This document shows, piece by piece, positions 1 through 64,000 of a stretch of 64,000 bases of DNA. The DNA is from an uncultured bacterium (GTDB taxonomy: Bacteria > Verrucomicrobiota > Verrucomicrobiia > Verrucomicrobiales > DEV007). The stretch covers positions 44,252-108,251 of the forward strand of contig CAXBMO010000021.1 of assembly GCA_963977015.1 (NCBI GenBank). Direction: 5' to 3'. The notes beneath the pieces were generated by a model, which was not told the DNA's origin, made no database searches, and saw only the letters and a list, made by a program, of their open reading frames with translations. The position numbers were made by a program, and so were the translations under genes. Positions within the stretch are counted from its first letter, which is position 1. Every line of letters begins with the position of its first letter.

Positions 1-2448
1 AAGCCGGTTTCCCTCCATCGCATCGAAAAAGGGAATCGCGCGATCGATCGTCATGCTGAGAACGTCGTAGATGGATTCACCCTCGAGTAAAACCTCCAAC
101 GTCTCCGGAGTGTAACGCTTCCCCTCGCACTCCGGACAGGTCACGTAGACATCGCTCAGGAACTGCATCTCGACCTTCTCGAATCCGGTCCCCCAACAGC
201 GTTCGCATCGCCCAGCACCCGAGTTAAACGAAAAGTAGCCGGGAGTCAGACCGCGGGCTTCCGCATCGGGAGTCGTCGCAAACAACTTCCGAATTCCCTC
301 GAAAACGCCGGTAAACACCGCGGGCGTCGAGCGCGGTGTTTTGCTGAGGGGCGATTGATCCACCATGATCACCGTGTCCGTCTTGGAGACGCCTTTGAGC
401 GACTTCACCGCACCAACCTCCGTCTCGGCGACTTCTCCACGATCTCTCAGGATATTCTGATAAAGAACGTCGTGGATAAGGGTCGATTTGCCGGAACCGG
501 AAACACCCGTGACGACCGTGAAAATACCGAGAGGGATCTTCACATCGATCCGCTTCAGGTTGTGCTGCCGGGCGCCGACAATTTCGATCCAGTTGGTCGC
601 GACACGACGATTCTCCGGAATCGGGATCACCTTCTCGCCCGTGAGGTAGGCGCGGGTTAGTGAGCGAGAACTTTCAATCCCTTCCGCGCCCTGTTTCATA
701 TCTCCGGCATAGACGATTTCGCCACCTCCCTCCCCTCTTCCGGGTCCGACATCGACCAGATAGTCCGCCGCGCGAATCACCGCTTCTTCATGCTCCACGA
801 CCAGGAGCGTGTTGCCCTTGTTTCGCAATTGCTCCATGACCTCGATCAGTCGCCCGATGTCCCGCGGGTGAAGGCCGATGCTCGGTTCGTCCAAAACGAA
901 GAGCGTGTTGGTGAGTGACGCTCCCAGGCACGTCGTCAGGTTGACCCGCTGAACCTCGCCGCCGCTGAGGGTTCGCGTCGCCCGATCCAGATTCAGGTAT
1001 CCCAGCCCGACGCGATCCATGTATCCCAGCCGGGAAGTTACCTCGTTCTTCAGGAGTTCCGCGCTGGAGTCTCCTGCCGGTAGCTTGACGCTTTCGAAGA
1101 ACGGCAACAGCTCGTCCACGGAAAGCGTCCACAGCTCGGGCAAGGTCTTGTCGTTCACTCGGAAATTCAGCGCCTCGGGTTGGAGCCTGGTCCCGTTGCA
1201 CGTGTCGCATTCGGTATAACTCCGAAATCGGCTCAGAAACACGCGAACGTGCATTTTGTAGCTCTTCGACTCGACCCATTTGAAGAACCCTTTGACGCCA
1301 TACCAACTGCCGATCTCGTAGGCAGCCTCCGGGTCGCCGCCATCACCCTTGATGACCCATTCCTGGTCGCTTTTCGGAAGATCCTCAAACGGCGTGTCCA
1401 GGTCGACGTCCTGCACCACCGCGCAACGCTCCAGATCGGCCTGACATTCGTAGTATTTGTCTCCTTGAAACGCTTTGACAACGCCTTCCCGAATCGAAAG
1501 CGTTTTGTCGGGAAGCGCCCGCTCGACATCGATTCCGATCACTCGCCCAAACCCGCGACAGTCCGGGCATGCTCCCAACGGATTGTTGAAACTGAAGAGT
1601 CCGGCCACCGGCTCACGAATGTCCGTATCGCACGAAGCGCAATGCCACTTGGTCGAAAACGAAAGCCGCTCGTTCGAGTCCGGCTCCACCAGCGCGACTT
1701 TGCCTTTTCCAAAGTGTAGCGCCGTTTCAACCGCTTCAAGGAGTCGACTTTTGCGATTCGCCGCGACGCGATCCTGAATCACATCGACCATGCCCTGCAA
1801 TCTCCGCGAAAACTGATCCGGCTGGTCGGTTCGATAGATTTCCCCATAGATCAACACGCGGACATAGCCCTGAGCCTGGAGAAACTCGAAAAAATCGGCC
1901 ACCTCCGTATCAGCCGGCACCGCGATGCCGAACGTCACCAGCACCGGTTTGTCCTCAAAAGTCGCTTTCGCGGAACTGCTGATGCTTTGCGGAGTGTCAG
2001 GCTGAACCCGCGATCCGCATTCCGGACAAAAACCTTCCGCGACCCGGGGAAAAAGCAGCTTCAGGTAGTCGTTGATTTCGGTGATCGTTCCAACCGTCGA
2101 ACGCGTCGTCTTCACGTTGTTCGACTGCTCAATCGCGATCGCCGGAGGAATTCCGCGGATCTCCTCCACCTGCGGCTTGTCCATCCGGTCGAAAAATTGA
2201 CGGACATAGGGCGAAAACGTCTCGACATAGCGGCGCTGGCCTTCCGCATAGATGGTCTGGAAAGCGAGGCTGGATTTGCCACTTCCACTCGGACCGGTCA
2301 CCACAATCAACTGATTCAGTGGCAAATCCAGGTCCACCCCCTTCAGGTTATTCTGCGTCGCGCCGCGAATTTCAATCGCTTCGGACAGCTTCGCTCGGGA
2401 CTTTCGACGCTTCGCCCGATTGGTGGGGTGCTTGCTAGGTTCAGGCAT
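1..2448 (-). CDS. uvrA: Excinuclease ABC subunit A (3' end runs off the window)
   Basis: Manual minus-strand translation from ATG 2448: GATQNNLKGVDL, VTGPSGSGKSSLAF, AEGQRRYVETFS, LSGGEVQRVNL, DEPSIGLHPRD, second Walker A VTGVSGSGKSTL, CERC/CPEC Zn motifs. Not in the ORF track because it has no stop within the window. Confidence 0.95.
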   Translation of the reverse strand, partial: MPEPSKHPTNRAKRRKSRAKLSEAIEIRGATQNNLKGVDLDLPLNQLIVVTGPSGSGKSSLAFQTIYAEGQRRYVETFSPYVRQFFDRMDKPQVEEIRGIPPAIAIEQSNNVKTTRSTVGTITEINDYLKLLFPRVAEGFCPECGSRVQPDTPQSISSSAKATFEDKPVLVTFGIAVPADTEVADFFEFLQAQGYVRVLIYGEIYRTDQPDQFSRRLQGMVDVIQDRVAANRKSRLLEAVETALHFGKGKVALVEPDSNERLSFSTKWHCASCDTDIREPVAGLFSFNNPLGACPDCRGFGRVIGIDVERALPDKTLSIREGVVKAFQGDKYYECQADLERCAVVQDVDLDTPFEDLPKSDQEWVIKGDGGDPEAAYEIGSWYGVKGFFKWVESKSYKMHVRVFLSRFRSYTECDTCNGTRLQPEALNFRVNDKTLPELWTLSVDELLPFFESVKLPAGDSSAELLKNEVTSRLGYMDRVGLGYLNLDRATRTLSGGEVQRVNLTTCLGASLTNTLFVLDEPSIGLHPRDIGRLIEVMEQLRNKGNTLLVVEHEEAVIRAADYLVDVGPGRGEGGGEIVYAGDMKQGAEGIESSRSLTRAYLTGEKVIPIPENRRVATNWIEIVGARQHNLKRIDVKIPLGIFTVVTGVSGSGKSTLIHDVLYQNILRDRGEVAETEVGAVKSLKGVSKTDTVIMVDQSPLSKTPRSTPAVFTGVFEGIRKLFATTPDAEARGLTPGYFSFNSGAGRCERCWGTGFEKVEMQFLSDVYVTCPECEGKRYTPETLEVLLEGESIYDVLSMTIDRAIPFFDAMEGNRL

Positions 2449-2531
2449 TGCTGACCATACGACCCCTACTCGCCTTTGGCTCAAGCGGCTTTTTGCGGAA
2501 AATGCGCTTCCGGCCGCTTTTCGCGCCCGGA

Positions 2532-2560
2532 CCTGTGACAATGCAAGCCCGTCGGCATAG
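2532..2560 (+). promoter_or_regulatory. Putative ECF sigma promoter CCTGTGACAAT-N10-CGGCATAG upstream of the DUF1553 gene
   Basis: Identical bipartite motif with the same 10-nt spacer recurs upstream of the ECF sigma gene (9270-9298, minus); ends 6 nt before ATG 2567. Confidence 0.7.
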
Positions 2561-2566
2561 AGGCCC

Positions 2567-5500
2567 ATGAAAGCTATGAAACTGCGCCATTTCTTTGTCA
2601 TCTCCCTCACCTTGGTGCTTTTTCTGGCGGGATGGATTTATCACCCGGTAGAAAATCAACGTGATCCCCAATATGCCGAGATGGTTTCGCGACTGGTCTC
2701 GAAGAGCTTGGATGTCGTAAAGGTCTCCCTCGCGGCGAGAACTCCTTCCCCGGTTGAAACCAAGGCGGCCAAGTCAGAACGCGTCACGGACGGGCTGCAA
2801 CTTCTCTACGACTTTCGCGAAACGACAGGCCCCAAAATCCGCGATCGCTCCGGTGTCGGCACCCCCATGGATTTGACCATCGGAAATGCGTCCGCCGTCG
2901 AACGGACCGGGACGTCACTCATCGTCAAATCGCCGACCATCCTCGTTTCAGCGAAACCCGCTACGAAACTGACGGAAGCGGTTCGTCAAACCGGCGAGTT
3001 CACCCTCGAAGCTTGGATCAAACCCGCGAAGGAGTCCCAAAGCGGTCCCGCCAGAATCGTCACGCTCTCCCTCGATTCCCGGGAACGAAACTTCACACTC
3101 GGCCAGGACGGAAACCGCTACGACGTCCGGTTTTTGACCAACTCGACCGACAGAAACGGCCTACCGTCCCTTGCCGGCCCCAAAGGGCAACTCGGGGCCA
3201 GGTTGACCCATGTGGTCTACTCCCGCGAACGTTCCGGCCAAACCGTTCTCTACCTGGATGGCAAGCCGCACGCTCAGCGAAACACCGGCGACAACCTGAA
3301 GAACTGGGATTCCAGCTACCGCTTCGCCCTCGCCAATGAGTTGAGCAATGACCGCGCCTGGCTCGGTGAATTTCATCTCGTCGCCGCTTACAACCGGGCG
3401 CTTTCCCCGGCCGAAGTCCGCCAGAATCTGGAAGCCGGGGCCAATCCCGAAGGTGACGGTGACCTTCTCGCCGTGGAATCTCCGCCGAAACCGAAGATCG
3501 ATCTCCCCACGGTCAAACTTCCCGGGGGAAACTCGCTCACCCACGTCGACTTCGAGCGTCACGTCATGGGAATCCTCACGCGCCAGGGTTGCAACACCGG
3601 TTCCTGCCACGGTTCCCTTCAGGGAGAGAGCGACATGGCGCTGAGCTTGTTTGGCCATGCTCCCGAGCCGGACTACTTCTCGATTATCGATGAGAGTTTT
3701 GGTCCGTTCGCCGATCCGCTTGCCCCGGAAAAAAGCGCGTTGCTGCGCAAACCCACCCTGCTGAGCAAGCACAAAGGCGGTGAGCATTTTTCGCAACGTT
3801 CGTGGCAATACAAGGTCTTGAGGAACTGGATTCAGGGCGGCGCCGAATATCACAGCGGCAGCGGTGACGTGGTCGGCGTTGAGATTTCACCTCCCCTGCA
3901 CCGTTTCTCTCGTCCGGGAAAAACGGTCAGACTCAAGGTCGAAGCCACCTTTGCCGACGGCACGCGTGAGGACGTCACCCCCTTCAGCAAGTTTGAGATT
4001 GAGGACGACTTTGTGGCGGTTGTGAACGAGGACGGACAGGTTCGCGCTCAAAACCCCGGCGACACCGCGATCGTCGTTTCCTATCGCGACGAGGTCGTCG
4101 CCTCCCGCGCTCTGGTCGCGACTCCGATTGGTTACCTTGAGGAAGCCAAAAAATGGCTCTGGAACCCGGGAACCCAGCTTTCCGCGGCTCACTACATCGA
4201 CCGCGAGATCGGGACCAAACTGGACGCGCTCAACATCGAACCGTCCGCACCGGCAACCGATGGCGAGTTTCTCCGCCGGGTTTATATCGATACGATCGGC
4301 CGGTTGCCAAGCCCGGACGAGACACGGACATTCCTCGCCAACCGCAAGCCTGACAAACGCGCCGAAAAAATTGACGAGCTTCTGCGTCACCCACTCCACG
4401 CGGCGCTCTGGGCGACCAAGTTCAGCGACATCACCGGGAACAACTCAAGCGCCATGGAGAATCCGGGCGAGAAACGCAGCAAGATGTGGCACGATTGGTT
4501 TCGCGACCGGATCGCCGAAAACGTTCCCTACACGGATTTGGTCCGCGGCGTCATCCTGGCAACCAGCCGGGACGGCCGGAGCATTGACCGCTGGATTCAA
4601 GACGCTCGAAAGCAGGACGAAGGAGCTCTTCGCGGCTTCGAGAATTCTTACGCGAAACGCGAAACGCTCGATCTTTTCTGGCAACGGCGAAACATGACTC
4701 AGGAGCTCTACGCGGAACAGACGGCAGCCGCGTTTCTCGGCGTTCAACTCCAGTGCGCGCAATGCCACAAGCACCCCTATGACCGCTGGACACAGGCGGA
4801 TTACCGCGCCTACGCCAACGTCTTCGGCCAGGTCAAAAACGATCGTTCGTCAGAGGCTCGCAAGCAAATCGACTCCGAGAACAATCGGCGCAAAAAGGTC
4901 AAGGTGAACAAGAAGAACCTCCCCAACCTGCGCGAAGTCTTCGTCGATACGGAGAGGCCGAATCGGCTCAAACATCCGGAAACAAACCAACCTCTGCCAC
5001 CAACGCCGCTGGGTGCCGAAGCGTTGGAAGAGGATGGCGATTTCCGGATCGCCTACTTTGATTGGCTGACGCAGCCCGAAAACCCGTTCTTCGCCCGATC
5101 CTTCGTCAATCGCGTTTGGGCGCACTATATGGGCATTGGCATTGTGGAACCGGTCGATGGCTTCTCCGCCGCGAACCCGCCTTCCAACGAGAAACTTCTC
5201 GCCGCGTTGGCGGAAGATTTCGTTTCAAGCAATTACGACATGCGCCACCTCGAACGGCAGATCCTCAATTCGCAGGCTTATCAACGCTCGTCGATGCCGA
5301 ACGAGACCAACCAGGAAGATAAGAACAATTATGCGCGCAAATATCCCCGTCAGATGATGGCCGAAGTCGTGGTCGACGTCTTGAATTCGGCTCTCGGCAA
5401 GAACGACGAATTCACCCGCGACGCGCCCAAGGGAAGCAGCGCCATTGAGGTGGCAGGCAGCCGGATTCAGGACGGAAACCTGGCTTACGTCTTCAGCGCT

Positions 5501-5860
5501 TTCGGACGACCAACCCGAACCGCGATCTGCGACTGCGAACGGAGCGGAGATCCGGCCCTGCCGCAGACGCTCTATCTGATGACCGACTCCCGGGTTTATG
5601 ACAAGATCCGTAACGGGCGACTGAAAGAGGAATTGGCCAAGGATAATCGGTTAGGTCGCCTGAAGAAGAAGGAACTCGGCGACAGCGAAATTGGCGAAAT
5701 CGTTGAACAACTCTTTCTCTCCACCCTGACGCGCTTCCCGGACGAAATTGAACGGCAGGCCGCAATCGCCAACGTGCGCAAACAGGACGGAAGCGAAGCG
5801 GGTTTCGTCGACGTCTTCTGGGCCCTCATCAACACCCGCGAATTCATCCTCAATCACTAA
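2567..5860 (+). CDS. LamG-like + DUF1549/DUF1553 (planctomycete cytochrome-like) domain protein
   Basis: N-terminal TM/signal, LamG-like domain (LEAWIKP, THVVYSR, YNRALS), GCNTGSCHG, FLRRVYID, LGVQLQCAQCHKHPYDRW, NPFFARSFVNRVW, WALINTREF. Confidence 0.9.
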   Translation: MKAMKLRHFFVISLTLVLFLAGWIYHPVENQRDPQYAEMVSRLVSKSLDVVKVSLAARTPSPVETKAAKSERVTDGLQLLYDFRETTGPKIRDRSGVGTPMDLTIGNASAVERTGTSLIVKSPTILVSAKPATKLTEAVRQTGEFTLEAWIKPAKESQSGPARIVTLSLDSRERNFTLGQDGNRYDVRFLTNSTDRNGLPSLAGPKGQLGARLTHVVYSRERSGQTVLYLDGKPHAQRNTGDNLKNWDSSYRFALANELSNDRAWLGEFHLVAAYNRALSPAEVRQNLEAGANPEGDGDLLAVESPPKPKIDLPTVKLPGGNSLTHVDFERHVMGILTRQGCNTGSCHGSLQGESDMALSLFGHAPEPDYFSIIDESFGPFADPLAPEKSALLRKPTLLSKHKGGEHFSQRSWQYKVLRNWIQGGAEYHSGSGDVVGVEISPPLHRFSRPGKTVRLKVEATFADGTREDVTPFSKFEIEDDFVAVVNEDGQVRAQNPGDTAIVVSYRDEVVASRALVATPIGYLEEAKKWLWNPGTQLSAAHYIDREIGTKLDALNIEPSAPATDGEFLRRVYIDTIGRLPSPDETRTFLANRKPDKRAEKIDELLRHPLHAALWATKFSDITGNNSSAMENPGEKRSKMWHDWFRDRIAENVPYTDLVRGVILATSRDGRSIDRWIQDARKQDEGALRGFENSYAKRETLDLFWQRRNMTQELYAEQTAAAFLGVQLQCAQCHKHPYDRWTQADYRAYANVFGQVKNDRSSEARKQIDSENNRRKKVKVNKKNLPNLREVFVDTERPNRLKHPETNQPLPPTPLGAEALEEDGDFRIAYFDWLTQPENPFFARSFVNRVWAHYMGIGIVEPVDGFSAANPPSNEKLLAALAEDFVSSNYDMRHLERQILNSQAYQRSSMPNETNQEDKNNYARKYPRQMMAEVVVDVLNSALGKNDEFTRDAPKGSSAIEVAGSRIQDGNLAYVFSAFGRPTRTAICDCERSGDPALPQTLYLMTDSRVYDKIRNGRLKEELAKDNRLGRLKKKELGDSEIGEIVEQLFLSTLTRFPDEIERQAAIANVRKQDGSEAGFVDVFWALINTREFILNH

Positions 5861-5866
5861 ACGACT

Positions 5867-7171
5867 ATGAAGCAACCATCCTGGATCGACTGCGAGGGCA
5901 ATGCCCGGCGCGACTTCCTCAGGTTCGGCACCGCCGGCCTCATGGGGCTCAGCCTGACCGATGTCCTGCGACTTGAAGCGGCTTCGCAGGGAACCTCAAA
6001 AGCAAAAAGCATCATCATGATCTGGCTCGCGGGGGGACCGGCCACGATCGACATGTGGGATTTGAAACCGGACGCACCGAACAACATTCGCGGCGAGTTC
6101 AAACCGATCGGGACGTCTGCCGATGGCATCCAGATTTCCGAGCATCTTCCCAGCCTCGCCAAAGTCATGAAACACTGCGCGGTGGTTCGCTCCGTTCGTC
6201 ATACCATTCCCTCGCATGGTCCGGGGACGGTCTATATGCACACCGGCCACAAGCCCACCCCGGCGTTGGATTACCCATCCATCGGCTCACTAACGTTCAA
6301 ACTGCTCTCCACGCCGACCGGTGTTCCACCCTACGTGACTTTTGGGCGGGAACGTGATCGGGCGGCGATGGGCGGCTATCTGGGACCAGCCTACAATCCC
6401 TTTCAAGTCGAGGGAAATGGGCGCAACGGAGATTTTCGAGTCCGAGGACTCACTCTCCCTTCCGGTTTCAGCCTGGATCAGCTCGCCAATCGCGCGGAAC
6501 TGCTCAACACCTTCGATTCCCGCTTCCAGGCCTTCGATCAATCCGGTTCCATCGCCGGCAGTCTCGACCAATTCCAGCAACAAGCTCTCGACATGTTGCG
6601 TTCGCCGAAAACGCGGACGGCGTTCGATCTCGAGAAGGAACCTGACAAACTTCGCGATCGCTACGGCAGGGACACCTTTGGCCAAGGCGCTCTGGCAGCA
6701 CGCCGCCTGATCGAGGCCGGAGTTCGTTTTGTCAGTGTTGGCACCGGCGGATGGGATACCCACGGAGACAATTTCAAGAAGCTCAAGGACAGCAAACTTC
6801 CCGAACTGGACCGCACCTTGTCAGCCTTGATCGAAGATCTCGAGAATCGAGGGTTGCTCGATGAGACCATGATTTATTGCACCGGCGAGTTTGCGAGAAC
6901 ACCCAAGGTCAATGGCAAGGGCGGACGCGATCATTGGGCCAAATCGATGGCGGTGCTGATGGCCGGCGGTGGCCTCAAACGCGGCTTCGCCCACGGCACT
7001 ACGACGAAGGACGGGATGGCGCCCGATGACGATCCCTGCACCCCGGCTGATCTTTGCGCGACCATGTTTCACAACCTGGGAATCGATGCCCGGGAACAAC
7101 TCGAAACTCCTTCCGGACGATCGATCGCACTCTTTCGCGACGGAAAGGTCCTGACCAACCTGCTGAGTTGA
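5867..7171 (+). CDS. DUF1501 domain protein (Tat-like RRDFL)
   Basis: RRDFLRFG, IWLAGGPATIDMWDLKP, ARRLIEAGVRFV, GGWDTH, GEFARTP, GRDHW; canonical partner of DUF1553 genes. Confidence 0.93.
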   Translation: MKQPSWIDCEGNARRDFLRFGTAGLMGLSLTDVLRLEAASQGTSKAKSIIMIWLAGGPATIDMWDLKPDAPNNIRGEFKPIGTSADGIQISEHLPSLAKVMKHCAVVRSVRHTIPSHGPGTVYMHTGHKPTPALDYPSIGSLTFKLLSTPTGVPPYVTFGRERDRAAMGGYLGPAYNPFQVEGNGRNGDFRVRGLTLPSGFSLDQLANRAELLNTFDSRFQAFDQSGSIAGSLDQFQQQALDMLRSPKTRTAFDLEKEPDKLRDRYGRDTFGQGALAARRLIEAGVRFVSVGTGGWDTHGDNFKKLKDSKLPELDRTLSALIEDLENRGLLDETMIYCTGEFARTPKVNGKGGRDHWAKSMAVLMAGGGLKRGFAHGTTTKDGMAPDDDPCTPADLCATMFHNLGIDAREQLETPSGRSIALFRDGKVLTNLLS

Positions 7172-7177
7172 AAATCG

Positions 7178-8653
7178 TCAGGGCGTCCGGGTTTGATCCG
7201 GCCCCGAGGCGAAATTGCGCCGCACCTCGGCTTCGCTCAGCGCCTTAGAATAAATGGCGGTGAGCCGAATCCGGCCGCGCCAGGATCGATTTTCACCGCT
7301 TGGATCATTGCCGAGGCCCAATTTGAGATTGGGATGCCAATTGGAGAAATAGCCGGGAATCCGGGATTGTGCGACGACCTTGCCGTCCAGGTAAAACCTG
7401 GCTTCGCCGCCGGGTGTCCGGGTGAAAACGAGATGGGTGAGCTTGGTGGAAACGCGCGCGGAGGATTGCAGCACCTCGTAAGTTTTCGTTTCCGTGGTGC
7501 GAAGCCGAACGACGTAGCGGTCTTGGTCCTGGCCGAGAAGAAAGTTCGTGGCACTGCTTCCGTGGGAAAAGGTCACGATCCGAGCGGGCCCCGATTGCGC
7601 TTTCTTCGCCGGTTGGACCCAGACCTCAATCGAAATCGCGCGGGATTCCTGACAGGCGTTCTGAATCTTGGTCGCGGCGCTCCGGGACTGGAAATTCGGA
7701 GCGTTATCTTTGGAGTTTTTCTCCGCGCTCAAATCCAAAGCCGCCCCGAATCCGGACCGGTCGCGAACGACCTTCCCCGCTTCCTCGAAGGTATACAGGG
7801 CGACCAAATCACTCTCGACGCGGCTCGGTCTCGCAGCAAGATCCTGATCCGGTCCCACGACAGCGAACATGCCCGCGCGCACCTCAACCATCGCGCCATC
7901 GGAAACGCGGCGGAGATCCACCTGCCCTTCGCTGACTTCCAGCCGGGTTTGCGCTGCATCAGCGGTCAGGGCGAATTGGGTCCCGCGCACAATGGCGTAA
8001 GCGTGGGGTGTTTGCAGAACAAACGGCTCGCCCGGCGGTTGCCTGGTCACGTCGGCATCAATTCGACCGGCAACCAGTTGCAGGCGTTTTGACGGGGTTT
8101 CATCCAGCTCGAAACTGGGCTCAAAGACGACTTCCGTGCCCCGATCAAGCCGCACCTGGGTGTCGTCTTTGTATCGCAACTCTCCCGTCGAGTCCGGCGA
8201 AGCAACCACCCGATCGTAAGGCCGCAGTTTCACGCCCTGGCTCACCCACTCGGATTCCCCCTGGCTCAAAACTTTGACCGCCCCTTCAATCCCCACAAAG
8301 TCTGCCGGTTCGAACCAGCCGTCCTGCACCAAAACCAGCGCAATGGCCAACGCGGCCGCCATTCCAGCGGGAATCGCGATGCGATAAAACCATCGATCGA
8401 CAAGTGTCTCGAGGATCGCGGGCGCCGGACTTTTCCGGGATTTCCGGGCCAATTTCGCGACGCGCGCCATGGTGGCGTCTGCAACGTCGAAATTCTGGTC
8501 CAGATTCCGCAATTCCACTTCCACATCGAGCAGCTGCCGGAATTGGGTCGCCGTTTCTGGATTCGCATCGACGAGCGATTGCAGTTCGCGCGTTTCGTTG
8601 CGCGAAAGGCAGCCTTCCAGCTCCTTCTGAACGAGTTCTTCGAGGCGTTTCAT
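7178..8653 (-). CDS. FecR-type anti-sigma factor with C-terminal LamG-like domain
   Basis: Start taken at ATG 8653 (4-nt overlap with sigma stop); short N-terminal domain, one TM, FecR motifs (TPHAYAIVRGTQF, LEVSEGQV), LamG C-terminus. Confidence 0.88.
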   Translation of the reverse strand: MKRLEELVQKELEGCLSRNETRELQSLVDANPETATQFRQLLDVEVELRNLDQNFDVADATMARVAKLARKSRKSPAPAILETLVDRWFYRIAIPAGMAAALAIALVLVQDGWFEPADFVGIEGAVKVLSQGESEWVSQGVKLRPYDRVVASPDSTGELRYKDDTQVRLDRGTEVVFEPSFELDETPSKRLQLVAGRIDADVTRQPPGEPFVLQTPHAYAIVRGTQFALTADAAQTRLEVSEGQVDLRRVSDGAMVEVRAGMFAVVGPDQDLAARPSRVESDLVALYTFEEAGKVVRDRSGFGAALDLSAEKNSKDNAPNFQSRSAATKIQNACQESRAISIEVWVQPAKKAQSGPARIVTFSHGSSATNFLLGQDQDRYVVRLRTTETKTYEVLQSSARVSTKLTHLVFTRTPGGEARFYLDGKVVAQSRIPGYFSNWHPNLKLGLGNDPSGENRSWRGRIRLTAIYSKALSEAEVRRNFASGPDQTRTP

Positions 8654-9261
8654 GTCAGCACTCCCTTCGATTCCATGCACTTGCGCAGCTGACCGCGAGC
8701 GCGATAGAGCAGGGTGCGAACCGCCCCGGCCGATTTGCCGATCACTCCCGCAATTTCCTCGGTCTTCTTCCGCTCCAGATAATGCAGCCGCACCGCCTCC
8801 GCCGCGCTTTCCTCCAGGCCGCCGAGACATTCACCCAACGCCTGACGCCGCAACCAGATCTCCTCATTCTTGCCGATCTCGTTCGCCTCCACGCCATCGA
8901 GACGCTCGATGACCGACTTCGCATACGCCTCGATCCGCCCTTTGTAGCGATAGCGCTTGCGCAACTCCTCACGCACCATGTTCCGGGCAATCGCCTTGAC
9001 CCATTTGCCGAATCCGCGACCGATTTCATACTGGTCGAGCGCCTGAAACGCCCGCACGAAAACCTGCTGAACGACGTCCTCCCGCGCGCTGTAATCGATC
9101 AGCATCGCATTGACGATTTTGAGCACCTCACCCTGATAGCGAACCACGATCTGGCGATACGCCTCCACGTCCCCCTTGCGAATCTGCGCAACGATCTCGT
9201 CGGTCGAGAAATCTGCAGCGTCGGGCTTCATGGACCACGATGGAATGGGAGACATGCTCAC
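8650..9261 (-). CDS. ECF RNA polymerase sigma-70 factor
   Basis: GDVEAYRQIV, EDVVQQVFVRAF, FGKWVKAIARN (region 2), EEIAGVIGKSAGAVRTLLYRAR (region 4); coupled to FecR gene. Confidence 0.93.
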   Translation of the reverse strand: MSMSPIPSWSMKPDAADFSTDEIVAQIRKGDVEAYRQIVVRYQGEVLKIVNAMLIDYSAREDVVQQVFVRAFQALDQYEIGRGFGKWVKAIARNMVREELRKRYRYKGRIEAYAKSVIERLDGVEANEIGKNEEIWLRRQALGECLGGLEESAAEAVRLHYLERKKTEEIAGVIGKSAGAVRTLLYRARGQLRKCMESKGVLT

Positions 9262-9269
9262 TTAGGGCA

Positions 9270-9298
9270 CTATGCCGCTCGAACCTGATTGTCACAGG
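9270..9298 (-). promoter_or_regulatory. Putative autoregulatory ECF promoter CCTGTGACAAT-N10-CGGCATAG
   Basis: Reverse complement reads CCTGTGACAAT CAGGTTCGAG CGGCATAG, 8 nt before GTG 9261; both boxes identical to the copy at 2532-2560. Confidence 0.7.
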
Positions 9299-9441
9299 CA
9301 AAATTCGGGAACGGGTTTGGTCCCGCGAAAAAGGGTCGCTTCCACGCATCCGTTTTCGCCGATTTCCTCACACGATCCGTAAGCGAAAGTGATAGCTCGC
9401 CGCCTAATCAACGCTTAGCCTCAATTCTCCGCAAATCCTCC

Positions 9442-10479
9442 ATGTATCTCCAATCGATCTCCAGCGCCTTTCCTGAGTTTACCTACACGCAGGAAGACTG
9501 CTGGAACACGATCAAGGAATCCCCACTTTCCTCGCTGCTAAAGCCCCGCAGCCTCACCATTCTGGAAAAAATCCTGACCGGCGATTCCGGGATCGACGAG
9601 CGCCACTTTTGCCTCGAAAAACCGGAAGATGTCTTTCTGAAGGATGCCGGCCAGCTCAATCAAGAATTCGAGAGGTTTGCGCCGATGATCTCCGGCAACG
9701 CGCTCAACAGCGCGCTCGATCAGGCCGGCCTTCCCGCCACCGCAATCGACGCCCTTTTCATCTGCACCTGCACCGGCTACATCTGCCCCGGCATTACCAG
9801 CCACCTCGCCGAACAACTCGGCATGCGCAGCGACGTCTACCTTCAGGACCTCGTCGGACTCGGCTGCGGCGCCGCCATCCCGACCCTCCGCAGCGCCGAA
9901 GGCTACCTCAGTGCCAATCCGGACGCGACCGTCGCCGTCATCGCCGTCGAGATCTGCTCCGCCGCCTTTTACATGGATAACGACCCTGGTGTCCTCATCA
10001 GCCTCTGCTTGTTCGGCGATGGCGCCAGCGCCTCCATCTGGCGATCGCGCCCCAGCGACGACGGACCACAGCATCGCCTCCAGAACTTCCAAACCGTTCA
10101 CAAGCCCGAGGATCGCGAGAAAATCCGCTTCGTGAACGCCGAAGGAAAGCTCAAAAACAAGCTGGATCGCTCCGTCCCCCAGCTCGCCGCCGAAACCGTC
10201 GGAGAACTCTTCCGCACCGCCAGTCACAACGGCGACATCGACCAGATCCTCGCCCATCCCGGTGGCCGCGACGTCATCGAAGCGATCGAAAGCACCCTCC
10301 CCGACTATCAGCTCCAGGAAAGCCGCCACGTTCTCCGCAACTACGGCAACCTCAGCAGCCCCTCCGTCCTCGTCGCCCTTGAGCACCACCTCGCCAACGG
10401 CCATCCCCAGGACAACCTCTGGCTCACCTCATTCGGAGCCGGATTTGCCTGCCACTCGGCGGATTTTGTTCGCAGTTGA
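9442..10479 (+). CDS. Type III polyketide synthase (chalcone/stilbene synthase family)
   Basis: GLGCGAA (Cys), LFGDGASA, AHPGG (His), YGNLSSPSV (Asn), FGAGF; start taken at ATG 9442. Confidence 0.92.
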   Translation: MYLQSISSAFPEFTYTQEDCWNTIKESPLSSLLKPRSLTILEKILTGDSGIDERHFCLEKPEDVFLKDAGQLNQEFERFAPMISGNALNSALDQAGLPATAIDALFICTCTGYICPGITSHLAEQLGMRSDVYLQDLVGLGCGAAIPTLRSAEGYLSANPDATVAVIAVEICSAAFYMDNDPGVLISLCLFGDGASASIWRSRPSDDGPQHRLQNFQTVHKPEDREKIRFVNAEGKLKNKLDRSVPQLAAETVGELFRTASHNGDIDQILAHPGGRDVIEAIESTLPDYQLQESRHVLRNYGNLSSPSVLVALEHHLANGHPQDNLWLTSFGAGFACHSADFVRS

Positions 10480-10521
10480 AGAAGATTTGACCTTGGGAAC
10501 GGAAGAAAAGCCGTCTCCGGA

Positions 10522-10700
10522 GAGCCGGAGGCTCATCCCGAAACTAGCCGGCGGTAAAGCGAAGCGGAACCACCGGATCAACGGCGAACCCGAGATGCGT
10601 CCCGGCAGGGACGCCAGAACCGTTCTCGCGCACCTTCCGGCGCGCCATGTTCTTTGCCGTCGGGGGCCCCGGGGTTTCACCCGCGCTAGGCTCGGTTGTC
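10522..10700. repeat. REP-like dispersed palindromic element(s), related to 31752-31848
   Basis: GAGCCGGAGGCTC...CTAGCCGGCGGTAAAGCGAAGCGGAACCACCGG matches the reverse complement of 31794-31848; followed by an inverted partial copy starting TTCTCGCGCACCTTC. Confidence 0.6.
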
Positions 10701-10933
10701 CCTCCGGGACGCTGTTTTGGACCCTTGTGGCGGATCGGGTGGCGGGTGATTTTTCGAAACGTTCGTGACTTCCGCCACCGCTCCCCGTGTCTACAGATCT
10801 GACGTTCCAACCACTTTTGGTCTAGGGATCGTGGCGCTCGCAAGCGGGAGACGGAACCGTTCGCGGGCGCCACACTCTGGAATGGGAAAAACCGGGTGGG
10901 ATTCGTGCCAGGACGTGCTATCAGGTTAGCCCC

Positions 10934-12055
10934 ATGAGCACTGAACTCTTGCACGATCTTGATGAAGTCCTTCTCATGGGACCCGGCCCTTCGATGGTTC
11001 CCGAGTCGGTCTTGAAGGCGCTCGCGACGCCGACGCTGGGGCATCTCGATCCCCAGTTCATCGAGTTGATGGATGAGATTCAGTCGATGCTGCGCGATTT
11101 GTTCCGCGCCGAAAGCGGGTTGTGTCTGCCGCTTTCCGGGACCGGTTCAGCCGGGATGGAGGCGACCTTCGTCAATCTCATCGAGCCGGGGGACCGGGTG
11201 CTGATCTTGAAGAACGGGGTGTTTGGAAACCGGATGGAGGATGTGGCAGGGCGTTTGCAGGCGGAGGTGGAGACGCTGGATTATGAGTGGGGGACGCCGG
11301 TGGTGCCGCAGGATTTGCGCGAGAAGTTGGCGAGTTCCGCACCCTACAAGATCGTGGCGATGGTGCATGCGGAGACGTCGACCGGAGTGGCAAATCCGGC
11401 CGAAGAGGTGGCGGAGATTTTGCGGGACAACCCGGCTCTGTATCTGCTGGATTGCGTGACGAGCCTCGGTGGAATGAATGTCGATGTGACCGAGTGGGGC
11501 GTGGATGCGGCCTACAGCGGAACGCAAAAGTGTCTTTCCTGCCCTCCCGGGTTGGCTCCGGTGTTCTTTTCCGACAAGGCGGTGGATGCGCTGCGCTCCC
11601 GTCAGTCGAAGGTGCCAAACTGGTATCTGGATGTGACGATGCTGCTGAGTTATTGGTCGGGCGAGAAGCGCGTGTATCATCACACGGCGCCGATCAACAT
11701 GCTTTACGGGTTGTATGCGGCGCTGGATCTGGTGCTGACGGAGGGGCTGGATGCGTCGTTTGCCCGTCATCGCGCGGCACATCGGCAACTGGTGAACGGG
11801 CTGGATGCGATCGATCTGCAGATGCTGGTGGAGGAGAAATCTCGCTTGCCGATGTTGAATGCGGTGGTGGTGCCGGAGGGGATTGATGAAGCGGCGCTGC
11901 GAAAGCGGCTTCGCCAGGAGTTTCTGATCGAGATTGGCGCGGGTTTGGGTCCGTTGGCCGGGAAGATTTGGCGGATTGGCTTGATGGGGCATACCGCGAA
12001 TCCGGAAAATGTGGATCGCGTGCTTGAGGCGCTGGAGAAATCTGTGTCAGAGTGA
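10934..12055 (+). CDS. Alanine-glyoxylate/serine-pyruvate aminotransferase (class V PLP enzyme)
   Basis: [37 protein letters not shown] (PLP Lys), YHHTAP, WRIGLMG. Confidence 0.92.
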
Positions 12056-12085
12056 GGCTTCAACCTTTGCCCCACCCCTGCCCTC

Positions 12086-13567
12086 ATGATTCCTTCGATT
12101 GCTCGAATTGCGATCCTCGCCCTGCTCTGCCAATGCGCCTTCGCGGAGACTGAGCCGCCCAACATCGTCTTCCTGCTCGCCGACGACCAAAACTTCGATT
12201 CGCTCGGCTGTTATGGGAACGAGGATGTGCAAACGCCGAACATCGATGCGCTCGCAGCCCTTGGCATGGCGTTCGACAATCATTACGACACGACAGCGAT
12301 CTGCATGGCGAGCCGGGCCAACATCCTGACCGGAATGTATGAGTACAAGACGGGCTGCAACTTCAACTACGGCGATTTGCCGGAAAACCGGTGGCGCCAG
12401 TCCTACCCGGTGTTGCTGCGCGAGGCGGGTTACCTGACGGCTTTCGCGGGCAAAATCGGGATCGAGGTGGAGGGAATCGGGCTTCCGCAAAGCGACTTCG
12501 ACGCGTGGGGCGCGGGTCCGGGCCAAACCCACTACCAAACGGCGAAGAACCAATCGATCGCGAAGTATGCGAAGGAGTTTCCCCATTCCTCACGGGCCTA
12601 CGGGGCGTTTGGGCGCGACTTCATCCAGCGCGCAGCCAAGGAGGAGAAGCCCTTTTGCCTTTCCATCAGCTTTAAGGCGCCGCACATGCCGAAGACTCCG
12701 GACTCCGAGTTTGATCACGTGTATGCGGGCAAGGTGTTCAAGAAACCGGCGAACTACGGCCGCGAATTCAGCGAACATTTTTCCGAGCAAAGCAGGCAGG
12801 GTCGCCAGTATGAGCGGTTTCACAGTTGGGGCTATGCGGACAAGTACGATGAGAAGATGCGGCTCTATCATCAGCAGATTTACGGAATCGATGTCGCGGT
12901 CGGGATGATTGCCGAGGCGCTGAAAACGGCGGGAGTCGCCGAGAACACGGTGGTGATCTACACCTCGGACAACGGCTTCTTTTGCGGGGCGCATGGCTAT
13001 GGCTCCAAGGTCTTGCCGTATGAGGAAGGCTCGCGCGTGCCGCTCATTATCGCGGATCCGCGGAAGCCGGCCACGCACGGAAAACGATCCGGTTCGTTGA
13101 CCGGGAACATCGATTTCGCGCCGACGATCCTGACGCTGGCGGGACTGGCCGCGCCCGAAAACGTGGACGGCGTGTCTCTGCTGCCGCTTCTGGAGAATCC
13201 GGAGGCGGAGGTGCGCGAGACGCTGCAGTTGATGAACTTCTGGGGACCACCGGAAACCCATTCGTTCGGAATCGTGAGCCGCGATTGGAAGTATGTGAAC
13301 TGGTCGTATGGCGGAAATGGCCTGACGCCCACCGAAGAGCTCTACGATATGCGGCGCGACAAGCTGGAGTTGACCAACGCGGCGCTGAATCCGGAGAAAC
13401 GTCCCGCCTTGGAACTAATGCGCACGCACTACGACGCAGCGGTTTCGCAGATTGAAGCCAACGCGGTGCGCCCCGCCCACGCCAAATACGGAACCCTTTT
13501 CGACCGCCACCAACCCTGGGACGCGAAATCACACTTGCTCGGCAAGAAGAAGTCCCGAAAGGAGTAG
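12086..13567 (+). CDS. Sulfatase (secreted)
   Basis: Signal peptide, [21 protein letters not shown] (CxxxR), SDNG, RVPLII. Confidence 0.92.
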
Positions 13568-13658
13568 TCGCCTGCGGTGGCGAGCTCCGCAAAGAGGAGT
13601 TCAAGCAGGAGCACTTCGATCACCCCGGCGCGATCCGAACCTGATCGGTCGTTTGGGA

Positions 13659-14504
13659 CTATTCTCCTTTTTGGAGAAGCTGGGGCGCGAATTTCGCGAC
13701 CACGACGGCGGCGATGAGCATGAGGACGAGCGAAACGTAACCGAGAATCAAACCGGTCAGGATTTTGCCTTTCCCTTGATCACCTTCCTCCTCGGAATTC
13801 ATCCGAATCAAGGCGATGTGGCCCATGATGATCGCGGCAGGCCCGAAGAGAAGCGAACCAAAGCACCAGAACGTCACGAACGAGACGATGCCGGAAATCA
13901 GCGTCAGCAACGGCAGGGGTCCCGGCTTTCCACCTTCATCGTCGCTGGTTGACGGAGCGGGTTGAGCCGGAGGATTTGGCCCTGGAGGTTGCGCGGCGGG
14001 AGGCAACGGGGCCGCAGGCGCAGCGGGTGGCGCCGGATCAGCTTGCGGCATCCCATAGGGACTTTGGGTCGGAGCCTGAGGCATTGGCGAGGAACCAGGT
14101 GTGCCGGTCGGAAGCGGACTGCCCGATCCCGGCAACGGTCCCCCTTGCGGCAAACCGCCGTGCCCGGGCAACGGTTGTTGCGGTGCAGGCTGCTGGGGAT
14201 AAGGTTGTTGCGGCGATTGCGCCGGAGCCGATGGGGCGTATCCCGGCGGAGGCGGCACCGCGCTCGGCGGAGCTGGCAACGGCTGCTGTGGCGGAGTCGG
14301 CTGCGTTCCCGAATGCGCCAGACCGTCATTCGCCGTGGGAAGATGCCCAAACCCGCCATCCGGAGCAGCGGGCGCTGAACCCGGCTTGGGCGGAAACTCG
14401 ATCTTTGAGCTGCAAATCGGACACTGAACCGAGGTTCCATAGAAAGTCTCATCTCCGGAGACCTTCTGTCCACATTTGGGGCATGCTACTTTCAGTTCGG
14501 CCAT
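13659..14504 (-). CDS. Zn-ribbon, Pro/Gln-rich, DUF4190-like membrane protein
   Basis: CPKCG...CPIC N-terminus, long P/Q/A linker, C-terminal AIIMGHIAL...GKGKILTGLILGY two-TM motif. Confidence 0.75.
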   Translation of the reverse strand: MAELKVACPKCGQKVSGDETFYGTSVQCPICSSKIEFPPKPGSAPAAPDGGFGHLPTANDGLAHSGTQPTPPQQPLPAPPSAVPPPPGYAPSAPAQSPQQPYPQQPAPQQPLPGHGGLPQGGPLPGSGSPLPTGTPGSSPMPQAPTQSPYGMPQADPAPPAAPAAPLPPAAQPPGPNPPAQPAPSTSDDEGGKPGPLPLLTLISGIVSFVTFWCFGSLLFGPAAIIMGHIALIRMNSEEEGDQGKGKILTGLILGYVSLVLMLIAAVVVAKFAPQLLQKGE

Positions 14505-14741
14505 GACAGGACGGGATCATGAGCGAGGAATCCGGTAAGAATCCAGCGGAAAGTTAAGAAAACCGATGAATCTGGGGAGAAAGGCAAAATCGACACCTCA
14601 GGGTGATCGCCCACCCATCCTTTGACCGACCCAAATGCCAATCAGAAGTCGATCGATCCCACGCGTCAACTCCGGCACGGTCTGGAAATGAGGGAAAGAT
14701 AACACTTTGAGACGGGCCAACCTCCCCATATCGTCTTGCGA

Positions 14742-15974
14742 ATGCTTGCGTCCTCCCGTTTCTCTTTTCTTCAATGGCCGTTGGTCGCATTCTCAGATTC
14801 GGTCGTTCGAGTCCCTGAAGACGCCCTTCTCACCGACCACCTCTCCAAATCCCGCTTTTCCGTTCGTCTTCTCCGCTACTGGTGGGCGGCGCAGGCGATC
14901 CGTCAGGAAGCCAAAAGCCGGGACACGCCCCTCACGATCGTCGACTATGGTTCCGGCAGAGGCTGGTTGAAGAGGTTCGTGGGAAACGATGTCGATGCCA
15001 AATGGATCGCGATCGATTGGAACCCGGAAACGGAACTGCTCGAGCGCGCGGGCTATGACGAAATTCTCCACGCCAACTTTGACCACCCGCTTCCGATCGA
15101 GCCGGGATCCGTTGATGTCGTCTCGTCCCTCCACGTTTTCGAGCATTTGCCGCGCCCGGCCTTTTCCCTCACGCAGATCGAGGACGTTCTCGCCCCGGGC
15201 GGCTGCCTGCTTGCCACGACGCCGACCATGCCGCATTTCCTCGCCTCCTGGCGTCAGGCCATATTCAGACGGCGCCTCGCCGACGGACGCATCTCGCGTG
15301 GCGGCCATATCAATTGTCTCTCGCCGTCCCGGTGGCGCGATCTCGCTGGAGACTGCGGCCTGACGATGGAGTTCATCACCGGTTCCCATCTCATGCGCAA
15401 CACGGGCAATCCGCTGGAAAGCCTGCGCTCCTGGATTCGCTTCAATCAACTTTGGGCCGCGTTATTTCCCTCCCTCGGGTCAGAGGTTTGTCTCCGCGCG
15501 AGAAAACCGGTTGCTCATGAGGATCTCGAAAAGTGGAACCGCCAGAAGCTGGTCAAAACCAAGCGCCGGCCGGAAATCGCGATCAGCATCGTCACGACCG
15601 TGATTGCGCTGGTGGTCGCCGCATTCCTGATCGTCACCAACACCAGCCAGGCCAAAGCCCGCGTCGATAGCATCCTCATCAAGCAGCTCCAAATGGGCGC
15701 GGGACACCTGTTGTTGATCCATCACCCCCTTCTCGAAAACTTCGAGAAGCACACCAACGCGACGATTATTGCGTCTGCTGCCGACATTCCCGGCGCGTTG
15801 GCCACCCTCCCCCAGGACACCCACATCGTGCTGCACGAAGACCACCTTGAGGCTCTGATGCCGAGCGCGAGCAACTACGTTGTCGACTCCCGAATCGATG
15901 TGGATGACGACGATTTCTACCTCATTCGCAAAGGCACCAACGGAACGGCGCTCGATCACTTTTTGTCCAAATAG
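14742..15974 (+). CDS. Class I SAM-dependent methyltransferase with C-terminal TM and extra domain
   Basis: IVDYGSGRG motif I, DVVSSLHVFEHL, LAPGG; hydrophobic stretch IAISIVTTVIALVVAAFLIV. Confidence 0.8.
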   Translation: MLASSRFSFLQWPLVAFSDSVVRVPEDALLTDHLSKSRFSVRLLRYWWAAQAIRQEAKSRDTPLTIVDYGSGRGWLKRFVGNDVDAKWIAIDWNPETELLERAGYDEILHANFDHPLPIEPGSVDVVSSLHVFEHLPRPAFSLTQIEDVLAPGGCLLATTPTMPHFLASWRQAIFRRRLADGRISRGGHINCLSPSRWRDLAGDCGLTMEFITGSHLMRNTGNPLESLRSWIRFNQLWAALFPSLGSEVCLRARKPVAHEDLEKWNRQKLVKTKRRPEIAISIVTTVIALVVAAFLIVTNTSQAKARVDSILIKQLQMGAGHLLLIHHPLLENFEKHTNATIIASAADIPGALATLPQDTHIVLHEDHLEALMPSASNYVVDSRIDVDDDDFYLIRKGTNGTALDHFLSK

Positions 15975-16068
15975 CGTCTCGCAAACACCCCATTCCCTTT
16001 GGGGGACAACTCAAACCGCAGGATTGGACAGCGGCCCGGAGTCGTGGTTACTTACGGTTTCCCCTCAC

Positions 16069-16602
16069 ATGGTTCCACGCAATATCATTCTGATCGGCTT
16101 CATGGGCACCGGCAAATCGACGGTCGGCCAGAAAATCGCAGACAGCCTCGACTTTGAGTTTGTGGATACGGATTCGCTGGTGGTGGAAATGGCTGGCAAA
16201 CCAATCACTCAAATCTTCGAGGAGCAGGGAGAACCGGCCTTCCGGGATCTGGAAACGAAGGCGCTGGAGCAGGCTGCGGACGGTCAGCACCGGGTGATTT
16301 CGACCGGCGGAGGAATCATCCTGCGAAGCGAAAATCGGGCGCTGCTGCACGGTCACGGTTTTTGCGTGTGGCTGCGGGCCAAGCCGGAAACCGTCTACGA
16401 GCGAACCTGCGCAAACAACGAGCGTCCCCTGCTTCAGGGCGAATCTCCGCGGGATACGATCGAACGCCTCCTCGCCGAACGCGATTCGCTCTACCGCCAG
16501 ACCGCCCATTTCAACGTCCGGACCGACGATTTGGTGGTGGAAGATATTTCCTACGGGATCTGCGAAAGCGCGTCGGTGTTCTTTCAGAAACAGGACGGCT
16601 AG
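16069..16602 (+). CDS. aroK: Shikimate kinase
   Basis: NIILIGFMGTGKST, GEPAFRDLE, ISTGGG, RPLL; start taken at ATG 16069. Confidence 0.95.
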   Translation: MVPRNIILIGFMGTGKSTVGQKIADSLDFEFVDTDSLVVEMAGKPITQIFEEQGEPAFRDLETKALEQAADGQHRVISTGGGIILRSENRALLHGHGFCVWLRAKPETVYERTCANNERPLLQGESPRDTIERLLAERDSLYRQTAHFNVRTDDLVVEDISYGICESASVFFQKQDG

Positions 16603-16615
16603 CGAGCGATCGATC

Positions 16616-17653
16616 ATGGCTGAGCCCACGGAATTGAGGTCCCAGATTCGCGAGATTGCCGAGCGCCTGGGCTTTGACGATTGCCGCATCGCGTCGGCCA
16701 ACGAAGCCGCGCACGCCGAGGAATTCCGTCAATGGGTCGCCGACGAATGCTATGGCGACATGGCGTGGATGGCTAAAAACGTGGATCGCCGCACCACGCC
16801 GCAGAACGTCCTGCCCGGCGCAAAATCGACCATCGTCCTCGCCATGAACTACCTGGTCGAGGGCAAGGCGCAAACGCGCGGCAAGTTTGCCCGTTACGCA
16901 TGGGGCAGCGACTACCACGACCTCATCGAGAAGAAGCTGAAGGAGTTCAACGCGGAGCTGGAGGCGATCGGTGGGAAGCAGCGCTACTACGTCGACACCG
17001 GTCCGGTCCTCGAACGCGATTTCGCCTCCGAATCCGGTCTCGGCTGGAACGGCAAGTCGACCGTCCAGATTCATCGCCAACTCGGCACCTGGTTCTTCCT
17101 CGCCGACATCTTCACCACGCTCGACATCGCGAAAGATGAGCCGTTTGGCGACCACTGCGGAAAGTGTACCCGCTGCATCGACGCCTGCCCGACCGACGCC
17201 ATCACCGAGCCACATCGTGTCGATGCGCGCCGCTGCATTTCCTACCTCACGATCGAGCACCGCGGAACGATTCCGGAAGAATTCCGCCGCGCCATGGGCG
17301 ACCGCATCTATGGCTGCGACGACTGCCTCGCCGCCTGTCCCTGGAACCGTTTCGCCCAGCAATCCCACGAAGCGCACTTCGCCGCGCGCGAATTCGTTAC
17401 GGATTGGGATTTGCGCGACTTCCTCGAGCTCGACGACGAAGGCTTTCGCCAACTTTTCCGCAAGAGCCCGGTCAAACGCACCAAGCGCCGCGGCTTCCTC
17501 CGCAACGTCTGCGTCGCGTTAGGCAACGTCGGAACCCCCGAGGATCTCCCTGCCCTCGAACGCGCCGCTCAGGATCCCGAGCCGCTCATCGCCGAACACG
17601 CGGAATGGGCCATCGCCGAAATTCGAGAGCGCGAATTCGCATCGTTAGTCTGA
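16616..17653 (+). CDS. queG: Epoxyqueuosine reductase
   Basis: ARYAWGSDYH, VDTGPVLER, CGKCTRCIDACPT, CISYLTIE, YGCDDCLAACPWN, RNVCVALGN. Confidence 0.96.
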   Translation: MAEPTELRSQIREIAERLGFDDCRIASANEAAHAEEFRQWVADECYGDMAWMAKNVDRRTTPQNVLPGAKSTIVLAMNYLVEGKAQTRGKFARYAWGSDYHDLIEKKLKEFNAELEAIGGKQRYYVDTGPVLERDFASESGLGWNGKSTVQIHRQLGTWFFLADIFTTLDIAKDEPFGDHCGKCTRCIDACPTDAITEPHRVDARRCISYLTIEHRGTIPEEFRRAMGDRIYGCDDCLAACPWNRFAQQSHEAHFAAREFVTDWDLRDFLELDDEGFRQLFRKSPVKRTKRRGFLRNVCVALGNVGTPEDLPALERAAQDPEPLIAEHAEWAIAEIREREFASLV

Positions 17654-17754
17654 AAGCAAAGCCGAAACCCAAAATCCTGGCATCCGCACAAAGCAATCAA
17701 ACCTGATGGCGTTGCGAACCGACTCGCAATGGCTTTTCCAGAGGACAAATCAGC

Positions 17755-18660
17755 TCAGGCCTTAACCTGAGCCATCGCCTTTTCCAGCGCCTCGCGCGAC
17801 GCATTCAGCCCCGCAAATCCGCCGAACTCGATCCCGCAATACCCGCTGAAGCCGGAATCGACCACGATTTGAAGCATCTTGGCGAAATCGATCTGCACGG
17901 AGTTCGCCTCGTCATCCCAACCGCGATCCTTCACCGAAACGCCTTTGGCGAAGGGCAATAGCTCCTCGATCCCGCGATAGGAATCGTAGCTCTCGCCGTC
18001 CCGGATCTTGAAATTCCCGAAGTCCGGCAATGTCCCGCAGCGCTCATGCCCGACGGTCTGAATCACTTCCACAAGCCACTTCGCGTTGCTGGAAAGCCCG
18101 CCGTGATTCTCGACAATCACGTTCATGTCGGACGCCGCGCCAATCTCTGTCAGCTTGGCCAGCCCATCCGCCGCCAATTTCACCTGCTCCTGCCACGTTC
18201 CCGAACTCCCCGCGTTCACCCGGATCGAGTGACACCCGAGAAACTTCGCCGCATCGATCCACTTCTTATGGTTCTCCACCGTCTGCGCCCGCTTCGCCGT
18301 ATCGGGATCGCCGATATTCCCTTCCCGATCACACATGATCAGCAAACTCTTCACGCCCAGATCTTCGGCCCGCTTCTTCATCTCACCGAGATAGGCCTCG
18401 TCCTTCGCCTTATCCATGAAGAACTGGTTCACGTATTCCAGCGCGAAGATCCCGTGATCGCTCGCCACTTTCGCGAAATCCAGATTATCCATCTTCCCGC
18501 CCTTCAACTCCTGAACCAGGGTCCACTGTGCCAGCGAGATCTTGAGCGGCGGCTCGGAAGCTTTTTTCTCAGCAAACGCGGGTGAAGACGTAGCCATGGC
18601 GGTGAGAGCGGCGGTTTTGAGGAAGTTCCGGCGAGTAGGGGTTTCAATGCGTGGGATCAT
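17755..18660 (-). CDS. Tat-exported sugar phosphate isomerase/epimerase (xylose-isomerase-like TIM barrel)
   Basis: TRRNFLK Tat motif, ISLAQW, VENHGG, LPDFGNF, GIEF; start ATG 18660. Confidence 0.85.
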   Translation of the reverse strand: MIPRIETPTRRNFLKTAALTAMATSSPAFAEKKASEPPLKISLAQWTLVQELKGGKMDNLDFAKVASDHGIFALEYVNQFFMDKAKDEAYLGEMKKRAEDLGVKSLLIMCDREGNIGDPDTAKRAQTVENHKKWIDAAKFLGCHSIRVNAGSSGTWQEQVKLAADGLAKLTEIGAASDMNVIVENHGGLSSNAKWLVEVIQTVGHERCGTLPDFGNFKIRDGESYDSYRGIEELLPFAKGVSVKDRGWDDEANSVQIDFAKMLQIVVDSGFSGYCGIEFGGFAGLNASREALEKAMAQVKA

Positions 18661-18805
18661 GAACCTACAGAGGCCAGAACTCACCGCAATTCCAAGGAAA
18701 AATGCGCGCAGGTTTCGGTCCCGCGTCACAACGGCCTCGGGGAATTCGTTGACGAACCCTAACTTTATGCAATCATCAAGCTCTTTTGCGCCTTCCTGTT
18801 CCCAA

Positions 18806-19846
18806 ATGACCGCTGCGATCGCTCTTACCGACACCCAGGATGCTGCAGCGGACGCGATCCGAAGGGCGGTCGAGTTGCTGCAGGCTGGTGAGGTTGTGGC
18901 CTTGCCGACCGAAACGGTTTACGGGCTGGGAGCCGATGCGCTGAATGAGGATGCGGTGGCGAAGGTGTTTGCGGTGAAGGAACGGCCCGAGTTTGATCCG
19001 CTGATCGTGCACTTGTCGGATCGGGAGCAGTTGCGCGAGGTCGCGGAGATTCCGGAGGAGATTGAATCTTACATCCAGCAACTGGTGCAGGAGTTTTGGC
19101 CGGGGCCGTTGACGATCGTGTTGCCGAAAAAGGCGGCGATTCCGGATTTGGTGACGGCGGGGATGCCGACCGTGGCCGTTCGAATGAGCGCGCATCCCAT
19201 TTTCACGAAGGTGGCGCGGACCTTGGGACGACCAATTGCCGCGCCGAGCGCGAATCGTTTCGGACGAATCAGCCCGACGTCGGCAGCGGCTGTGATGGAG
19301 GAGTTGGGGGATCGGATTCCGCTGATTTTGGATGGCGGGGCGTGTTCGGACGGATTGGAGTCGACGATTGTGCGGGTTTCGCCGCCGGAGAAGAACAAGC
19401 CGGTCTATGAGATTTTGCGCGCGGGTCCGGTTACGCCGGATATGCTGAAGCAGTTTGGCCAGATCAAGAAACGCAAGCCGGGGAATGTCGCGAAGGATGC
19501 GCCCGGGCAGTTGGCAAGCCATTACGCGCCACGCACGCCGATCCGGCTCTTGGAGAAGCCGAGCGATTTTGTGGCGGATCCGGCCAAGTCTTACGCGCTG
19601 CTGAGTTACCGCGAAAACCCGAAGGACGGCTATCTGGATCTGCACGAGTGGGACGAAGTTGCGGCGCTGACGCCGGGGTCCGGGAAACAGGCCGAGGCGG
19701 CGGTTCGCTTCTTCTACGTGTTGCGCCAACTGGATCACGCCGGGGTTGACGAGATCATTGCCGAGCCGATGTCGGAAGTTGGACTGGGCATCGCGATGAT
19801 GGACCGCCTGCGGCGAGCGTCGCATCAAGACGAAGCCGGGAGTTAG
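18806..19846 (+). CDS. sua5: L-threonylcarbamoyladenylate synthase (Sua5)
   Basis: VALPTETVYGL, PLIVH, FWPGPLT, AAPSANRFG, PGQLASHYAP, DRLRRAS; start ATG 18806. Confidence 0.94.
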   Translation: MTAAIALTDTQDAAADAIRRAVELLQAGEVVALPTETVYGLGADALNEDAVAKVFAVKERPEFDPLIVHLSDREQLREVAEIPEEIESYIQQLVQEFWPGPLTIVLPKKAAIPDLVTAGMPTVAVRMSAHPIFTKVARTLGRPIAAPSANRFGRISPTSAAAVMEELGDRIPLILDGGACSDGLESTIVRVSPPEKNKPVYEILRAGPVTPDMLKQFGQIKKRKPGNVAKDAPGQLASHYAPRTPIRLLEKPSDFVADPAKSYALLSYRENPKDGYLDLHEWDEVAALTPGSGKQAEAAVRFFYVLRQLDHAGVDEIIAEPMSEVGLGIAMMDRLRRASHQDEAGS

Positions 19847-19851
19847 AATCC

Positions 19852-21456
19852 ATGTCCAACGCAGAAACTGAAGATTCAACTCCCAAGGGCAAAGCCGGCA
19901 TCGTCTCGATCGCGATCATGTGCAGCCGGGTTCTCGGGTTGGTTCGGGAGATCGTGCTGGGTGGATTGTTTGGCGGAAGCCGGTGGATGGATTCGTTCAT
20001 GATCGCGTTTCGCACGCCGAACATGTTGCGCGACCTGTTTGCGGAGGGAGCGCTTTCGACCGCGTTTGTCACGACGTTCTCGAAGAAGATCAAAAGCGAA
20101 GGTGATGAGTCGGCCTGGGATTTGGCGCGGAAGATGATCACGCTGGTGACGGTCTTCATGGCGGGAATCACGGTGATTGGCGTGCTCCTCGCCCCCCTCA
20201 TCGTAAAGTTGATGGCCTGGGGATGGACGGACAGCCCGGAGCAGATTCAGTTTACCGTGATTCTGGCGCGGATCATCTACTGCTTCATCGGCATGATTTC
20301 GCTGGCGGCGTTGGTGATGGGGATGCTCAACTCCAAGGGATACTTTTTTGTTCCGGCCATCGCTTCGAGTTTCTTCAACCTGGGGTCGATCATCAGTGGC
20401 GTGCTCATCGGCCATTGGATCGATCCGTGCTGGGGACGTTGGTCGCTGGTCGGTTTTGCGATTGGTGTGTTGGTCGGCGGACTGTTTCAGTTGCTGGTGC
20501 AATTGCCTTCGCTCCGGAAAGTGGGGTTCAAATTTCGCCCGGATTTCGGCTGGAAGGATCCGGCGGTGAAAAAGGTTCTTTCCCTGATGGTTCCCGCGAT
20601 CATTTCGGGAAGCGCGGTTCAGGTCGGGGTGGCGTTGAACACGTTTTTCGCGTCGTTTCTCGACCGCCCGGGCTCGGTCAGCTTTTTGCAATGGGCCTTC
20701 CGCCTCATGCAACTGCCTCTCGGCGTTTTTGGCGTTGCGGTCGCGACGGTCACCCTTCCCGCGATTTCGCGAGCGGCGGCCGAAGGAGTCAGCGATGAGT
20801 TTCGAAACATTCTTTCGCGCGGAGTTCGGCTCGTCTTTCTCCTGACGATTCCCTCGGCCCTGGGCCTTGCCTTACTCGCGGAACCTATTATCTCGGTGAT
20901 CTTTCAGCGCGGTCGGTTCACGGCGGAAGACGCCATGGCAACGGCCGCCGCCTTGCAGATGTATGCCATGGGACTGATCTTCTATGCAGGAATCAAGGTG
21001 GTGCAGCCCGCCTTCTATGCGATCGACAAGAAGTGGATCCCCATGTATGTGAGCTTTGTCTCGATCATCACCAATGCGGTTCTCAATTATCTCTGGATCT
21101 TCGTCCTGGATAAATCGCATGAATATCTCGCGCTCTCGACGGCAATCAGCTCACTGCTGAACTTCAGCCTTCTCTATATCATGATGCGGATTTTTGCCGG
21201 GCACTTTCATACCGGGAAGCTCGTCAGCACGGTCTTCCGGATCATGGTGGCCGGTTCCGCACTCAGCGCCATCGCTTTGACCAGCAAATATACCATCCTC
21301 GCCGAATGGGCCACGATGGCGTTCGCTCCGAAAGCCATTGCCCTCGGGGCCACGATTGCGGTGGCCGCAGCGGCTTACTTCTGGGTCGCCCGGGTGCTGC
21401 GCATTGAAGAGATGGACGAGTTTGTGGCGATGGTGAAACGCCGCACGAAACGTTAG
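19852..21456 (+). CDS. murJ: Lipid II flippase MurJ
   Basis: SRVLGLVRE, AFRTPNMLRDLFAEGALSTAFV, RLMQLPLGVFG, FQRGRF; many TM helices. Confidence 0.96.
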   Translation: MSNAETEDSTPKGKAGIVSIAIMCSRVLGLVREIVLGGLFGGSRWMDSFMIAFRTPNMLRDLFAEGALSTAFVTTFSKKIKSEGDESAWDLARKMITLVTVFMAGITVIGVLLAPLIVKLMAWGWTDSPEQIQFTVILARIIYCFIGMISLAALVMGMLNSKGYFFVPAIASSFFNLGSIISGVLIGHWIDPCWGRWSLVGFAIGVLVGGLFQLLVQLPSLRKVGFKFRPDFGWKDPAVKKVLSLMVPAIISGSAVQVGVALNTFFASFLDRPGSVSFLQWAFRLMQLPLGVFGVAVATVTLPAISRAAAEGVSDEFRNILSRGVRLVFLLTIPSALGLALLAEPIISVIFQRGRFTAEDAMATAAALQMYAMGLIFYAGIKVVQPAFYAIDKKWIPMYVSFVSIITNAVLNYLWIFVLDKSHEYLALSTAISSLLNFSLLYIMMRIFAGHFHTGKLVSTVFRIMVAGSALSAIALTSKYTILAEWATMAFAPKAIALGATIAVAAAAYFWVARVLRIEEMDEFVAMVKRRTKR

Positions 21457-21461
21457 AGCAA

Positions 21462-21755
21462 TTGGGCTGCGAACTCCATTGCCGCGTGACGCCAAACGCG
21501 AAGAAGAGCGAGATCATCGGTTGGGAAGTCGACGAGCAACGGGACGGACTGCGCGTCCTGCAAATCAAACTCAACGCACCGCCGGTTGATGGGAAGGCGA
21601 ATCAGGAACTGACCAAGTTCCTCAGCAAAGCTCTTGGTCTCCCCAAATCCAAGATCCAATTGGCTCGTGGAGAGAAGAGCCGAACCAAACGCATCGCAAT
21701 CGATGGCATTTCGGAGGAAGAACTCGAGTCGAAGGTTGCCTCTTATCTATCCTGA
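21462..21755 (+). CDS. DUF167 (YggU-like) protein
   Basis: RVTPNAKKSEI, APPVDGKANQEL, GEKSRTK. Confidence 0.9.
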   Translation: MGCELHCRVTPNAKKSEIIGWEVDEQRDGLRVLQIKLNAPPVDGKANQELTKFLSKALGLPKSKIQLARGEKSRTKRIAIDGISEEELESKVASYLS

Positions 21756-22633
21756 CGTTTCCAATAGAGGTCGATGCCGTCGACACACATATCGGAAGGG
21801 TTCGCGTTTTCGTATTCACTGAAAACCGCCGCATCCACGCCCTCGCTTTCGGCGCGTTGTTGATTGAAACGAACAAACGCCTCGATCATTTCCTCGCGGG
21901 ATGCCCCCGCTTCGCGCTGGGTTTTGATGAGCTCCGTCGCGTCGAGGATGATGGTCTCATAACGCGCAAAGTGATCGGCGACATCGTCAATCGCACCAAA
22001 GTGGGTGAGATAGAGTTGCTCCAGATTCGCCGCCGCGACGCGATGCATTGATTCTCGATAAGGCTCGGGTTCGAACTGCGAAGGCGCGGTTGTTGGAGAG
22101 ATGTAGGTTTGCCCGGGAAGCCGAACTCCGGCAACGTCACCCGCGAAGCCAATTCCACCTCCCACAAACACGTGATGATGGCGCGCGTGGCCCGGCGTGT
22201 CCCAAGCCTGGAAATCGGTGTCTCCCACTTCAACCGTATCGCCATCGTTCAGCGCCGTGACCTGCGCTTCGGGGATCGGCTTCACCTCGCCCCACAACGT
22301 ATCAAGCAGGTCGCCGTAAACCATTCTCGCCCCCTCGATCAGCTTGCTGGGATCGACGAGATGCCTCGCCCCGCGCTGATGGACAAAAATTTGCGCGCCC
22401 TTTGCTCCCCACCATCCAGCCGCTCCCGCGTGATCCAGATGAATGTGGGTGACGAGCACCTTTTTCACGTCATCGGGGTTGAAGCCAAGCTCGCGAATCC
22501 CGGTCGTGAGGGCCTCAATCGTGCTCGTCGGCCCGGTTTCGATCAGGGCCAGCTCGCCGCCGGATTCGATGAGAAAGGCGGCGATGGACCGGGGTTTGCC
22601 GCGAAAATGGAGATCAATCGGATGGACGTTCAT
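21743..22633 (-). CDS. MBL-fold metallo-hydrolase
   Basis: THIHLDHAG, TPGHARHH, GD, THFG; start ATG 22633. Confidence 0.9.
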   Translation of the reverse strand: MNVHPIDLHFRGKPRSIAAFLIESGGELALIETGPTSTIEALTTGIRELGFNPDDVKKVLVTHIHLDHAGAAGWWGAKGAQIFVHQRGARHLVDPSKLIEGARMVYGDLLDTLWGEVKPIPEAQVTALNDGDTVEVGDTDFQAWDTPGHARHHHVFVGGGIGFAGDVAGVRLPGQTYISPTTAPSQFEPEPYRESMHRVAAANLEQLYLTHFGAIDDVADHFARYETIILDATELIKTQREAGASREEMIEAFVRFNQQRAESEGVDAAVFSEYENANPSDMCVDGIDLYWKRQDR

Positions 22634-22788
22634 AGGTGCCCGGCCAGTCAAAACCGGGGAAGGCTTCGGATCAAACTTTTGCGCCCGTCTATTGAGCAAG
22701 AAAGGCGGTTTCCGCGTCTAATGGTGCGGAGCTTAGGATTGATCAGTAAATCCGCGCCTCAATTTGCCAGTTGCTATTGTTAGAATCT

Positions 22789-22804
22789 TTGTGAAATTTC
22801 ACAA
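22789..22804. promoter_or_regulatory. Perfect palindrome TTGTGAAATTTCACAA, probable Rex operator
   Basis: 16-bp perfect palindrome abutting the rex GTG start; half-sites match the known Rex box TTGTGAA...TTCACAA; TAGAAT -10-like hexamer at 22781-22786. Confidence 0.7.
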
Positions 22805-23422
22805 GTGTCGAAAGAAATCCCCAGGAAGACGATTTACCGTCTGAGCCAATACCAACGTTGCCTGCAGCATTTGCGCGACAATGAGATGGAAACCGTCTCA
22901 TCCGAAGCGCTGGCCAAGGCCTCCGGGGTCAAGCCAACCCAGTTGCGGAAAGACCTGGCTCATTTCGGCCAACTCGGCACCCGCGGGCTGGGCTACAACG
23001 TGGAAACGCTTTCCAACGTGCTTGGCAATGTTCTCGGCGCCGAGCGTCTGCGCCCCGTCATCCTCGTCGGGGTCGGAAACCTCGGGGCTGCCCTGACCCG
23101 ATATGGCGGATTCGAGAAAGAAGGTTTCGAGATTGCCGCCGCCTTCGACGCAGATCCGGATCGAGCCAACCAGCGCAATGTTCCCTTTCCGATCCGCTCG
23201 AGTAGCGAAATGGTCGATTTCATCAAGGAGAACAACGTGAAAATGGCGATTCTGGCGGTTCCCGCGCCTCATGCCCAAAGCGTCGCCAATGAGTTGGTGA
23301 AGGCGGGGATTCAAGGCATTTTGAACTTCTCCCCCACGCTTCTCGAGACGCCCGACAACGTCGTCGTCAACAGCGTCGATCTCGCGATTGAGTTGGAGAA
23401 CCTGAGCTACTTTATCAAGTAA
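22805..23422 (+). CDS. rex: Redox-sensing transcriptional repressor Rex
   Basis: IPRKTIYRLSQY, QLRKDLAHFGQLGTRGLGY, VGVGNLG, GILNF. Confidence 0.96.
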   Translation: MSKEIPRKTIYRLSQYQRCLQHLRDNEMETVSSEALAKASGVKPTQLRKDLAHFGQLGTRGLGYNVETLSNVLGNVLGAERLRPVILVGVGNLGAALTRYGGFEKEGFEIAAAFDADPDRANQRNVPFPIRSSSEMVDFIKENNVKMAILAVPAPHAQSVANELVKAGIQGILNFSPTLLETPDNVVVNSVDLAIELENLSYFIK

Positions 23423-23533
23423 TGAGCGCAATGCGCTTGAATGGGCTCACGCGACGGCGCAAAGCTCGCAACGAGTTTCTTTCTTGTAGAGAACATCGCG
23501 TTGCGGACTTTGTGCCGTTGCGTGAGACAAGGC

Positions 23534-24982
23534 TCAGAGCCGCGGCGGGTTGAAAGGGGTCGTCGGCGTTTGGCCACTCGCTTTGGCGCGAAGAAGTGGA
23601 CGCAAGTGTTCCATCACGGCTTTTGCTTCCTGATCAGGATCAATGGCCAGGTTGTGGAATTCCATGGGGTCGGAATGATGATCGTAAAGCTCGATTCCGT
23701 GCCTTCCCTCGCCCCATTCCGTGAATCTCCATCGTTCGGTCCGAATGCTGCATCCCATGACCGGCTCGGACAATCGATCATCGTCCGGACGCAAAATCTG
23801 GGTGACGGCGTGCGCATCCCAATCCGCAATCGGATCGTCGAGCAGGGGAACCAGACTTTGGCCGGAAAGGGGTGTCGCGGGCTCGAGGTTCGCCAAATCG
23901 ATCACGGTTGGGTAAATATCGACGAACTCGACAATGCGCGGGCTTGCCTGCCCGTTCCCCGTTGCCTGCGGCGCCCGAAAAATGAGCGGCGAACGCGCCG
24001 ACTGCTCAAAAAGGGTTCGCTTCTGCCAGACTCCGTCATGCTCGCCAAGGTGATAGCCGTGATCGCTCCAAAAAACGACGATCGTCTTTTCGGCGAGCTC
24101 GAGTTCATCCAGAGCATCCAGGAGGCGACCGACTTGAGCATCAATGAACGACACACAGGCATAGTAGGCCTGCACCGCTTTCCGCAGCGTCAGCTCATCC
24201 AATCCGTAGTTCGGCACCGGGCAATTATGGGCAAACGCCGCTGTCGGGATATCATCCCGATCTCCTTCCGGAGCATAGGGCAGGCGAATTTCCTCCAACG
24301 GATACATCTCAAAGTATTTCTTGGGCGCGACATAAGGGGTGTGAGGGCGAAAGAAGCCGGCCGCGATAAAAAACGGCTCGTTTTGTTTCTCGGCCATCAG
24401 TCGAATCGCCTCCGTCGCGATCATTCCGTCCGTCTGTTCCTCGTCTGCGCCCTCCGCGGCAAGCCAACTCAGGGCGGCACTGATTTTTCGATGCGGTTCC
24501 GCGTTAAAGATCAAATCCTCTTCCGCCTTGTCTCTCCCTTTCGGATTGATGGTTTGCTGCCACGAAGGAGGATCGTCAAACCCGTCCGTCCCGATGCTGG
24601 CAGGCACGTTGTAATGATAAATCTTGCCAACCCGGCCTGCATAGTAACCGTCCTGGATAAAACGCTGGGACAACGTCACCACATCCGGAACCTCCTCTCG
24701 AAAATGCCGATCCAGATCGTAGACCTTGATCTCGTCAGGTCGCAGTCCCGTCATCACGGAGGCGCGAGTCGGATTGCAAAGTGGCAATTGATTGTAGGCC
24801 CGGTCAAACCGAACCCCGGTCGCGGCCAATCGGTCAATATGCGGCGTTTTGGCCAGCAAATCCCCGTAGCATCCCAGGGAGCATGCCAGATCATCGACCG
24901 AAATGAACAACACGTTGGGCCGTTCCGCGCCATGGGACCAACCAACCAGCAAAAGAGCAATTCCAGCAAAGAGGGGTTTCAT
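23534..24982 (-). CDS. Sulfatase (iduronate-2-sulfatase-like)
   Basis: [19 protein letters not shown] (CxPxR), [24 protein letters not shown]; signal peptide; start ATG 24982. Confidence 0.92.
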
Positions 24983-25125
24983 GAAGGCACCTTGAAACGC
25001 CCTGCCCACATCTCAAGCCTGAACCACCCGGTATCCGGGGTTGAACGGCCAGGGGTTGCCGATTTCGCCATCACCTTCGCAGTGTTCAGGGTTGAATTTC
25101 GCATCGACCCTTTGGAAAGTCTGCC

Positions 25126-25902
25126 ATGCTCGCCATTATCTCCCCTGCGAAAACCCTGGATTACGATTCCCCGCCGCTCACCGACAAGTGCACGACACCG
25201 GATTTCCTCGATCGCTCCAAGGAGCTGATCAAGCAGCTTCGCACCCTGTCGGAGGAGGAGATCGGCGCCCTGATGTCGATCAGCCCGAAGTTGGCGGCTC
25301 TGAACACAGAGCGCTACCAGAGCTTCAAACCTCCGTTCACGACAGACAACGCCAAACAGGCGCTTCTCGCGTTCAAGGGCGATGTTTACACCGGGTTCGA
25401 ACTCCCAACCTATGGCGAGGCCGATTTCGCTTACGCTCAGGACCATCTGCGGATTCTTTCAGGGCTTTACGGGCTGCTTCGGCCTCTTGATTTGATGCAG
25501 CCGTATCGCCTCGAAATGGGGACGAAACTGAAGAACAAACGGGGAAAAGACCTCTACGCGTTTTGGGGAGACACCATCACGAAGGCGTTGAACGAGGCAA
25601 TCGCGGACTCGGGAAGCAAAACGCTCGTGAACCTGGCTTCGAACGAATATTACCACAGCGTCCAGCCCGCCAATCTGGACGCGCGCATCATCACTCCCGT
25701 CTTCAAGGACGAGAAAAACGGGAAACTGAAGATCATCAGCTTCTTTGCGAAGAAAGCGCGGGGCGTCATGTCCGATTTTCTGATCCGCAATCGCGTTGAG
25801 AAGCCGGAAGGCTTGAAGAAGTTCAAGGGAATGGGTTATGCCTTCAGCAAAGACTTGTCCGAGGGCGACACCTGGGTTTTTACCCGGCCGGAAGCCGCCT
25901 GA
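25126..25902 (+). CDS. yaaA: Peroxide stress protein YaaA
   Basis: [47 protein letters not shown]. Confidence 0.95.
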
Positions 25903-25969
25903 GCGATGGTTCACCCTTGCAAAGCCCCCAAAGAAGCCCTCTAATCCCTCCTCGGAGTCAGAAATCCCC

Positions 25970-26905
25970 ATGAAAGCATTTCTCATCATCTTTGTCCTCA
26001 TCATCGCCGTTTTGGGCGGTGGGACCTACTACTGTTACACCCAGGGCCACCTGGACAAGTATTTGAAGAAGGAGGAGGCCACGGCCACACCGTCCAGCCC
26101 CGCTCCCGCGCCGCCGAAAACGACTTCGGCACCGGTCAGCACGCCCAAGGCACCCACGACTCCCAAGCCCGTCGCCTCGACTCCAACGCCAAAGCCTGCG
26201 GAACCTGCCCCCAAGCCTGCGGCCCCGAAAACCGAGTTTGAGAAGAAGGCTGACGAGAAATACCCGATGCCGAAGTTCAAACCGCTCCTGGAAATCGTCG
26301 ACAACTGGAACAGCGTTCCCCAACGCGCGTTCCCCCAGGCGATTACCGTGAATGTCGATGCGGAATACAAGATTCAGGCGAGCGACGGCAAAGTCCTCGG
26401 ATCCAGCAATGCCCCGGCCGGTCACAAAGCGGTCCCGCTCAAGCACAAGCCCGGCATGCTCCAGATTACGGATCGTCCCGGCGGAACGGCGCTCGCCGTC
26501 GTGAAGGTCGATGACACCGACTTCAAACAGCAGATCGAAAATCTCTACAATACGAAAGTTGCCGAAGCTCAGGAGCGCATCCTCAAGGCACGTCGCGTTT
26601 ACGCCAAGGTGCTCGCAGCCCAGCCCAGCGGAGGTGGTGGAGGCGGTTCTGGCGACGACCCCCGTTTTCAGCCGGTCCGCGCCTATCTCGCCGCCGGCAA
26701 AATGGAGTCCGCTCTCCTTGAGGAAGCCAAGGAATGGTACTGGATGGGTTCGGAAGTTCACGACGGCCGCACCTACGACGTGGTTCTGGTCAATTTTGAG
26801 GTGAACACGATTTTCGGACTCTTCCCGAACTCCATGAAATGCCTGCTCAGCAACGGCAACGTGGTGAAGTGGATCGATTCGGAGACCGGCGAAGAACGAA
26901 CCTAG
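25970..26905 (+). CDS. Hypothetical membrane-anchored protein with Pro/Thr/Ala linker
   Basis: N-terminal TM then PTK-rich linker and globular C-terminus; genome-typical codon usage; start ATG 25970. Confidence 0.7.
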   Translation: MKAFLIIFVLIIAVLGGGTYYCYTQGHLDKYLKKEEATATPSSPAPAPPKTTSAPVSTPKAPTTPKPVASTPTPKPAEPAPKPAAPKTEFEKKADEKYPMPKFKPLLEIVDNWNSVPQRAFPQAITVNVDAEYKIQASDGKVLGSSNAPAGHKAVPLKHKPGMLQITDRPGGTALAVVKVDDTDFKQQIENLYNTKVAEAQERILKARRVYAKVLAAQPSGGGGGGSGDDPRFQPVRAYLAAGKMESALLEEAKEWYWMGSEVHDGRTYDVVLVNFEVNTIFGLFPNSMKCLLSNGNVVKWIDSETGEERT

Positions 26906-26917
26906 AAAAACGGTCGA

Positions 26918-28810
26918 TTGATTCTCCGCCTCTGCATTTGGCTGACGCTGTCAGGGTTCTGCCTGGCCCAGGACGCATTTGAGCCCATTCCCCGTCGGCT
27001 TCCTCCGGTCGGAATTGAAATTCCGGAGGCAGTCGGGATGGAGTTCCTCGAGGAATTCGATCGCATCCTGACCCTTTCCGCCGGGTCCGATCATCCCCGC
27101 ATCGCGGATGCCTTGGTTTTCGTGAAAGGCGTTGAGTTCGCCCTCATGAATCGCGAGTTTTACGCGGAAAAAGACTTCGCGATCGCCCGAAAGCACCTCG
27201 AACTCGCCAACGAACGGCTCAAAAACCCGGAATCGATCCCGAAAAGCGGGTTGGTCGTTCGCGGTTACGAATCCAGCATCGACGGCTCCTACCAGCCCTA
27301 CGGCTTGGAAATTCCAGCCAACCTCGACCTCTCGAAACCCGTCCCGCTTTTGGTCTGGCTACACGGGCGTGGCGACAAATCCACTGACCTCCATTTCATC
27401 GAACGCTGCCTCACCAAATCGCAGGCCCTCGGCGGCAAGATCGCCAATCAGGAGCAATGCATCGTGCTTCACCCCTTTGGCCGCCAATGCATTGGCTGGA
27501 AACACGCCGGGGAGATTGACGTCTTTGAGGCGATTGCCGATGCCAAAGCGGCGCTCGGCATCACCGTCAGCAAACAGATCCTCGCCGGCTTCTCCATGGG
27601 CGGCGCGGGAGCCTGGCACATTGGGGCGCATTATCCGGACCGCTTTGACGCCATCCACGCTGGAGCCGGATTCGCGGAAACCGCCGAATACAACAAGCTG
27701 AAACCGGAGAATCACCCCGCTTGGTATGAGAAAACGCTCTGGGGCCTCTACGACGTTCCCAACTACGCCCGCAATCTCCTGAACCACCCAGTCATCGCCT
27801 ACAGCGGCGAAGTCGACAAGCAGAAGCAGGCCGCCGACCTGATGGCGCGAGAGCTCGCCAAACACGGCCACGAGTTGGAACATGTGATCGGGCCGGGCAT
27901 GGGTCACAAATACCACGACGATTCGGCAAAGCAGATTTTTGACGCGTTGATGGCAGTTCAACCCCGGGATCCCCTCTCGGATATCCACTTGCAAACCCAA
28001 ACCCTGCGCTACGCCGGGATGAGCCCGATTTGGGTGACAGGTTTGGAGGAACATTGGCAAGATTCACGAGTCGATTTTCGAAACGAAAACGGAGTAAAGG
28101 TGGTAACCACGAAGAACGTAACGAACCTGAGGCTTCCCGGCATCGGTAGGTTCGAACTCGATGGTCAGAGCTTGACTTCGCACCAATCCATTGGGCATTT
28201 CCAAGAATTCCAAAAGGTCGATGGCCGCTGGGAATTCGGCAAGCCAAGCGGTCTCCGCAAGAAACCCGGCCTCCAGGGCCCGATCGACGATGCCTTCATG
28301 GCGCCGTTCCTCGTCGTGCTCCCCACCGAGCTTTCTCAACGTCCGGCCGTCCAAAAGTGGCTCGACTTCGAATCCTCCCACTTCGCAAAGCGCTGGCGCG
28401 AGCTGATGCGCGGCCATCTCCCCGTGAAACGCGCCAACGAAGTGACCAAAGACGATGTCGCGAACTTCAACCTCATCTGTTGGGGCGAACCGACGACCAA
28501 TTCCGTCATCGGAGCGACGATTGACAAGCTCCCACTCACCTGGAAGGAAACGCTGGAAATCGGCAACACCAGTGTCGATCCCGCGTTTCACGTTCCCGCC
28601 CTGATCTACCCCAACCCGCTCAACCCGGAACGCTACCTCGTCCTCAACAGCGGCCTCACGTTCCGAGAAGATCACGATCGCACCAACTCGCTGCAAAACC
28701 CGAAACTCCCGGATTGGGCGGTGATCGATGTTCGCCAAGCTCCGAGCGGCTCTTCCCCTGGCAAGGTCATCGATGCGAACTTTTTCAACGAACGCTGGGC
28801 GCTGAAGTAA
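26918..28810 (+). CDS. Secreted alpha/beta hydrolase (prolyl-oligopeptidase/esterase-like)
   Basis: VWLHGRG, GFSMGGAG nucleophile elbow, MGHKY; signal peptide. Confidence 0.8.
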   Translation: MILRLCIWLTLSGFCLAQDAFEPIPRRLPPVGIEIPEAVGMEFLEEFDRILTLSAGSDHPRIADALVFVKGVEFALMNREFYAEKDFAIARKHLELANERLKNPESIPKSGLVVRGYESSIDGSYQPYGLEIPANLDLSKPVPLLVWLHGRGDKSTDLHFIERCLTKSQALGGKIANQEQCIVLHPFGRQCIGWKHAGEIDVFEAIADAKAALGITVSKQILAGFSMGGAGAWHIGAHYPDRFDAIHAGAGFAETAEYNKLKPENHPAWYEKTLWGLYDVPNYARNLLNHPVIAYSGEVDKQKQAADLMARELAKHGHELEHVIGPGMGHKYHDDSAKQIFDALMAVQPRDPLSDIHLQTQTLRYAGMSPIWVTGLEEHWQDSRVDFRNENGVKVVTTKNVTNLRLPGIGRFELDGQSLTSHQSIGHFQEFQKVDGRWEFGKPSGLRKKPGLQGPIDDAFMAPFLVVLPTELSQRPAVQKWLDFESSHFAKRWRELMRGHLPVKRANEVTKDDVANFNLICWGEPTTNSVIGATIDKLPLTWKETLEIGNTSVDPAFHVPALIYPNPLNPERYLVLNSGLTFREDHDRTNSLQNPKLPDWAVIDVRQAPSGSSPGKVIDANFFNERWALK

Positions 28811-28899
28811 GCACGATTGTTGCCTAGTGGCGCATATGTGACGGAATCTTCGCATTCTTCCACTTACACTGACAGGCACTTCAACAAACGATGCGGGCC

Positions 28900-29907
28900 A
28901 TGAGTATTCGAATTGGAATCAACGGATTTGGCCGCATTGGACGCCTTGCCTTGCGGGCGGCTTGGGATTGGCCAGAGTTTGAAATCGTCTACATCAACGA
29001 CCCTGGAGGCATTGAGTCGGCAGCCCACCTCCTGGAGTTTGATTCTCTCCACCGGCGCTGGGACAAGGACATCAAGACCGAAGGATCTACCTTGGTCATC
29101 GATGGCAAGCCGGTCGCCTTTGCCGCTTCCAAGGAATTGGCGGAAATGCCGTGGAAAGCGAGCGATGTCGACATCATGATCGAAAGTTCCGGAGTCTTTC
29201 GTACCACCGAAAGCCTGGTGCCCTACTTCCAATCGGGAATCAAAAAGGTCGTCGTCGCCGCTCCCGTCAAACACGGCGCGCTGAACATCGTCATGGGCGT
29301 TAACGATCACCTCTACGACCCCGCGACCCACAATCTCCTCACCGCCGCATCCTGCACCACCAACTGCCTCGCTCCGGTCGTCAAAGTGGTTCGCGACGGA
29401 CTCGGCATCAAGCACGGCTCCATCACCACCATCCACGACCTCACCAACACCCAGGTTATCGTGGACAAACCGCACAAGGACTTGCGCCGCGCCCGCGCCG
29501 CCTCGCTTTCCCTCATCCCCACCACCACCGGATCCGCCACCGCCATCACCCAGATTTACCCGGAACTCACCGGCAAGCTCAACGGCCACGCCGTCCGCGT
29601 TCCACTCCTCACCGGTTCGCTTACCGACTGCGTGTTCGAAGTCGAACGGACAACCACCGTGGAGGAAGTGAATCAGCTCTTCAAAACAGCCTCTGAAGGC
29701 GAACTCGCCGGGATTCTTGGCTACGAGGAGAGGCCGCTCGTCGGCGTCGACTATGTCGGTGATTCCCGCTCTTCAATTATCGACGCCCTCTCCACCATGG
29801 TGGTAAACGGAACCCAGGTGAAGGTCTACGCGTGGTATGATAACGAATTTGGCTACGCCAACCGTTTGGCCGATCTCGTCAAAAAAGTCGCCGGGAGCCT
29901 GTCTTGA
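28900..29907 (+). CDS. ArsJ-associated glyceraldehyde-3-phosphate dehydrogenase
   Basis: [33 protein letters not shown] motif and 4-nt overlap with arsJ fit the ars-linked GAPDH subfamily. Confidence 0.9.
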
Positions 29908-31166
29908 GCAACCTCCGCAACTACGCCCAAGTCACGGGCGCCTACTGGGCTTTCACGCTCACCGATGGCGCTCTGCGCATGATCGTTCTGCTGAACTTTC
30001 ATGAGTGGGGCTATACGCCCTTTCAAATCGCGCTCCTCTTTCTCTTTTACGAGATCTTCGGCGTCATCACCAACTTTGTCGGCGGCTGGATCGGAGCCCG
30101 CCTCGGCCTCAAGCCCACTCTCTACGCCGGCCTCATCATCCAGATCATCGCCTTGGCCGGCCTCGCCTTTCTCAACCAGGATTGGCCCCGCACATCGGCC
30201 GTTTCCTTCGTCATGGTGATGCAGGCCCTCTCCGGCATTGCCAAAGACCTCACCAAGATGAGTTCCAAGAGCGCAGTCAAGCTCCTCGTGCCCTCCGGAG
30301 AGCAAGGCAAACTCTTCAAATGGGTCGCCGCCCTCACCGGATCCAAAAACGCGCTCAAAGGCGTCGGTTTCTTCCTCGGCGCCCTTCTCCTCCAGCTCAC
30401 CGGCTTCTTCACCGCCTTGATGAGCCTCACCGGATTGATCGTCGTCGCCCTGTTGGCCTGCATGATCGGCATTCGCGGCGACTTCGGCAAATCCAGCACC
30501 AAACCCAAGTTCAAGGAAGTCTTTTCCAAGTCAAAAGAGGTCAACTGGCTCTCTGCCGCCCGCATGTTTCTCTTTGGCGCGCGCGATGTCTGGTTCGTCG
30601 TCGGCGTTCCCGTCTTTCTCCACAAAACCCTCGACTGGAGCTTCTGGGAAGTCGGCGGTTTCCTCGCCCTCTGGGTCATTGGCTACGGTATCATACAGGC
30701 CGCCGCGCCGGGATTGGTTCGTCGTCCCGGGGGCTCCCCACCGACCGGAAGATCCGCCACCATCCTCGCCCTGCTCCTCGCCTTCACCATGGGCGGCCTC
30801 ATGTGGCTTCTTCAGGCCAATGACTTCATCGCTCCGGACCTCGCCATCATCATTGGCCTCACCGCCTTCGGGATCGTCTTCGCCCTCAACTCCGCCGTTC
30901 ATTCCTTCCTCATCGTCGCCTACTCCGACAGCGACAAGATCGCCATGAACGTCGGCTTCTATTATATGGCCAACGCCTTGGGACGCCTCCTCGGCACCGT
31001 TCTCTCCGGCTACCTCTTTCAATACTACCACCTGCAAGGCTGCCTTCTCGCCTCCCTTGTTTTCGCCTTTGTTGCGGCGTTGCTGTCGCTCAAGCTTCCC
31101 AAGAAAGCGTTGGAGGATCGCAGCGGGGCAACCACGGTGATTCCGACATCCGGCGTTTCCGGTTAG
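29904..31166 (+). CDS. arsJ: Organoarsenical efflux MFS transporter ArsJ
   Basis: [64 protein letters not shown]. Confidence 0.92.
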
Positions 31167-31199
31167 GCTGATTTCAATTCGGGGAGCCCCGTTTCCAAC

Positions 31200-31850
31200 C
31201 CGATGTGTCCTGAAGGGGCCCCGGAACCGTTCCGAAGCGGGCTCCACTTTCGCGCCTCCCTTCAGGAGGCATTATTCTTTCCCTCCCAGATACCCGGATC
31301 GAAATCCGGGCCTCATTTGCTGGATGCCTTCAGCATTCCTCATCAGCAGGAAAATGGGAAGGAGATTGGATCGGTGATCCATAACGAGCCTGCCATCCCA
31401 ATCGCGGCGATTCGACGTTCCCCGAGATAGGAAATGGGCAACAGCTGAGAACCTCTTCTTTCAAGATCAGAACCTTCCTAAGAAAGAGAATGGTGCTCCA
31501 GGATTTGTGGTGGTTTTCAAATCTGCATCTCGAGTAGAAATGCATCGTGCCAGCCCAACGGGCTGAGATATACAAGCCCAGGGCAAGCGAGGAACCAGCG
31601 CTGCCCTGGGATTGCCGAAGGGAAAAATGGGACCTGAAAGGGACCGACAACCGTTGTCCCGGTCTTTCCCGTCCTCACTCGATTCATCGATTGTTGCCCC
31701 GACCCGCCGGTCGTTCCGCCGAGAGCGGTATGGGTCGACGGCATGGCGGCATTCTCGCGCCACCTTCGGGGCGCATTCAATTTCGAACGGGAACCGGTGG
31801 TTCCGCTACGCTCCACTACCAGCTAGGTTCTTTGGGAGCCTCCGGCTCGA
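31200..31850. repeat. Cluster of degenerate REP-like palindromic elements
   Basis: CCCGGATCGAAATCCGGG...GATGCCTTCAGCAT near 31292-31337 (related copy near 63750-63797), CCCAGGGC...GCCCTGGG hairpin near 31577-31610, and 31752-31848 related to 10522-10619. Confidence 0.55.
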
Positions 31851-32011
31851 ACCGAGATCCCCCCATAGATCTCACCGAGAGTTCCAAGAGAATAAGAACA
31901 CCCTTTCAGCCTCAAACAGACCGCACCTCAGCCCTTCCGTTGGTGCGAGGTGAAGTTTTCACCTTTGGATATCGCATTCCCAATTGGGAGAAGATAGGCT
32001 TCGTCACTAAA

Positions 32012-32518
32012 ATGAAATCCCTATCGACAGCCATACTTCTCCCATTCTTGTTTCTAACATCAGCCTCCGCCCGTCTTGGGGAAAACCTTGAACAGTGCAT
32101 TGAACGCTATGGGGACCCGACATTTATCGCCGGCGAAGATGCTCCCAAAGAGCAGCCCAAAAGCATCGTCATGAAAGAGGGAATCAGTGAGTATTACTTC
32201 AATAAGGGAGGATTCGAAATCCGGTGTGAATTTTTTATGGGTATAGAAACCTGCATTTTGATCACCTACCGGAAAGTTGAGAAAATCCGACTTCGTTTCG
32301 AAGAAATCGAAAACTTTCTGAAGATCAATGCGCCGGGAAGGACTTTTGAGAAGCATGATAGCACCCTGTCCTGGCGCGAATCAAATCTTCCCTATCAAAG
32401 GCGCATGGAAGGATACCTCGCCAACTGTGATGGCCAGCGTTTTTATTTATCGGTTTGCGTCCCGAATTACAGCAAGATGACAGCCCCAAAAGATAACACT
32501 TCCACAGAAGGCTTGTGA
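32012..32518 (+). CDS. Hypothetical secreted protein
   Basis: Signal peptide MKSLSTAILLPFLFLTSASA followed by RLGENLEQCIERYG; upstream part of the long ORF runs through repeats. Confidence 0.65.
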   Translation: MKSLSTAILLPFLFLTSASARLGENLEQCIERYGDPTFIAGEDAPKEQPKSIVMKEGISEYYFNKGGFEIRCEFFMGIETCILITYRKVEKIRLRFEEIENFLKINAPGRTFEKHDSTLSWRESNLPYQRRMEGYLANCDGQRFYLSVCVPNYSKMTAPKDNTSTEGL

Positions 32519-32602
32519 CAACGATTCCATACAACAACAGAAGTGAGAAAGCACCAGCATCCCCTACCCTCGATACCAAGAAAACCCAACACGCAGGCAC
32601 AA

Positions 32603-33037
32603 ATGGAAGCTGCCCCCCGTAAGAAGCTATATGGCGAAAAGATCACGATCGGTTCCGACAGTTTATCCATCGGAAAGACGGAACTTCGCTTTTCTGAGAT
32701 TACTCGACTTTCATCCTATTCGGATAAATGGAGCCCAATCGCCATTTTCCTGGCAGCGTTAACCTCATCCCAGATCGCATGGGCGATACTCCGCCGGGAG
32801 AATCATGGAATCCTTTCCTTCGTCTTCTTGGCGATCTTTGGACTTGGAACCATCGTCGCCGTGTTCACTGGTATCGCGGCGATCCGCGCCAAGCCGCAGA
32901 AAATCGTAGTCATAGGAAAAGACCGAAAACCAATCCACTTCAGCGGAGTCTCGAAAGCCGACGCCGAGAGAATTGAAGCGGCGTATGCCGACGCATCGTC
33001 AGACCAACGATCCATCAGTAACGATGATCAAACCTGA
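32603..33037 (+). CDS. Hypothetical two-TM membrane protein
   Basis: Two hydrophobic segments flanked by beta-rich soluble parts; start ATG 32603. Confidence 0.6.
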   Translation: MEAAPRKKLYGEKITIGSDSLSIGKTELRFSEITRLSSYSDKWSPIAIFLAALTSSQIAWAILRRENHGILSFVFLAIFGLGTIVAVFTGIAAIRAKPQKIVVIGKDRKPIHFSGVSKADAERIEAAYADASSDQRSISNDDQT

Positions 33038-33076
33038 CAAGCCAGTTCCTGTTTTACTGGATGCGTTCAGCATCCC

Positions 33077-33817
33077 TCAATCTTTCGCGCTCTTCTTCGC
33101 TGACTCCAACCAAACGGCGTCCCGTAACTTTGAATCGCTGGATTTGGCTTCGAAGACCATTTTGTCTTGGTGATAGACGCGAATCCACGCCCCTTCGAGG
33201 TCTTCCTCCATATCCTTGCCCACGCTGCCGGATGAACCTTTGACAATGGGTTCGTAGGATTTCACTTCAACAGCTGCGGTGGTAAAGGTTGCGTCGTTTC
33301 GTCCCTCCAACTTCGCGAGAACGGTTTCGCCAACGGTTACCAAATGTTCTCCCGACTGTTGTTGCCCAGAGGTGGTCCGCATCACTCCGGCGGGTGTCTT
33401 GAAGAGTTGATACTCCACCTTGAGATCGCTGAGGTCCGTAGGATCGGTGTTGGCCAGCGTCACCTCATAGGCCCACTTCTCCAGGGTGGTTTTTACCGAT
33501 GACGTCTTGGTTTGTTCCCGCTCCAAACGATCCGCCTTGAATTTGGCTTCCAGGCGATAGTTCATTTGGGCCGGGTTCTTCGTCAGCCATTCGCTAATAT
33601 ATTCCTGATCTTCTTTCGAGAATACGGCGATCTTGGTGGTTATCTCCCGGCCATCTGCCAGTTTGAGGGTAACCATTTCTGAAGTTGCGGAGACGATCTC
33701 CGCTTTCAGGACTTTGCCGGCGGGATTGCGAAATTCCCGAAGTTCTCCCGCGAAAACGGGTTGCATGACAAGGGTGAATACGCCGGAAACAAGGAGAGAT
33801 AAGAATGAAGTTTTCAT
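33077..33817 (-). CDS. Secreted protein with SHD1-like N-terminal domain
   Basis: Signal peptide then REFRNPAGKVLKAEIV...FSKEDQEYI pattern common in PVC proteins; start ATG 33817. Confidence 0.7.
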   Translation of the reverse strand: MKTSFLSLLVSGVFTLVMQPVFAGELREFRNPAGKVLKAEIVSATSEMVTLKLADGREITTKIAVFSKEDQEYISEWLTKNPAQMNYRLEAKFKADRLEREQTKTSSVKTTLEKWAYEVTLANTDPTDLSDLKVEYQLFKTPAGVMRTTSGQQQSGEHLVTVGETVLAKLEGRNDATFTTAAVEVKSYEPIVKGSSGSVGKDMEEDLEGAWIRVYHQDKMVFEAKSSDSKLRDAVWLESAKKSAKD

Positions 33818-33993
33818 TGTCTTGACTGCATTGTGGGCGAGCAACGGACGACACTGAATCAAGCCTGCCTTGCTGCCCTTGCCGAAATACCACAATCGTT
33901 TGCGGTGCTTGTCAAGCGACAGTCCGCACTTCGATGCAAGGGCCTGCCATTACGCAGCCTCTTGATGTGAATGATTGAACAGCGTTACGCCGC

Positions 33994-36900
33994 CTACTTT
34001 ACAATCATCTCGCCCTTCATGATGATCCAATGCCCGGGAAAGGTGCACATGTAAGGATAGACGCCGGGGCTTTTGGGTGCCTTGAAGCGCAGAACTTCGA
34101 CCGTATCGGGCGCGAGCATCTTGGTATGATGAAGAATCTTGTTCGCCTTGGACTTGGGGATGAATTGCCCCTTCGCCATTTCCTTGGGATCTTTGGCCAG
34201 TTCGTTCGCGGCCATGCCGATTTCTTCGACCGTTCCCGGTTCGACGATGGCAAGATTGTGTGGGGTGGCATCCGGGTTGGTAAAGACCAGTTTCACGGGT
34301 TGGCCGGCTTTGACTTCGAACTTGTCGACCGTGTAGCGGATCTGCTCTTTCACACAGCTGATCTTGACCGTCTTGAGGCCCTTCTGGTTATCGAAGCCCG
34401 CCTCTTTGGCGGTTCGCTTTGCCGGTTTCGTTTTCTGCGACTTCTCGAACTGCTGGAGGAACTCGTTCAATTGGGGATGCGCGGCATTCAAGGCTTCGTT
34501 CCCCTGCCAGAGCGGCTTGAGAGTCCGCGACCCCAGTGACGTGCGAATCCCGTAACTCAGGTGCCCACCTTTCGGGTGATTCAACGTATCGAGCATCGCG
34601 ACCAGAGCATCCTCCGTTCCAAAGTAACTTGCAGCAATCGCGGCCTGAAGCCGGACGGTCGCGCTCTCATCATTCGCCCTGTCGCGGAGCAACTTGGTGG
34701 CGTCGGAATAGGCGGGGAACCAGTAGCGAAGCTGCTTGGTGGCGGCCGCTCTCGCCTCGGGAACTTCGCAGACGAGCAGCTCGGCAAGGAGTTCCTTCCT
34801 GACACGCTCGATTCCGCGATAGACCCAGACGGCTACCATCTGGCGATGCCGGAAACGCGGATCGTTCGGATCAAGATTCTCCACCCATGCGTCCAACGCG
34901 GCGACGACCGCATCGGGATCGCATTCGCGCAATTCACGCTTGGCCCAATAGCGATAGCGATACTCGGGACGCTTGAGAAGATCGAGGAGTTCGGGAATGG
35001 AGGCACCGGCGATTTTCGGCGGATCCTGGGGCTCGGCCCCTTTCGGCATGATGCGCCAGATTCGTCCGGAGTGACGATCGCGGCGCGGATCCCGAAGCGA
35101 ATATTGGGCATGCCCTTTGACCGGGTTGTACCAATCGCAGACATACATGGCGCCACGTGGACCCGAGCGAACATCGACTGGAATAAAGCTCAAATTTGTG
35201 GAGAAAATGAGATCGCTGACATACTCTTCATCATAACCAAATTCGGTTTTCTTCCACTTGTGGATCTCGATGCGGTTGGTGGGTTTGTAGCGCGCTTTGA
35301 TGAAGCCGCCCTGCATCTCCGCCGGCCAACTGGCGAAGTCGACAAACTCCTGGCCGCAGGTTCCGGAATAGGCATTGAGCCCGGCAGGTTTGGGATGTTG
35401 CTCCGGGTAAACCGGGTCGAGCGCATGAAAGGCTTCGGCGTAGACCGGATGGCTTGCCATGTGTTGCCCCCAATCATCAAAGGTCACGCCCCACGGGTTG
35501 GTGCTGTGATAGGTTCCAAACGAGGTGAGGCGATGAAGGCGCGGCTCGAACCGAAACCAGCCTGAGTTCATCTGCCGGACCGGTCCGTAGGGAGTCTCCA
35601 CCTGACTGTGGTGAAAGATAGATTCGCGGAAAATGAGATCTCCATCCGGCGACCAGACGAAATCGTGAAGTGCGTGGTGAGAGTCTTCGCAGCCAAATCC
35701 GGTCAGGATGATTTCGCGATGATCCGCCTTGCCGTCTCCATCGGTGTCCTTGAGGAAGGTCATGTGTGGCTCCTCGGAGACATAAACGCCGCCATCGCCG
35801 AATTCGAAGCTGAGCGGAATGTGGAGGTCGTCCGCAAACACGCTCGACTTGTCCGCTTTGCCGTCTCCGTCCGTGTCCTCCAAAATCACGAGCTTGTCGT
35901 TGGGCTCGTTGCCGGGATAAACGTGAGGGTAGGTTGTCGAACAGCTGACCCACATCCGGCCCTGGGAATCCCAACGCATCTGGATGGGACAGGCGATATC
36001 CGGAAACTCTTCTTCCCCCGCAAACAGAGTCACTTCAAAACGCGGATCGACCTGGAACGCCTTCAGTTCGTCCGCCGCCGTCATCCACTTGTTCGCGCCA
36101 CGACTCTCTTTGGATGGAGGAAGGGGTGGGATGTTGGAATCGTCAACGACTCCTTCCCCGCCTTGTACCAGATCCCAAATCGCCTGCTCGCGATTCGCGA
36201 CCATCAACTCAAAGTTCTTCATCGCGGGAAGAAAATCGAGGTAGCCATAACTCTTGTTTCGTCCTCCTGTATAATAGAAGGTATTGACCGGCCGATAGCG
36301 GCGAAAGTACTGACGGCTCTTATCCTTCACCAGCTCGCGAAGGCCTTCGGGAAGTGAATCCGCGGCGTCCGCCTTGAAGCAGCCCTTGATCAAGGCGCGC
36401 CCCAGTGCCTCGTAGCCATGTTCATTCAGGTGACAGCCGTTGATCGTGAGTTGTTGATCCGGCTCACCGCCTTCCTGATTGAACACATCGACGAATCCGA
36501 CGTGTTGATCAGCGGCAACCGCAGCCATCACTTCGGTGTAGCGGGCGAGTCGCGCATTGGTTTCGGCAGCCTTGGAAAAGCCATCGACGTTCTCGGTCTT
36601 GACCGGAGAAACCAGAACGATGCGAGGACCAGATTCGCCATTGAACGCCTTCGATTTCAGATCCGCCAAAAAGCCGGTGAGCTTGGTTCGAAAATCTGAG
36701 AGGCCTGCTTCGCCGGCAAACGACTCGTTGAAACCGTAGGCCGCAAAAATCACGTCGATCTTCTCATGAAACAGATGCTGCTCCGTATCCGCAAAATTGT
36801 CGGGACGCGGTTCCAGCCCGATTTCGTCAGCCGGCCAGGCGAGATTCTTCACCACCAGCTTATGCTCCGGAAACTGAAGCTGGAGCATCGACTCAAAGAA

Positions 36901-37209
36901 TCCGAATTCCTTCATTCGGTCGAAAAGCGTGTTCCCGATCAAGGCGACCCGATCTCCTTTTTCAAGTTGAAGCGGCAGGCTGGTTGAAACAGGCTCGGTT
37001 TTCTCGGGTCGTGGTGCGGTGGCCGCGTAAATCGCATACTTGGCGAATTCGGGATCTTCCGGAGGAGCGGGCTTGTCGATCGTTTGATTCTTGGCGTCTG
37101 ACTTTCCGATTTTGGCCTTGTCAGCATCAGTTACCGTTTGGCCATTCGCCAGGTGGGCGACGAAAAAGAGAACACAAGCCGGGAGCAAGAGACGAAAAGG
37201 GATTTTCAT
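33994..37209 (-). CDS. PVC-type multidomain protein: SGNH-like + dehydrogenase-like beta-propeller + HEAT + azurin-like cupredoxin
   Basis: GNTL/GFNES/NGCHLN SGNH-like blocks, LEDTDGDGKAD repeats, NPWG, DWYN, RIWR, C-terminal PHNL...CTFPGHWIIM type-1 Cu site; start ATG 37209. Confidence 0.85.
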   Translation of the reverse strand: MKIPFRLLLPACVLFFVAHLANGQTVTDADKAKIGKSDAKNQTIDKPAPPEDPEFAKYAIYAATAPRPEKTEPVSTSLPLQLEKGDRVALIGNTLFDRMKEFGFFESMLQLQFPEHKLVVKNLAWPADEIGLEPRPDNFADTEQHLFHEKIDVIFAAYGFNESFAGEAGLSDFRTKLTGFLADLKSKAFNGESGPRIVLVSPVKTENVDGFSKAAETNARLARYTEVMAAVAADQHVGFVDVFNQEGGEPDQQLTINGCHLNEHGYEALGRALIKGCFKADAADSLPEGLRELVKDKSRQYFRRYRPVNTFYYTGGRNKSYGYLDFLPAMKNFELMVANREQAIWDLVQGGEGVVDDSNIPPLPPSKESRGANKWMTAADELKAFQVDPRFEVTLFAGEEEFPDIACPIQMRWDSQGRMWVSCSTTYPHVYPGNEPNDKLVILEDTDGDGKADKSSVFADDLHIPLSFEFGDGGVYVSEEPHMTFLKDTDGDGKADHREIILTGFGCEDSHHALHDFVWSPDGDLIFRESIFHHSQVETPYGPVRQMNSGWFRFEPRLHRLTSFGTYHSTNPWGVTFDDWGQHMASHPVYAEAFHALDPVYPEQHPKPAGLNAYSGTCGQEFVDFASWPAEMQGGFIKARYKPTNRIEIHKWKKTEFGYDEEYVSDLIFSTNLSFIPVDVRSGPRGAMYVCDWYNPVKGHAQYSLRDPRRDRHSGRIWRIMPKGAEPQDPPKIAGASIPELLDLLKRPEYRYRYWAKRELRECDPDAVVAALDAWVENLDPNDPRFRHRQMVAVWVYRGIERVRKELLAELLVCEVPEARAAATKQLRYWFPAYSDATKLLRDRANDESATVRLQAAIAASYFGTEDALVAMLDTLNHPKGGHLSYGIRTSLGSRTLKPLWQGNEALNAAHPQLNEFLQQFEKSQKTKPAKRTAKEAGFDNQKGLKTVKISCVKEQIRYTVDKFEVKAGQPVKLVFTNPDATPHNLAIVEPGTVEEIGMAANELAKDPKEMAKGQFIPKSKANKILHHTKMLAPDTVEVLRFKAPKSPGVYPYMCTFPGHWIIMKGEMIVK

Positions 37210-37300
37210 GGCGCACCAACGGAACGCCTTCCCTGCCACGGCGCAAGTTTTTGTCGCCCCCCTCCCATCGGCGGCTAAAAAGGCCGGAAACAACGCTAGG

Positions 37301-38611
37301 TTAGGATCCCTCCTCCGGAGAATCCAACGTCGCCTTCGCGCTGTGACGATCCACAACCAGATGAGTCACGATCGGCGCTTCCTGATCCAGAACCGCCCGC
37401 AAAACCTGGGATTTTTCCATGTGACAGCGGCCACACGGCCCAAGCACCAATACGACTTTGCCATCGCGATCTCGAATGTGGCTCGCAACCTCGTGGAGAT
37501 CAATCAACGTCATCGGCCGATAGTGGAGCGTTTTCTTCTGCTCCCCTCGCAAGGAACCAAACTCAAACGGCTCCTTGTCCATGATCGGCAGCCAGAGCAA
37601 ATCGCCTTTCACGCCTTTGGATTTCAACAGGTTCCGCTTCTCGCCATCTGTTTGGTAATAGCGACTGAAGGTTGAATGAACATCATCAATGCTTCCCGCG
37701 CCGGTCAGGACGATATCCAATCCCTTTTCCGTAAAGAACTTACGGAGTTCGGTCGCCGCCTCCAACGCAACACTTCGCTTTCCGATTTCGACAAACGGAG
37801 ACGAGTTGAAGCACTTGAACGTCGATCGCGAACGAAGCGGTTCCTCGTTTAACATCAACGTGAGGAACGAGATGGGATTGGTTTGCGGGCGAATGTCGAA
37901 CCCCGATACCAGATTGGTAACCGTCAACCGCAACATCACCCGAAACCGACGTCGAAAGAGGCTCGATTTCTCCTGAACTTCGTCGCCCTGCCCTGCTTTC
38001 TGTTTCGCATCAAAGACCTCTTCCTTGAGTTCGCGCTCCAAGTCCTCAACCATCCGCGAGAGTCGCAGCTTCAACTCCATCGAGAGAATCTGCATCATTC
38101 GACCACCGCTAAATCCCATCTTCACATTCACGATCATCGGCTCGGGATTCGGGTCATCCCGGGAAACGGAAGTCGCACCTTTTGATCTTGGCCCGGAAAG
38201 CGGCTCAACTTCGGCCTTGTCCTTGAGTTCCCAATCAATCGCCTGCTCCCGCGCCCGTTTCCTTGCCGTGGTTTCAACGATGCGACACACCATTTGTGCG
38301 GCTTCGGTCACGGTCGTCATTCGCTCTCCCGCGCTCGGGACATGAACTTCGCTCAGATTCGGATATCGCTCCCGTAGCCGGTTCGTCAGATCCAGTTCTG
38401 CGGACGGATTGTAGGTCAGCCACCCCCAACTGGTCGCCATCGCGAGATCCTGATAGGGAGTGTCTCGACTGATGTCGGTGATCCCATGCTCACGCTTGAG
38501 GATTTCGACCACCGCAGAGATCGGGTGCCCCTGACAGATGTAAAATGCTGTCATGTCGATCCGGGTCCGTCGATCGATTGGCTTGGGGATTGGCTTGGAG
38601 TAAAAGTCCAT
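37301..38611 (-). CDS. SorC/DeoR(Bsu)/LsrR-like regulator (N-terminal HTH + sugar-binding domain), divergent
   Basis: N-terminal FYICQG...ISRDTPYQDLAMATSWGWL HTH-like segment, LRERYPNL, GFSGGRMM, DIVLTGAG, GDLL, KSQVLRAVL, THLVVD. Confidence 0.65.
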   Translation of the reverse strand: MDFYSKPIPKPIDRRTRIDMTAFYICQGHPISAVVEILKREHGITDISRDTPYQDLAMATSWGWLTYNPSAELDLTNRLRERYPNLSEVHVPSAGERMTTVTEAAQMVCRIVETTARKRAREQAIDWELKDKAEVEPLSGPRSKGATSVSRDDPNPEPMIVNVKMGFSGGRMMQILSMELKLRLSRMVEDLERELKEEVFDAKQKAGQGDEVQEKSSLFRRRFRVMLRLTVTNLVSGFDIRPQTNPISFLTLMLNEEPLRSRSTFKCFNSSPFVEIGKRSVALEAATELRKFFTEKGLDIVLTGAGSIDDVHSTFSRYYQTDGEKRNLLKSKGVKGDLLWLPIMDKEPFEFGSLRGEQKKTLHYRPMTLIDLHEVASHIRDRDGKVVLVLGPCGRCHMEKSQVLRAVLDQEAPIVTHLVVDRHSAKATLDSPEEGS

Positions 38612-38778
38612 ATGGCTGGTCGGTCACTGCCCCAAACTGTTTGAATCTAACAATGACAAAATATTCAGTCTCCTGCAAGATAAAACAACTTTGCATTTGA
38701 TTTTACAAGGAATTTGAAAAACTTTGTTCGGTCAGGGTTTAATTTTCTAAAAAACACGCCCTAACAAAACGCGAAACC
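38612..38778. promoter_or_regulatory. AT-rich divergent promoter region with inverted repeat TGCAA-N12-TTGCA (38674-38695)
   Basis: Markedly AT-rich gap between divergent genes; short inverted repeat seen directly. Confidence 0.45.
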
Positions 38779-38994
38779 ATGGGAAATCCCAACAAATCCA
38801 CCGTTCGCCCACTGACTCTCGAGGAGCTGCGCAGCTCCTTACAGGGTAACATGACGCCGTTTGCTAGTCTAGCAGAACGGTTTCTGAGTTTGATTCCGGA
38901 AACACCAACCGAAGTCACAACGCCATCATTCAACACCCGCGCCGAGAGGCGCCACTTCGTCCGGTCGACACTCGTGCCGCCAGACGAATTCTAA
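38779..38994 (+). CDS. Small hypothetical protein (71 aa)
   Basis: ATG ORF directly after the AT-rich region, co-oriented with the downstream cluster; no recognisable motif. Confidence 0.4.
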   Translation: MGNPNKSTVRPLTLEELRSSLQGNMTPFASLAERFLSLIPETPTEVTTPSFNTRAERRHFVRSTLVPPDEF

Positions 38995-39044
38995 CTACCG
39001 CCTGGGAAAAGCCACCCTCTTCCCAGGCGCACTTACTGCTTCTA

Positions 39045-39758
39045 ATGTCCCACCACCAAGAAGAAAAACTCCCGGTAAAAAGCAAATCAACACTCAACCC
39101 CAGACCTGAAGAAGAGGAACCCAAATCGGATTCTTCAAATCCCCCCCAACAAGATCCCCCCAACGACGAAGCCCCGGTAAAGGACGATTGCTCCGGCATC
39201 GAGGGTAACGAGGCGACCGTCCCAGTTGACGAACCGCCGAAGCACTCCCCGACCGACAACTCGAGCAGTCCTGACAACGCAACTGACGAGAATGACGATT
39301 CGGTTGAGGAGGAAGAGCTTCATCCATCCCAGGCTGTTGAAGACCTGGCCAAACAGCACTTCCAATCCGAACAGGCACCGGACCTCACGGCCGATCCTGT
39401 TTCGGAAGAATGCGAACTCGTTCCCCGGTTGCTCTTCGTGAAGGTGACCAAACGGTTTGAAAAGGGAGCCTGCGAATTCAGCTTCGAAGGTGAAAAAGTC
39501 ATCCTGGCACGAAAACTAAGCGAACTCCTCGAGGCTCTGCTCCTCGACGATGGTCCCAGTCATGATGAATTTGTCCGATTCAAATCGATCACCGAACTCA
39601 TGATGAAGCTCCGCATTTCACGCAGTAGCCTGCACAATGCTGTCGGGCGACTCCGAGAAGTGTTGAGTGAACACTTGTTCCTCCTCGGCGACCCCATCGA
39701 ATCTGACCGGAATCTCGGCTATCGGATTTCTCTGCTCAACCGGCAGTTGCTCGGCTAG
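39045..39758 (+). CDS. Orphan OmpR/PhoB-like winged-helix protein with acidic disordered N-terminus
   Basis: LARKLSELLEALL...SRSSLHNAVGRLREVL...IESDRNLGYRI matches the wHTH pattern; no receiver domain. Confidence 0.7.
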   Translation: MSHHQEEKLPVKSKSTLNPRPEEEEPKSDSSNPPQQDPPNDEAPVKDDCSGIEGNEATVPVDEPPKHSPTDNSSSPDNATDENDDSVEEEELHPSQAVEDLAKQHFQSEQAPDLTADPVSEECELVPRLLFVKVTKRFEKGACEFSFEGEKVILARKLSELLEALLLDDGPSHDEFVRFKSITELMMKLRISRSSLHNAVGRLREVLSEHLFLLGDPIESDRNLGYRISLLNRQLLG

Positions 39759-39841
39759 AGCGAGCGAATTGGGAAAAAAGGACAAGAAAAGAGCCTCGCT
39801 CACAAAAACTGGCGATCCCTGTGTTTCCGTAGGGGTCGACC

Positions 39842-40408
39842 ATGAATCCACAAACCGAATCTCAGCCCTCCCTTTCTTTCCACCTGATTCCGGCTCAGGC
39901 GGGAAAGGAAGGGGGGGCGATTTCGCTTCCGAAGAGCCCGAGCTATCTCGACCCGGAGACTCTCGAAATCGGAACCGAAAAACCCGCGCCATCCCAGCGC
40001 CGCCTGACGTTTGAGCCCCACGGGCGCAACCTCCTGGTGCTGAATCCGGACCGCGTCCCGCTACGAGTCAATGACCTGAACGCGCCGCGCGTCCATCTCC
40101 TGGAAGAGGGAGACCATCTCCTGATTGGCAATCAACACCTGCTGGCCACGGCGCTCTACAACTGCCCGGAGATCGGGCCGCCTCCCAGTGCCAACATCGG
40201 CCGCGCCTGCCCGGTCTGTCGCAACACGTTCACCAGTGAGGACCGCGTTTACCACTGCGGATCTTGTGGAGGCGTTCTTCATCTCGAAGAAGGAGACAAC
40301 CCGGATGAGTCGCTTCAGTGCGCGCTATCCGTCACCCACTGTCTGACCTGCAACCATCCCATCAACCTGGAGGAAGGCTACATCACTCAAGGGATCTTCG
40401 AGCAATGA
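39842..40408 (+). CDS. Degenerate FHA-like domain + C4HC3 RING-like finger (putative E3 ligase)
   Basis: LRVND...LEEGDHLLIG (FHA C-terminal strand pattern); CPVC, CGSC, H, C, CLTC give eight potential Zn ligands; stop overlaps the E1 start (ATGA). Confidence 0.65.
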   Translation: MNPQTESQPSLSFHLIPAQAGKEGGAISLPKSPSYLDPETLEIGTEKPAPSQRRLTFEPHGRNLLVLNPDRVPLRVNDLNAPRVHLLEEGDHLLIGNQHLLATALYNCPEIGPPPSANIGRACPVCRNTFTSEDRVYHCGSCGGVLHLEEGDNPDESLQCALSVTHCLTCNHPINLEEGYITQGIFEQ

Positions 40409-41631
40409 TCGCCCAGCCAACACGCCACTTTCTGGAATGCATGCCCCCGCAAACATCCGGGCGTTTGCCGGATCGAAAGCAGCGGTTCCCCAACCTCATC
40501 GGGATGCCGGAAGGTGGACACGAAACGCTCAGCAATTTGAAAATCGCCGTGGCGGGATGTGGCGCGGTTGGAAGGACGATCGCCATTGACCTCGCCCGAC
40601 TGGGAATTGCCAGACTCTACCTGATCGACCCGAAAGCCTACAAAGAACAAAGCCTCCTCACCCAACAGATCATGCCTTCAGAGATTGGCCGTTCAAAGGC
40701 TGAGTCGACGGCGCAAGCCTGTGCCGAGATCAGCCGGGACACAGGGGTTTTCTATGCCTTGGGCCGCTTTGAGACGCTCGATCATCTCGCGCTCAAAGAC
40801 GTCGATGTGGTGATCATGGCAGGAGACAACCTCAACCTGGAATCTGCCTTGGGAGAATGGACGTCCCGTTTTCGCATTCCGCTGATCCACGCCGCCGTTC
40901 ATGGCGAAACCCTGGTCGCTCAAGTCAACGTCTACGCCAATCAAAATGCGGAGTCTCCCTGCCCATGTTGTGGATGGGGTGCCGCGGAATGGGAGCACCA
41001 CGCCAGAGAAACCACCTTTGCGTGCGACCCGGGCAACGCGGCGAGCCAGGACCAACAACCTACCATCGCCACCCAACCCACGACCTCGACACCGAGCCTC
41101 TGCGGAATCGCGGCAAACCTCGCGAGCACCCAGATGTTGCGCTACGTCCTCGGCCTTGGCCGCCCGGTCGGCGATACGTCGTTGCAATTCTGTGCCTACA
41201 CCAACGCGACCGCGACGAGTCCACTTGCCGTCTCCAAAGCCTGCCCCACCAGTCACCTCCCCTACACCCACCACGCCCTTCCAAGCCATTCCCATTACAC
41301 TCTGAACGATCTCCTCAGGGAATCCGGAAGCCTGGCGCAAGCCACCGATCCGCCAACCTTTGAAGTCGGCAACGCGGTTTGGGCGGAAGCTGGCGTTTGC
41401 AACTGTGAGGGCGCAACCACCTCCATTGCGCGATTCGTTGCCACCGACGACGCGCCCGTTCTCTGCAAGGTCTGCAATACGCCGATTCAGCTGCAACCTT
41501 TCTTCACCCATCAACAGGCATCGCTCCATCACCTCGGCGAAGCCCTCGATCTCCCGATTTCCGATCTCTGCGATTCGTCCCCCAGGTGGATCGCCATCCG
41601 CAACACCGACCACGCCATCCTCTTTTCCTAA
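40405..41631 (+). CDS. E1-like (ThiF/MoeB family) activating enzyme with Cys-rich C-terminal extension
   Basis: VAGCGAVG, IDPK, GRSKAE, AGDN, CPCC, candidate catalytic FACD, C-terminal CNC...CKVC; start ATG 40405. Confidence 0.85.
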   Translation: MIAQPTRHFLECMPPQTSGRLPDRKQRFPNLIGMPEGGHETLSNLKIAVAGCGAVGRTIAIDLARLGIARLYLIDPKAYKEQSLLTQQIMPSEIGRSKAESTAQACAEISRDTGVFYALGRFETLDHLALKDVDVVIMAGDNLNLESALGEWTSRFRIPLIHAAVHGETLVAQVNVYANQNAESPCPCCGWGAAEWEHHARETTFACDPGNAASQDQQPTIATQPTTSTPSLCGIAANLASTQMLRYVLGLGRPVGDTSLQFCAYTNATATSPLAVSKACPTSHLPYTHHALPSHSHYTLNDLLRESGSLAQATDPPTFEVGNAVWAEAGVCNCEGATTSIARFVATDDAPVLCKVCNTPIQLQPFFTHQQASLHHLGEALDLPISDLCDSSPRWIAIRNTDHAILFS

Positions 41632-41639
41632 CCTCTATC

Positions 41640-42269
41640 ATGAACACGGAACCATTTCTTCTCTCCAAACTCTCCACGTTCAAACTCGATCCGTCCCATC
41701 AACGGCTCTTTGATGATGCGATCCTGACCAACGCCGGAAACGCGATTTGGCGATCGCGAAAGAAGAACGAGATTCACGACTTTCTCGCCCTCGCCCAGGT
41801 TTCGAAACGCATCCGCATTCGGACCATCGACCTGTCCGTCGATCTCCGAATCCTGTTCGACTTCTTTTGCCCGGTCCCTACCCTTCCCCATGTAGACCAG
41901 GATCTGGTGATCCGCGACCGGGCGACGTTGGGCCTCACTTACACGGAAGACTCGGTGCGAAACTCGAAACCCGGTTACTCGTTCCTTCAGATCCTTTCGC
42001 CGTCCCAGGTTTGGCTTCCCAACGTTTCCGACGAAGAGGTTGGCATTCAAGCCCTCTGCCTTGGGGCGATTCTTCCTCCCGGCATCCTCATCAAAGAGCT
42101 GACCCTCCTCGCCTACGCGGCGTTGACGATGCAGTCCGTTCAACTTGATGCCCTGGATTCCGCCGGGGTCATGAACGGAAAATCCGCCCAGTGGTGGAAG
42201 ATCAACCAACATCGCTTCCCGTTGACTCAGGATAGCTTCATTCCCGCGTCCAAAGCTCAATCGACATAG
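41640..42269 (+). CDS. E2/UBC-like conjugating enzyme
   Basis: VWLPNV...ALCLG resembles the UBC HPN...C motif; C-terminal MNGKSAQWW...RFPL resembles the UBC (P)LNxxAA helix; directly follows E1. Confidence 0.65.
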   Translation: MNTEPFLLSKLSTFKLDPSHQRLFDDAILTNAGNAIWRSRKKNEIHDFLALAQVSKRIRIRTIDLSVDLRILFDFFCPVPTLPHVDQDLVIRDRATLGLTYTEDSVRNSKPGYSFLQILSPSQVWLPNVSDEEVGIQALCLGAILPPGILIKELTLLAYAALTMQSVQLDALDSAGVMNGKSAQWWKINQHRFPLTQDSFIPASKAQST

Positions 42270-42296
42270 CCTCTCCCCGTTTCGGCACAGCGTGCT

Positions 42297-43946
42297 TCAG
42301 AGCCCCGCCTGGCAGAGGCAGGAGGAGTTGATCTTCAAATCGGCTTTGGCCCAGATTTTCTCGAACCGTTCCCAAATCGGCTCGGCTTCCTCTTCGCGGT
42401 CCTGCAAAGACAAGCTGCGGGACAGTCCGAAGAGCGACCAACCGTTTTCAGGCCGGCGTTCCAGGTCCTTGCGGTAGACGTCCTCGGCTTCGGCGAAGCG
42501 ACGTTCCTGCATCAGCGTCGCGCCGAGCAAATGGCGCACCGGCAGGATCCAGCCGGGCGGTTCGTCGTATTTCAGGTCGTCTTCCAACTCGACAGCTTTC
42601 CGCAATTCCGCCAGCGCCGGGTCAACCTTCCCTTCGCGATAAAGAATTTCGCCTTCCAGCATGTGGCTGGTCAGCTCGAGCACCTCCGAGCAGAAGTTGT
42701 TCCCGATGATCCATTCCTCGGGAACCCGCTCCCGCGCCGCGACGAAGTTGACTTGCTCGGCCCGGGCCAGTTTCGGCTTCCCTTTGGCGGCATGCGCGAT
42801 TCCACAGGAGGCGTGATGCAGGGCACGGGTGAACGGTAGGTAGTCGGGCGGCTCCGGCATCGCGAGGACGTCGTCCCAGCGCCCGAACCGGACCAGGACC
42901 TCATACGGCATCGCGACGAACGCGTCCGCAAAGAGGGCGTTTTCCTGAAGCCATGGCGTGGGGATTTCTGCAACCATGGCCCGGATGTGGGTCAGGGCCA
43001 GTTCGCTCTGCCCGGTCATCATCGCGGCGTAGGCCAGCATGTGGCGGCTGTGCGCCATGTAGAGACGGTAGAAATCCGGCCGCTTCCCGGTCGTCTCCCG
43101 GTAGGTGAGGTCCGCTCGCACCGCTTTTTCATTGGCCTCGATCGCCTTGTGCCAGCGACCGCGCAGAACGTCGATGTGCGATGGCATGTGGGTGTTGTGC
43201 CCCATGCCCGGCTGCAAGTCGCGCAGCCGATCCGCCGCCGCGTCCGCCAGTTCCGGGTTCGGCCCGGCTTCGACCGCGTGAATCAAAAGGTGATTCGCCA
43301 GGGGATGGTTCGGGTCGAGTTCGAGCACCGCATTCAGGATCGCGATGATCTCGTCAGTGCCGGGTTGCGGCTCCTTGTCCAGGGTCCAGAGATCCCAGGG
43401 CCGCAGGTCCATGAGCGACTCGGCGAAAAGCGCGCCGACGTCGGCGTCCTCGCGATGGTTGTCCCACACCTCGCGCATCGCTTCGGCATAGGCAGCATCG
43501 AGCGGGGTGCGGTCTTCCGGATGCGGATCGGCGTAGCGGTGACCGAGCGCCTCGATCAGAGCTTGCTCGACCACGGTGCAGCGGGAGGCGTGTTGCTGCG
43601 CCAGGGTCAGTTCTTTCCAGGCGAGATCGGCGCGAGCCGCCGGGACCATCGGGTTGTTGATGTGCGGTCCGCTGGCCAGCGAGATGGCCCAGTGCGCCAT
43701 GGCGCATTCCGGATCGAGACGAGCAGCTTCCTGGAAGGAACGGATCGCCTCGTCGTGGTTGAAGGCGTAGAGGAACGCCAGTCCCTGGTCGAAGTAACGC
43801 TGCGCGGATTCCGAGTTGGTGGTGACGTCGCGTCCGTGCGGACCAAGCCCCTCGAAGAGAGGAACCTCAGCCGTGCCAAGAGCCACAGTCCAAACCCAGG
43901 CGAGCACCACGATCGTCCGGTGACAGAAGAGAATTGGAGCATTCAT
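42297..43946 (-). CDS. Secreted TPR-like repeat protein
   Basis: Signal peptide, AQRYFDQGL...FNHDEAIRSF, HMPSHI, YDEPP, PENGWSLFGL helical repeats. Confidence 0.8.
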   Translation of the reverse strand: MNAPILFCHRTIVVLAWVWTVALGTAEVPLFEGLGPHGRDVTTNSESAQRYFDQGLAFLYAFNHDEAIRSFQEAARLDPECAMAHWAISLASGPHINNPMVPAARADLAWKELTLAQQHASRCTVVEQALIEALGHRYADPHPEDRTPLDAAYAEAMREVWDNHREDADVGALFAESLMDLRPWDLWTLDKEPQPGTDEIIAILNAVLELDPNHPLANHLLIHAVEAGPNPELADAAADRLRDLQPGMGHNTHMPSHIDVLRGRWHKAIEANEKAVRADLTYRETTGKRPDFYRLYMAHSRHMLAYAAMMTGQSELALTHIRAMVAEIPTPWLQENALFADAFVAMPYEVLVRFGRWDDVLAMPEPPDYLPFTRALHHASCGIAHAAKGKPKLARAEQVNFVAARERVPEEWIIGNNFCSEVLELTSHMLEGEILYREGKVDPALAELRKAVELEDDLKYDEPPGWILPVRHLLGATLMQERRFAEAEDVYRKDLERRPENGWSLFGLSRSLSLQDREEEAEPIWERFEKIWAKADLKINSSCLCQAGL

Positions 43947-44168
43947 CGATCGAATGAAGGGTTAGTGGTTTGATTGCCGTGAAGCGGAGCCCAAGTGAAG
44001 CCCAACGTCCTCACACGGTAAAAAATTACCCCCGCCGTGCGTGATTACCAGACAATTCGACAAAAAAGCCTTGTCACCATGCGCCGCTCAACGCCCCGCC
44101 GTCCCAGTCGGATCCCCCCACCGATCGAAGGGACTTGTTCGTCCCCAGTTTTCGTTGATCATAACACG

Positions 44169-45659
44169 ATGATCGAAAAAACCCTTTGCGCAACGATCCT
44201 GCTCGCGGCTCTGAGTTCGACACTTTGGGGCACCGATCACTTCCTCACGATTGCCGGCGGTTACGAGCCTTCCGGAAATCAGGTCTCTCTGGAAAAAAAC
44301 GTGGTCTTCTACCGGAACGTGCTCGCTCGGGCTGGATTTGCCGATTCGCCCCACGCAGTTTACTTCGCCAACGGCCTTTCTGAGCATCGCGATGTTCAAT
44401 ACGAGCCCAGCGAATCGCAGGTTCCCCGAGCCCACGAGCTGATGGCGAAGCTTTTCGGAACCACCGAACATCAATCGCTTTCCTATCGAAAACACAAGTT
44501 GACCAGCCTTGCCGGCGCAACGACGCCGGAAAACCTGGCAAAGTGGTTCGACGATCACGCCTCAACTTTTCAAGCCGGCGATCGCCTGATCCTCTACGCC
44601 ACCGCGCATGGCGGGAAGAGCAACGACAAGAAAGACGACGGCAACACCAGACTCTATCTCTGGAACAAGAGGACGGTGAGCGTAAGTCAGCTTCAGCCCC
44701 ATCTGGAGAAGCTCCCGGCAAAGGTCGGCGTAACCTTGATCATGGCTCAATGTTACTCGGGAGGCTTCGCCAACTCCGTGTTCAACAATGCCAATAAAGA
44801 AGGTGGCGACTTCGACCGGCCCGTGTGCGGTTTCTTTTCGACGGTGCCCAGCCGGCAAGCCGCAGGATGCACCCCGGACATTGACGAGGAAGATTACGAC
44901 GAGTTCAGCAGCCACTTCTGGGCTGCCATCCATGGTGAAACCCGCGTCGGACAACCGGTCGAATCCGCCGACTACGATGAGAACGGTGCCGTCAGTTTCG
45001 AGGAAGCCTTCGCCTACACCGTAATCACTTCGCAGAACATTGATATTCCAATTAGGACGAGCGGGGTGTACCTGCGGGCGCGCAGCAAATACCGCAAAGA
45101 CCAACCCGACAACGAGCAATTGTTCCCGCAGAAATCCGACTACGAGAGTGTGCTCGCGTTGGCGAACCCGGTCGAAGCAGCCATGCTCGAAGCCTTGTCG
45201 AGTCAGCTCAATCTCACCAACGCCCAACGCTATGCGGAGTCCGAAACCGCCGCCAACCAGATCGAAGAAAAGCGCAAGGAGTTGAAGGCTCAATCCGACG
45301 AGAAGAAAAAGCGGATCGAACAACTGAAAAAGACCCTGCAGCGCCGCGCCCGCAACCAGTGGCCTGAGCTTTCGAACATCCTAAGCCCAACGGCCGTGCG
45401 ATTGCTGACCGAACAAGCCGAAGCATTCATCGCCTTCGTCGAGTCTCAACCGGAGTTCGCGGAATGGGTAGCGCTGCAATCCGAGCGCGACGCCATCGAG
45501 GAAGAACGTTTCGTCCTGGAAAAAGAATGGGCCAAGCACATCCGCTTCCTGAGAACCCACAACAACGTGATTTTGGCGAAGAACCTGGTCACGCTGGCCG
45601 ATCAAGATTCCATCGCACGTTACCACGCCCTCGTCGATGCCGAGCGAAAAGCGCTTTGA
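44169..45659 (+). CDS. Secreted clan CD cysteine peptidase (C13/caspase-like) with C-terminal coiled coil
   Basis: LYATAHGG (His) and MAQCYSGGF (Cys) dyad; signal peptide; start ATG 44169. Confidence 0.75.
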   Translation: MIEKTLCATILLAALSSTLWGTDHFLTIAGGYEPSGNQVSLEKNVVFYRNVLARAGFADSPHAVYFANGLSEHRDVQYEPSESQVPRAHELMAKLFGTTEHQSLSYRKHKLTSLAGATTPENLAKWFDDHASTFQAGDRLILYATAHGGKSNDKKDDGNTRLYLWNKRTVSVSQLQPHLEKLPAKVGVTLIMAQCYSGGFANSVFNNANKEGGDFDRPVCGFFSTVPSRQAAGCTPDIDEEDYDEFSSHFWAAIHGETRVGQPVESADYDENGAVSFEEAFAYTVITSQNIDIPIRTSGVYLRARSKYRKDQPDNEQLFPQKSDYESVLALANPVEAAMLEALSSQLNLTNAQRYAESETAANQIEEKRKELKAQSDEKKKRIEQLKKTLQRRARNQWPELSNILSPTAVRLLTEQAEAFIAFVESQPEFAEWVALQSERDAIEEERFVLEKEWAKHIRFLRTHNNVILAKNLVTLADQDSIARYHALVDAERKAL

Positions 45660-45683
45660 TCCATTCCGCCGCCCGCCCCCGCA

Positions 45684-47342
45684 ATGTGCATCTTCCGAAT
45701 CCACGTATTTCTCGCGTATTGCTTGCTCGCTCCGCCTCTTTTTTGCGGCGCCGAACGTCTGCCGAACGGAATCGAGCTTCAGGAACCGTGGCCGCCATAT
45801 CGGGAGGCGAAGGAGGTCCTATCCGGCGAACCGATGCCGGTTGCCTACCTGACAACCCCGCCCGGCATCATCCCGATTGACCTCGGACGCCAGTTGCTGG
45901 TCGACGACTTTCTGATTCAATCCAGCACCTTGAAGCGAACGTTTCATCGTCCGGATTATCACCCCTCAAATCCCGTGTTCCGTCCTGAGAAGGCGTGGGA
46001 GAAGACCAAGGATCGCGCGTTTGCCGCGCCCTACAGCGATGGCGTTTGGTATGATCCAGACGAGAAGATCTTCAAGATGTGGTATCGAGCAGAAACCGGT
46101 TGGACTTGCTTGGCGACATCACCCGACGGGCTTTGTTGGGAACGCCCGGCGCTGGAGCAACTGCCCGGTGCCAACGCTTTGTATCGGTCGAATCGGGACG
46201 CCGTTTCCGTTTGGTTGGACCATGGCGCCGGCGATCCGTCGCGCCGATTCGTAGCATTCGAGGCAAGCTGGATCAAACCCGCGCACCGGCTCCACCTGCG
46301 CTACTCACCGGACGGTCGACAATGGACGGCCCCGCTGGCCATCTCCGGCCCGTCTTGGGATCGTTCTTCCGTTTTCTGGAATCCCTTTCGCAACGTCTGG
46401 GTCGCGAGTGTTCGCGGGCACGACCGGATGAAACCCGATCCCGTTCACCGGTCTCGAAACTACCACGAAGGCGCAACTCCCGAGGCCGTGCTCGCATGGA
46501 CCGAACACACCGATGAGGTTGCCCAAGGCAAAGACGCGTCTGGCGGTCTGCAGCCATGGGTCGCCGCCGACCGTCTTGACCCGCGCCATCCCGACCCGCG
46601 ATTTCGCAACAACGACCCCCAACTCTACAACCTCGACGTCTTCCCATATGAGAGCCTACTTGTTGGACTGTTCACGATCTGGCAGGGCCCGGACAACGCG
46701 ACCTGTAAAGACCTCGGCATCCACAAGCGAAACGAGGTTCTTGTCGGATTCACGCGAGACGGATTTCATTGGGACCGGACCAACCGCAAACCGTTTCTGC
46801 CCGTCAGCGATGTTTCCAAAGCGTGGAATGCCGGCAATGTTCAGTCGGTTTGCGGCGGCTGCGTGATCGTCGGCGACCTCCTTTATTTTTATTGCTCAGG
46901 CAGGACGATGGATCCGTCCGACATCACCTCCACCGGCCTCGCGACGTTACGTCGAGACGGTTTCGCCTCGCTCGATGCGAATGGAGACGGCGGCGTCATG
47001 ACCACACGACCGCTTACCTTTACCGGGAAACACCTCTTCGTGAATCTGGCAGCTGCAGACGGTGAGTTGCGTGTCGAAGCTTTGGATCAAACCGGCAGCG
47101 TGATCGCACCGTTTACCCTGGAAAATGGTCAACCCATCTCCGGCGACGCAGCCGCAATCCCAGTGAAATGGAAAGGCATAACCGATCTATCTCAGCTCAC
47201 CGGCATCCCCGTTCGCTTTCGGTTTACACTGAAGAACGGCGCCCTGTATTCGTTCTGGGTTAGCCCCAATGAAGCTGGAGCGAGCACCGGCTACGTCGCC
47301 GCTGGCGGCCCCGGATTCGGCAGTGATCACGACATCCCGTAA
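45684..47342 (+). CDS. Secreted glycoside hydrolase-like five-bladed beta-propeller (GH32/43-like)
   Basis: RQLLVDD, FKMWY, Asp-box-like SPDGLCW/SPDGRQW/TRDGFHW, LRRDGFASL, LYSFW. Confidence 0.75.
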   Translation: MCIFRIHVFLAYCLLAPPLFCGAERLPNGIELQEPWPPYREAKEVLSGEPMPVAYLTTPPGIIPIDLGRQLLVDDFLIQSSTLKRTFHRPDYHPSNPVFRPEKAWEKTKDRAFAAPYSDGVWYDPDEKIFKMWYRAETGWTCLATSPDGLCWERPALEQLPGANALYRSNRDAVSVWLDHGAGDPSRRFVAFEASWIKPAHRLHLRYSPDGRQWTAPLAISGPSWDRSSVFWNPFRNVWVASVRGHDRMKPDPVHRSRNYHEGATPEAVLAWTEHTDEVAQGKDASGGLQPWVAADRLDPRHPDPRFRNNDPQLYNLDVFPYESLLVGLFTIWQGPDNATCKDLGIHKRNEVLVGFTRDGFHWDRTNRKPFLPVSDVSKAWNAGNVQSVCGGCVIVGDLLYFYCSGRTMDPSDITSTGLATLRRDGFASLDANGDGGVMTTRPLTFTGKHLFVNLAAADGELRVEALDQTGSVIAPFTLENGQPISGDAAAIPVKWKGITDLSQLTGIPVRFRFTLKNGALYSFWVSPNEAGASTGYVAAGGPGFGSDHDIP

Positions 47343-47623
47343 CGGACCCTTTTTTCCAGGACGAAACTGGCCGAGCGCGAGCGCTTTTGATTTCCCGGTT
47401 CTCCAATCCATGAGGCAATTGGTTTACGAATGAATCGCCGAAGGACATTGGGGACAGCCATTTGTTTGCGTCGTTGATAGGTTTTGAAGACCTGCCCGGT
47501 TCGCGTTCACCACACTTGGCAAGCCTTCTATGCAGGGAAGATCAATAACTTCAGAAAACTTCCCTCGCTCACAAATACGCCATTTCGGTGTGCTCTATTG
47601 CTGAACGTTCCACCCACCAGAAC

Positions 47624-48439
47624 ATGGCAACGACCGCACAAGCCCCCCACCCACTAACCGAAGCAGCGCGCAGAACGCGGACGCTCGAGGCGGTTGGTTT
47701 CAAGAAAAGCGGGAATGATTTCAAGAAAGGCAGAACCAGTTTTTCCAACCGAAAAGGCTGGCTCACCCTCCGCTCCACGTTTCCGAAAACCGCCGAGCCG
47801 ACCGAAGGGAAACTTGGAAAACCGGGGCTTTGGAAGAAGACCCCAACAACCCCGGCCAAACAGCATTTCACCCTGCCGGAAACCATTCTAGCGAACAACC
47901 GCGCCGCGTCGCCCGACGACGACGATCCAACCCTGCGGGCATGTGTGGACTGGGCGCTGGCGACCCGAAACGGGAGACCACCGAAAGCCCCACAATTGCC
48001 ATCCGCCGAAGACGTCGAGAACTGGCTCGGTTCCAGAACCATCCAAATTGGTGACATCGTTCGCCAGATCGAAGTCAATCATCTTGAAAGCCAGTTTTCC
48101 CTGCGGGTGACGATCGTCAACGACATCCCCAGGGAACGCACCCCCGGCACCGAGTGGCTTGCCGGCCTGATCGAAGACGCCCAGGAACAATGGAAACTGG
48201 CCAGAATCGAATTCACCAACCAGGACGATGACCACGATGTGGCGATCGCCGAAATCGACCTCACCGGAGCCCCATCCCCCATCCTCGAATCACTTTTCCT
48301 AACCAGTGTGGACACCCTCAGATGGATTGCCGCCTCACTGGTTCCCACGGCAGAGTTCCTGGTTGGCAACGACGCAAAGTCGTCGCCAGCCCTGAGCGAA
48401 ACCACCATCCAGGGTCAGCAATCCTCAACCAACATCTAA
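47624..48439 (+). CDS. Hypothetical protein, first gene of the second Ubl block
   Basis: Co-oriented ORF ending 12 nt before Ubl1; start ATG 47624; no confident family. Confidence 0.65.
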   Translation: MATTAQAPHPLTEAARRTRTLEAVGFKKSGNDFKKGRTSFSNRKGWLTLRSTFPKTAEPTEGKLGKPGLWKKTPTTPAKQHFTLPETILANNRAASPDDDDPTLRACVDWALATRNGRPPKAPQLPSAEDVENWLGSRTIQIGDIVRQIEVNHLESQFSLRVTIVNDIPRERTPGTEWLAGLIEDAQEQWKLARIEFTNQDDDHDVAIAEIDLTGAPSPILESLFLTSVDTLRWIAASLVPTAEFLVGNDAKSSPALSETTIQGQQSSTNI

Positions 48440-48451
48440 ATACAAAACGTT

Positions 48452-48778
48452 ATGGTTACTGCAACAGAACCGTCCCCGACAACGGACGCCAAGCCCCGGC
48501 AAGGCGGATCCGCTGATCTTGGGGGCAACGACAGGTTTAGCCTGACTGCGATTGATGTGACCGGCAGCCACGAGTTGGAAGCGCCGAGCATTGATCGAAG
48601 CACCCCTGCGGGTGCAGTCGCGAACGCTTTTGCGAATCGCATGGACTTGCCAACCAACGTCCCTTGGGGACTCCGGAACGATGAGACCGCCGCTTATCTC
48701 TCAGACGATGAGCCAATCGGCGATCAAATTGAAACGGGTGCCCGAGTCGTTGTGACTCCGAAAAGTCACCTCGGCTAA
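48452..48778 (+). CDS. Ubiquitin-like beta-grasp protein Ubl1 (C-terminal Gly)
   Basis: ~80-aa core with strand-strand-helix-strand pattern (FSLTAIDVTG, AGAVANAFANRMDLP, YLSDDEPIG, GARVVVTP) ending KSHLG-stop; context of E1/E2/JAB. Confidence 0.72.
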   Translation: MVTATEPSPTTDAKPRQGGSADLGGNDRFSLTAIDVTGSHELEAPSIDRSTPAGAVANAFANRMDLPTNVPWGLRNDETAAYLSDDEPIGDQIETGARVVVTPKSHLG

Positions 48779-48859
48779 GGACAACACGGCCCAACAACTT
48801 CGGAAACCGGCGGTATGTAAGTAGTTAAGAGGATTGAGGGTACGGATGGGCACGGTGAC

Positions 48860-48914
48860 GTGTGCGGGAGGCACACAGAAACCGCCTCCTTGCGCTGGGT
48901 GGAGCGCAAGGAGG
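48860..48914. other. Two tandem GC-rich hairpins between Ubl1 and JAB1
   Basis: GTGTGC-GGGAG-GCACAC (48860-48876) and 12-bp stem CCTCCTTGCGCT-GGGTGG-AGCGCAAGGAGG (48885-48914); no U-tract. Confidence 0.6.
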
Positions 48915-48961
48915 ATTGGCCGGGCCCAAAACAGAAATCCAACCACGAAACAATCACCCCC

Positions 48962-50095
48962 ATGAAACAAGCTGTTCCAACATCACCAACTCCCAAGACC
49001 TCGGAACCCGGCCTCACCCTGGTTATCCGAAGCGAGGATGACGGTGTGCTTCTCGCCCGGGAAGCGGTGCGTGAAGAAGACTTCACCGAAGCCAAGACCG
49101 AGGCGTTTCGCGAGCTGTTTCTTCGTCAAGGCATCCTCGAGGTTTCCCTTGCAGACCTTCCGGTTCGCCTCCGTGCAATCCCCGTCAAGGATGGCCCGCC
49201 AAATCGCTGCCGTGGTTACGCCTTTGAAAAAACCGTTTCAGCCGGTTCTGGAAAGAAGCGCACGGTTTTCACCATGAACAGCCTTGAGCGCGTCGCGACG
49301 CGGGTCGGTAATCGGCTCCTGGAATCCGGAGCGCTCGAGTCCGGCGAGGATTTCGTCTTTGAACTGGAGTCCGGAGCCCCCACCGCTCAAGCCGCACCCG
49401 ATCCCTTTGCGGATATACTCGGACCGACCATTCGAAAGTCAGAGATGCACTTTCTCCAGGCCGAACTTTCTCCGCTTCTCCAGAACGCCCGGAGCGTGAA
49501 CGAAGCGGATCCTGATGTCTTTCCGGTTTTCTATACTGAGGAAGCCGTTCAACAGGCTGAAGCCCATAGCCGCAAGGGTTCGCCGGCTGATCCGAATTAC
49601 GAAAGCGGAGCCATCCTGGCCGGACCGATCTGCTCGTGTCCCGTTAGCGGAGAATTTTTCATCGTGGTATGCAAAGTCCAGGAAGTGACCGAGGCCGACC
49701 AAACCCTGGTCTCCTTGGAGTATTCCGGCGAAAGCTGGGCCCGGATTCAGAAGAACATCCGCAAAGAACAAACCGAGAACCCGGCCATCCGAATTCTTGG
49801 CCAGGCCCACGGCCACAACTTTCTGCCAAACAACGGCGAAACCTGCGCGGATTGCCCGACCAAACCGGTCTGCGATGTCGACAACCTGTTTGTCAGTTCC
49901 GACGACAAGAACTGGACCCGGGCGGTGTTCAGCCAACAACCCTGGCAGCTCTGCCACATCTTTGGCCTGACCGCCCGCAACGATAGAATCAACGCCCTCT
50001 TCAGCCTCCACGACGCACGGCTGATCCGCAGAGGTTATCACATCATTCCCGACTTTGACGCCACCGCCCACCCCACGATCTCCGTTCTCCAATAA
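48962..50095 (+). CDS. JAB/MPN-like metallopeptidase (JAB1) with N-terminal extra domain and Cys-rich insert
   Basis: YESGAILAG (Glu), ILGQAHGH (HxH), FVSSDD (SxxD); CADCPTKPVC between HxH and SxxD; start ATG 48962. Confidence 0.72.
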   Translation: MKQAVPTSPTPKTSEPGLTLVIRSEDDGVLLAREAVREEDFTEAKTEAFRELFLRQGILEVSLADLPVRLRAIPVKDGPPNRCRGYAFEKTVSAGSGKKRTVFTMNSLERVATRVGNRLLESGALESGEDFVFELESGAPTAQAAPDPFADILGPTIRKSEMHFLQAELSPLLQNARSVNEADPDVFPVFYTEEAVQQAEAHSRKGSPADPNYESGAILAGPICSCPVSGEFFIVVCKVQEVTEADQTLVSLEYSGESWARIQKNIRKEQTENPAIRILGQAHGHNFLPNNGETCADCPTKPVCDVDNLFVSSDDKNWTRAVFSQQPWQLCHIFGLTARNDRINALFSLHDARLIRRGYHIIPDFDATAHPTISVLQ

Positions 50096-50138
50096 GCCCC
50101 CAAATTCAATCCCCCTAACTTGACCTCATTCACCGGCT

Positions 50139-51893
50139 ATGAAAGCTAATCAACCCAAGGAAAAAGCGGACTCCGTCGCCACGATGCTGGCAGATCCTGA
50201 GTTCCCAGTCGAGGAACGCCGAAAGTTCCTCCAAATGATCGTGCAATCCAACGATGAGTCGGCTCTCAATGCCGTTATCGAAGGGCTCGAAGGAAAGAAA
50301 GGCGGCGACGTCTACGCGAAACGCATCAAGAAGCTCGAGGCGATCATGAAAGAGCTTGAAGAAGGCCCGCAACGCCCCGCGATGTTCATTGCCATGACCC
50401 CGGCAGCAGACGAAAGGATCCAATACGCCCAGGTGATGCTGGATGATGGCAATCAAGCCTACAGCGTCGTCCCCGACCCTGAGCTTGCCAAGTCGCTGAA
50501 ACTTGGCGACCCCATTGTGATGGATGGTCGCGGTCGCGCAATATTGCGTCGAGGCGCCCACAACCTGGGGATTGGCGAAGAAGCGAAGTTGGAGCGCGTG
50601 ATCGACGAACGCCGAGTCGAAGTCTCGATGCGCGGCCAGGAACGATTCGTCTTCTTTGCATCCTCGAAAATCGCGGATCAACTCAAGAACGACGAGCTCG
50701 AAGCAGGTTCGATGCTCGTCGTCAACCCACGCCAGTTCATGGTCTTTGATTCGATCCCCAAAGTCGATGGGCTTTCCCACTTTCAATATCTGGAGCGGCG
50801 TCCGGTTTCCAAAGTCGTCGTCGACCGCGACATCGGAGATCCGCCACCCATCATTGAGAAGATCACCCAGTTCGTTCGCGCGGAGATGATCGCCCCTGAA
50901 GTGCAGCGGCGTTATCAGTTGAACCGCTGCCTGACGACGCTTCTCGACGGCGTTCCCGGCTCCGGCAAGACCCTCGCGATCGCCGGAATCGAACGGAAGA
51001 TCTACGAAGTGATGAGCGAAGTCACCGACGTTCCCATCGATGAACTCCCTCCCCGGGTCTTCCGCCTTCAGATGAGCCGAATCCTCAACATGTATCTCGG
51101 CGAAAGCGATCGAAACCTGGAACGCTTCTTCACGGAAGTCGAGCAGATGGCTGCGGAACCCTTTGTTTGTCCGGATGGACGCGAGATCCAGCTTCCCGTC
51201 ATCGCGGTGCTGGAAGAGATCGACGGTCTGGCTCGTCATCGGGGTCAGGATTCCATTCACGATCGAATCCTCACGACCGCCCTCCAGAACCTCGATACGG
51301 CCCGTCCTGAACTGAAGGAGAACCTCATCATTTACTTGGGCACAACGAACGAGATTCAGCAGGTCGACGGTGCGTTTCTCCGCCGGATCGGCGCAACGGT
51401 CGAACGTTTTGGCCGACTGAAGCGCAGCGGCTTTGAAGCCGTGCTCGAAAAGCAGATTGATGGTTTGCCGATCATCCCGTTGAACGGCAGCCGCGATCCC
51501 AAGACGATCGAAAAGGCAACGATCAACGCGATCACCTCCTGGCTCTACTCGCCGAACGGATCGGACAAAGGCCTGGTTGAGCTCACGTTCACGGGTTCCT
51601 CCAATCCTGAGATTCGCTACCGTCGCGACTTCGTCACCGGTGCTCTGGTCAATCGTGCGGTTCAGCAGGCCAGCATCGAAGCCAGCCAGGCAGAACATCG
51701 CGGCACGGAAGAGTGCGGCATTTCCTGTGAACTTCTCGTTCGCGAGATCGACCGCCAAATCCGGACGCTCGCCGATCAACTCACCGAATACAACGCCCAC
51801 AAATACGTGGACGTGCCTGACGCAACCCGCGTGGCCAGCGTTCGCCGGCTGCATCAACCCCATCACTTCCCCCTTCAACTCCAGGCTCACTAG
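50139..51893 (+). CDS. ARC/Mpa-like proteasomal-type AAA+ ATPase
   Basis: N-terminal coiled coil then two OB-like segments; GVPGSGKT, pore loop ILNMYLGESDR, Walker B VLEEID, GTTN, DGAFLRR, and the ARC-like YRRDFVTGALV segment. Confidence 0.85.
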   Translation: MKANQPKEKADSVATMLADPEFPVEERRKFLQMIVQSNDESALNAVIEGLEGKKGGDVYAKRIKKLEAIMKELEEGPQRPAMFIAMTPAADERIQYAQVMLDDGNQAYSVVPDPELAKSLKLGDPIVMDGRGRAILRRGAHNLGIGEEAKLERVIDERRVEVSMRGQERFVFFASSKIADQLKNDELEAGSMLVVNPRQFMVFDSIPKVDGLSHFQYLERRPVSKVVVDRDIGDPPPIIEKITQFVRAEMIAPEVQRRYQLNRCLTTLLDGVPGSGKTLAIAGIERKIYEVMSEVTDVPIDELPPRVFRLQMSRILNMYLGESDRNLERFFTEVEQMAAEPFVCPDGREIQLPVIAVLEEIDGLARHRGQDSIHDRILTTALQNLDTARPELKENLIIYLGTTNEIQQVDGAFLRRIGATVERFGRLKRSGFEAVLEKQIDGLPIIPLNGSRDPKTIEKATINAITSWLYSPNGSDKGLVELTFTGSSNPEIRYRRDFVTGALVNRAVQQASIEASQAEHRGTEECGISCELLVREIDRQIRTLADQLTEYNAHKYVDVPDATRVASVRRLHQPHHFPLQLQAH

Positions 51894-51941
51894 CCAACTT
51901 CCCCAACTCACGGACCATCGATCCTCAATCCCCCAATACTC

Positions 51942-52253
51942 ATGATTCAAGAACAAACACGACCCACCGTCGAAGCAGGACCAAGCGGAGGCGGAATCGA
52001 CAACTTCTACAACCAGGACGGCAGCCCGGGGATGGCCAACATCCTCGCCGGACCTTATGGTGAAAATGTTCCCGTAGCCGGAATGACCGTTGGTGAAATT
52101 CGGGCGCGTTTTCGCGACCGCTTCGACATTGACCCGCAGTCCCAGGCCGTGATCGACGGCAACGATGTCAGCGATGACGAAGTCGTGAACGAAGGCCAAA
52201 CCCTGATGTTTACCTATCGGGCTGGCGAGAAAGGCGCCGGACTCCCCTCATGA
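51942..52253 (+). CDS. Ubiquitin-like protein Ubl2 with GEKG motif and short C-terminal extension
   Basis: GMTVGEIRARF, AVIDGNDV, NEGQTLMF beta-grasp pattern, then RAGEKG-AGLPS; stop overlaps the E2 start (ATGA). Confidence 0.8.
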   Translation: MIQEQTRPTVEAGPSGGGIDNFYNQDGSPGMANILAGPYGENVPVAGMTVGEIRARFRDRFDIDPQSQAVIDGNDVSDDEVVNEGQTLMFTYRAGEKGAGLPS

Positions 52254-53149
52254 GCCAGCTCCACATTGAAGGCGACGAGATCCTGGCGGTATCCCCGGAA
52301 GGAAAGCAGGAAAGCATGAAGCTGGAGGTCCTCTTCGAGCGCGTTGCCCGCTCGCAGATGGACACCGGCGACCTGCTTCTGCCCGACGGAATGAAGGCCG
52401 TTCGCTCGGAAGGAAACTCCACCGTGATGGTGCATCAAAGTCCACCCCGCGTCCACAAGCTGAGGTGGATCACCAAGGACTCTCCGGCGCGATTCGGGAC
52501 GGGCTGCACTTATCGCGATGTCACGATCAGCCTTCCTTATCTTGTGGTCCTGGCGGTCTATACCAGAACGCCCGAAGGCTTCACGACGTTATCGAAGCTG
52601 AACGAATGCTTTTTCACCAACAAGAGCCTTTCCTCGCTGAACGATCCACTCTTCTACCCAGCGCTTCTCAACTGCAGTAAATTCGAACCGCCGGAACGAA
52701 AGCCGTTGAGTTGGATTTGCACCCAGCACCTCGACCGCGCCTTCGATGCCGAACCCGACAGCAACCTTCGGATGCGGAAAGGATTCATCGCCCTGATGCG
52801 CTGCCTTCTCGAAGCCGGGTTCAACTACTCCAGTGAAGAACACGAGGCTTCCAGTTGGTATACGGAATCCGCGACCGTCGATCCGCGCATTGCCGACATC
52901 GACGAATGGCAGAAGGCGACAAAGAAGGATCCTCTCTTTGTGCTCGACCTCAACTGGCTTCCCACCAACCACTCGGTCGGTGAAGTCATTCAACGCATCT
53001 TCGCCAACCAAGGCGCAAAGAGCCCCAAGTTTAACAACGCCAAGGCGATCGAACGCCTGGTATTCACTCACAAACGTCAGCAACTCCGCCGTCGCCTGCT
53101 CGCCGAAAAAGCAGAGCAACAGGAAATGACGGGTTTGCTCGAATTCTAG
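52250..53149 (+). CDS. Prokaryotic E2-like protein (E2 family D / PRTRC protein B-like)
   Basis: SLPYLVVL, PLFYPALLN...SWICT candidate catalytic Cys; sits between Ubl and JAB. Confidence 0.68.
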   Translation: MSQLHIEGDEILAVSPEGKQESMKLEVLFERVARSQMDTGDLLLPDGMKAVRSEGNSTVMVHQSPPRVHKLRWITKDSPARFGTGCTYRDVTISLPYLVVLAVYTRTPEGFTTLSKLNECFFTNKSLSSLNDPLFYPALLNCSKFEPPERKPLSWICTQHLDRAFDAEPDSNLRMRKGFIALMRCLLEAGFNYSSEEHEASSWYTESATVDPRIADIDEWQKATKKDPLFVLDLNWLPTNHSVGEVIQRIFANQGAKSPKFNNAKAIERLVFTHKRQQLRRRLLAEKAEQQEMTGLLEF

Positions 53150-53164
53150 AACCGAAACATCCTC

Positions 53165-53929
53165 ATGAAAGTTTCTGACCATCATCTCGTCACCCCACTC
53201 TATCTCAAGATGTCGAAGGACATGCCCTGGCCCAAAGAGGAGAGCGCGTTCTACCTTCTCAGCAGCGACGGACTCTTCATGTGCCGGAACAATCCGTTTT
53301 TTCGCAGCAGTGTCCCGGTTCGCGATTGGCCGGCGGAGTTGGCCGCGCACCAGCCGTCGATTCGGCTTAGCTATCCTAGGATCCCTCAGGCGTTGTTCGA
53401 GAAGCTGATTGGATTCTTTGCCATCATTGGAGAACGCCACGGTGCAGAGGCAGCCGCATTGCTCGCCTGGAATCGCTCGACCAAGGAGGTCGAAGCCATC
53501 GTCCCTCCCCAGGAGGCAACGGTCAGCAAATCATGGGGAGGACGTCCCTACCCCATCGACGTCAGCTACGATGTTCCACCGCTCGATCCCAATCTGGTTC
53601 TGATTGGCGACATCCACAGCCACGTCGATGGCCCCGCCTATACGTCCAAGACCGATGCGGACGACGAAGCGCATCGCCCCGGGATTCACATTGTGATTGG
53701 ACGCATTTTTACCGATCCACCGGAGATCCACATCGAAGCCACGGTCGATGGTAGCCGGTTTCGGGTCGAAGAGATCGAGCACGTGATCGAGGGATACGAC
53801 GCGCGTCGAACCAGTGAAGTGCCTTCCGAATGGATCGAGCAAGTAGAAGTGAAAGACTGGTATTCCAGCTACTCATCTCAGAGCACGTATTACTCCAGCG
53901 AATACGGAACCTCCACCTCCTATCCTTAA
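53165..53929 (+). CDS. JAB/MPN metallopeptidase (JAB2; PRTRC protein A-like)
   Basis: YLLSSDGLF N-terminal segment, AEAAALLAW (Glu), GDIHSH...TSKTDADDE (HxH-x7-SxxD). Confidence 0.88.
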   Translation: MKVSDHHLVTPLYLKMSKDMPWPKEESAFYLLSSDGLFMCRNNPFFRSSVPVRDWPAELAAHQPSIRLSYPRIPQALFEKLIGFFAIIGERHGAEAAALLAWNRSTKEVEAIVPPQEATVSKSWGGRPYPIDVSYDVPPLDPNLVLIGDIHSHVDGPAYTSKTDADDEAHRPGIHIVIGRIFTDPPEIHIEATVDGSRFRVEEIEHVIEGYDARRTSEVPSEWIEQVEVKDWYSSYSSQSTYYSSEYGTSTSYP

Positions 53930-53939
53930 TCTCCGATTG

Positions 53940-54716
53940 ATGAAACTCGCAAAAGACCAACTCCTTCAACCATCGCTGCCAGATGGTTCCTCCATCAAGA
54001 TCGTCGGCCTGGGCGGCGTCGGCAGTATTGTCGCCCGCTATCTCTCCGTCTTTCTTGCCTCTCTCAAGATCGATCTTCGTCTCGTGCTGATCGATGGCGA
54101 CGAGTTCGAGAGCTCCAATGCTTCCCGCATGCTGTTTGGCTGTCATGGCAACAAGGCATCCGTCATTTGTGATGAGTTGATGCCGTATCTCGAAGACTCG
54201 CAGTTGTCCCTCGATTCAATCGAGGAATATATTACACCGGACAACCTGCCAACCCTTCTCCATGAGGGAGACATGATCTTTCTGACGGTGGATAATCACG
54301 CCACCCGGAAGTTGATCAACGACTATTGCACCAGCGAGCTTCAGAACTTCTGTGTGATCTCTGGTGGGAACGACGGCGTCGAAGCGCTGCCAGACGGCAA
54401 GGTGCGTCGCGGAACTTTTGGCAACGCCCAGATTTTCGCGCGCCGCGAGGGTCGGGACGTGACGCCCAATCTGGTGCGCTTTCATCCTGAGATCGCCAAC
54501 CCCGGGGACAAGCTTCCCACGGACCAGAACTGCACCGAACTCATCGCCTCGGTTCCCCAGATCCTCTTCGCCAACCTGGCCGTCGCGTCCGCCATCCTGA
54601 ACACCTTCTGGCTCCATGTTTGCGGATCGACCCACTACAGTGAGGTCTCCTTCGACATCGCGGAAGGCCTGATGCGCCCCATCCCTCTTCCGAAGTTGGA
54701 ACCGGCTCCAGCCTAA
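53940..54716 (+). CDS. E1-like ThiF family adenylyltransferase (minimal)
   Basis: VGLGGVG, IDGDEFESSNASR, GNKA, TVDNHATR, SGGN, candidate catalytic QNCTE; no CxxC Zn pairs. Confidence 0.88.
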   Translation: MKLAKDQLLQPSLPDGSSIKIVGLGGVGSIVARYLSVFLASLKIDLRLVLIDGDEFESSNASRMLFGCHGNKASVICDELMPYLEDSQLSLDSIEEYITPDNLPTLLHEGDMIFLTVDNHATRKLINDYCTSELQNFCVISGGNDGVEALPDGKVRRGTFGNAQIFARREGRDVTPNLVRFHPEIANPGDKLPTDQNCTELIASVPQILFANLAVASAILNTFWLHVCGSTHYSEVSFDIAEGLMRPIPLPKLEPAPA

Positions 54717-55219
54717 CCCTCCAACGGCACAATCTTCACCTTCTTGCCGGAGCTGGCGGCTCCGCCCAGGCTTTGCAACAAGGTTGGCCCGGTCGGGGCC
54801 TCGGCAGCCGGCATTGCCGCCGCATTTTCGCCTTCGCCGTCGGATTTCTCCGCTTCCAGCGCCTCACGAAGCGCCCCCTCCACCATCTGGCCACAGTGAA
54901 TTTTCATCGGCGGCAAGGCCCCGAGCGGCTTCGTCATCTCGGCAGCACCGAGATGCTGCGCTTCTTCAATCGTTTTCCCCGCCAGCATCTCCGTCGCCAT
55001 ACTTGCCACCGCAATCGCGGTCTGGCAGCCAAAACTCTGGAACGATGCCCGATCGATCACCTTTTTCCCATCCTTCTCCCCAAACTTCAGCCACATCCTC
55101 ACCATGTCACCGCATTCCGGATTCCCCACGGTTCCCACGGAATCCGCATCCGTCATTTCCCCCATATTCTGAGGATTGGCGATCGCTTCCTGGATTTTGT
55201 CTTCAAAGGCATCGGACAT
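54713..55219 (-). CDS. IscU/NifU-N-like Fe-S scaffold protein
   Basis: NPQNMG, GNPECGD, FGCQTAIA, KIHC (three Cys); convergent with E1, 4-nt overlap. Confidence 0.88.
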   Translation of the reverse strand: MSDAFEDKIQEAIANPQNMGEMTDADSVGTVGNPECGDMVRMWLKFGEKDGKKVIDRASFQSFGCQTAIAVASMATEMLAGKTIEEAQHLGAAEMTKPLGALPPMKIHCGQMVEGALREALEAEKSDGEGENAAAMPAAEAPTGPTLLQSLGGAASSGKKVKIVPLEG

Positions 55220-55346
55220 GGTAGCAATAGATAAGCTTGGGTTCGCGGGTGGTGCAACTTGTCTTCCTTTTCGCCCTCCTCAATTGTCATTTGGATTCAG
55301 AAAAGCCCCTTGCGATTGGTCCCTATGCTTCTAAAATCCCGCCCTC

Positions 55347-58300
55347 ATGACAGGAGACGAGTTGAAAAAGTTGGAACCGATGGAGCGTGCTCAAGCGCTC
55401 ATCCGGGAGGAAATGGAGCTGAAAACCGGCACACTGGATTTAGGGAGTATCGGAATTACCGAATTGCCCGTTGAACTCTGGGGCAAAGGTTGGACCCGGC
55501 AACATAACTTGAAACATGTTACCCACCTCAGCCTCGGCTCGTCAGACGATCGTTCCATTGCGCCAAACAACTTCACGACCAAGCAATTCCCCCTCTTTGA
55601 TCGGAAATGGCGAAAACTCTCCTCGTTGGTCTCGCTGTCCCTCGAACGCTCATTTCCAGAGGCGGCGCAAGACTTTGGCATCATGATGTTTGGGGCATCC
55701 GAGCCCAGGAATCAGCATCGATTTTCGGCCGTGCCTTCTCTTCCGGGAAAACTCAAACACCTGGTACTGACGGCGGATTTCGCTCCGGAAGACATCGACA
55801 TGTTGGAGTTCTTGACCAAGCTGGAATACTTGCGCATTTCCAGCCACGAGGTCATCGGTCTCCGGCCCCTGGCCAAATTGAAGTCTCTTCGTGTTCTTGA
55901 TTTGGCAATTTGCCCGAGCATTGCCAACCTTGCCCCTCTATCCAAGCTCAAATCACTCCAGGCCTTAAAACTAAAATCCTGTGGCAGAGTCTCTGATCTT
56001 ACCCCCTTGGCAAAACTCAAAAGTCTCCAGGCACTGGATCTGGAGAAGTGCGAAGGCATTGTGGATCTATCTCCGTTGACGAAACGCCGTGCCCTTCAAA
56101 ATCTCAATCTAACGAATTGTAAAAGCCTCACCGATTTTCGCCCGTTGGCCGCGCTCACCCAATTGCAAATTCTGAATTTGAAGGGGAACCAATCGTTCGA
56201 AGACACTGAGATCTTGCGCTCCCTGCGACACTTGTCGCAGCTTGATTTGCAAAAGACCTCCGTCACCAATTTGACCGGCCTGAGCAGCCTGGCAAAGTTA
56301 CAGGACTTGAATCTGGCTGATTCACAAGTGGTCAACTTGGCCCCTTTGTCCGGACTTCTGCACCTGCAATCGTTGAATCTCAGCAACTGCAAGGTGCAGG
56401 ATCTTTCGCCCCTCACTCAATTGCCCAACCTTCGGGTCTTGGATCTACAGAATTGTGATCATATCCAGGATTTCTCGCCACTTGAGAAAATCCCCGGATT
56501 GGAGATCAAGAATTTGTCCAATCAAAAAGGCGCGTCTCCTCCATCCCTGCCAAAAGGTAGCGCCGTCAAGTCATTGGAACTTGAGGAATGTACGCAGAGT
56601 GAGATTGATGCCTTGGCGGAGATGACCGAGTTGGAAACCCTTCTCATCGACGAATGTGAGGACATCGAAGATTTTTCAGCCCTGGCAAATTTGACCAACC
56701 TCAAAACGTTGGAACTTGGCAGTTGTGGCATTCGGGATCTCGAACCGCTTGGAGCGTTAACACAGTTGGAAGAACTTCACATTTCGTCATGCGAGAATGC
56801 CTCGGACGCCACGCCATTGGCGCGCCTTCCTTCCTTAAAGAAACTCAATATTCATTTCTGTAAGATACAATGTGTCACGCTTACTGAGTCGCCAATGCTC
56901 GAAGAGCTGGACCTCAGTGACAGTGGGACCTTGGAGAAAGTAGAACTCGCAGGTCTAAGCAATCTCCACGATCTCGATTTAAAGTGCTGTGAGCAACTCG
57001 CTTCTGTTCGAATCGTTGATTGTCCAGAATTGAAAACGATAGCTCTCAATGATAAGCCCAAGCTTGAGAAGCTCGAGATTTCAGGATTGCCGACCCTTGA
57101 GGCCTTTGAACTGGAGACTCCCCAAAATTTTGACCTGCGTCCCCTTGCGAATTGTTCATTGCTTCGGGAATTGAAACTCGTTGGGACGTCAGAACCACCT
57201 GACGTCAGTTGGCTACTTACTCCACCTTCTCCAGAGGAACCGCCTTTAATCTTACGCGACTCGTTCAAATGGTTGCAGATCGCGAAAACTTCCGATCCGG
57301 AAATCCCCAATTCGCTTCTCTCTCGAATGGATCAATACGATGTCTATGACAATTGCTTGGACCGTCTTCGAAGTTATCTCAAGGATAGGGGTGAAGCAGA
57401 ATCAACCTCCGTTGCTTATCGCGATTTAAGGTTCGTCGTCTTGGGGAATTCAGGAGTTGGAAAAACCCAAATCTGCAACCGGCTTCAGGGCCTCGCATTC
57501 GACGAAAATGGGAAACCGACCAACGGGATGGTCATCTCGGATTTTCATCTGGATGAAAGCAAGGGATTGGATGTCCGGGACTTTGGAGCCGATGCGCTGC
57601 GTAATCGCCTCTATGCGCCGTTCATCAAAAATCACACCGTAATTATATTGGTTTGGGAAGATTCGGAGACAGCGACTGGAGAAGACGGTTTCCATCAACC
57701 TCTTACTCATTGGCTTCAGGAGCTTGCCCTGTTGGGTGAAGATATCTTCTGCCCAATCATTGTCTGCCAAAACAAAGTTGAAGATCCTGCCAACGCCAAT
57801 CCGGATCTAATCCCTTCCGAACTGAAAAACACCTTCAAGCCGGACCAAGTGACGGTTGTTCAGTGCAGCGCCCGGGAGAACCACCTCGACGCGTTGAACG
57901 AGGCGATTGACGCGCAATGGACAAAGCTGGGGATGCACAAAATGGGATCCGCCACGGCGTATGCGATCAAGGAATTCAAAGCCCTTCGAAAAAGCGATAG
58001 CGAGCTTCCTGCGGAGGAACGAAAGTTCCGGTTACTCGGCAGTTCAGAATTCGCCGAAGTGATTCAGAAGGCGCAGAGCAACGGCAATGGTACGTTATCC
58101 GACAACGGAGCGGGTTTAGCGCTTAGTTTGGTGGAAAGCGGATTTTTCGAAGGCCGGCACAATGTGTGGAACCGATCATTCATTTTGGATTCGACACTTC
58201 TTACGGATGCAATGGCGGCGATTGTGAACCGCGCATCACCACATGCCGAATCAATCCGCACCGAGGACGGAATTGTGAGTGATGAAGCTATCAAGACCAA

Positions 58301-58826
58301 AATCTGGAAGCATTTTAGCGACCATGAACGTGAGTTCTTAATCGAGAAGTTGTCCCGGGAATGCCTGAGCATGTTCGAGCTTCAGAAACCAAAGGGCGGA
58401 AGCAGCGAGGAACGATTCGCGATCATCGACTTTTTGCCCGAATGGGAGGACAGCGTCGCCGCAAAAACGGGACAGTGGGACCAGAATTATCCCGAGATGC
58501 AGGAGGTTCAATTTCGTTTTCCCATCATGAGCCGAATGGTGTTTTGGGGCATTCTTCGTTACAGCATGGTTCCTGCGATTTTCAAAGACACCGCAGTGGG
58601 TTTCTGGAAAACAGGAGCCCTCTATTCCAGCCGAGATACGGACGCGAAAGGATTGATCCGTGAAGTTCGAAATGGTGACGGTGGCGCCATTGTCATTCAA
58701 GCCCAGGGAGAAGGGGCGGATCAGCTTCTACCGCGATTGCAAGGTGCAGTCGCGTGGGGATTGAATTTTAGTCACGTGACCGGCTTTGAGATCGTCGATT
58801 CGCAGGGCAATGCCCTCAAGAAATAG
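55347..58826 (+). CDS. LRR-Roc-COR (Roco-like) protein with degenerate GTPase motifs
   Basis: About 20 LRRs (LxPLxxLxxLQxLxLxxC), LGNSGVGKT P-loop, DFGAD, NKVE, COR-like C-terminus (FWKTG); codon usage visibly more A/T-ending. Confidence 0.82.
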   Translation: MTGDELKKLEPMERAQALIREEMELKTGTLDLGSIGITELPVELWGKGWTRQHNLKHVTHLSLGSSDDRSIAPNNFTTKQFPLFDRKWRKLSSLVSLSLERSFPEAAQDFGIMMFGASEPRNQHRFSAVPSLPGKLKHLVLTADFAPEDIDMLEFLTKLEYLRISSHEVIGLRPLAKLKSLRVLDLAICPSIANLAPLSKLKSLQALKLKSCGRVSDLTPLAKLKSLQALDLEKCEGIVDLSPLTKRRALQNLNLTNCKSLTDFRPLAALTQLQILNLKGNQSFEDTEILRSLRHLSQLDLQKTSVTNLTGLSSLAKLQDLNLADSQVVNLAPLSGLLHLQSLNLSNCKVQDLSPLTQLPNLRVLDLQNCDHIQDFSPLEKIPGLEIKNLSNQKGASPPSLPKGSAVKSLELEECTQSEIDALAEMTELETLLIDECEDIEDFSALANLTNLKTLELGSCGIRDLEPLGALTQLEELHISSCENASDATPLARLPSLKKLNIHFCKIQCVTLTESPMLEELDLSDSGTLEKVELAGLSNLHDLDLKCCEQLASVRIVDCPELKTIALNDKPKLEKLEISGLPTLEAFELETPQNFDLRPLANCSLLRELKLVGTSEPPDVSWLLTPPSPEEPPLILRDSFKWLQIAKTSDPEIPNSLLSRMDQYDVYDNCLDRLRSYLKDRGEAESTSVAYRDLRFVVLGNSGVGKTQICNRLQGLAFDENGKPTNGMVISDFHLDESKGLDVRDFGADALRNRLYAPFIKNHTVIILVWEDSETATGEDGFHQPLTHWLQELALLGEDIFCPIIVCQNKVEDPANANPDLIPSELKNTFKPDQVTVVQCSARENHLDALNEAIDAQWTKLGMHKMGSATAYAIKEFKALRKSDSELPAEERKFRLLGSSEFAEVIQKAQSNGNGTLSDNGAGLALSLVESGFFEGRHNVWNRSFILDSTLLTDAMAAIVNRASPHAESIRTEDGIVSDEAIKTKIWKHFSDHEREFLIEKLSRECLSMFELQKPKGGSSEERFAIIDFLPEWEDSVAAKTGQWDQNYPEMQEVQFRFPIMSRMVFWGILRYSMVPAIFKDTAVGFWKTGALYSSRDTDAKGLIREVRNGDGGAIVIQAQGEGADQLLPRLQGAVAWGLNFSHVTGFEIVDSQGNALKK

Positions 58827-58857
58827 CAAAGCGGAAATAACCGTAGAGTGACCTGAC

Positions 58858-59589
58858 ATGGAAGAAGAATCCGAAGAACCAATCACATTTCACGACCAAC
58901 TCAGAAAATCGATCCAAAGAAAGTTGGATCGCGGAGACGACCACACCTCCTACGCAACCAATCCGCCGGGTGTTAAACTCAAAGGATTTCATTACCTGCG
59001 GTCCAATCCCATGGGTTACTACGTGCTCAGTCGATTTGTCCGCTTACTCGTAATCGGAGTGGCTATCCTTACCGCGATTTGGTTTTTCCTGCTACCCAAG
59101 TTCGGCTTCATCGGTGGACTTGGGTTTGGCATTACCATTTTCGTCTTCATTCAGGTGTTGCGCTCCCGCTTGTGGATCCTGTTCAACTTCCCGAAAGTCC
59201 AAGCTCGCAAGTTCCAAAATGCCGCGCTCACCCCAGGGCTAATCGTCTCTCTAAAACCGCTGCGCGTTGCTGCAATGACGTCGCTCGCGAATTCAAGCCT
59301 TGCCCAAACAGAAGGGTTGGCGACCAAATTGATTGAATCCCCGATGCTTCCCAAAACCCCGAAAAAGATTGGCCAGCGTGTGCCCTGTGTTTCGCAATTC
59401 TCTGAGAGCAAAGAACCGGGCTATTGGGGAGGTTTTGATTCGGAGCCGATTGCCTGGGCCACGAACAGCCGCAAGGAAATCCAACGCTGTGAGGAAAAAA
59501 TCGGGGACGCGGAATTCGATCAACTCAAACAACTGGTCGACGAAGGCAAAATCCCTGAAAAAGCATTCGAGGTCATGAGAATCAACTGA
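58858..59589 (+). CDS. DUF3239-like membrane protein
   Basis: Two TMs then GQRVPCVS...PIAWAT...IQRCEEKI pattern. Confidence 0.65.
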   Translation: MEEESEEPITFHDQLRKSIQRKLDRGDDHTSYATNPPGVKLKGFHYLRSNPMGYYVLSRFVRLLVIGVAILTAIWFFLLPKFGFIGGLGFGITIFVFIQVLRSRLWILFNFPKVQARKFQNAALTPGLIVSLKPLRVAAMTSLANSSLAQTEGLATKLIESPMLPKTPKKIGQRVPCVSQFSESKEPGYWGGFDSEPIAWATNSRKEIQRCEEKIGDAEFDQLKQLVDEGKIPEKAFEVMRIN

Positions 59590-59738
59590 ACGGGCTTGAG
59601 CGAATCGAAATGGCCCTCAGCCGCCTTGTCGCCCAAGCTGAGGTTCCTGCTCCTGCAACTCCAACCCGTCGCACCAGGTTGCGACACCTTCGCGCTGTTT
59701 TGCTTGCATCCCCAATCCACGCCATTTTAGTGTGCGCC

Positions 59739-60284
59739 ATGGCCTCTCTCCCCCACAGCGCCGTACTCCCAGCTAGTCAATCCCCCGAATTTCATCCCGC
59801 CTCACCCGGCGATGCCATGGCAATCCGCCAGATGGCGGAGGAAATCTGGTACCTTTGCTACCCGGGAATCATCACCCAGCAGCAGATCGACTTCATGCTC
59901 GATTGGATGTACGCCCCGGAAAAGCTGGCCAAAGAAATCGCGGATCCCGAAATCGAATTTGGCTTCCTGATTCAGGATGACGAAGCGATCGGCTACGCCT
60001 CCTTTGGTCCGGAAACTCCGGGTAATCGCCAAGCCGCTCAGCTTCACAAATTCTACCTCCACCCGCGCAAGCACGGCAAAGGGCTCGGCTCCGCGGCGCT
60101 GCGCGAAGTCATTCGCCTCGCCAAAAAGCAGGGCTACAAGACCCTCAGCCTCCGGGTCAATCGCGCCAACCAGGCAGCGGTCCGCTGCTACGAACACGGT
60201 GGATTCACCATTGAGCGCGAAATCAGCACCGATATCGGAAAAGGCTTCGTCATGGACGACTTCCAGATGTCGAGGGAGCTTTGA
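59739..60284 (+). CDS. GNAT family N-acetyltransferase
   Basis: QQQIDFMLDWMY, LHKFYL, HGKGLG, LRVNRAN, YEHGGF, GFVMDDF. Confidence 0.9.
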   Translation: MASLPHSAVLPASQSPEFHPASPGDAMAIRQMAEEIWYLCYPGIITQQQIDFMLDWMYAPEKLAKEIADPEIEFGFLIQDDEAIGYASFGPETPGNRQAAQLHKFYLHPRKHGKGLGSAALREVIRLAKKQGYKTLSLRVNRANQAAVRCYEHGGFTIEREISTDIGKGFVMDDFQMSREL

Positions 60285-60300
60285 ACAAGCCCGCCTCGCC

Positions 60301-60762
60301 ATGAGTTATCCCGACACGCTTCAGGAAATCGTCGAGTTTCTTGAAGCCCTGCCGGAGCAGGAACGCCGCGAAGCCCTGTTCACCTATGCGGAGGCCGCCG
60401 CTCGTCATGAACCGCGCGCAGGCGAGACCTATGTGGTCGCTGACGAGCGATTCGATGAAATGTGCCTGGATTCGGTCGGCGTATTTCTTCACCTGAACGC
60501 CGGAAATGAAGCAACGTTTCGTGTTCGGCTGGGCGGGAAAGTCCAGACGCTGACCCGGGCGCTCGCCTCGATTCTCTGCCAAAGCCTCAACCAGCTTCCC
60601 CTCGCAACCATCGTCAACCTCGACGACGCCTTCATCCCGCGCATCGTCGGGGCGGAACTGATGCGCCTGCGCAGTCGAACCGTTTATTACATGCTCCAAC
60701 GCATGCAGGAGGCCGCCCAACAGGCGATCAACTCAACATCGCCTTCACCACAAAAATCGTAA
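60301..60762 (+). CDS. SufE-like protein
   Basis: LQEIVEFL, Cys in EMCLDSV, LTRALASIL, LMRLRS pattern of the SufE fold; start ATG 60301. Confidence 0.65.
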   Translation: MSYPDTLQEIVEFLEALPEQERREALFTYAEAAARHEPRAGETYVVADERFDEMCLDSVGVFLHLNAGNEATFRVRLGGKVQTLTRALASILCQSLNQLPLATIVNLDDAFIPRIVGAELMRLRSRTVYYMLQRMQEAAQQAINSTSPSPQKS

Positions 60763-61462
60763 CAAGCCAGCCGAGTAGGAAAACTCCAACGGCGGTCAGC
60801 GACATCACGAGGCAGCCAAATCCGCCAATCGACTTCCTTGTTCGACCCGTTTGCCGGGATGGTGACGACTCACCGTCATCGCCGCTCTCATCCCCGGACT
60901 GAGTTTGATTGTTCCGACTTCGCGATGGTTGCACTCCCTTCGGCATCGGCGGCGCATCGGTGTCCTCAATGGCTTTGGTTTCGGCAGGCTTCCCGCCCGA
61001 CGCCGACTGCGTGGCTTCCAGGGGAACCGTGGCCGTCTTCGCCGTCATCGGCCGCGGCGCATTCTCCACCGTGATGCCGTATTTGTTTTCAAAATCGGGA
61101 TCGCGATACGCCTTGTTCAACCCCAGCGCCACCTCGTAATACTGGGTCGCGCCCGGGATGTCACCCAGTTTCGCCGCCGTCTCCGCCATCGCCAAATGGC
61201 CCACTGCCGAATCCGGGCAGTCCGTCAAAAATCCATGCAGCAACGGCACCGCCTGCTGGGGATCCACCATCGAGTAAATCTCCGCCGCCTTCAAAATCTG
61301 CGCCTCATAAACGGGCTCCTCCTCGGCGGAATCCAGCACCGTCACCGCCTCCGCTCCGCGCCCCTCCATCGCCAACTGCTCCGCAAGCCGACAACGAAGG
61401 TCCCAGTTATAAGGATCTTCGGACAACTGTTGGGTTAAAGCTTGGGCGGCTGGGCTTTCCAT
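60728..61462 (-). CDS. TPR-containing protein with C-terminal TM
   Basis: Helical TPR-like N-terminus (PDSAVGHLAMAE...YEVAL), disordered linker, terminal hydrophobic helix. Confidence 0.7.
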   Translation of the reverse strand: MESPAAQALTQQLSEDPYNWDLRCRLAEQLAMEGRGAEAVTVLDSAEEEPVYEAQILKAAEIYSMVDPQQAVPLLHGFLTDCPDSAVGHLAMAETAAKLGDIPGATQYYEVALGLNKAYRDPDFENKYGITVENAPRPMTAKTATVPLEATQSASGGKPAETKAIEDTDAPPMPKGVQPSRSRNNQTQSGDESGDDGESSPSRQTGRTRKSIGGFGCLVMSLTAVGVFLLGWLVTIFVVKAMLS

Positions 61463-61797
61463 GCGAAGGGCGTAGAGCGGCCAGTGTAGGCCGATACCGG
61501 GCCGGATTGCAACGGCAGAACCGCAAAACTCTGAAAACTTCTCGTGGCTTTCGTCCCGCCAGTTTTGTCCAAACCCACACTGAAGGGTTTAGTCACGCAA
61601 ACAATGCCGCTTCCGCCGGTTTTCCACTTCGGGCGGGGGCGGTTTTTGCGGTGAATTAATTGATTGATAAGGAGATCCCGAACTTTGCGTTTATTCTTCG
61701 TCCCCCCTTCTGTGGTTGTCGTCTGCCCCTGAATGATTGTCTCCGTCAGCTCCATCTTTCCGTTGATGATATTCATCGGCTCCATTTCTTCGTTCAT

Positions 61798-61915
61798 CGT
61801 AGCGGAATTTACCAAAATTCCGATCGTTGCGATAATGACAATGACGACGGGCGGAAGATTTTGCATCTTCCGCTACGTTTCTTCGCCCATCGTAGCGGAA
61901 TTTGCCAAAATTCCG
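61798..61915. repeat. Three CGTAG-type REP elements in alternating orientation
   Basis: CGTAG-CGGAATTT-ACCA-AAATTCCG (61798-61822), inverted CGGAAGAT-TTTGC-ATCTTCCG-CTACG (61852-61877), CGTAG-CGGAATTT-GCCA-AAATTCCG (61891-61915). Confidence 0.75.
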
Positions 61916-61925
61916 ATGTCGCCCG

Positions 61926-63218
61926 TTACCCGAGATTCTCGACCCGCAGCAACACGGGTTCGTCGCGGACGCAGTCGAGCGCTCCGATTTGGGCGACGGC
62001 TTGTTTGGCGGTGCCGAATGCGGCGTCGTGGAGCATGAGGACGATGGGGGCGCTTTCCTCATCGTCGGCTTCGAGCTGGATCATGGAGAGGATGCCGATG
62101 TCGCTGTCGCCAAGGATGGTGGCGATTTGGGCCATGACGCCGGGGCGGTCGTCGACCATGAGGCGGAGGTAAAACTGGGAGATGCTTTCGTCGATCGGAA
62201 GAGGTTTGCCGTAGAGGCCGTGGGGGACGAAGCCGGAGCGGTGCTTGCGCAGGGCGGCGTCGGCAAGGTCGGAAATGACGGAGCTGGAGGTGGGGTCCTG
62301 CCCGGCGCCACTGCCGTAAAAGAGGGTTTCGCCGACGATGTCGCCTTTGACGGCGATGGCGTTGAAGACGCCGTTGACGCTGGCGAGGATGTGACTGTGA
62401 GGGACAAGGGAGGGCTGAATGCGGACTTCGATGCGGTCGTCGCAGCAAAGTCGGATGACGGCGAGAAGTTTGACGGCGTAGCCGAGGTCATCGGCGAATT
62501 GGATGTCGACGCGGCGGATGGATTGGATGCCTTCCATGTAGACGTCTTCGAACGGAACCCAGCAGCCGTAACTGAGGCTGGCGAGGATGACGGCTTTATG
62601 AGCGGCGTCTCCTCCGTTGATGTCGAGCGTGGGATCGGCTTCGGCGTAGCCAAGGTCCTGGGCTTCCTTGAGGGCGTCCTCATAGCTGAGGTCGGCCTGA
62701 TCCATCCGGGTGAGGATGTAGTTGGAGGTGCCGTTGATGATGCCGACCATCGAGTCGATGCGATTGCCGACGAAGCTTTCCTGCACCGTTTTGATGATGG
62801 GGATGCCTCCGGCGACGGCGGCTTCGAAGTAAATGGAGGTGTCGTGCTTTTCGGCGAGGGCGAAGAGTTCCTTTCCGTGCTCGGCGAGGAGGGCTTTGTT
62901 GGCGGTGACGACGATTTTGCCGCGTTTGAGAGATTCGCTGATGAGGTGGCGGGCTTTGTCGATGCCGCCGATGAGTTCGACGACGATGGAGATTTCGTCA
63001 TCCTCAATGAGGTCCTCGAGCCGGGTGGAGATGAGGTCGGCGGGAATGTCGAAGTCGCGCTTTTTGCCGGGGTCGTTGACGACGGCGCGTTTGACATGCA
63101 GTTCGCGCCCCGTTCGCTCGCGGAGCAAGTCGCGATTTCGAAGGAGGTTTTTGTAAACGCCGGCTCCGACGTTTCCGAGGCCAGCGAGGCCGATTTGCAG
63201 TGGTTCGTGATTCGCCAT
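61926..63218 (-). CDS. hom: Homoserine dehydrogenase with C-terminal ACT domain
   Basis: GLGNVG, VVTANKA, FEAAVAGGIP, NGTSNYIL, GYAEADP, GAG, DRPGV ACT motif. Confidence 0.96.
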   Translation of the reverse strand: MANHEPLQIGLAGLGNVGAGVYKNLLRNRDLLRERTGRELHVKRAVVNDPGKKRDFDIPADLISTRLEDLIEDDEISIVVELIGGIDKARHLISESLKRGKIVVTANKALLAEHGKELFALAEKHDTSIYFEAAVAGGIPIIKTVQESFVGNRIDSMVGIINGTSNYILTRMDQADLSYEDALKEAQDLGYAEADPTLDINGGDAAHKAVILASLSYGCWVPFEDVYMEGIQSIRRVDIQFADDLGYAVKLLAVIRLCCDDRIEVRIQPSLVPHSHILASVNGVFNAIAVKGDIVGETLFYGSGAGQDPTSSSVISDLADAALRKHRSGFVPHGLYGKPLPIDESISQFYLRLMVDDRPGVMAQIATILGDSDIGILSMIQLEADDEESAPIVLMLHDAAFGTAKQAVAQIGALDCVRDEPVLLRVENLG

Positions 63219-63399
63219 CGTGTTGAAAAAAGCGGGCCATCCTCAACGTAGAATCACCGGGGCGCAAGGACGGAGATTTTTCGCGACTTTTCATGAAGAT
63301 TCGCCAAAAACCGGCGTCAAAGACTAACACTGCGCAAAAAGTTGCTTGCGTCTGGTTAACAATCCATCATTCTAAAAAGTCAATTCAGGAGATTCACCG

Positions 63400-63612
63400 A
63401 TGAAACTGGAATCCACCGAAATCCAAGCCCCCCTCCCCGCGATCGCCAAAATCGTGATCACGTTTTATGTGAGCATGGCACTGGTCTGCGCGGCGTTGAT
63501 TGGGAGCATGACCGCCATCCACAAGGGCTGGGTGAAAGTCGCGTCCCTGGAGCCGAAGTCACCAGCGTTGAAGGTTCCCCAGGTGAAGATGGGTTTTCCC
63601 CAGGCAAAGTAG
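63400..63612 (+). CDS. Small single-TM hypothetical protein
   Basis: AGGAG SD just upstream of ATG, one hydrophobic helix. Confidence 0.5.
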   Translation: MKLESTEIQAPLPAIAKIVITFYVSMALVCAALIGSMTAIHKGWVKVASLEPKSPALKVPQVKMGFPQAK

Positions 63613-64000
63613 GTTCCAGAGGCTCAAACCGCCTCTGAGGCCAAGTTGAGCGTCGCGAGAGGCGATTGATCTGCCGAAAATAAGGCGCCGGTTGGCAATT
63701 GGACGTTTTCGGCTGTCCATTCAGGACAGGATTCAGGCGTGACTTCGATCCCCGGATTGAAATCCGGGGCTGTTAGCCAGAATGCCTTCAGCATCCTTAT
63801 GCGATTCGATTGGCGTGAACGAGACATGGGGTGACGCATCGGAGGTTTGGGGACGCAGTTTTGGCGTTTCTTAGATCGCGAAGGGGGCGATTCAGAAGTG
63901 GGTTTTCACCAGGCGAAGTAGGTTCCAGAGGCTCAAACCGCCTCCGAGGCCAAGTTGAGCGTCGCGAGAGGCGATTGATCTGCCGAAAATAAGGCGCCGG
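63591..64000. repeat. Direct repeat with 309-bp period (second copy truncated by window end)
   Basis: 63591-63691 and 63900-64000 are identical apart from 3 substitutions over 101 bp. Confidence 0.9.

Follow-up and report, generated by a model that had tools for sequence, protein, structure and literature searches.

The open reading frame at positions 50139-51893 (+ strand) of the 64-kb window (the whole stretch of DNA analysed here) encodes a 584-residue AAA+ ATPase (P0001), and its gene is the fixed centre of a self-contained cassette of 11 genes for the conjugation of ubiquitin-like (Ubl) proteins. We consider, at a little better than an even chance, that P0001 is a proteasome-independent unfoldase acting on proteins marked by a Ubl that ends in GEKG, probably in phage-host conflict. 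Its activity, its substrates and its Ubl binding are what we infer here from sequence, starting from the observed anatomy and conserved catalytic motifs of the protein, from gene linkage and gene fusions, and from the absence of proteasome and Pup genes.

The ATPase and its gene cassette

The reading frame of the ATPase is uninterrupted and is not a chance one, because it has many homologues: 132 of 7999 scored candidates from a collection of 5.8 billion proteins matched at E <= 0.001, and there were matches in 124 representative clusters at E <= 1e-30. Pfam places an AAA domain at residues 268-419 (55.7 bits) and the proteasomal-ATPase OB C-terminal domain at residues 149-207 (28.5 bits, cut-off 23). 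A profile of 36 family members aligned from query residue 59 to 571 with residues 78-587 of Mpa (7px9, 7ljf and 5kwa; E 7e-49 to 8e-49), a span that takes in the two OB domains, the AAA module, the C-terminal domain and, before these, the last part of the coiled coil. The alignment of the same profile with VAT/Cdc48 was confined to the AAA module (1e-39). The coiled-coil/OB/OB/AAA layout that a preliminary description had read from the letters of the sequence is recovered by the profile alignment, and in its OB and AAA parts by Pfam, and it is the layout of ARC/Mpa (coiled coil, two OB domains, single AAA module, C-terminal domain). The coiled coil is short, with a 4-3-4-3 hydrophobic spacing (Y59, I63, L66, M70 and L73, judged by eye from the sequence), and is followed by an almost invariant G76-P77. 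Residues 1-55, N-terminal to it, form an extra conserved region that looks helical.

The core of the cassette (module 2) is made up of the ATPase, a Ubl ending in GEKG (Ubl-B), an E2-like protein, a JAB peptidase and an E1. The usual addition to this core, encoded upstream (module 1), reads as a RING-like protein, an E1, an HPN-type E2, a Ubl ending in HLG (Ubl-A) and a second JAB. Among metagenome loci, some of which are near-duplicates, Ubl-B adjoins the ATPase in 42 of the 44 with at least 1.5 kb of downstream sequence, the E2-like gene is likewise found in 42/44, and, of the 29 loci whose downstream sequence reaches 3.6 kb or more, 28 have the E2-like, JAB and E1 genes together. On the other side, 29 loci have at least 1.4 kb of upstream sequence, and in 27 of them the second JAB precedes the ATPase. 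Where at least 5.6 kb upstream is available, the stretch that holds module 1, the second JAB, Ubl-A, a gene for a 283-residue protein, the E2 and the E1 are present in 14 of 15 loci; this five-gene count leaves out the RING-like gene, which is itself syntenic in 14/15. A single-protein search of genome contigs matched only a MAG contig of 90% identity. The position of the ATPase among beta-grasp Ubls, already noted in the preliminary description, is therefore more firmly established by these 42 of 44 loci and by in-frame fusions in several lineages (see below).

Ubl-B (51942-52253, +) has a disordered N-terminal tail of ~30 residues with a conserved MxExxRP (alignment of 20 orthologues), a beta-grasp core and an invariant GEKG, beyond which tails of 0-21 residues are found (five disposable residues in this copy). 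The core of its AlphaFold model has a pLDDT of 89-95. All 50 matches listed by Foldseek against PDB are ubiquitin, NEDD8, SUMO, Ubl domains or sulfur carriers, with a best E of 2.5e-3 and none of the 50 at 0.001, and a profile search of PDB returned ubiquitin chains only, at E ~1. Ubl-B displays what is expected of a ubiquitin-like modifier, namely a beta-grasp fold and a C-terminal glycine that is exposed or followed by a variable, removable tail, and so does Ubl-A, for which the fold is suggested by ESM Atlas leads.

The start codon of the next gene (52250-53149, +) overlaps the stop codon of Ubl-B (ATGA). Its 299-residue product has an invariant Cys157 in an alignment of 23 orthologues, and we annotate it as a putative E2-like protein, an assignment that is weakly scored (Z <=5.0). 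The best VIA-align matches of its AlphaFold model (pLDDT 87.3) are BubB (Z 5.0) and the E2 domain of Cap2 (Z 4.9), all of them weak and below the level at which the tool is reliable, with many UBC/UEV folds further down, also weak (Z 3.5-4.3). The model had no Foldseek match in PDB and the profile found nothing there (best E 0.71); at the level of structure, five phage proteins in BFVD matched at E <= 0.001. The following gene (53165-53929, +) encodes a PRTRC_A-like JAB/MPN+ metallopeptidase (Pfam Prok-JAB, 39.3 bits) in which E95, H151-x-H153 and S161-x-x-D164 are invariant among 18 orthologues, and which is likely the processing and deconjugating enzyme of Ubl-B. The last (53937-54716, +) encodes a PRTRC-ThiF-like E1 adenylating enzyme (Pfam ThiF, 56.7 bits) with G24xGGxG29, D53-G-D55, D119-N-H and C199 invariant in 18 orthologues.

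Module 1 begins with the RING-like protein (39842-40408, +), whose N-terminal half is FHA-like and whose C-terminal part shows a C4HC3 zinc-finger pattern, with C123, C126, C139, C142, H147, C160, C167 and C170 invariant in 14 orthologues. It matched no PADLOC family, and from this motif pattern it is the putative E3 of the module. Its stop codon overlaps the ATG of the downstream gene (ATGA at 40405) for a ThiF-family E1-like protein (40318-41631, +; start probably at the ATG at 40405; Pfam ThiF, 82.8 bits), which PADLOC E1-E2 models matched with E down to 1.2e-12. The UBC-like E2 (41586-42269, +) has no Pfam match; across 15 orthologues, the consensus VWHPNV is followed by an invariant C158 in LCLG, which we take to be the HPN-Cys signature of UBC enzymes, and, like the RING call, this call rests on motif patterns and not on family models. 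Between the E2 and Ubl-A lies the syntenic gene of the conserved 283-residue protein (47588-48439, +). Weak ESM Atlas leads to YbjN/TY-Chap (feature score 0.85, TM 0.35-0.41) suggest that this protein may be a chaperone-like (YbjN/CesT-type) peptide binder.

Ubl-A (48452-48778, +) ends in ...HLG, with H106, L107 and G108 invariant in 17 orthologues (at least 26 copies were listed); the protein stops at the glycine in 10 of the 17 and continues for 2-8 residues in the other seven. In ESM Atlas it gave TM values of 0.59-0.70 with YukD and ubiquitin models, which we treat as a lead only; its profile found nothing in PDB, and hhalign detected no sequence kinship between Ubl-A and Ubl-B (probability 0.2%). 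The gene for the second JAB/MPN+ metallopeptidase (48860-50095, +; start probably at 48959) immediately precedes that of the ATPase. The N-terminal domain of this peptidase, ~170 residues long, is of no recognised family, and in 17 orthologues E215, H284-x-H286 and S313-x-x-D316 are conserved, together with a Cys-rich insert in which C299 and C305 are invariant and C296 is almost so. The protein has no Pfam match, and its profile found nothing meaningful in PDB (best E 0.055, a ribosomal protein). Catalytic residues are thus retained in both JABs of the cassette, as they are in both of its E1s. With a Ubl, an E1, an HPN-Cys E2, a small RING and a JAB, module 1 has the content of the eukaryote-like ubiquitin operons with RING of the Caldiarchaeum or Prok-RING type.

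Proteasome genes, phage context and the C-terminal tail

We found no match to PF00227 (20S/HslV family), PF03136 (PafA/Dop) or PF05639 (Pup) in the whole genome that carries the cassette (G000; 6.89 Mb, 95.26% complete), and none to PF00227 in G200, the sole further carrier among 400 other genomes of the phylum sampled. As a positive control, the same searches recovered 20S and Pup-ligase genes in 5/5 verrucomicrobial genomes with near-ARC genes; ARC, Pup ligase and 20S lie within a few kb in G132 and G279, and 20S is on another contig in the other three. The preliminary description had seen no proteasome or Pup genes in the window, had proposed independence from the proteasome and had suggested a genome search for 20S/HslV-type genes. 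The first observation now extends to the whole genome, and the absence of a PF00227 protease from both carriers upholds the proposal. The co-occurrence with pup, pafA/dop and prcA/prcB that characterises ARC/Mpa is lacking in this 95.26%-complete genome.

The five-gene core is also carried by a complete 45-kb phage genome (IMG/VR), and the parts of it that were inspected showed no recognisable chambered protease. Among deposited phage genomes, tblastn returned no match to the ATPase (at 1e-10), to the E2-like protein (at 1e-5) or to the E1 (at 1e-8). Together, the 11-gene cassette and its five-gene phage version suggest a part in phage-host conflict no less than one in the ancestry of the coupling between ubiquitin and proteasome. 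The preliminary description, which saw an interest for the evolution of that coupling, missed the 11-gene cassette. A location in defence islands is unsupported: the 105 flanking ORFs of 19 loci are mostly housekeeping or of unknown function, with isolated exceptions (one DNA methylase, one Fic protein and one integrase). There is no tRNA in the 64-kb window. The GC content is unremarkable.

The ATPase ends in ...PLQLQAH, and a conserved tail of the ...LPxELQR type is found in most of the 105 C-termini listed, with an RVxxVRR-like element within the last 40 residues in 100 of 107 full-length homologues. The HbYX/GQYL tail is the docking motif on the 20S core. As the preliminary description stated for P0001, the hydrophobic-Tyr-X ending is missing, and it is so in all 107 homologues; a penultimate Tyr occurs in one (P0050, T-Y-D). 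That description took the missing HbYX as a mark of proteasome independence, which it is not, because HbYX is likewise absent from five verrucomicrobial ARC orthologues encoded next to 20S genes, which end in ..SGVI or ..SAVV.

Docking motifs can thus differ, and the conserved tail might itself be one. The Ubl-directed unfoldase would then pass its substrates to a housekeeping protease encoded apart from the cassette, be it ClpP, Lon, FtsH or some other chamber, with ...LPxELQR as the docking element and degradation as the outcome. ClpP is indeed encoded elsewhere in the genome carrying the cassette. On the other side, the partners of ClpP use IGF-type loops. We regard this possibility as unlikely, given that neither G000 nor G200 has a PF00227 protease and that the phage carries the core with no chambered protease recognised in the parts inspected. 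The flanks of the 19 scanned loci hold no further conserved gene and no conserved protease gene in or beside the cassette, which argues that it has no hidden protease partner.

Gene fusions, catalytic motifs and the relation to ARC

In P0116, P0121, P0209, P0224, P0269/L053 and L067, the ATPase carries Ubl-B as an in-frame N-terminal fusion, and GEKG is retained at the junction in P0116/P0269, P0121, P0209 and P0224. The fusions occur in at least four divergent lineages, with P0209 and P0224 in distant clades (29-30% identity), and hhalign of the Ubl-B profile with P0224 and P0209 gave probabilities of 98.65% and 98.63% (E 5e-16 to 6e-16). Longer fused forms (1023-2920 aa) were not found at E <= 1e-20, an absence that is weak evidence. 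In predictions of a complex of two copies of ATPase residues 1-215 with Ubl-B, the runs gave 0.46, 0.00 and 0.00, values from which nothing follows about binding in either direction.

The fusions and the synteny prove that ATPase and Ubl system are linked in function, though not in which direction, as the ATPase may work on the conjugation apparatus or itself be what the apparatus targets. It could thus serve Ubl maturation or activation, for example by unfolding Ubl~ATPase for the JAB, remodel the E1-E2 pair, or receive the Ubl itself. In the fusions, the JAB would meet the ATPase as its first 'substrate', and in type II CBASS it is the effector enzyme that becomes conjugated (PMC11601596; PMC10097602). 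A role of this kind seems improbable to us: four-gene Ubl/E2/JAB/E1 systems such as the related Bil work without an ATPase (PMC11601596), the Mpa-like OB ring and pore loops are laid out as in a substrate translocase, and Ubl and ATPase are separate genes in most loci.

The Walker A motif GVPGSGKT is present in 107/107 full-length homologues. The Walker B motif is VIAVLEEID, as seen in the preliminary description, with E359 and E360 invariant in 36/36 aligned members; a regular expression found EE in 105 of the 107 homologues and left the remaining two unmatched. The Walker B motif of AAA proteins usually has a Mg-coordinating Asp, in whose place P0001 has Glu. In the wider clade, 36 of 37 rows have EE; the ARC, near-ARC and Cdc48-like rows have DE in 11/11. 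The usual PGR of the second region of homology is missing and the arginine-finger segment is shortened, with LRRIG in P0001 at the position where 9 of those 11 rows have RPGR or RSGR. K277, sensor-1 N404, R415/R416 and G321 are invariant in 36 sequences, and pore loop 1 has the aromatic-hydrophobic-Gly pattern in 22 of 23 family rows. The Walker A Lys, sensor-1 Asn, arginine finger(s) and pore loop 1 of a classic-clade AAA+ protein translocase are therefore all in place, and the hhhhDE Walker B and RPGR segment of ARC/Mpa are not.

The replaced Asp and the shortened arginine-finger region could be taken as signs of a degenerate, catalytically dead AAA scaffold. Dead enzymes usually lose their catalytic motifs. 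Here the EE pair is conserved almost throughout the family and its wider clade, and the Walker A Lys, sensor-1 Asn, two Arg and pore-loop Gly are invariant at 28-75% identity, so that we find a dead scaffold very unlikely and LEEID appears to be a clade signature and no defect.

The best NCBIfam model for P0001 is TIGR03689 (pup_AAA), at 102.6 bits and far under the equivalog cut-off of 504.75. Its scanned relatives score 45-128 bits, and two near-ARC outliers reach 290-295 bits. The sole plasmid match of the ATPase is a true actinobacterial arc (24.6% identity). The preliminary description had proposed a phylogeny with ARC, PAN and Cdc48. In a quick tree of 48 AAA-domain rows and two FtsH outgroup rows, with no PAN or archaeal Cdc48 sequence among them, the ATPase family forms one clade, which stands in a polytomy with ARC and with Cdc48-like D1 and D2. 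We give hardly any credence to P0001 being an ordinary ARC with its 20S and Pup partners elsewhere or in the unassembled 5% of the genome: the layout, the pup_AAA match and the 95.26% completeness would allow it, but the score is below the cut-off, the three partner families are unmatched in G000 and PF00227 also in G200, ARC and its partners lie close together in two control genomes (20S being on another contig in three), and Ubl-system genes flank the ATPase in nearly every locus.

Comparison with other tagging systems and a possible mechanism

Mpa/ARC of the Pup-proteasome system (TIGR03689; 5kwa, 7px9 and 7ljf) shares its domain order and end-to-end alignment with P0001. By analogy with Mpa, which takes up Pup (PMC8755798), P0001 likely recognises a small conjugated tag with a disordered end. 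It differs from Mpa/ARC in its identity of only ~25% to named arc, its EE Walker B, its extra N-terminal region, its shortened arginine-finger segment and its other tail. Also, its family does not lie beside pup, pafA/dop or prcAB but beside a beta-grasp Ubl, an E1, an E2-like protein and a JAB. With the 26S Rpt ring and Rpn11, and with Cdc48/p97, the cassette shares a beta-grasp Ubl mark, a classic-clade AAA ring and entry through OB or N-domains. A JAB/MPN+ peptidase encoded right beside the motor would correspond to Rpn11 on the Rpt ring, and Cdc48 unfolds ubiquitinated proteins without an attached protease (textbook knowledge; PMC9098461). This likeness is a functional analogy only, and the AAA domain of P0001 did not group with Cdc48-like domains in the tree.

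Bil (BilABCD), type II CBASS (Cap2/Cap3) and Bub (6E/DUF6527) resemble the cassette in having a Ubl with a C-terminal Gly, an E2, a JAB-type peptidase and an E1, in their sparse distribution, and in the weak structural matches of the E2-like protein to BubB and the E2 domain of Cap2. Of these systems, Bil and type II CBASS serve in defence against phages (PMC11601596). The described systems lack an AAA+ unfoldase, as far as the accessible text of that report goes (searched for the term 'AAA'), whereas the cassette has one, together with a Ubl that has GEKG at its end and a long disordered tail at its N-terminus. Among the PADLOC Bil models, only BilD matched, with the E1 (E 0.005); at E <= 0.01, the Ubl, the JAB and the E2-like protein all went unmatched. 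PRTRC_A (TIGR03735) is the only NCBIfam match of the module-2 JAB, and PRTRC_ThiF (TIGR03736) is among those of the module-2 E1, under several ThiF, MoeB and UbaA models. Both scores fall short of the cut-offs, however (47.5 vs 101.8 bits for the JAB and 30.4 vs 144.75 bits for the E1), and Pfam found no ParB family in the 10 cassette proteins scanned (the RING-like one was left out).

The neighbourhoods of Iyer, Burroughs and Aravind 2006 (PMC1779556) have a similar content of Ubl, E2-like, JAB and E1 genes, and the accessible text draws no link to AAA proteins ('aaa' occurs 0 times). A single sentence in the accessible part of Kaur et al. 2020 (eLife, PMC7159879) mentions a Ubl-conjugation system coupled to Pup conjugation in Planctomycetes and Thermofonsia. 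That system likewise joins a eukaryote-like Ubl cascade to a tagging module related to a proteasome ATPase, but the second module here consists of a beta-grasp Ubl, an E2-like protein, a JAB and an E1 instead of Pup, PafA and Dop. We found no description of a beta-grasp-Ubl/ARC-like-ATPase cassette in the literature searched; Burroughs et al. 2011 (Mol BioSyst) and the 2012 reviews lie outside this coverage and may bear on novelty.

If P0001 is the proteasome-independent unfoldase that we favour, it would be the ATP-driven motor of a mobile, self-contained Ubl conjugation system without a proteasome. The JAB would trim the variable tail of Ubl-B, or the Ubl~ATPase junction, right after GEKG and thereby expose the terminal glycine. 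The E1 (Cys199) would then adenylate Ubl-B and pass it to the E2-like protein (Cys157) for attachment to targets. A hexameric ATPase would recognise the Ubl-B mark and unfold or extract the marked protein, perhaps drawing the disordered tail of ~30 residues through the OB ring and the aromatic pore loops, as Mpa does with Pup. A JAB peptidase would finally recycle the Ubl. In the 11-gene form, the second cascade (RING-like E3, E1, HPN-type E2, Ubl-A and JAB) may feed into the same motor or regulate it. Since the system includes no peptidase chamber and the genome no 20S/HslV-type one, the output would be unfolding or disassembly, as by a segregase, and not coupled degradation.

More tentatively, and with some doubt on our side, the cassette can be pictured as a bacterial and phage-borne 'ubiquitin-segregase', in which two Ubl cascades (one RING-type and eukaryote-like, the other PRTRC/Bil-like) converge on an ARC-like motor with an Rpn11-like JAB to mark and mechanically dismantle specific proteins, for example virion or defence components, in the course of phage-host conflict. 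If this were true, it would resemble a proteasome lid and base without the core, and the tag would combine the roles of ubiquitin and Pup, its disordered N-terminus being the threading handle.

To our knowledge, the bacterial cases of ubiquitin-type tagging described to date (Bil, CBASS and Bub) have been linked with effects that the tag exerts directly, and we know of ATP-driven unfolding of tagged bacterial proteins only for the unrelated Pup tag, with a proteasome. The cassette would, if our reading is correct, represent a third arrangement, Ubl-directed unfolding without degradation, in proteasome-less genomes and a phage, and might be a weapon of a novel type in the conflict between phage and host. 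For experiments, compact constructs are at hand in the Ubl~ATPase fusions and in the phage form of five genes. The cassette could provide a simple prokaryotic model for the reading of ubiquitin-like marks by Cdc48 and the 19S particle, and a testable case for whether the coupling of tag and unfoldase preceded the coupling to a protease chamber.

The ATPase and its family

The uninterrupted ORF 50139-51893 (+) encodes an ATPase of 584 residues (P0001) with two Pfam matches, the OB C-terminal domain of proteasomal ATPases (149-207) and AAA (268-419). Its top NCBIfam model is pup_AAA (TIGR03689), with a score of 102.6 bits where the equivalog cut-off is 504.75, and the CDC48 and PAN models reach 29-32 bits. 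Using a profile of 36 members, we found that the family matches the Mpa/ARC structures 5kwa, 7px9 and 7ljf at E ~8e-49, query residues 59-571 aligning with Mpa residues 78-587, whereas VAT, Cdc48 and p97 match at E 1e-39 or weaker and over the AAA module only. Given the Pfam domains, the best NCBIfam model and the profile alignment, the ARC/Mpa-like layout is real, and the preliminary description was correct in this as well as in the Walker B (VIAVLEEID) and the C-terminus (...PLQLQAH) that it reported. A short coiled coil, read from the sequence as heptad-spaced hydrophobics from Y59 to L73, is preceded by an additional conserved N-terminal region and followed by a nearly invariant G76-P77.

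Homologues were detected with 132 matches at E<=0.001 among 7999 scored candidates from a collection of 5.8 billion proteins, nearly all of them 575-630 aa long; those with a name belong to Verrucomicrobiota, Planctomycetota and one deltaproteobacterium. An exhaustive search of representatives gave 124 clusters at E<=1e-30. All 107 full-length homologues carry Walker A and 105 an EE Walker B (the remaining two gave no match to the regular expression), and a hydrophobic-Tyr-X C-terminus is present in none of the 107.

In a quick maximum-likelihood tree of 48 AAA-domain rows and two FtsH outgroup rows, built without PAN, the ATPase family forms a single clade (SH-aLRT 98) nested with remoter relatives in a long-branched superclade (support 100). 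The hallmarks of this superclade are the EE Walker B (36/37 rows) and a shortened 'R-R-[ILF]-GG' arginine-finger segment; a DE Walker B is found in 11/11 ARC, near-ARC and Cdc48-like rows. A phylogeny with ARC and Cdc48-like proteins, suggested in the preliminary description, thus recovers one ATPase clade but gives no resolved placement of it relative to verrucomicrobial ARC orthologues or Cdc48-like domains.

The putative Ubl conjugation cassette and its fusions

We compared the proteins encoded around the ATPase in the window with the stored loci by tblastn and counted over 65 metagenome loci (L005-L069), some of which are near-duplicates, so that the counts are not independent. Where the downstream DNA extends 1.5 kb or more past the ATPase gene (44 loci), the gene for Ubl-B (51942-52253) and that for a 299-aa E2-like protein are each present in 42, and where it extends 3.6 kb or more (29 loci), the 299-aa protein, a JAB and an E1 occur together in 28. 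Upstream, the 411-aa protein was found in 27/29 loci (at least 1.4 kb of DNA) and the set of the 411-, 108-, 283- and 227-aa proteins and the 437-aa E1 in 14/15 (at least 5.6 kb); the RING-like gene, outside this last count, is present in those loci wherever the DNA extends far enough. In metagenome loci whose upstream DNA is long enough, the cassette is contiguous in 14 of 15; it is split only in the genome of the window, where three unrelated genes (42297-47342) part the upstream trio (39842-42269) from the rest. These encode a minus-strand TPR protein and two proteins of 540 and 552 aa, both with hydrophobic N-termini. ATGA start/stop overlaps at 40405 (RING-like and E1 genes) and 52250 (Ubl-B and E2-like genes) are consistent with co-translation.

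Two Ubls are encoded, between which sequence kinship was not detectable. Ubl-B begins with about 30 disordered residues and a conserved MxExxRP start, followed by a beta-grasp core (AlphaFold pLDDT 89-95), an invariant GEKG and 0-21 variable residues. All 50 matches listed by Foldseek against PDB are ubiquitin, NEDD8, SUMO, Ubl domains or sulfur carriers, the top one at E = 2.5e-3 and none reaching 0.001. Ubl-A (48452-48778) has an invariant HLG near its C-terminus, then 0-8 residues, and resembles YukD and ubiquitin Atlas models, which we take as a lead only.

The 227-aa protein of module 1 (the upstream part of the cassette) has a 'VWHPNV' consensus followed by an invariant Cys in LCLG, the HPN-Cys signature known from E2 enzymes of the UBC type. 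The RING-like protein (188 aa) consists of an FHA-like half and an invariant C4HC3 pattern, and the 411-aa second JAB of an N-terminal domain without an assigned family and a full JAB/MPN+ set (E215, HxH, SxxD). In module 2, which includes Ubl-B and the ATPase, catalytic residues are kept in both the JAB (254 aa; sole NCBIfam match PRTRC_A, far below cut-off) and the E1 (259 aa; top models ThiF, UbaA and MoeB, PRTRC_ThiF lower, all far below cut-offs). The 299-aa protein was modelled at pLDDT 87.3 and gave no PDB match by Foldseek. In an all-against-all structural search its top matches were BubB (Z 5.0) and the Cap2 E2 domain (Z 4.9), and E2/UEV folds (Z 3.5-4.3) make up much of the list, all below the tool's reliable level; from these weak scores and the invariant Cys157 we read it as a probable divergent E2. 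The conserved 283-aa protein (47588-48439) has no family match, and its weak leads from the Atlas are to peptide-binding chaperones of the YbjN/CesT type; it could be a substrate adaptor.

A shorter five-gene form (Ubl-B, ATPase, E2-like, E1, JAB) was detected in L051-L053 and L067. At L053:4645-6639 the Ubl-B homologue is in frame with the ATPase, giving a protein of 665 aa (P0269) that keeps GEKG where the two parts meet, and the same join is seen at L067:9650-11700. Further along its ATPase, the L067 fusion has frameshifts, which could be assembly error or decay. GEKG lies at residue 90-94, before the ATPase part, in 5/11 stored proteins of at least 620 aa (P0116, P0121, P0209, P0224 and P0269). 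P0224 and P0209 have N-termini that match the Ubl-B profile with probabilities of 98.65% and 98.63% (E 5e-16 to 6e-16). Because the fusions reach these two distant branches (29-30% identity to P0001), the link between GEKG Ubl and ATPase clade is old and tight.

No further conserved gene was found beside the cassette, and among 105 ORFs in the flanks of 19 loci the Pfam matches are of mixed kinds; the cassette is therefore self-contained, without a chambered protease. In the window, a NifU-like iron-sulfur scaffold gene on the opposite strand (54713-55219, -) abuts the last cassette gene and is probably unrelated to it. Just past the cassette, a 1159-aa protein (55347-58826) has many leucine-rich repeats, then a Roc/Ras-like GTPase domain, a ROCO-type architecture.

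Proteasome and Pup genes

A search of the window's genome (6.89 Mb, 95.26% complete) gave no match to PF00227 (20S alpha/beta, HslV), PF03136 (PafA/Dop) or PF05639 (Pup), so that the lack of prcA/prcB, pafA, dop and pup which the preliminary description noted for the window extends to the genome. When 400 further genomes of the phylum were sampled, a single one carried an ATPase homologue at E<=1e-30, and PF00227 is absent from it as well. Ten genomes of the phylum carry near-ARC genes (413-467 bits), and five of them served as a positive control. Each of the five has 20S alpha/beta pairs together with two genes for Pup ligase; a ligase gene adjoins the ARC gene in all five, joined by the 20S genes in G132 and G279.

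The verrucomicrobial ARC orthologues (L091-L098, in genomes G300, G174, G048, G132, G093, G111, G279 and G039) score 456-467 bits to TIGR03689, just below its cut-off, and terminate in ..SGVI or ..SAVV, not GQYL. ARCs linked to a proteasome thus do not all carry the HbYX tail, and its absence from the cassette ATPase is weak evidence alone.

Predicted function and distribution

The lack of genes for a proteasome or for Pup, together with the linkage and fusions to a Ubl, partly supports the proteasome-independent unfoldase for Ubl-tagged proteins put forward in the preliminary description, the most likely reading, although the unfolding itself is a prediction. In the proposed mechanism, JAB would trim Ubl-B after GEKG, and Ubl-B would pass from E1 to the E2-like protein. 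The ATPase would recognise Ubl-B conjugates, begin threading at the disordered Ubl-B N-terminus and unfold the substrate without coupled degradation. Its action would then be analogous to that of Mpa/ARC with its tag, and of Cdc48 or a Rpt-Rpn11 assembly with ubiquitin.

Substrates may instead be handed to an unlinked protease through the C-terminal tail. Most full-length homologues share an element of type RVAxVRRxPQPxxLPxELQR there, and ClpP is encoded elsewhere in the window's genome; with no protease gene among the conserved neighbours in the 19 loci scanned, we regard this as rather unlikely. We attach a similarly low probability to action on the conjugation machinery itself, whose E1, E2-like and JAB genes accompany the ATPase, the fused partner being Ubl-B. 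A dead scaffold, for which the EE Walker B might be cited, is very improbable: a 36-sequence alignment shows no variation at K277, E359, E360, N404, R415, R416 or G321 of the pore loop, and an aromatic-hydrophobic-Gly pore loop is found in 22/23 family rows, and these conserved motifs are, as far as sequence can tell, marks of a working translocase and not of a decayed gene. That the protein is an ordinary ARC, as its layout might suggest, is scarcely credible, since its score, its Walker B, its tail and its gene partners all set it outside ARC.

One relative (38% identity) is encoded in the complete 45,377-bp phage genome G401 (L070, L103-L105), which has direct terminal repeats according to IMG/VR and is 100% complete according to CheckV. 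The order of its module is Ubl (ending AEKG-GR), E2-like, JAB, E1 and ATPase, with terminase and portal genes close by and the E1 gene spanning the 123-bp terminal repeat; a tyrosine integrase was not found in G401. No sequence match to the ATPase, the E2-like protein or the E1 was found in deposited phage genomes, and in BFVD five phage proteins are similar to the model of the E2-like protein (E<=0.001). PADLOC recognised no known defence system among the cassette parts, and a defence-island context was not seen in the flank ORFs of 19 loci. The sporadic distribution (1/400 other genomes of the phylum), the presence in several phyla, the varying flanks and the phage copy point to a conflict system.

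Unlike Bil, CBASS-II, Bub and PRTRC-type operons, with which it has its parts list in common, the cassette encodes an unfoldase. No description of a cassette with a beta-grasp Ubl and an ARC-like ATPase was found in a full-text literature search, outside which lie Burroughs et al. 2011 and the 2012 reviews. The term 'AAA' occurs nowhere in Iyer et al. 2006 (PMC1779556) and in a reference only in the Bub preprint (PMC11601596), whose introduction has no such operon; Kaur et al. 2020 (PMC7159879) mentions, in a single sentence, the coupling of a Ubl system with a Pup system. A bacterial operon for Ubl conjugation and an unfoldase of the ARC type, each of a known kind, are here combined in one cassette with a predicted function.
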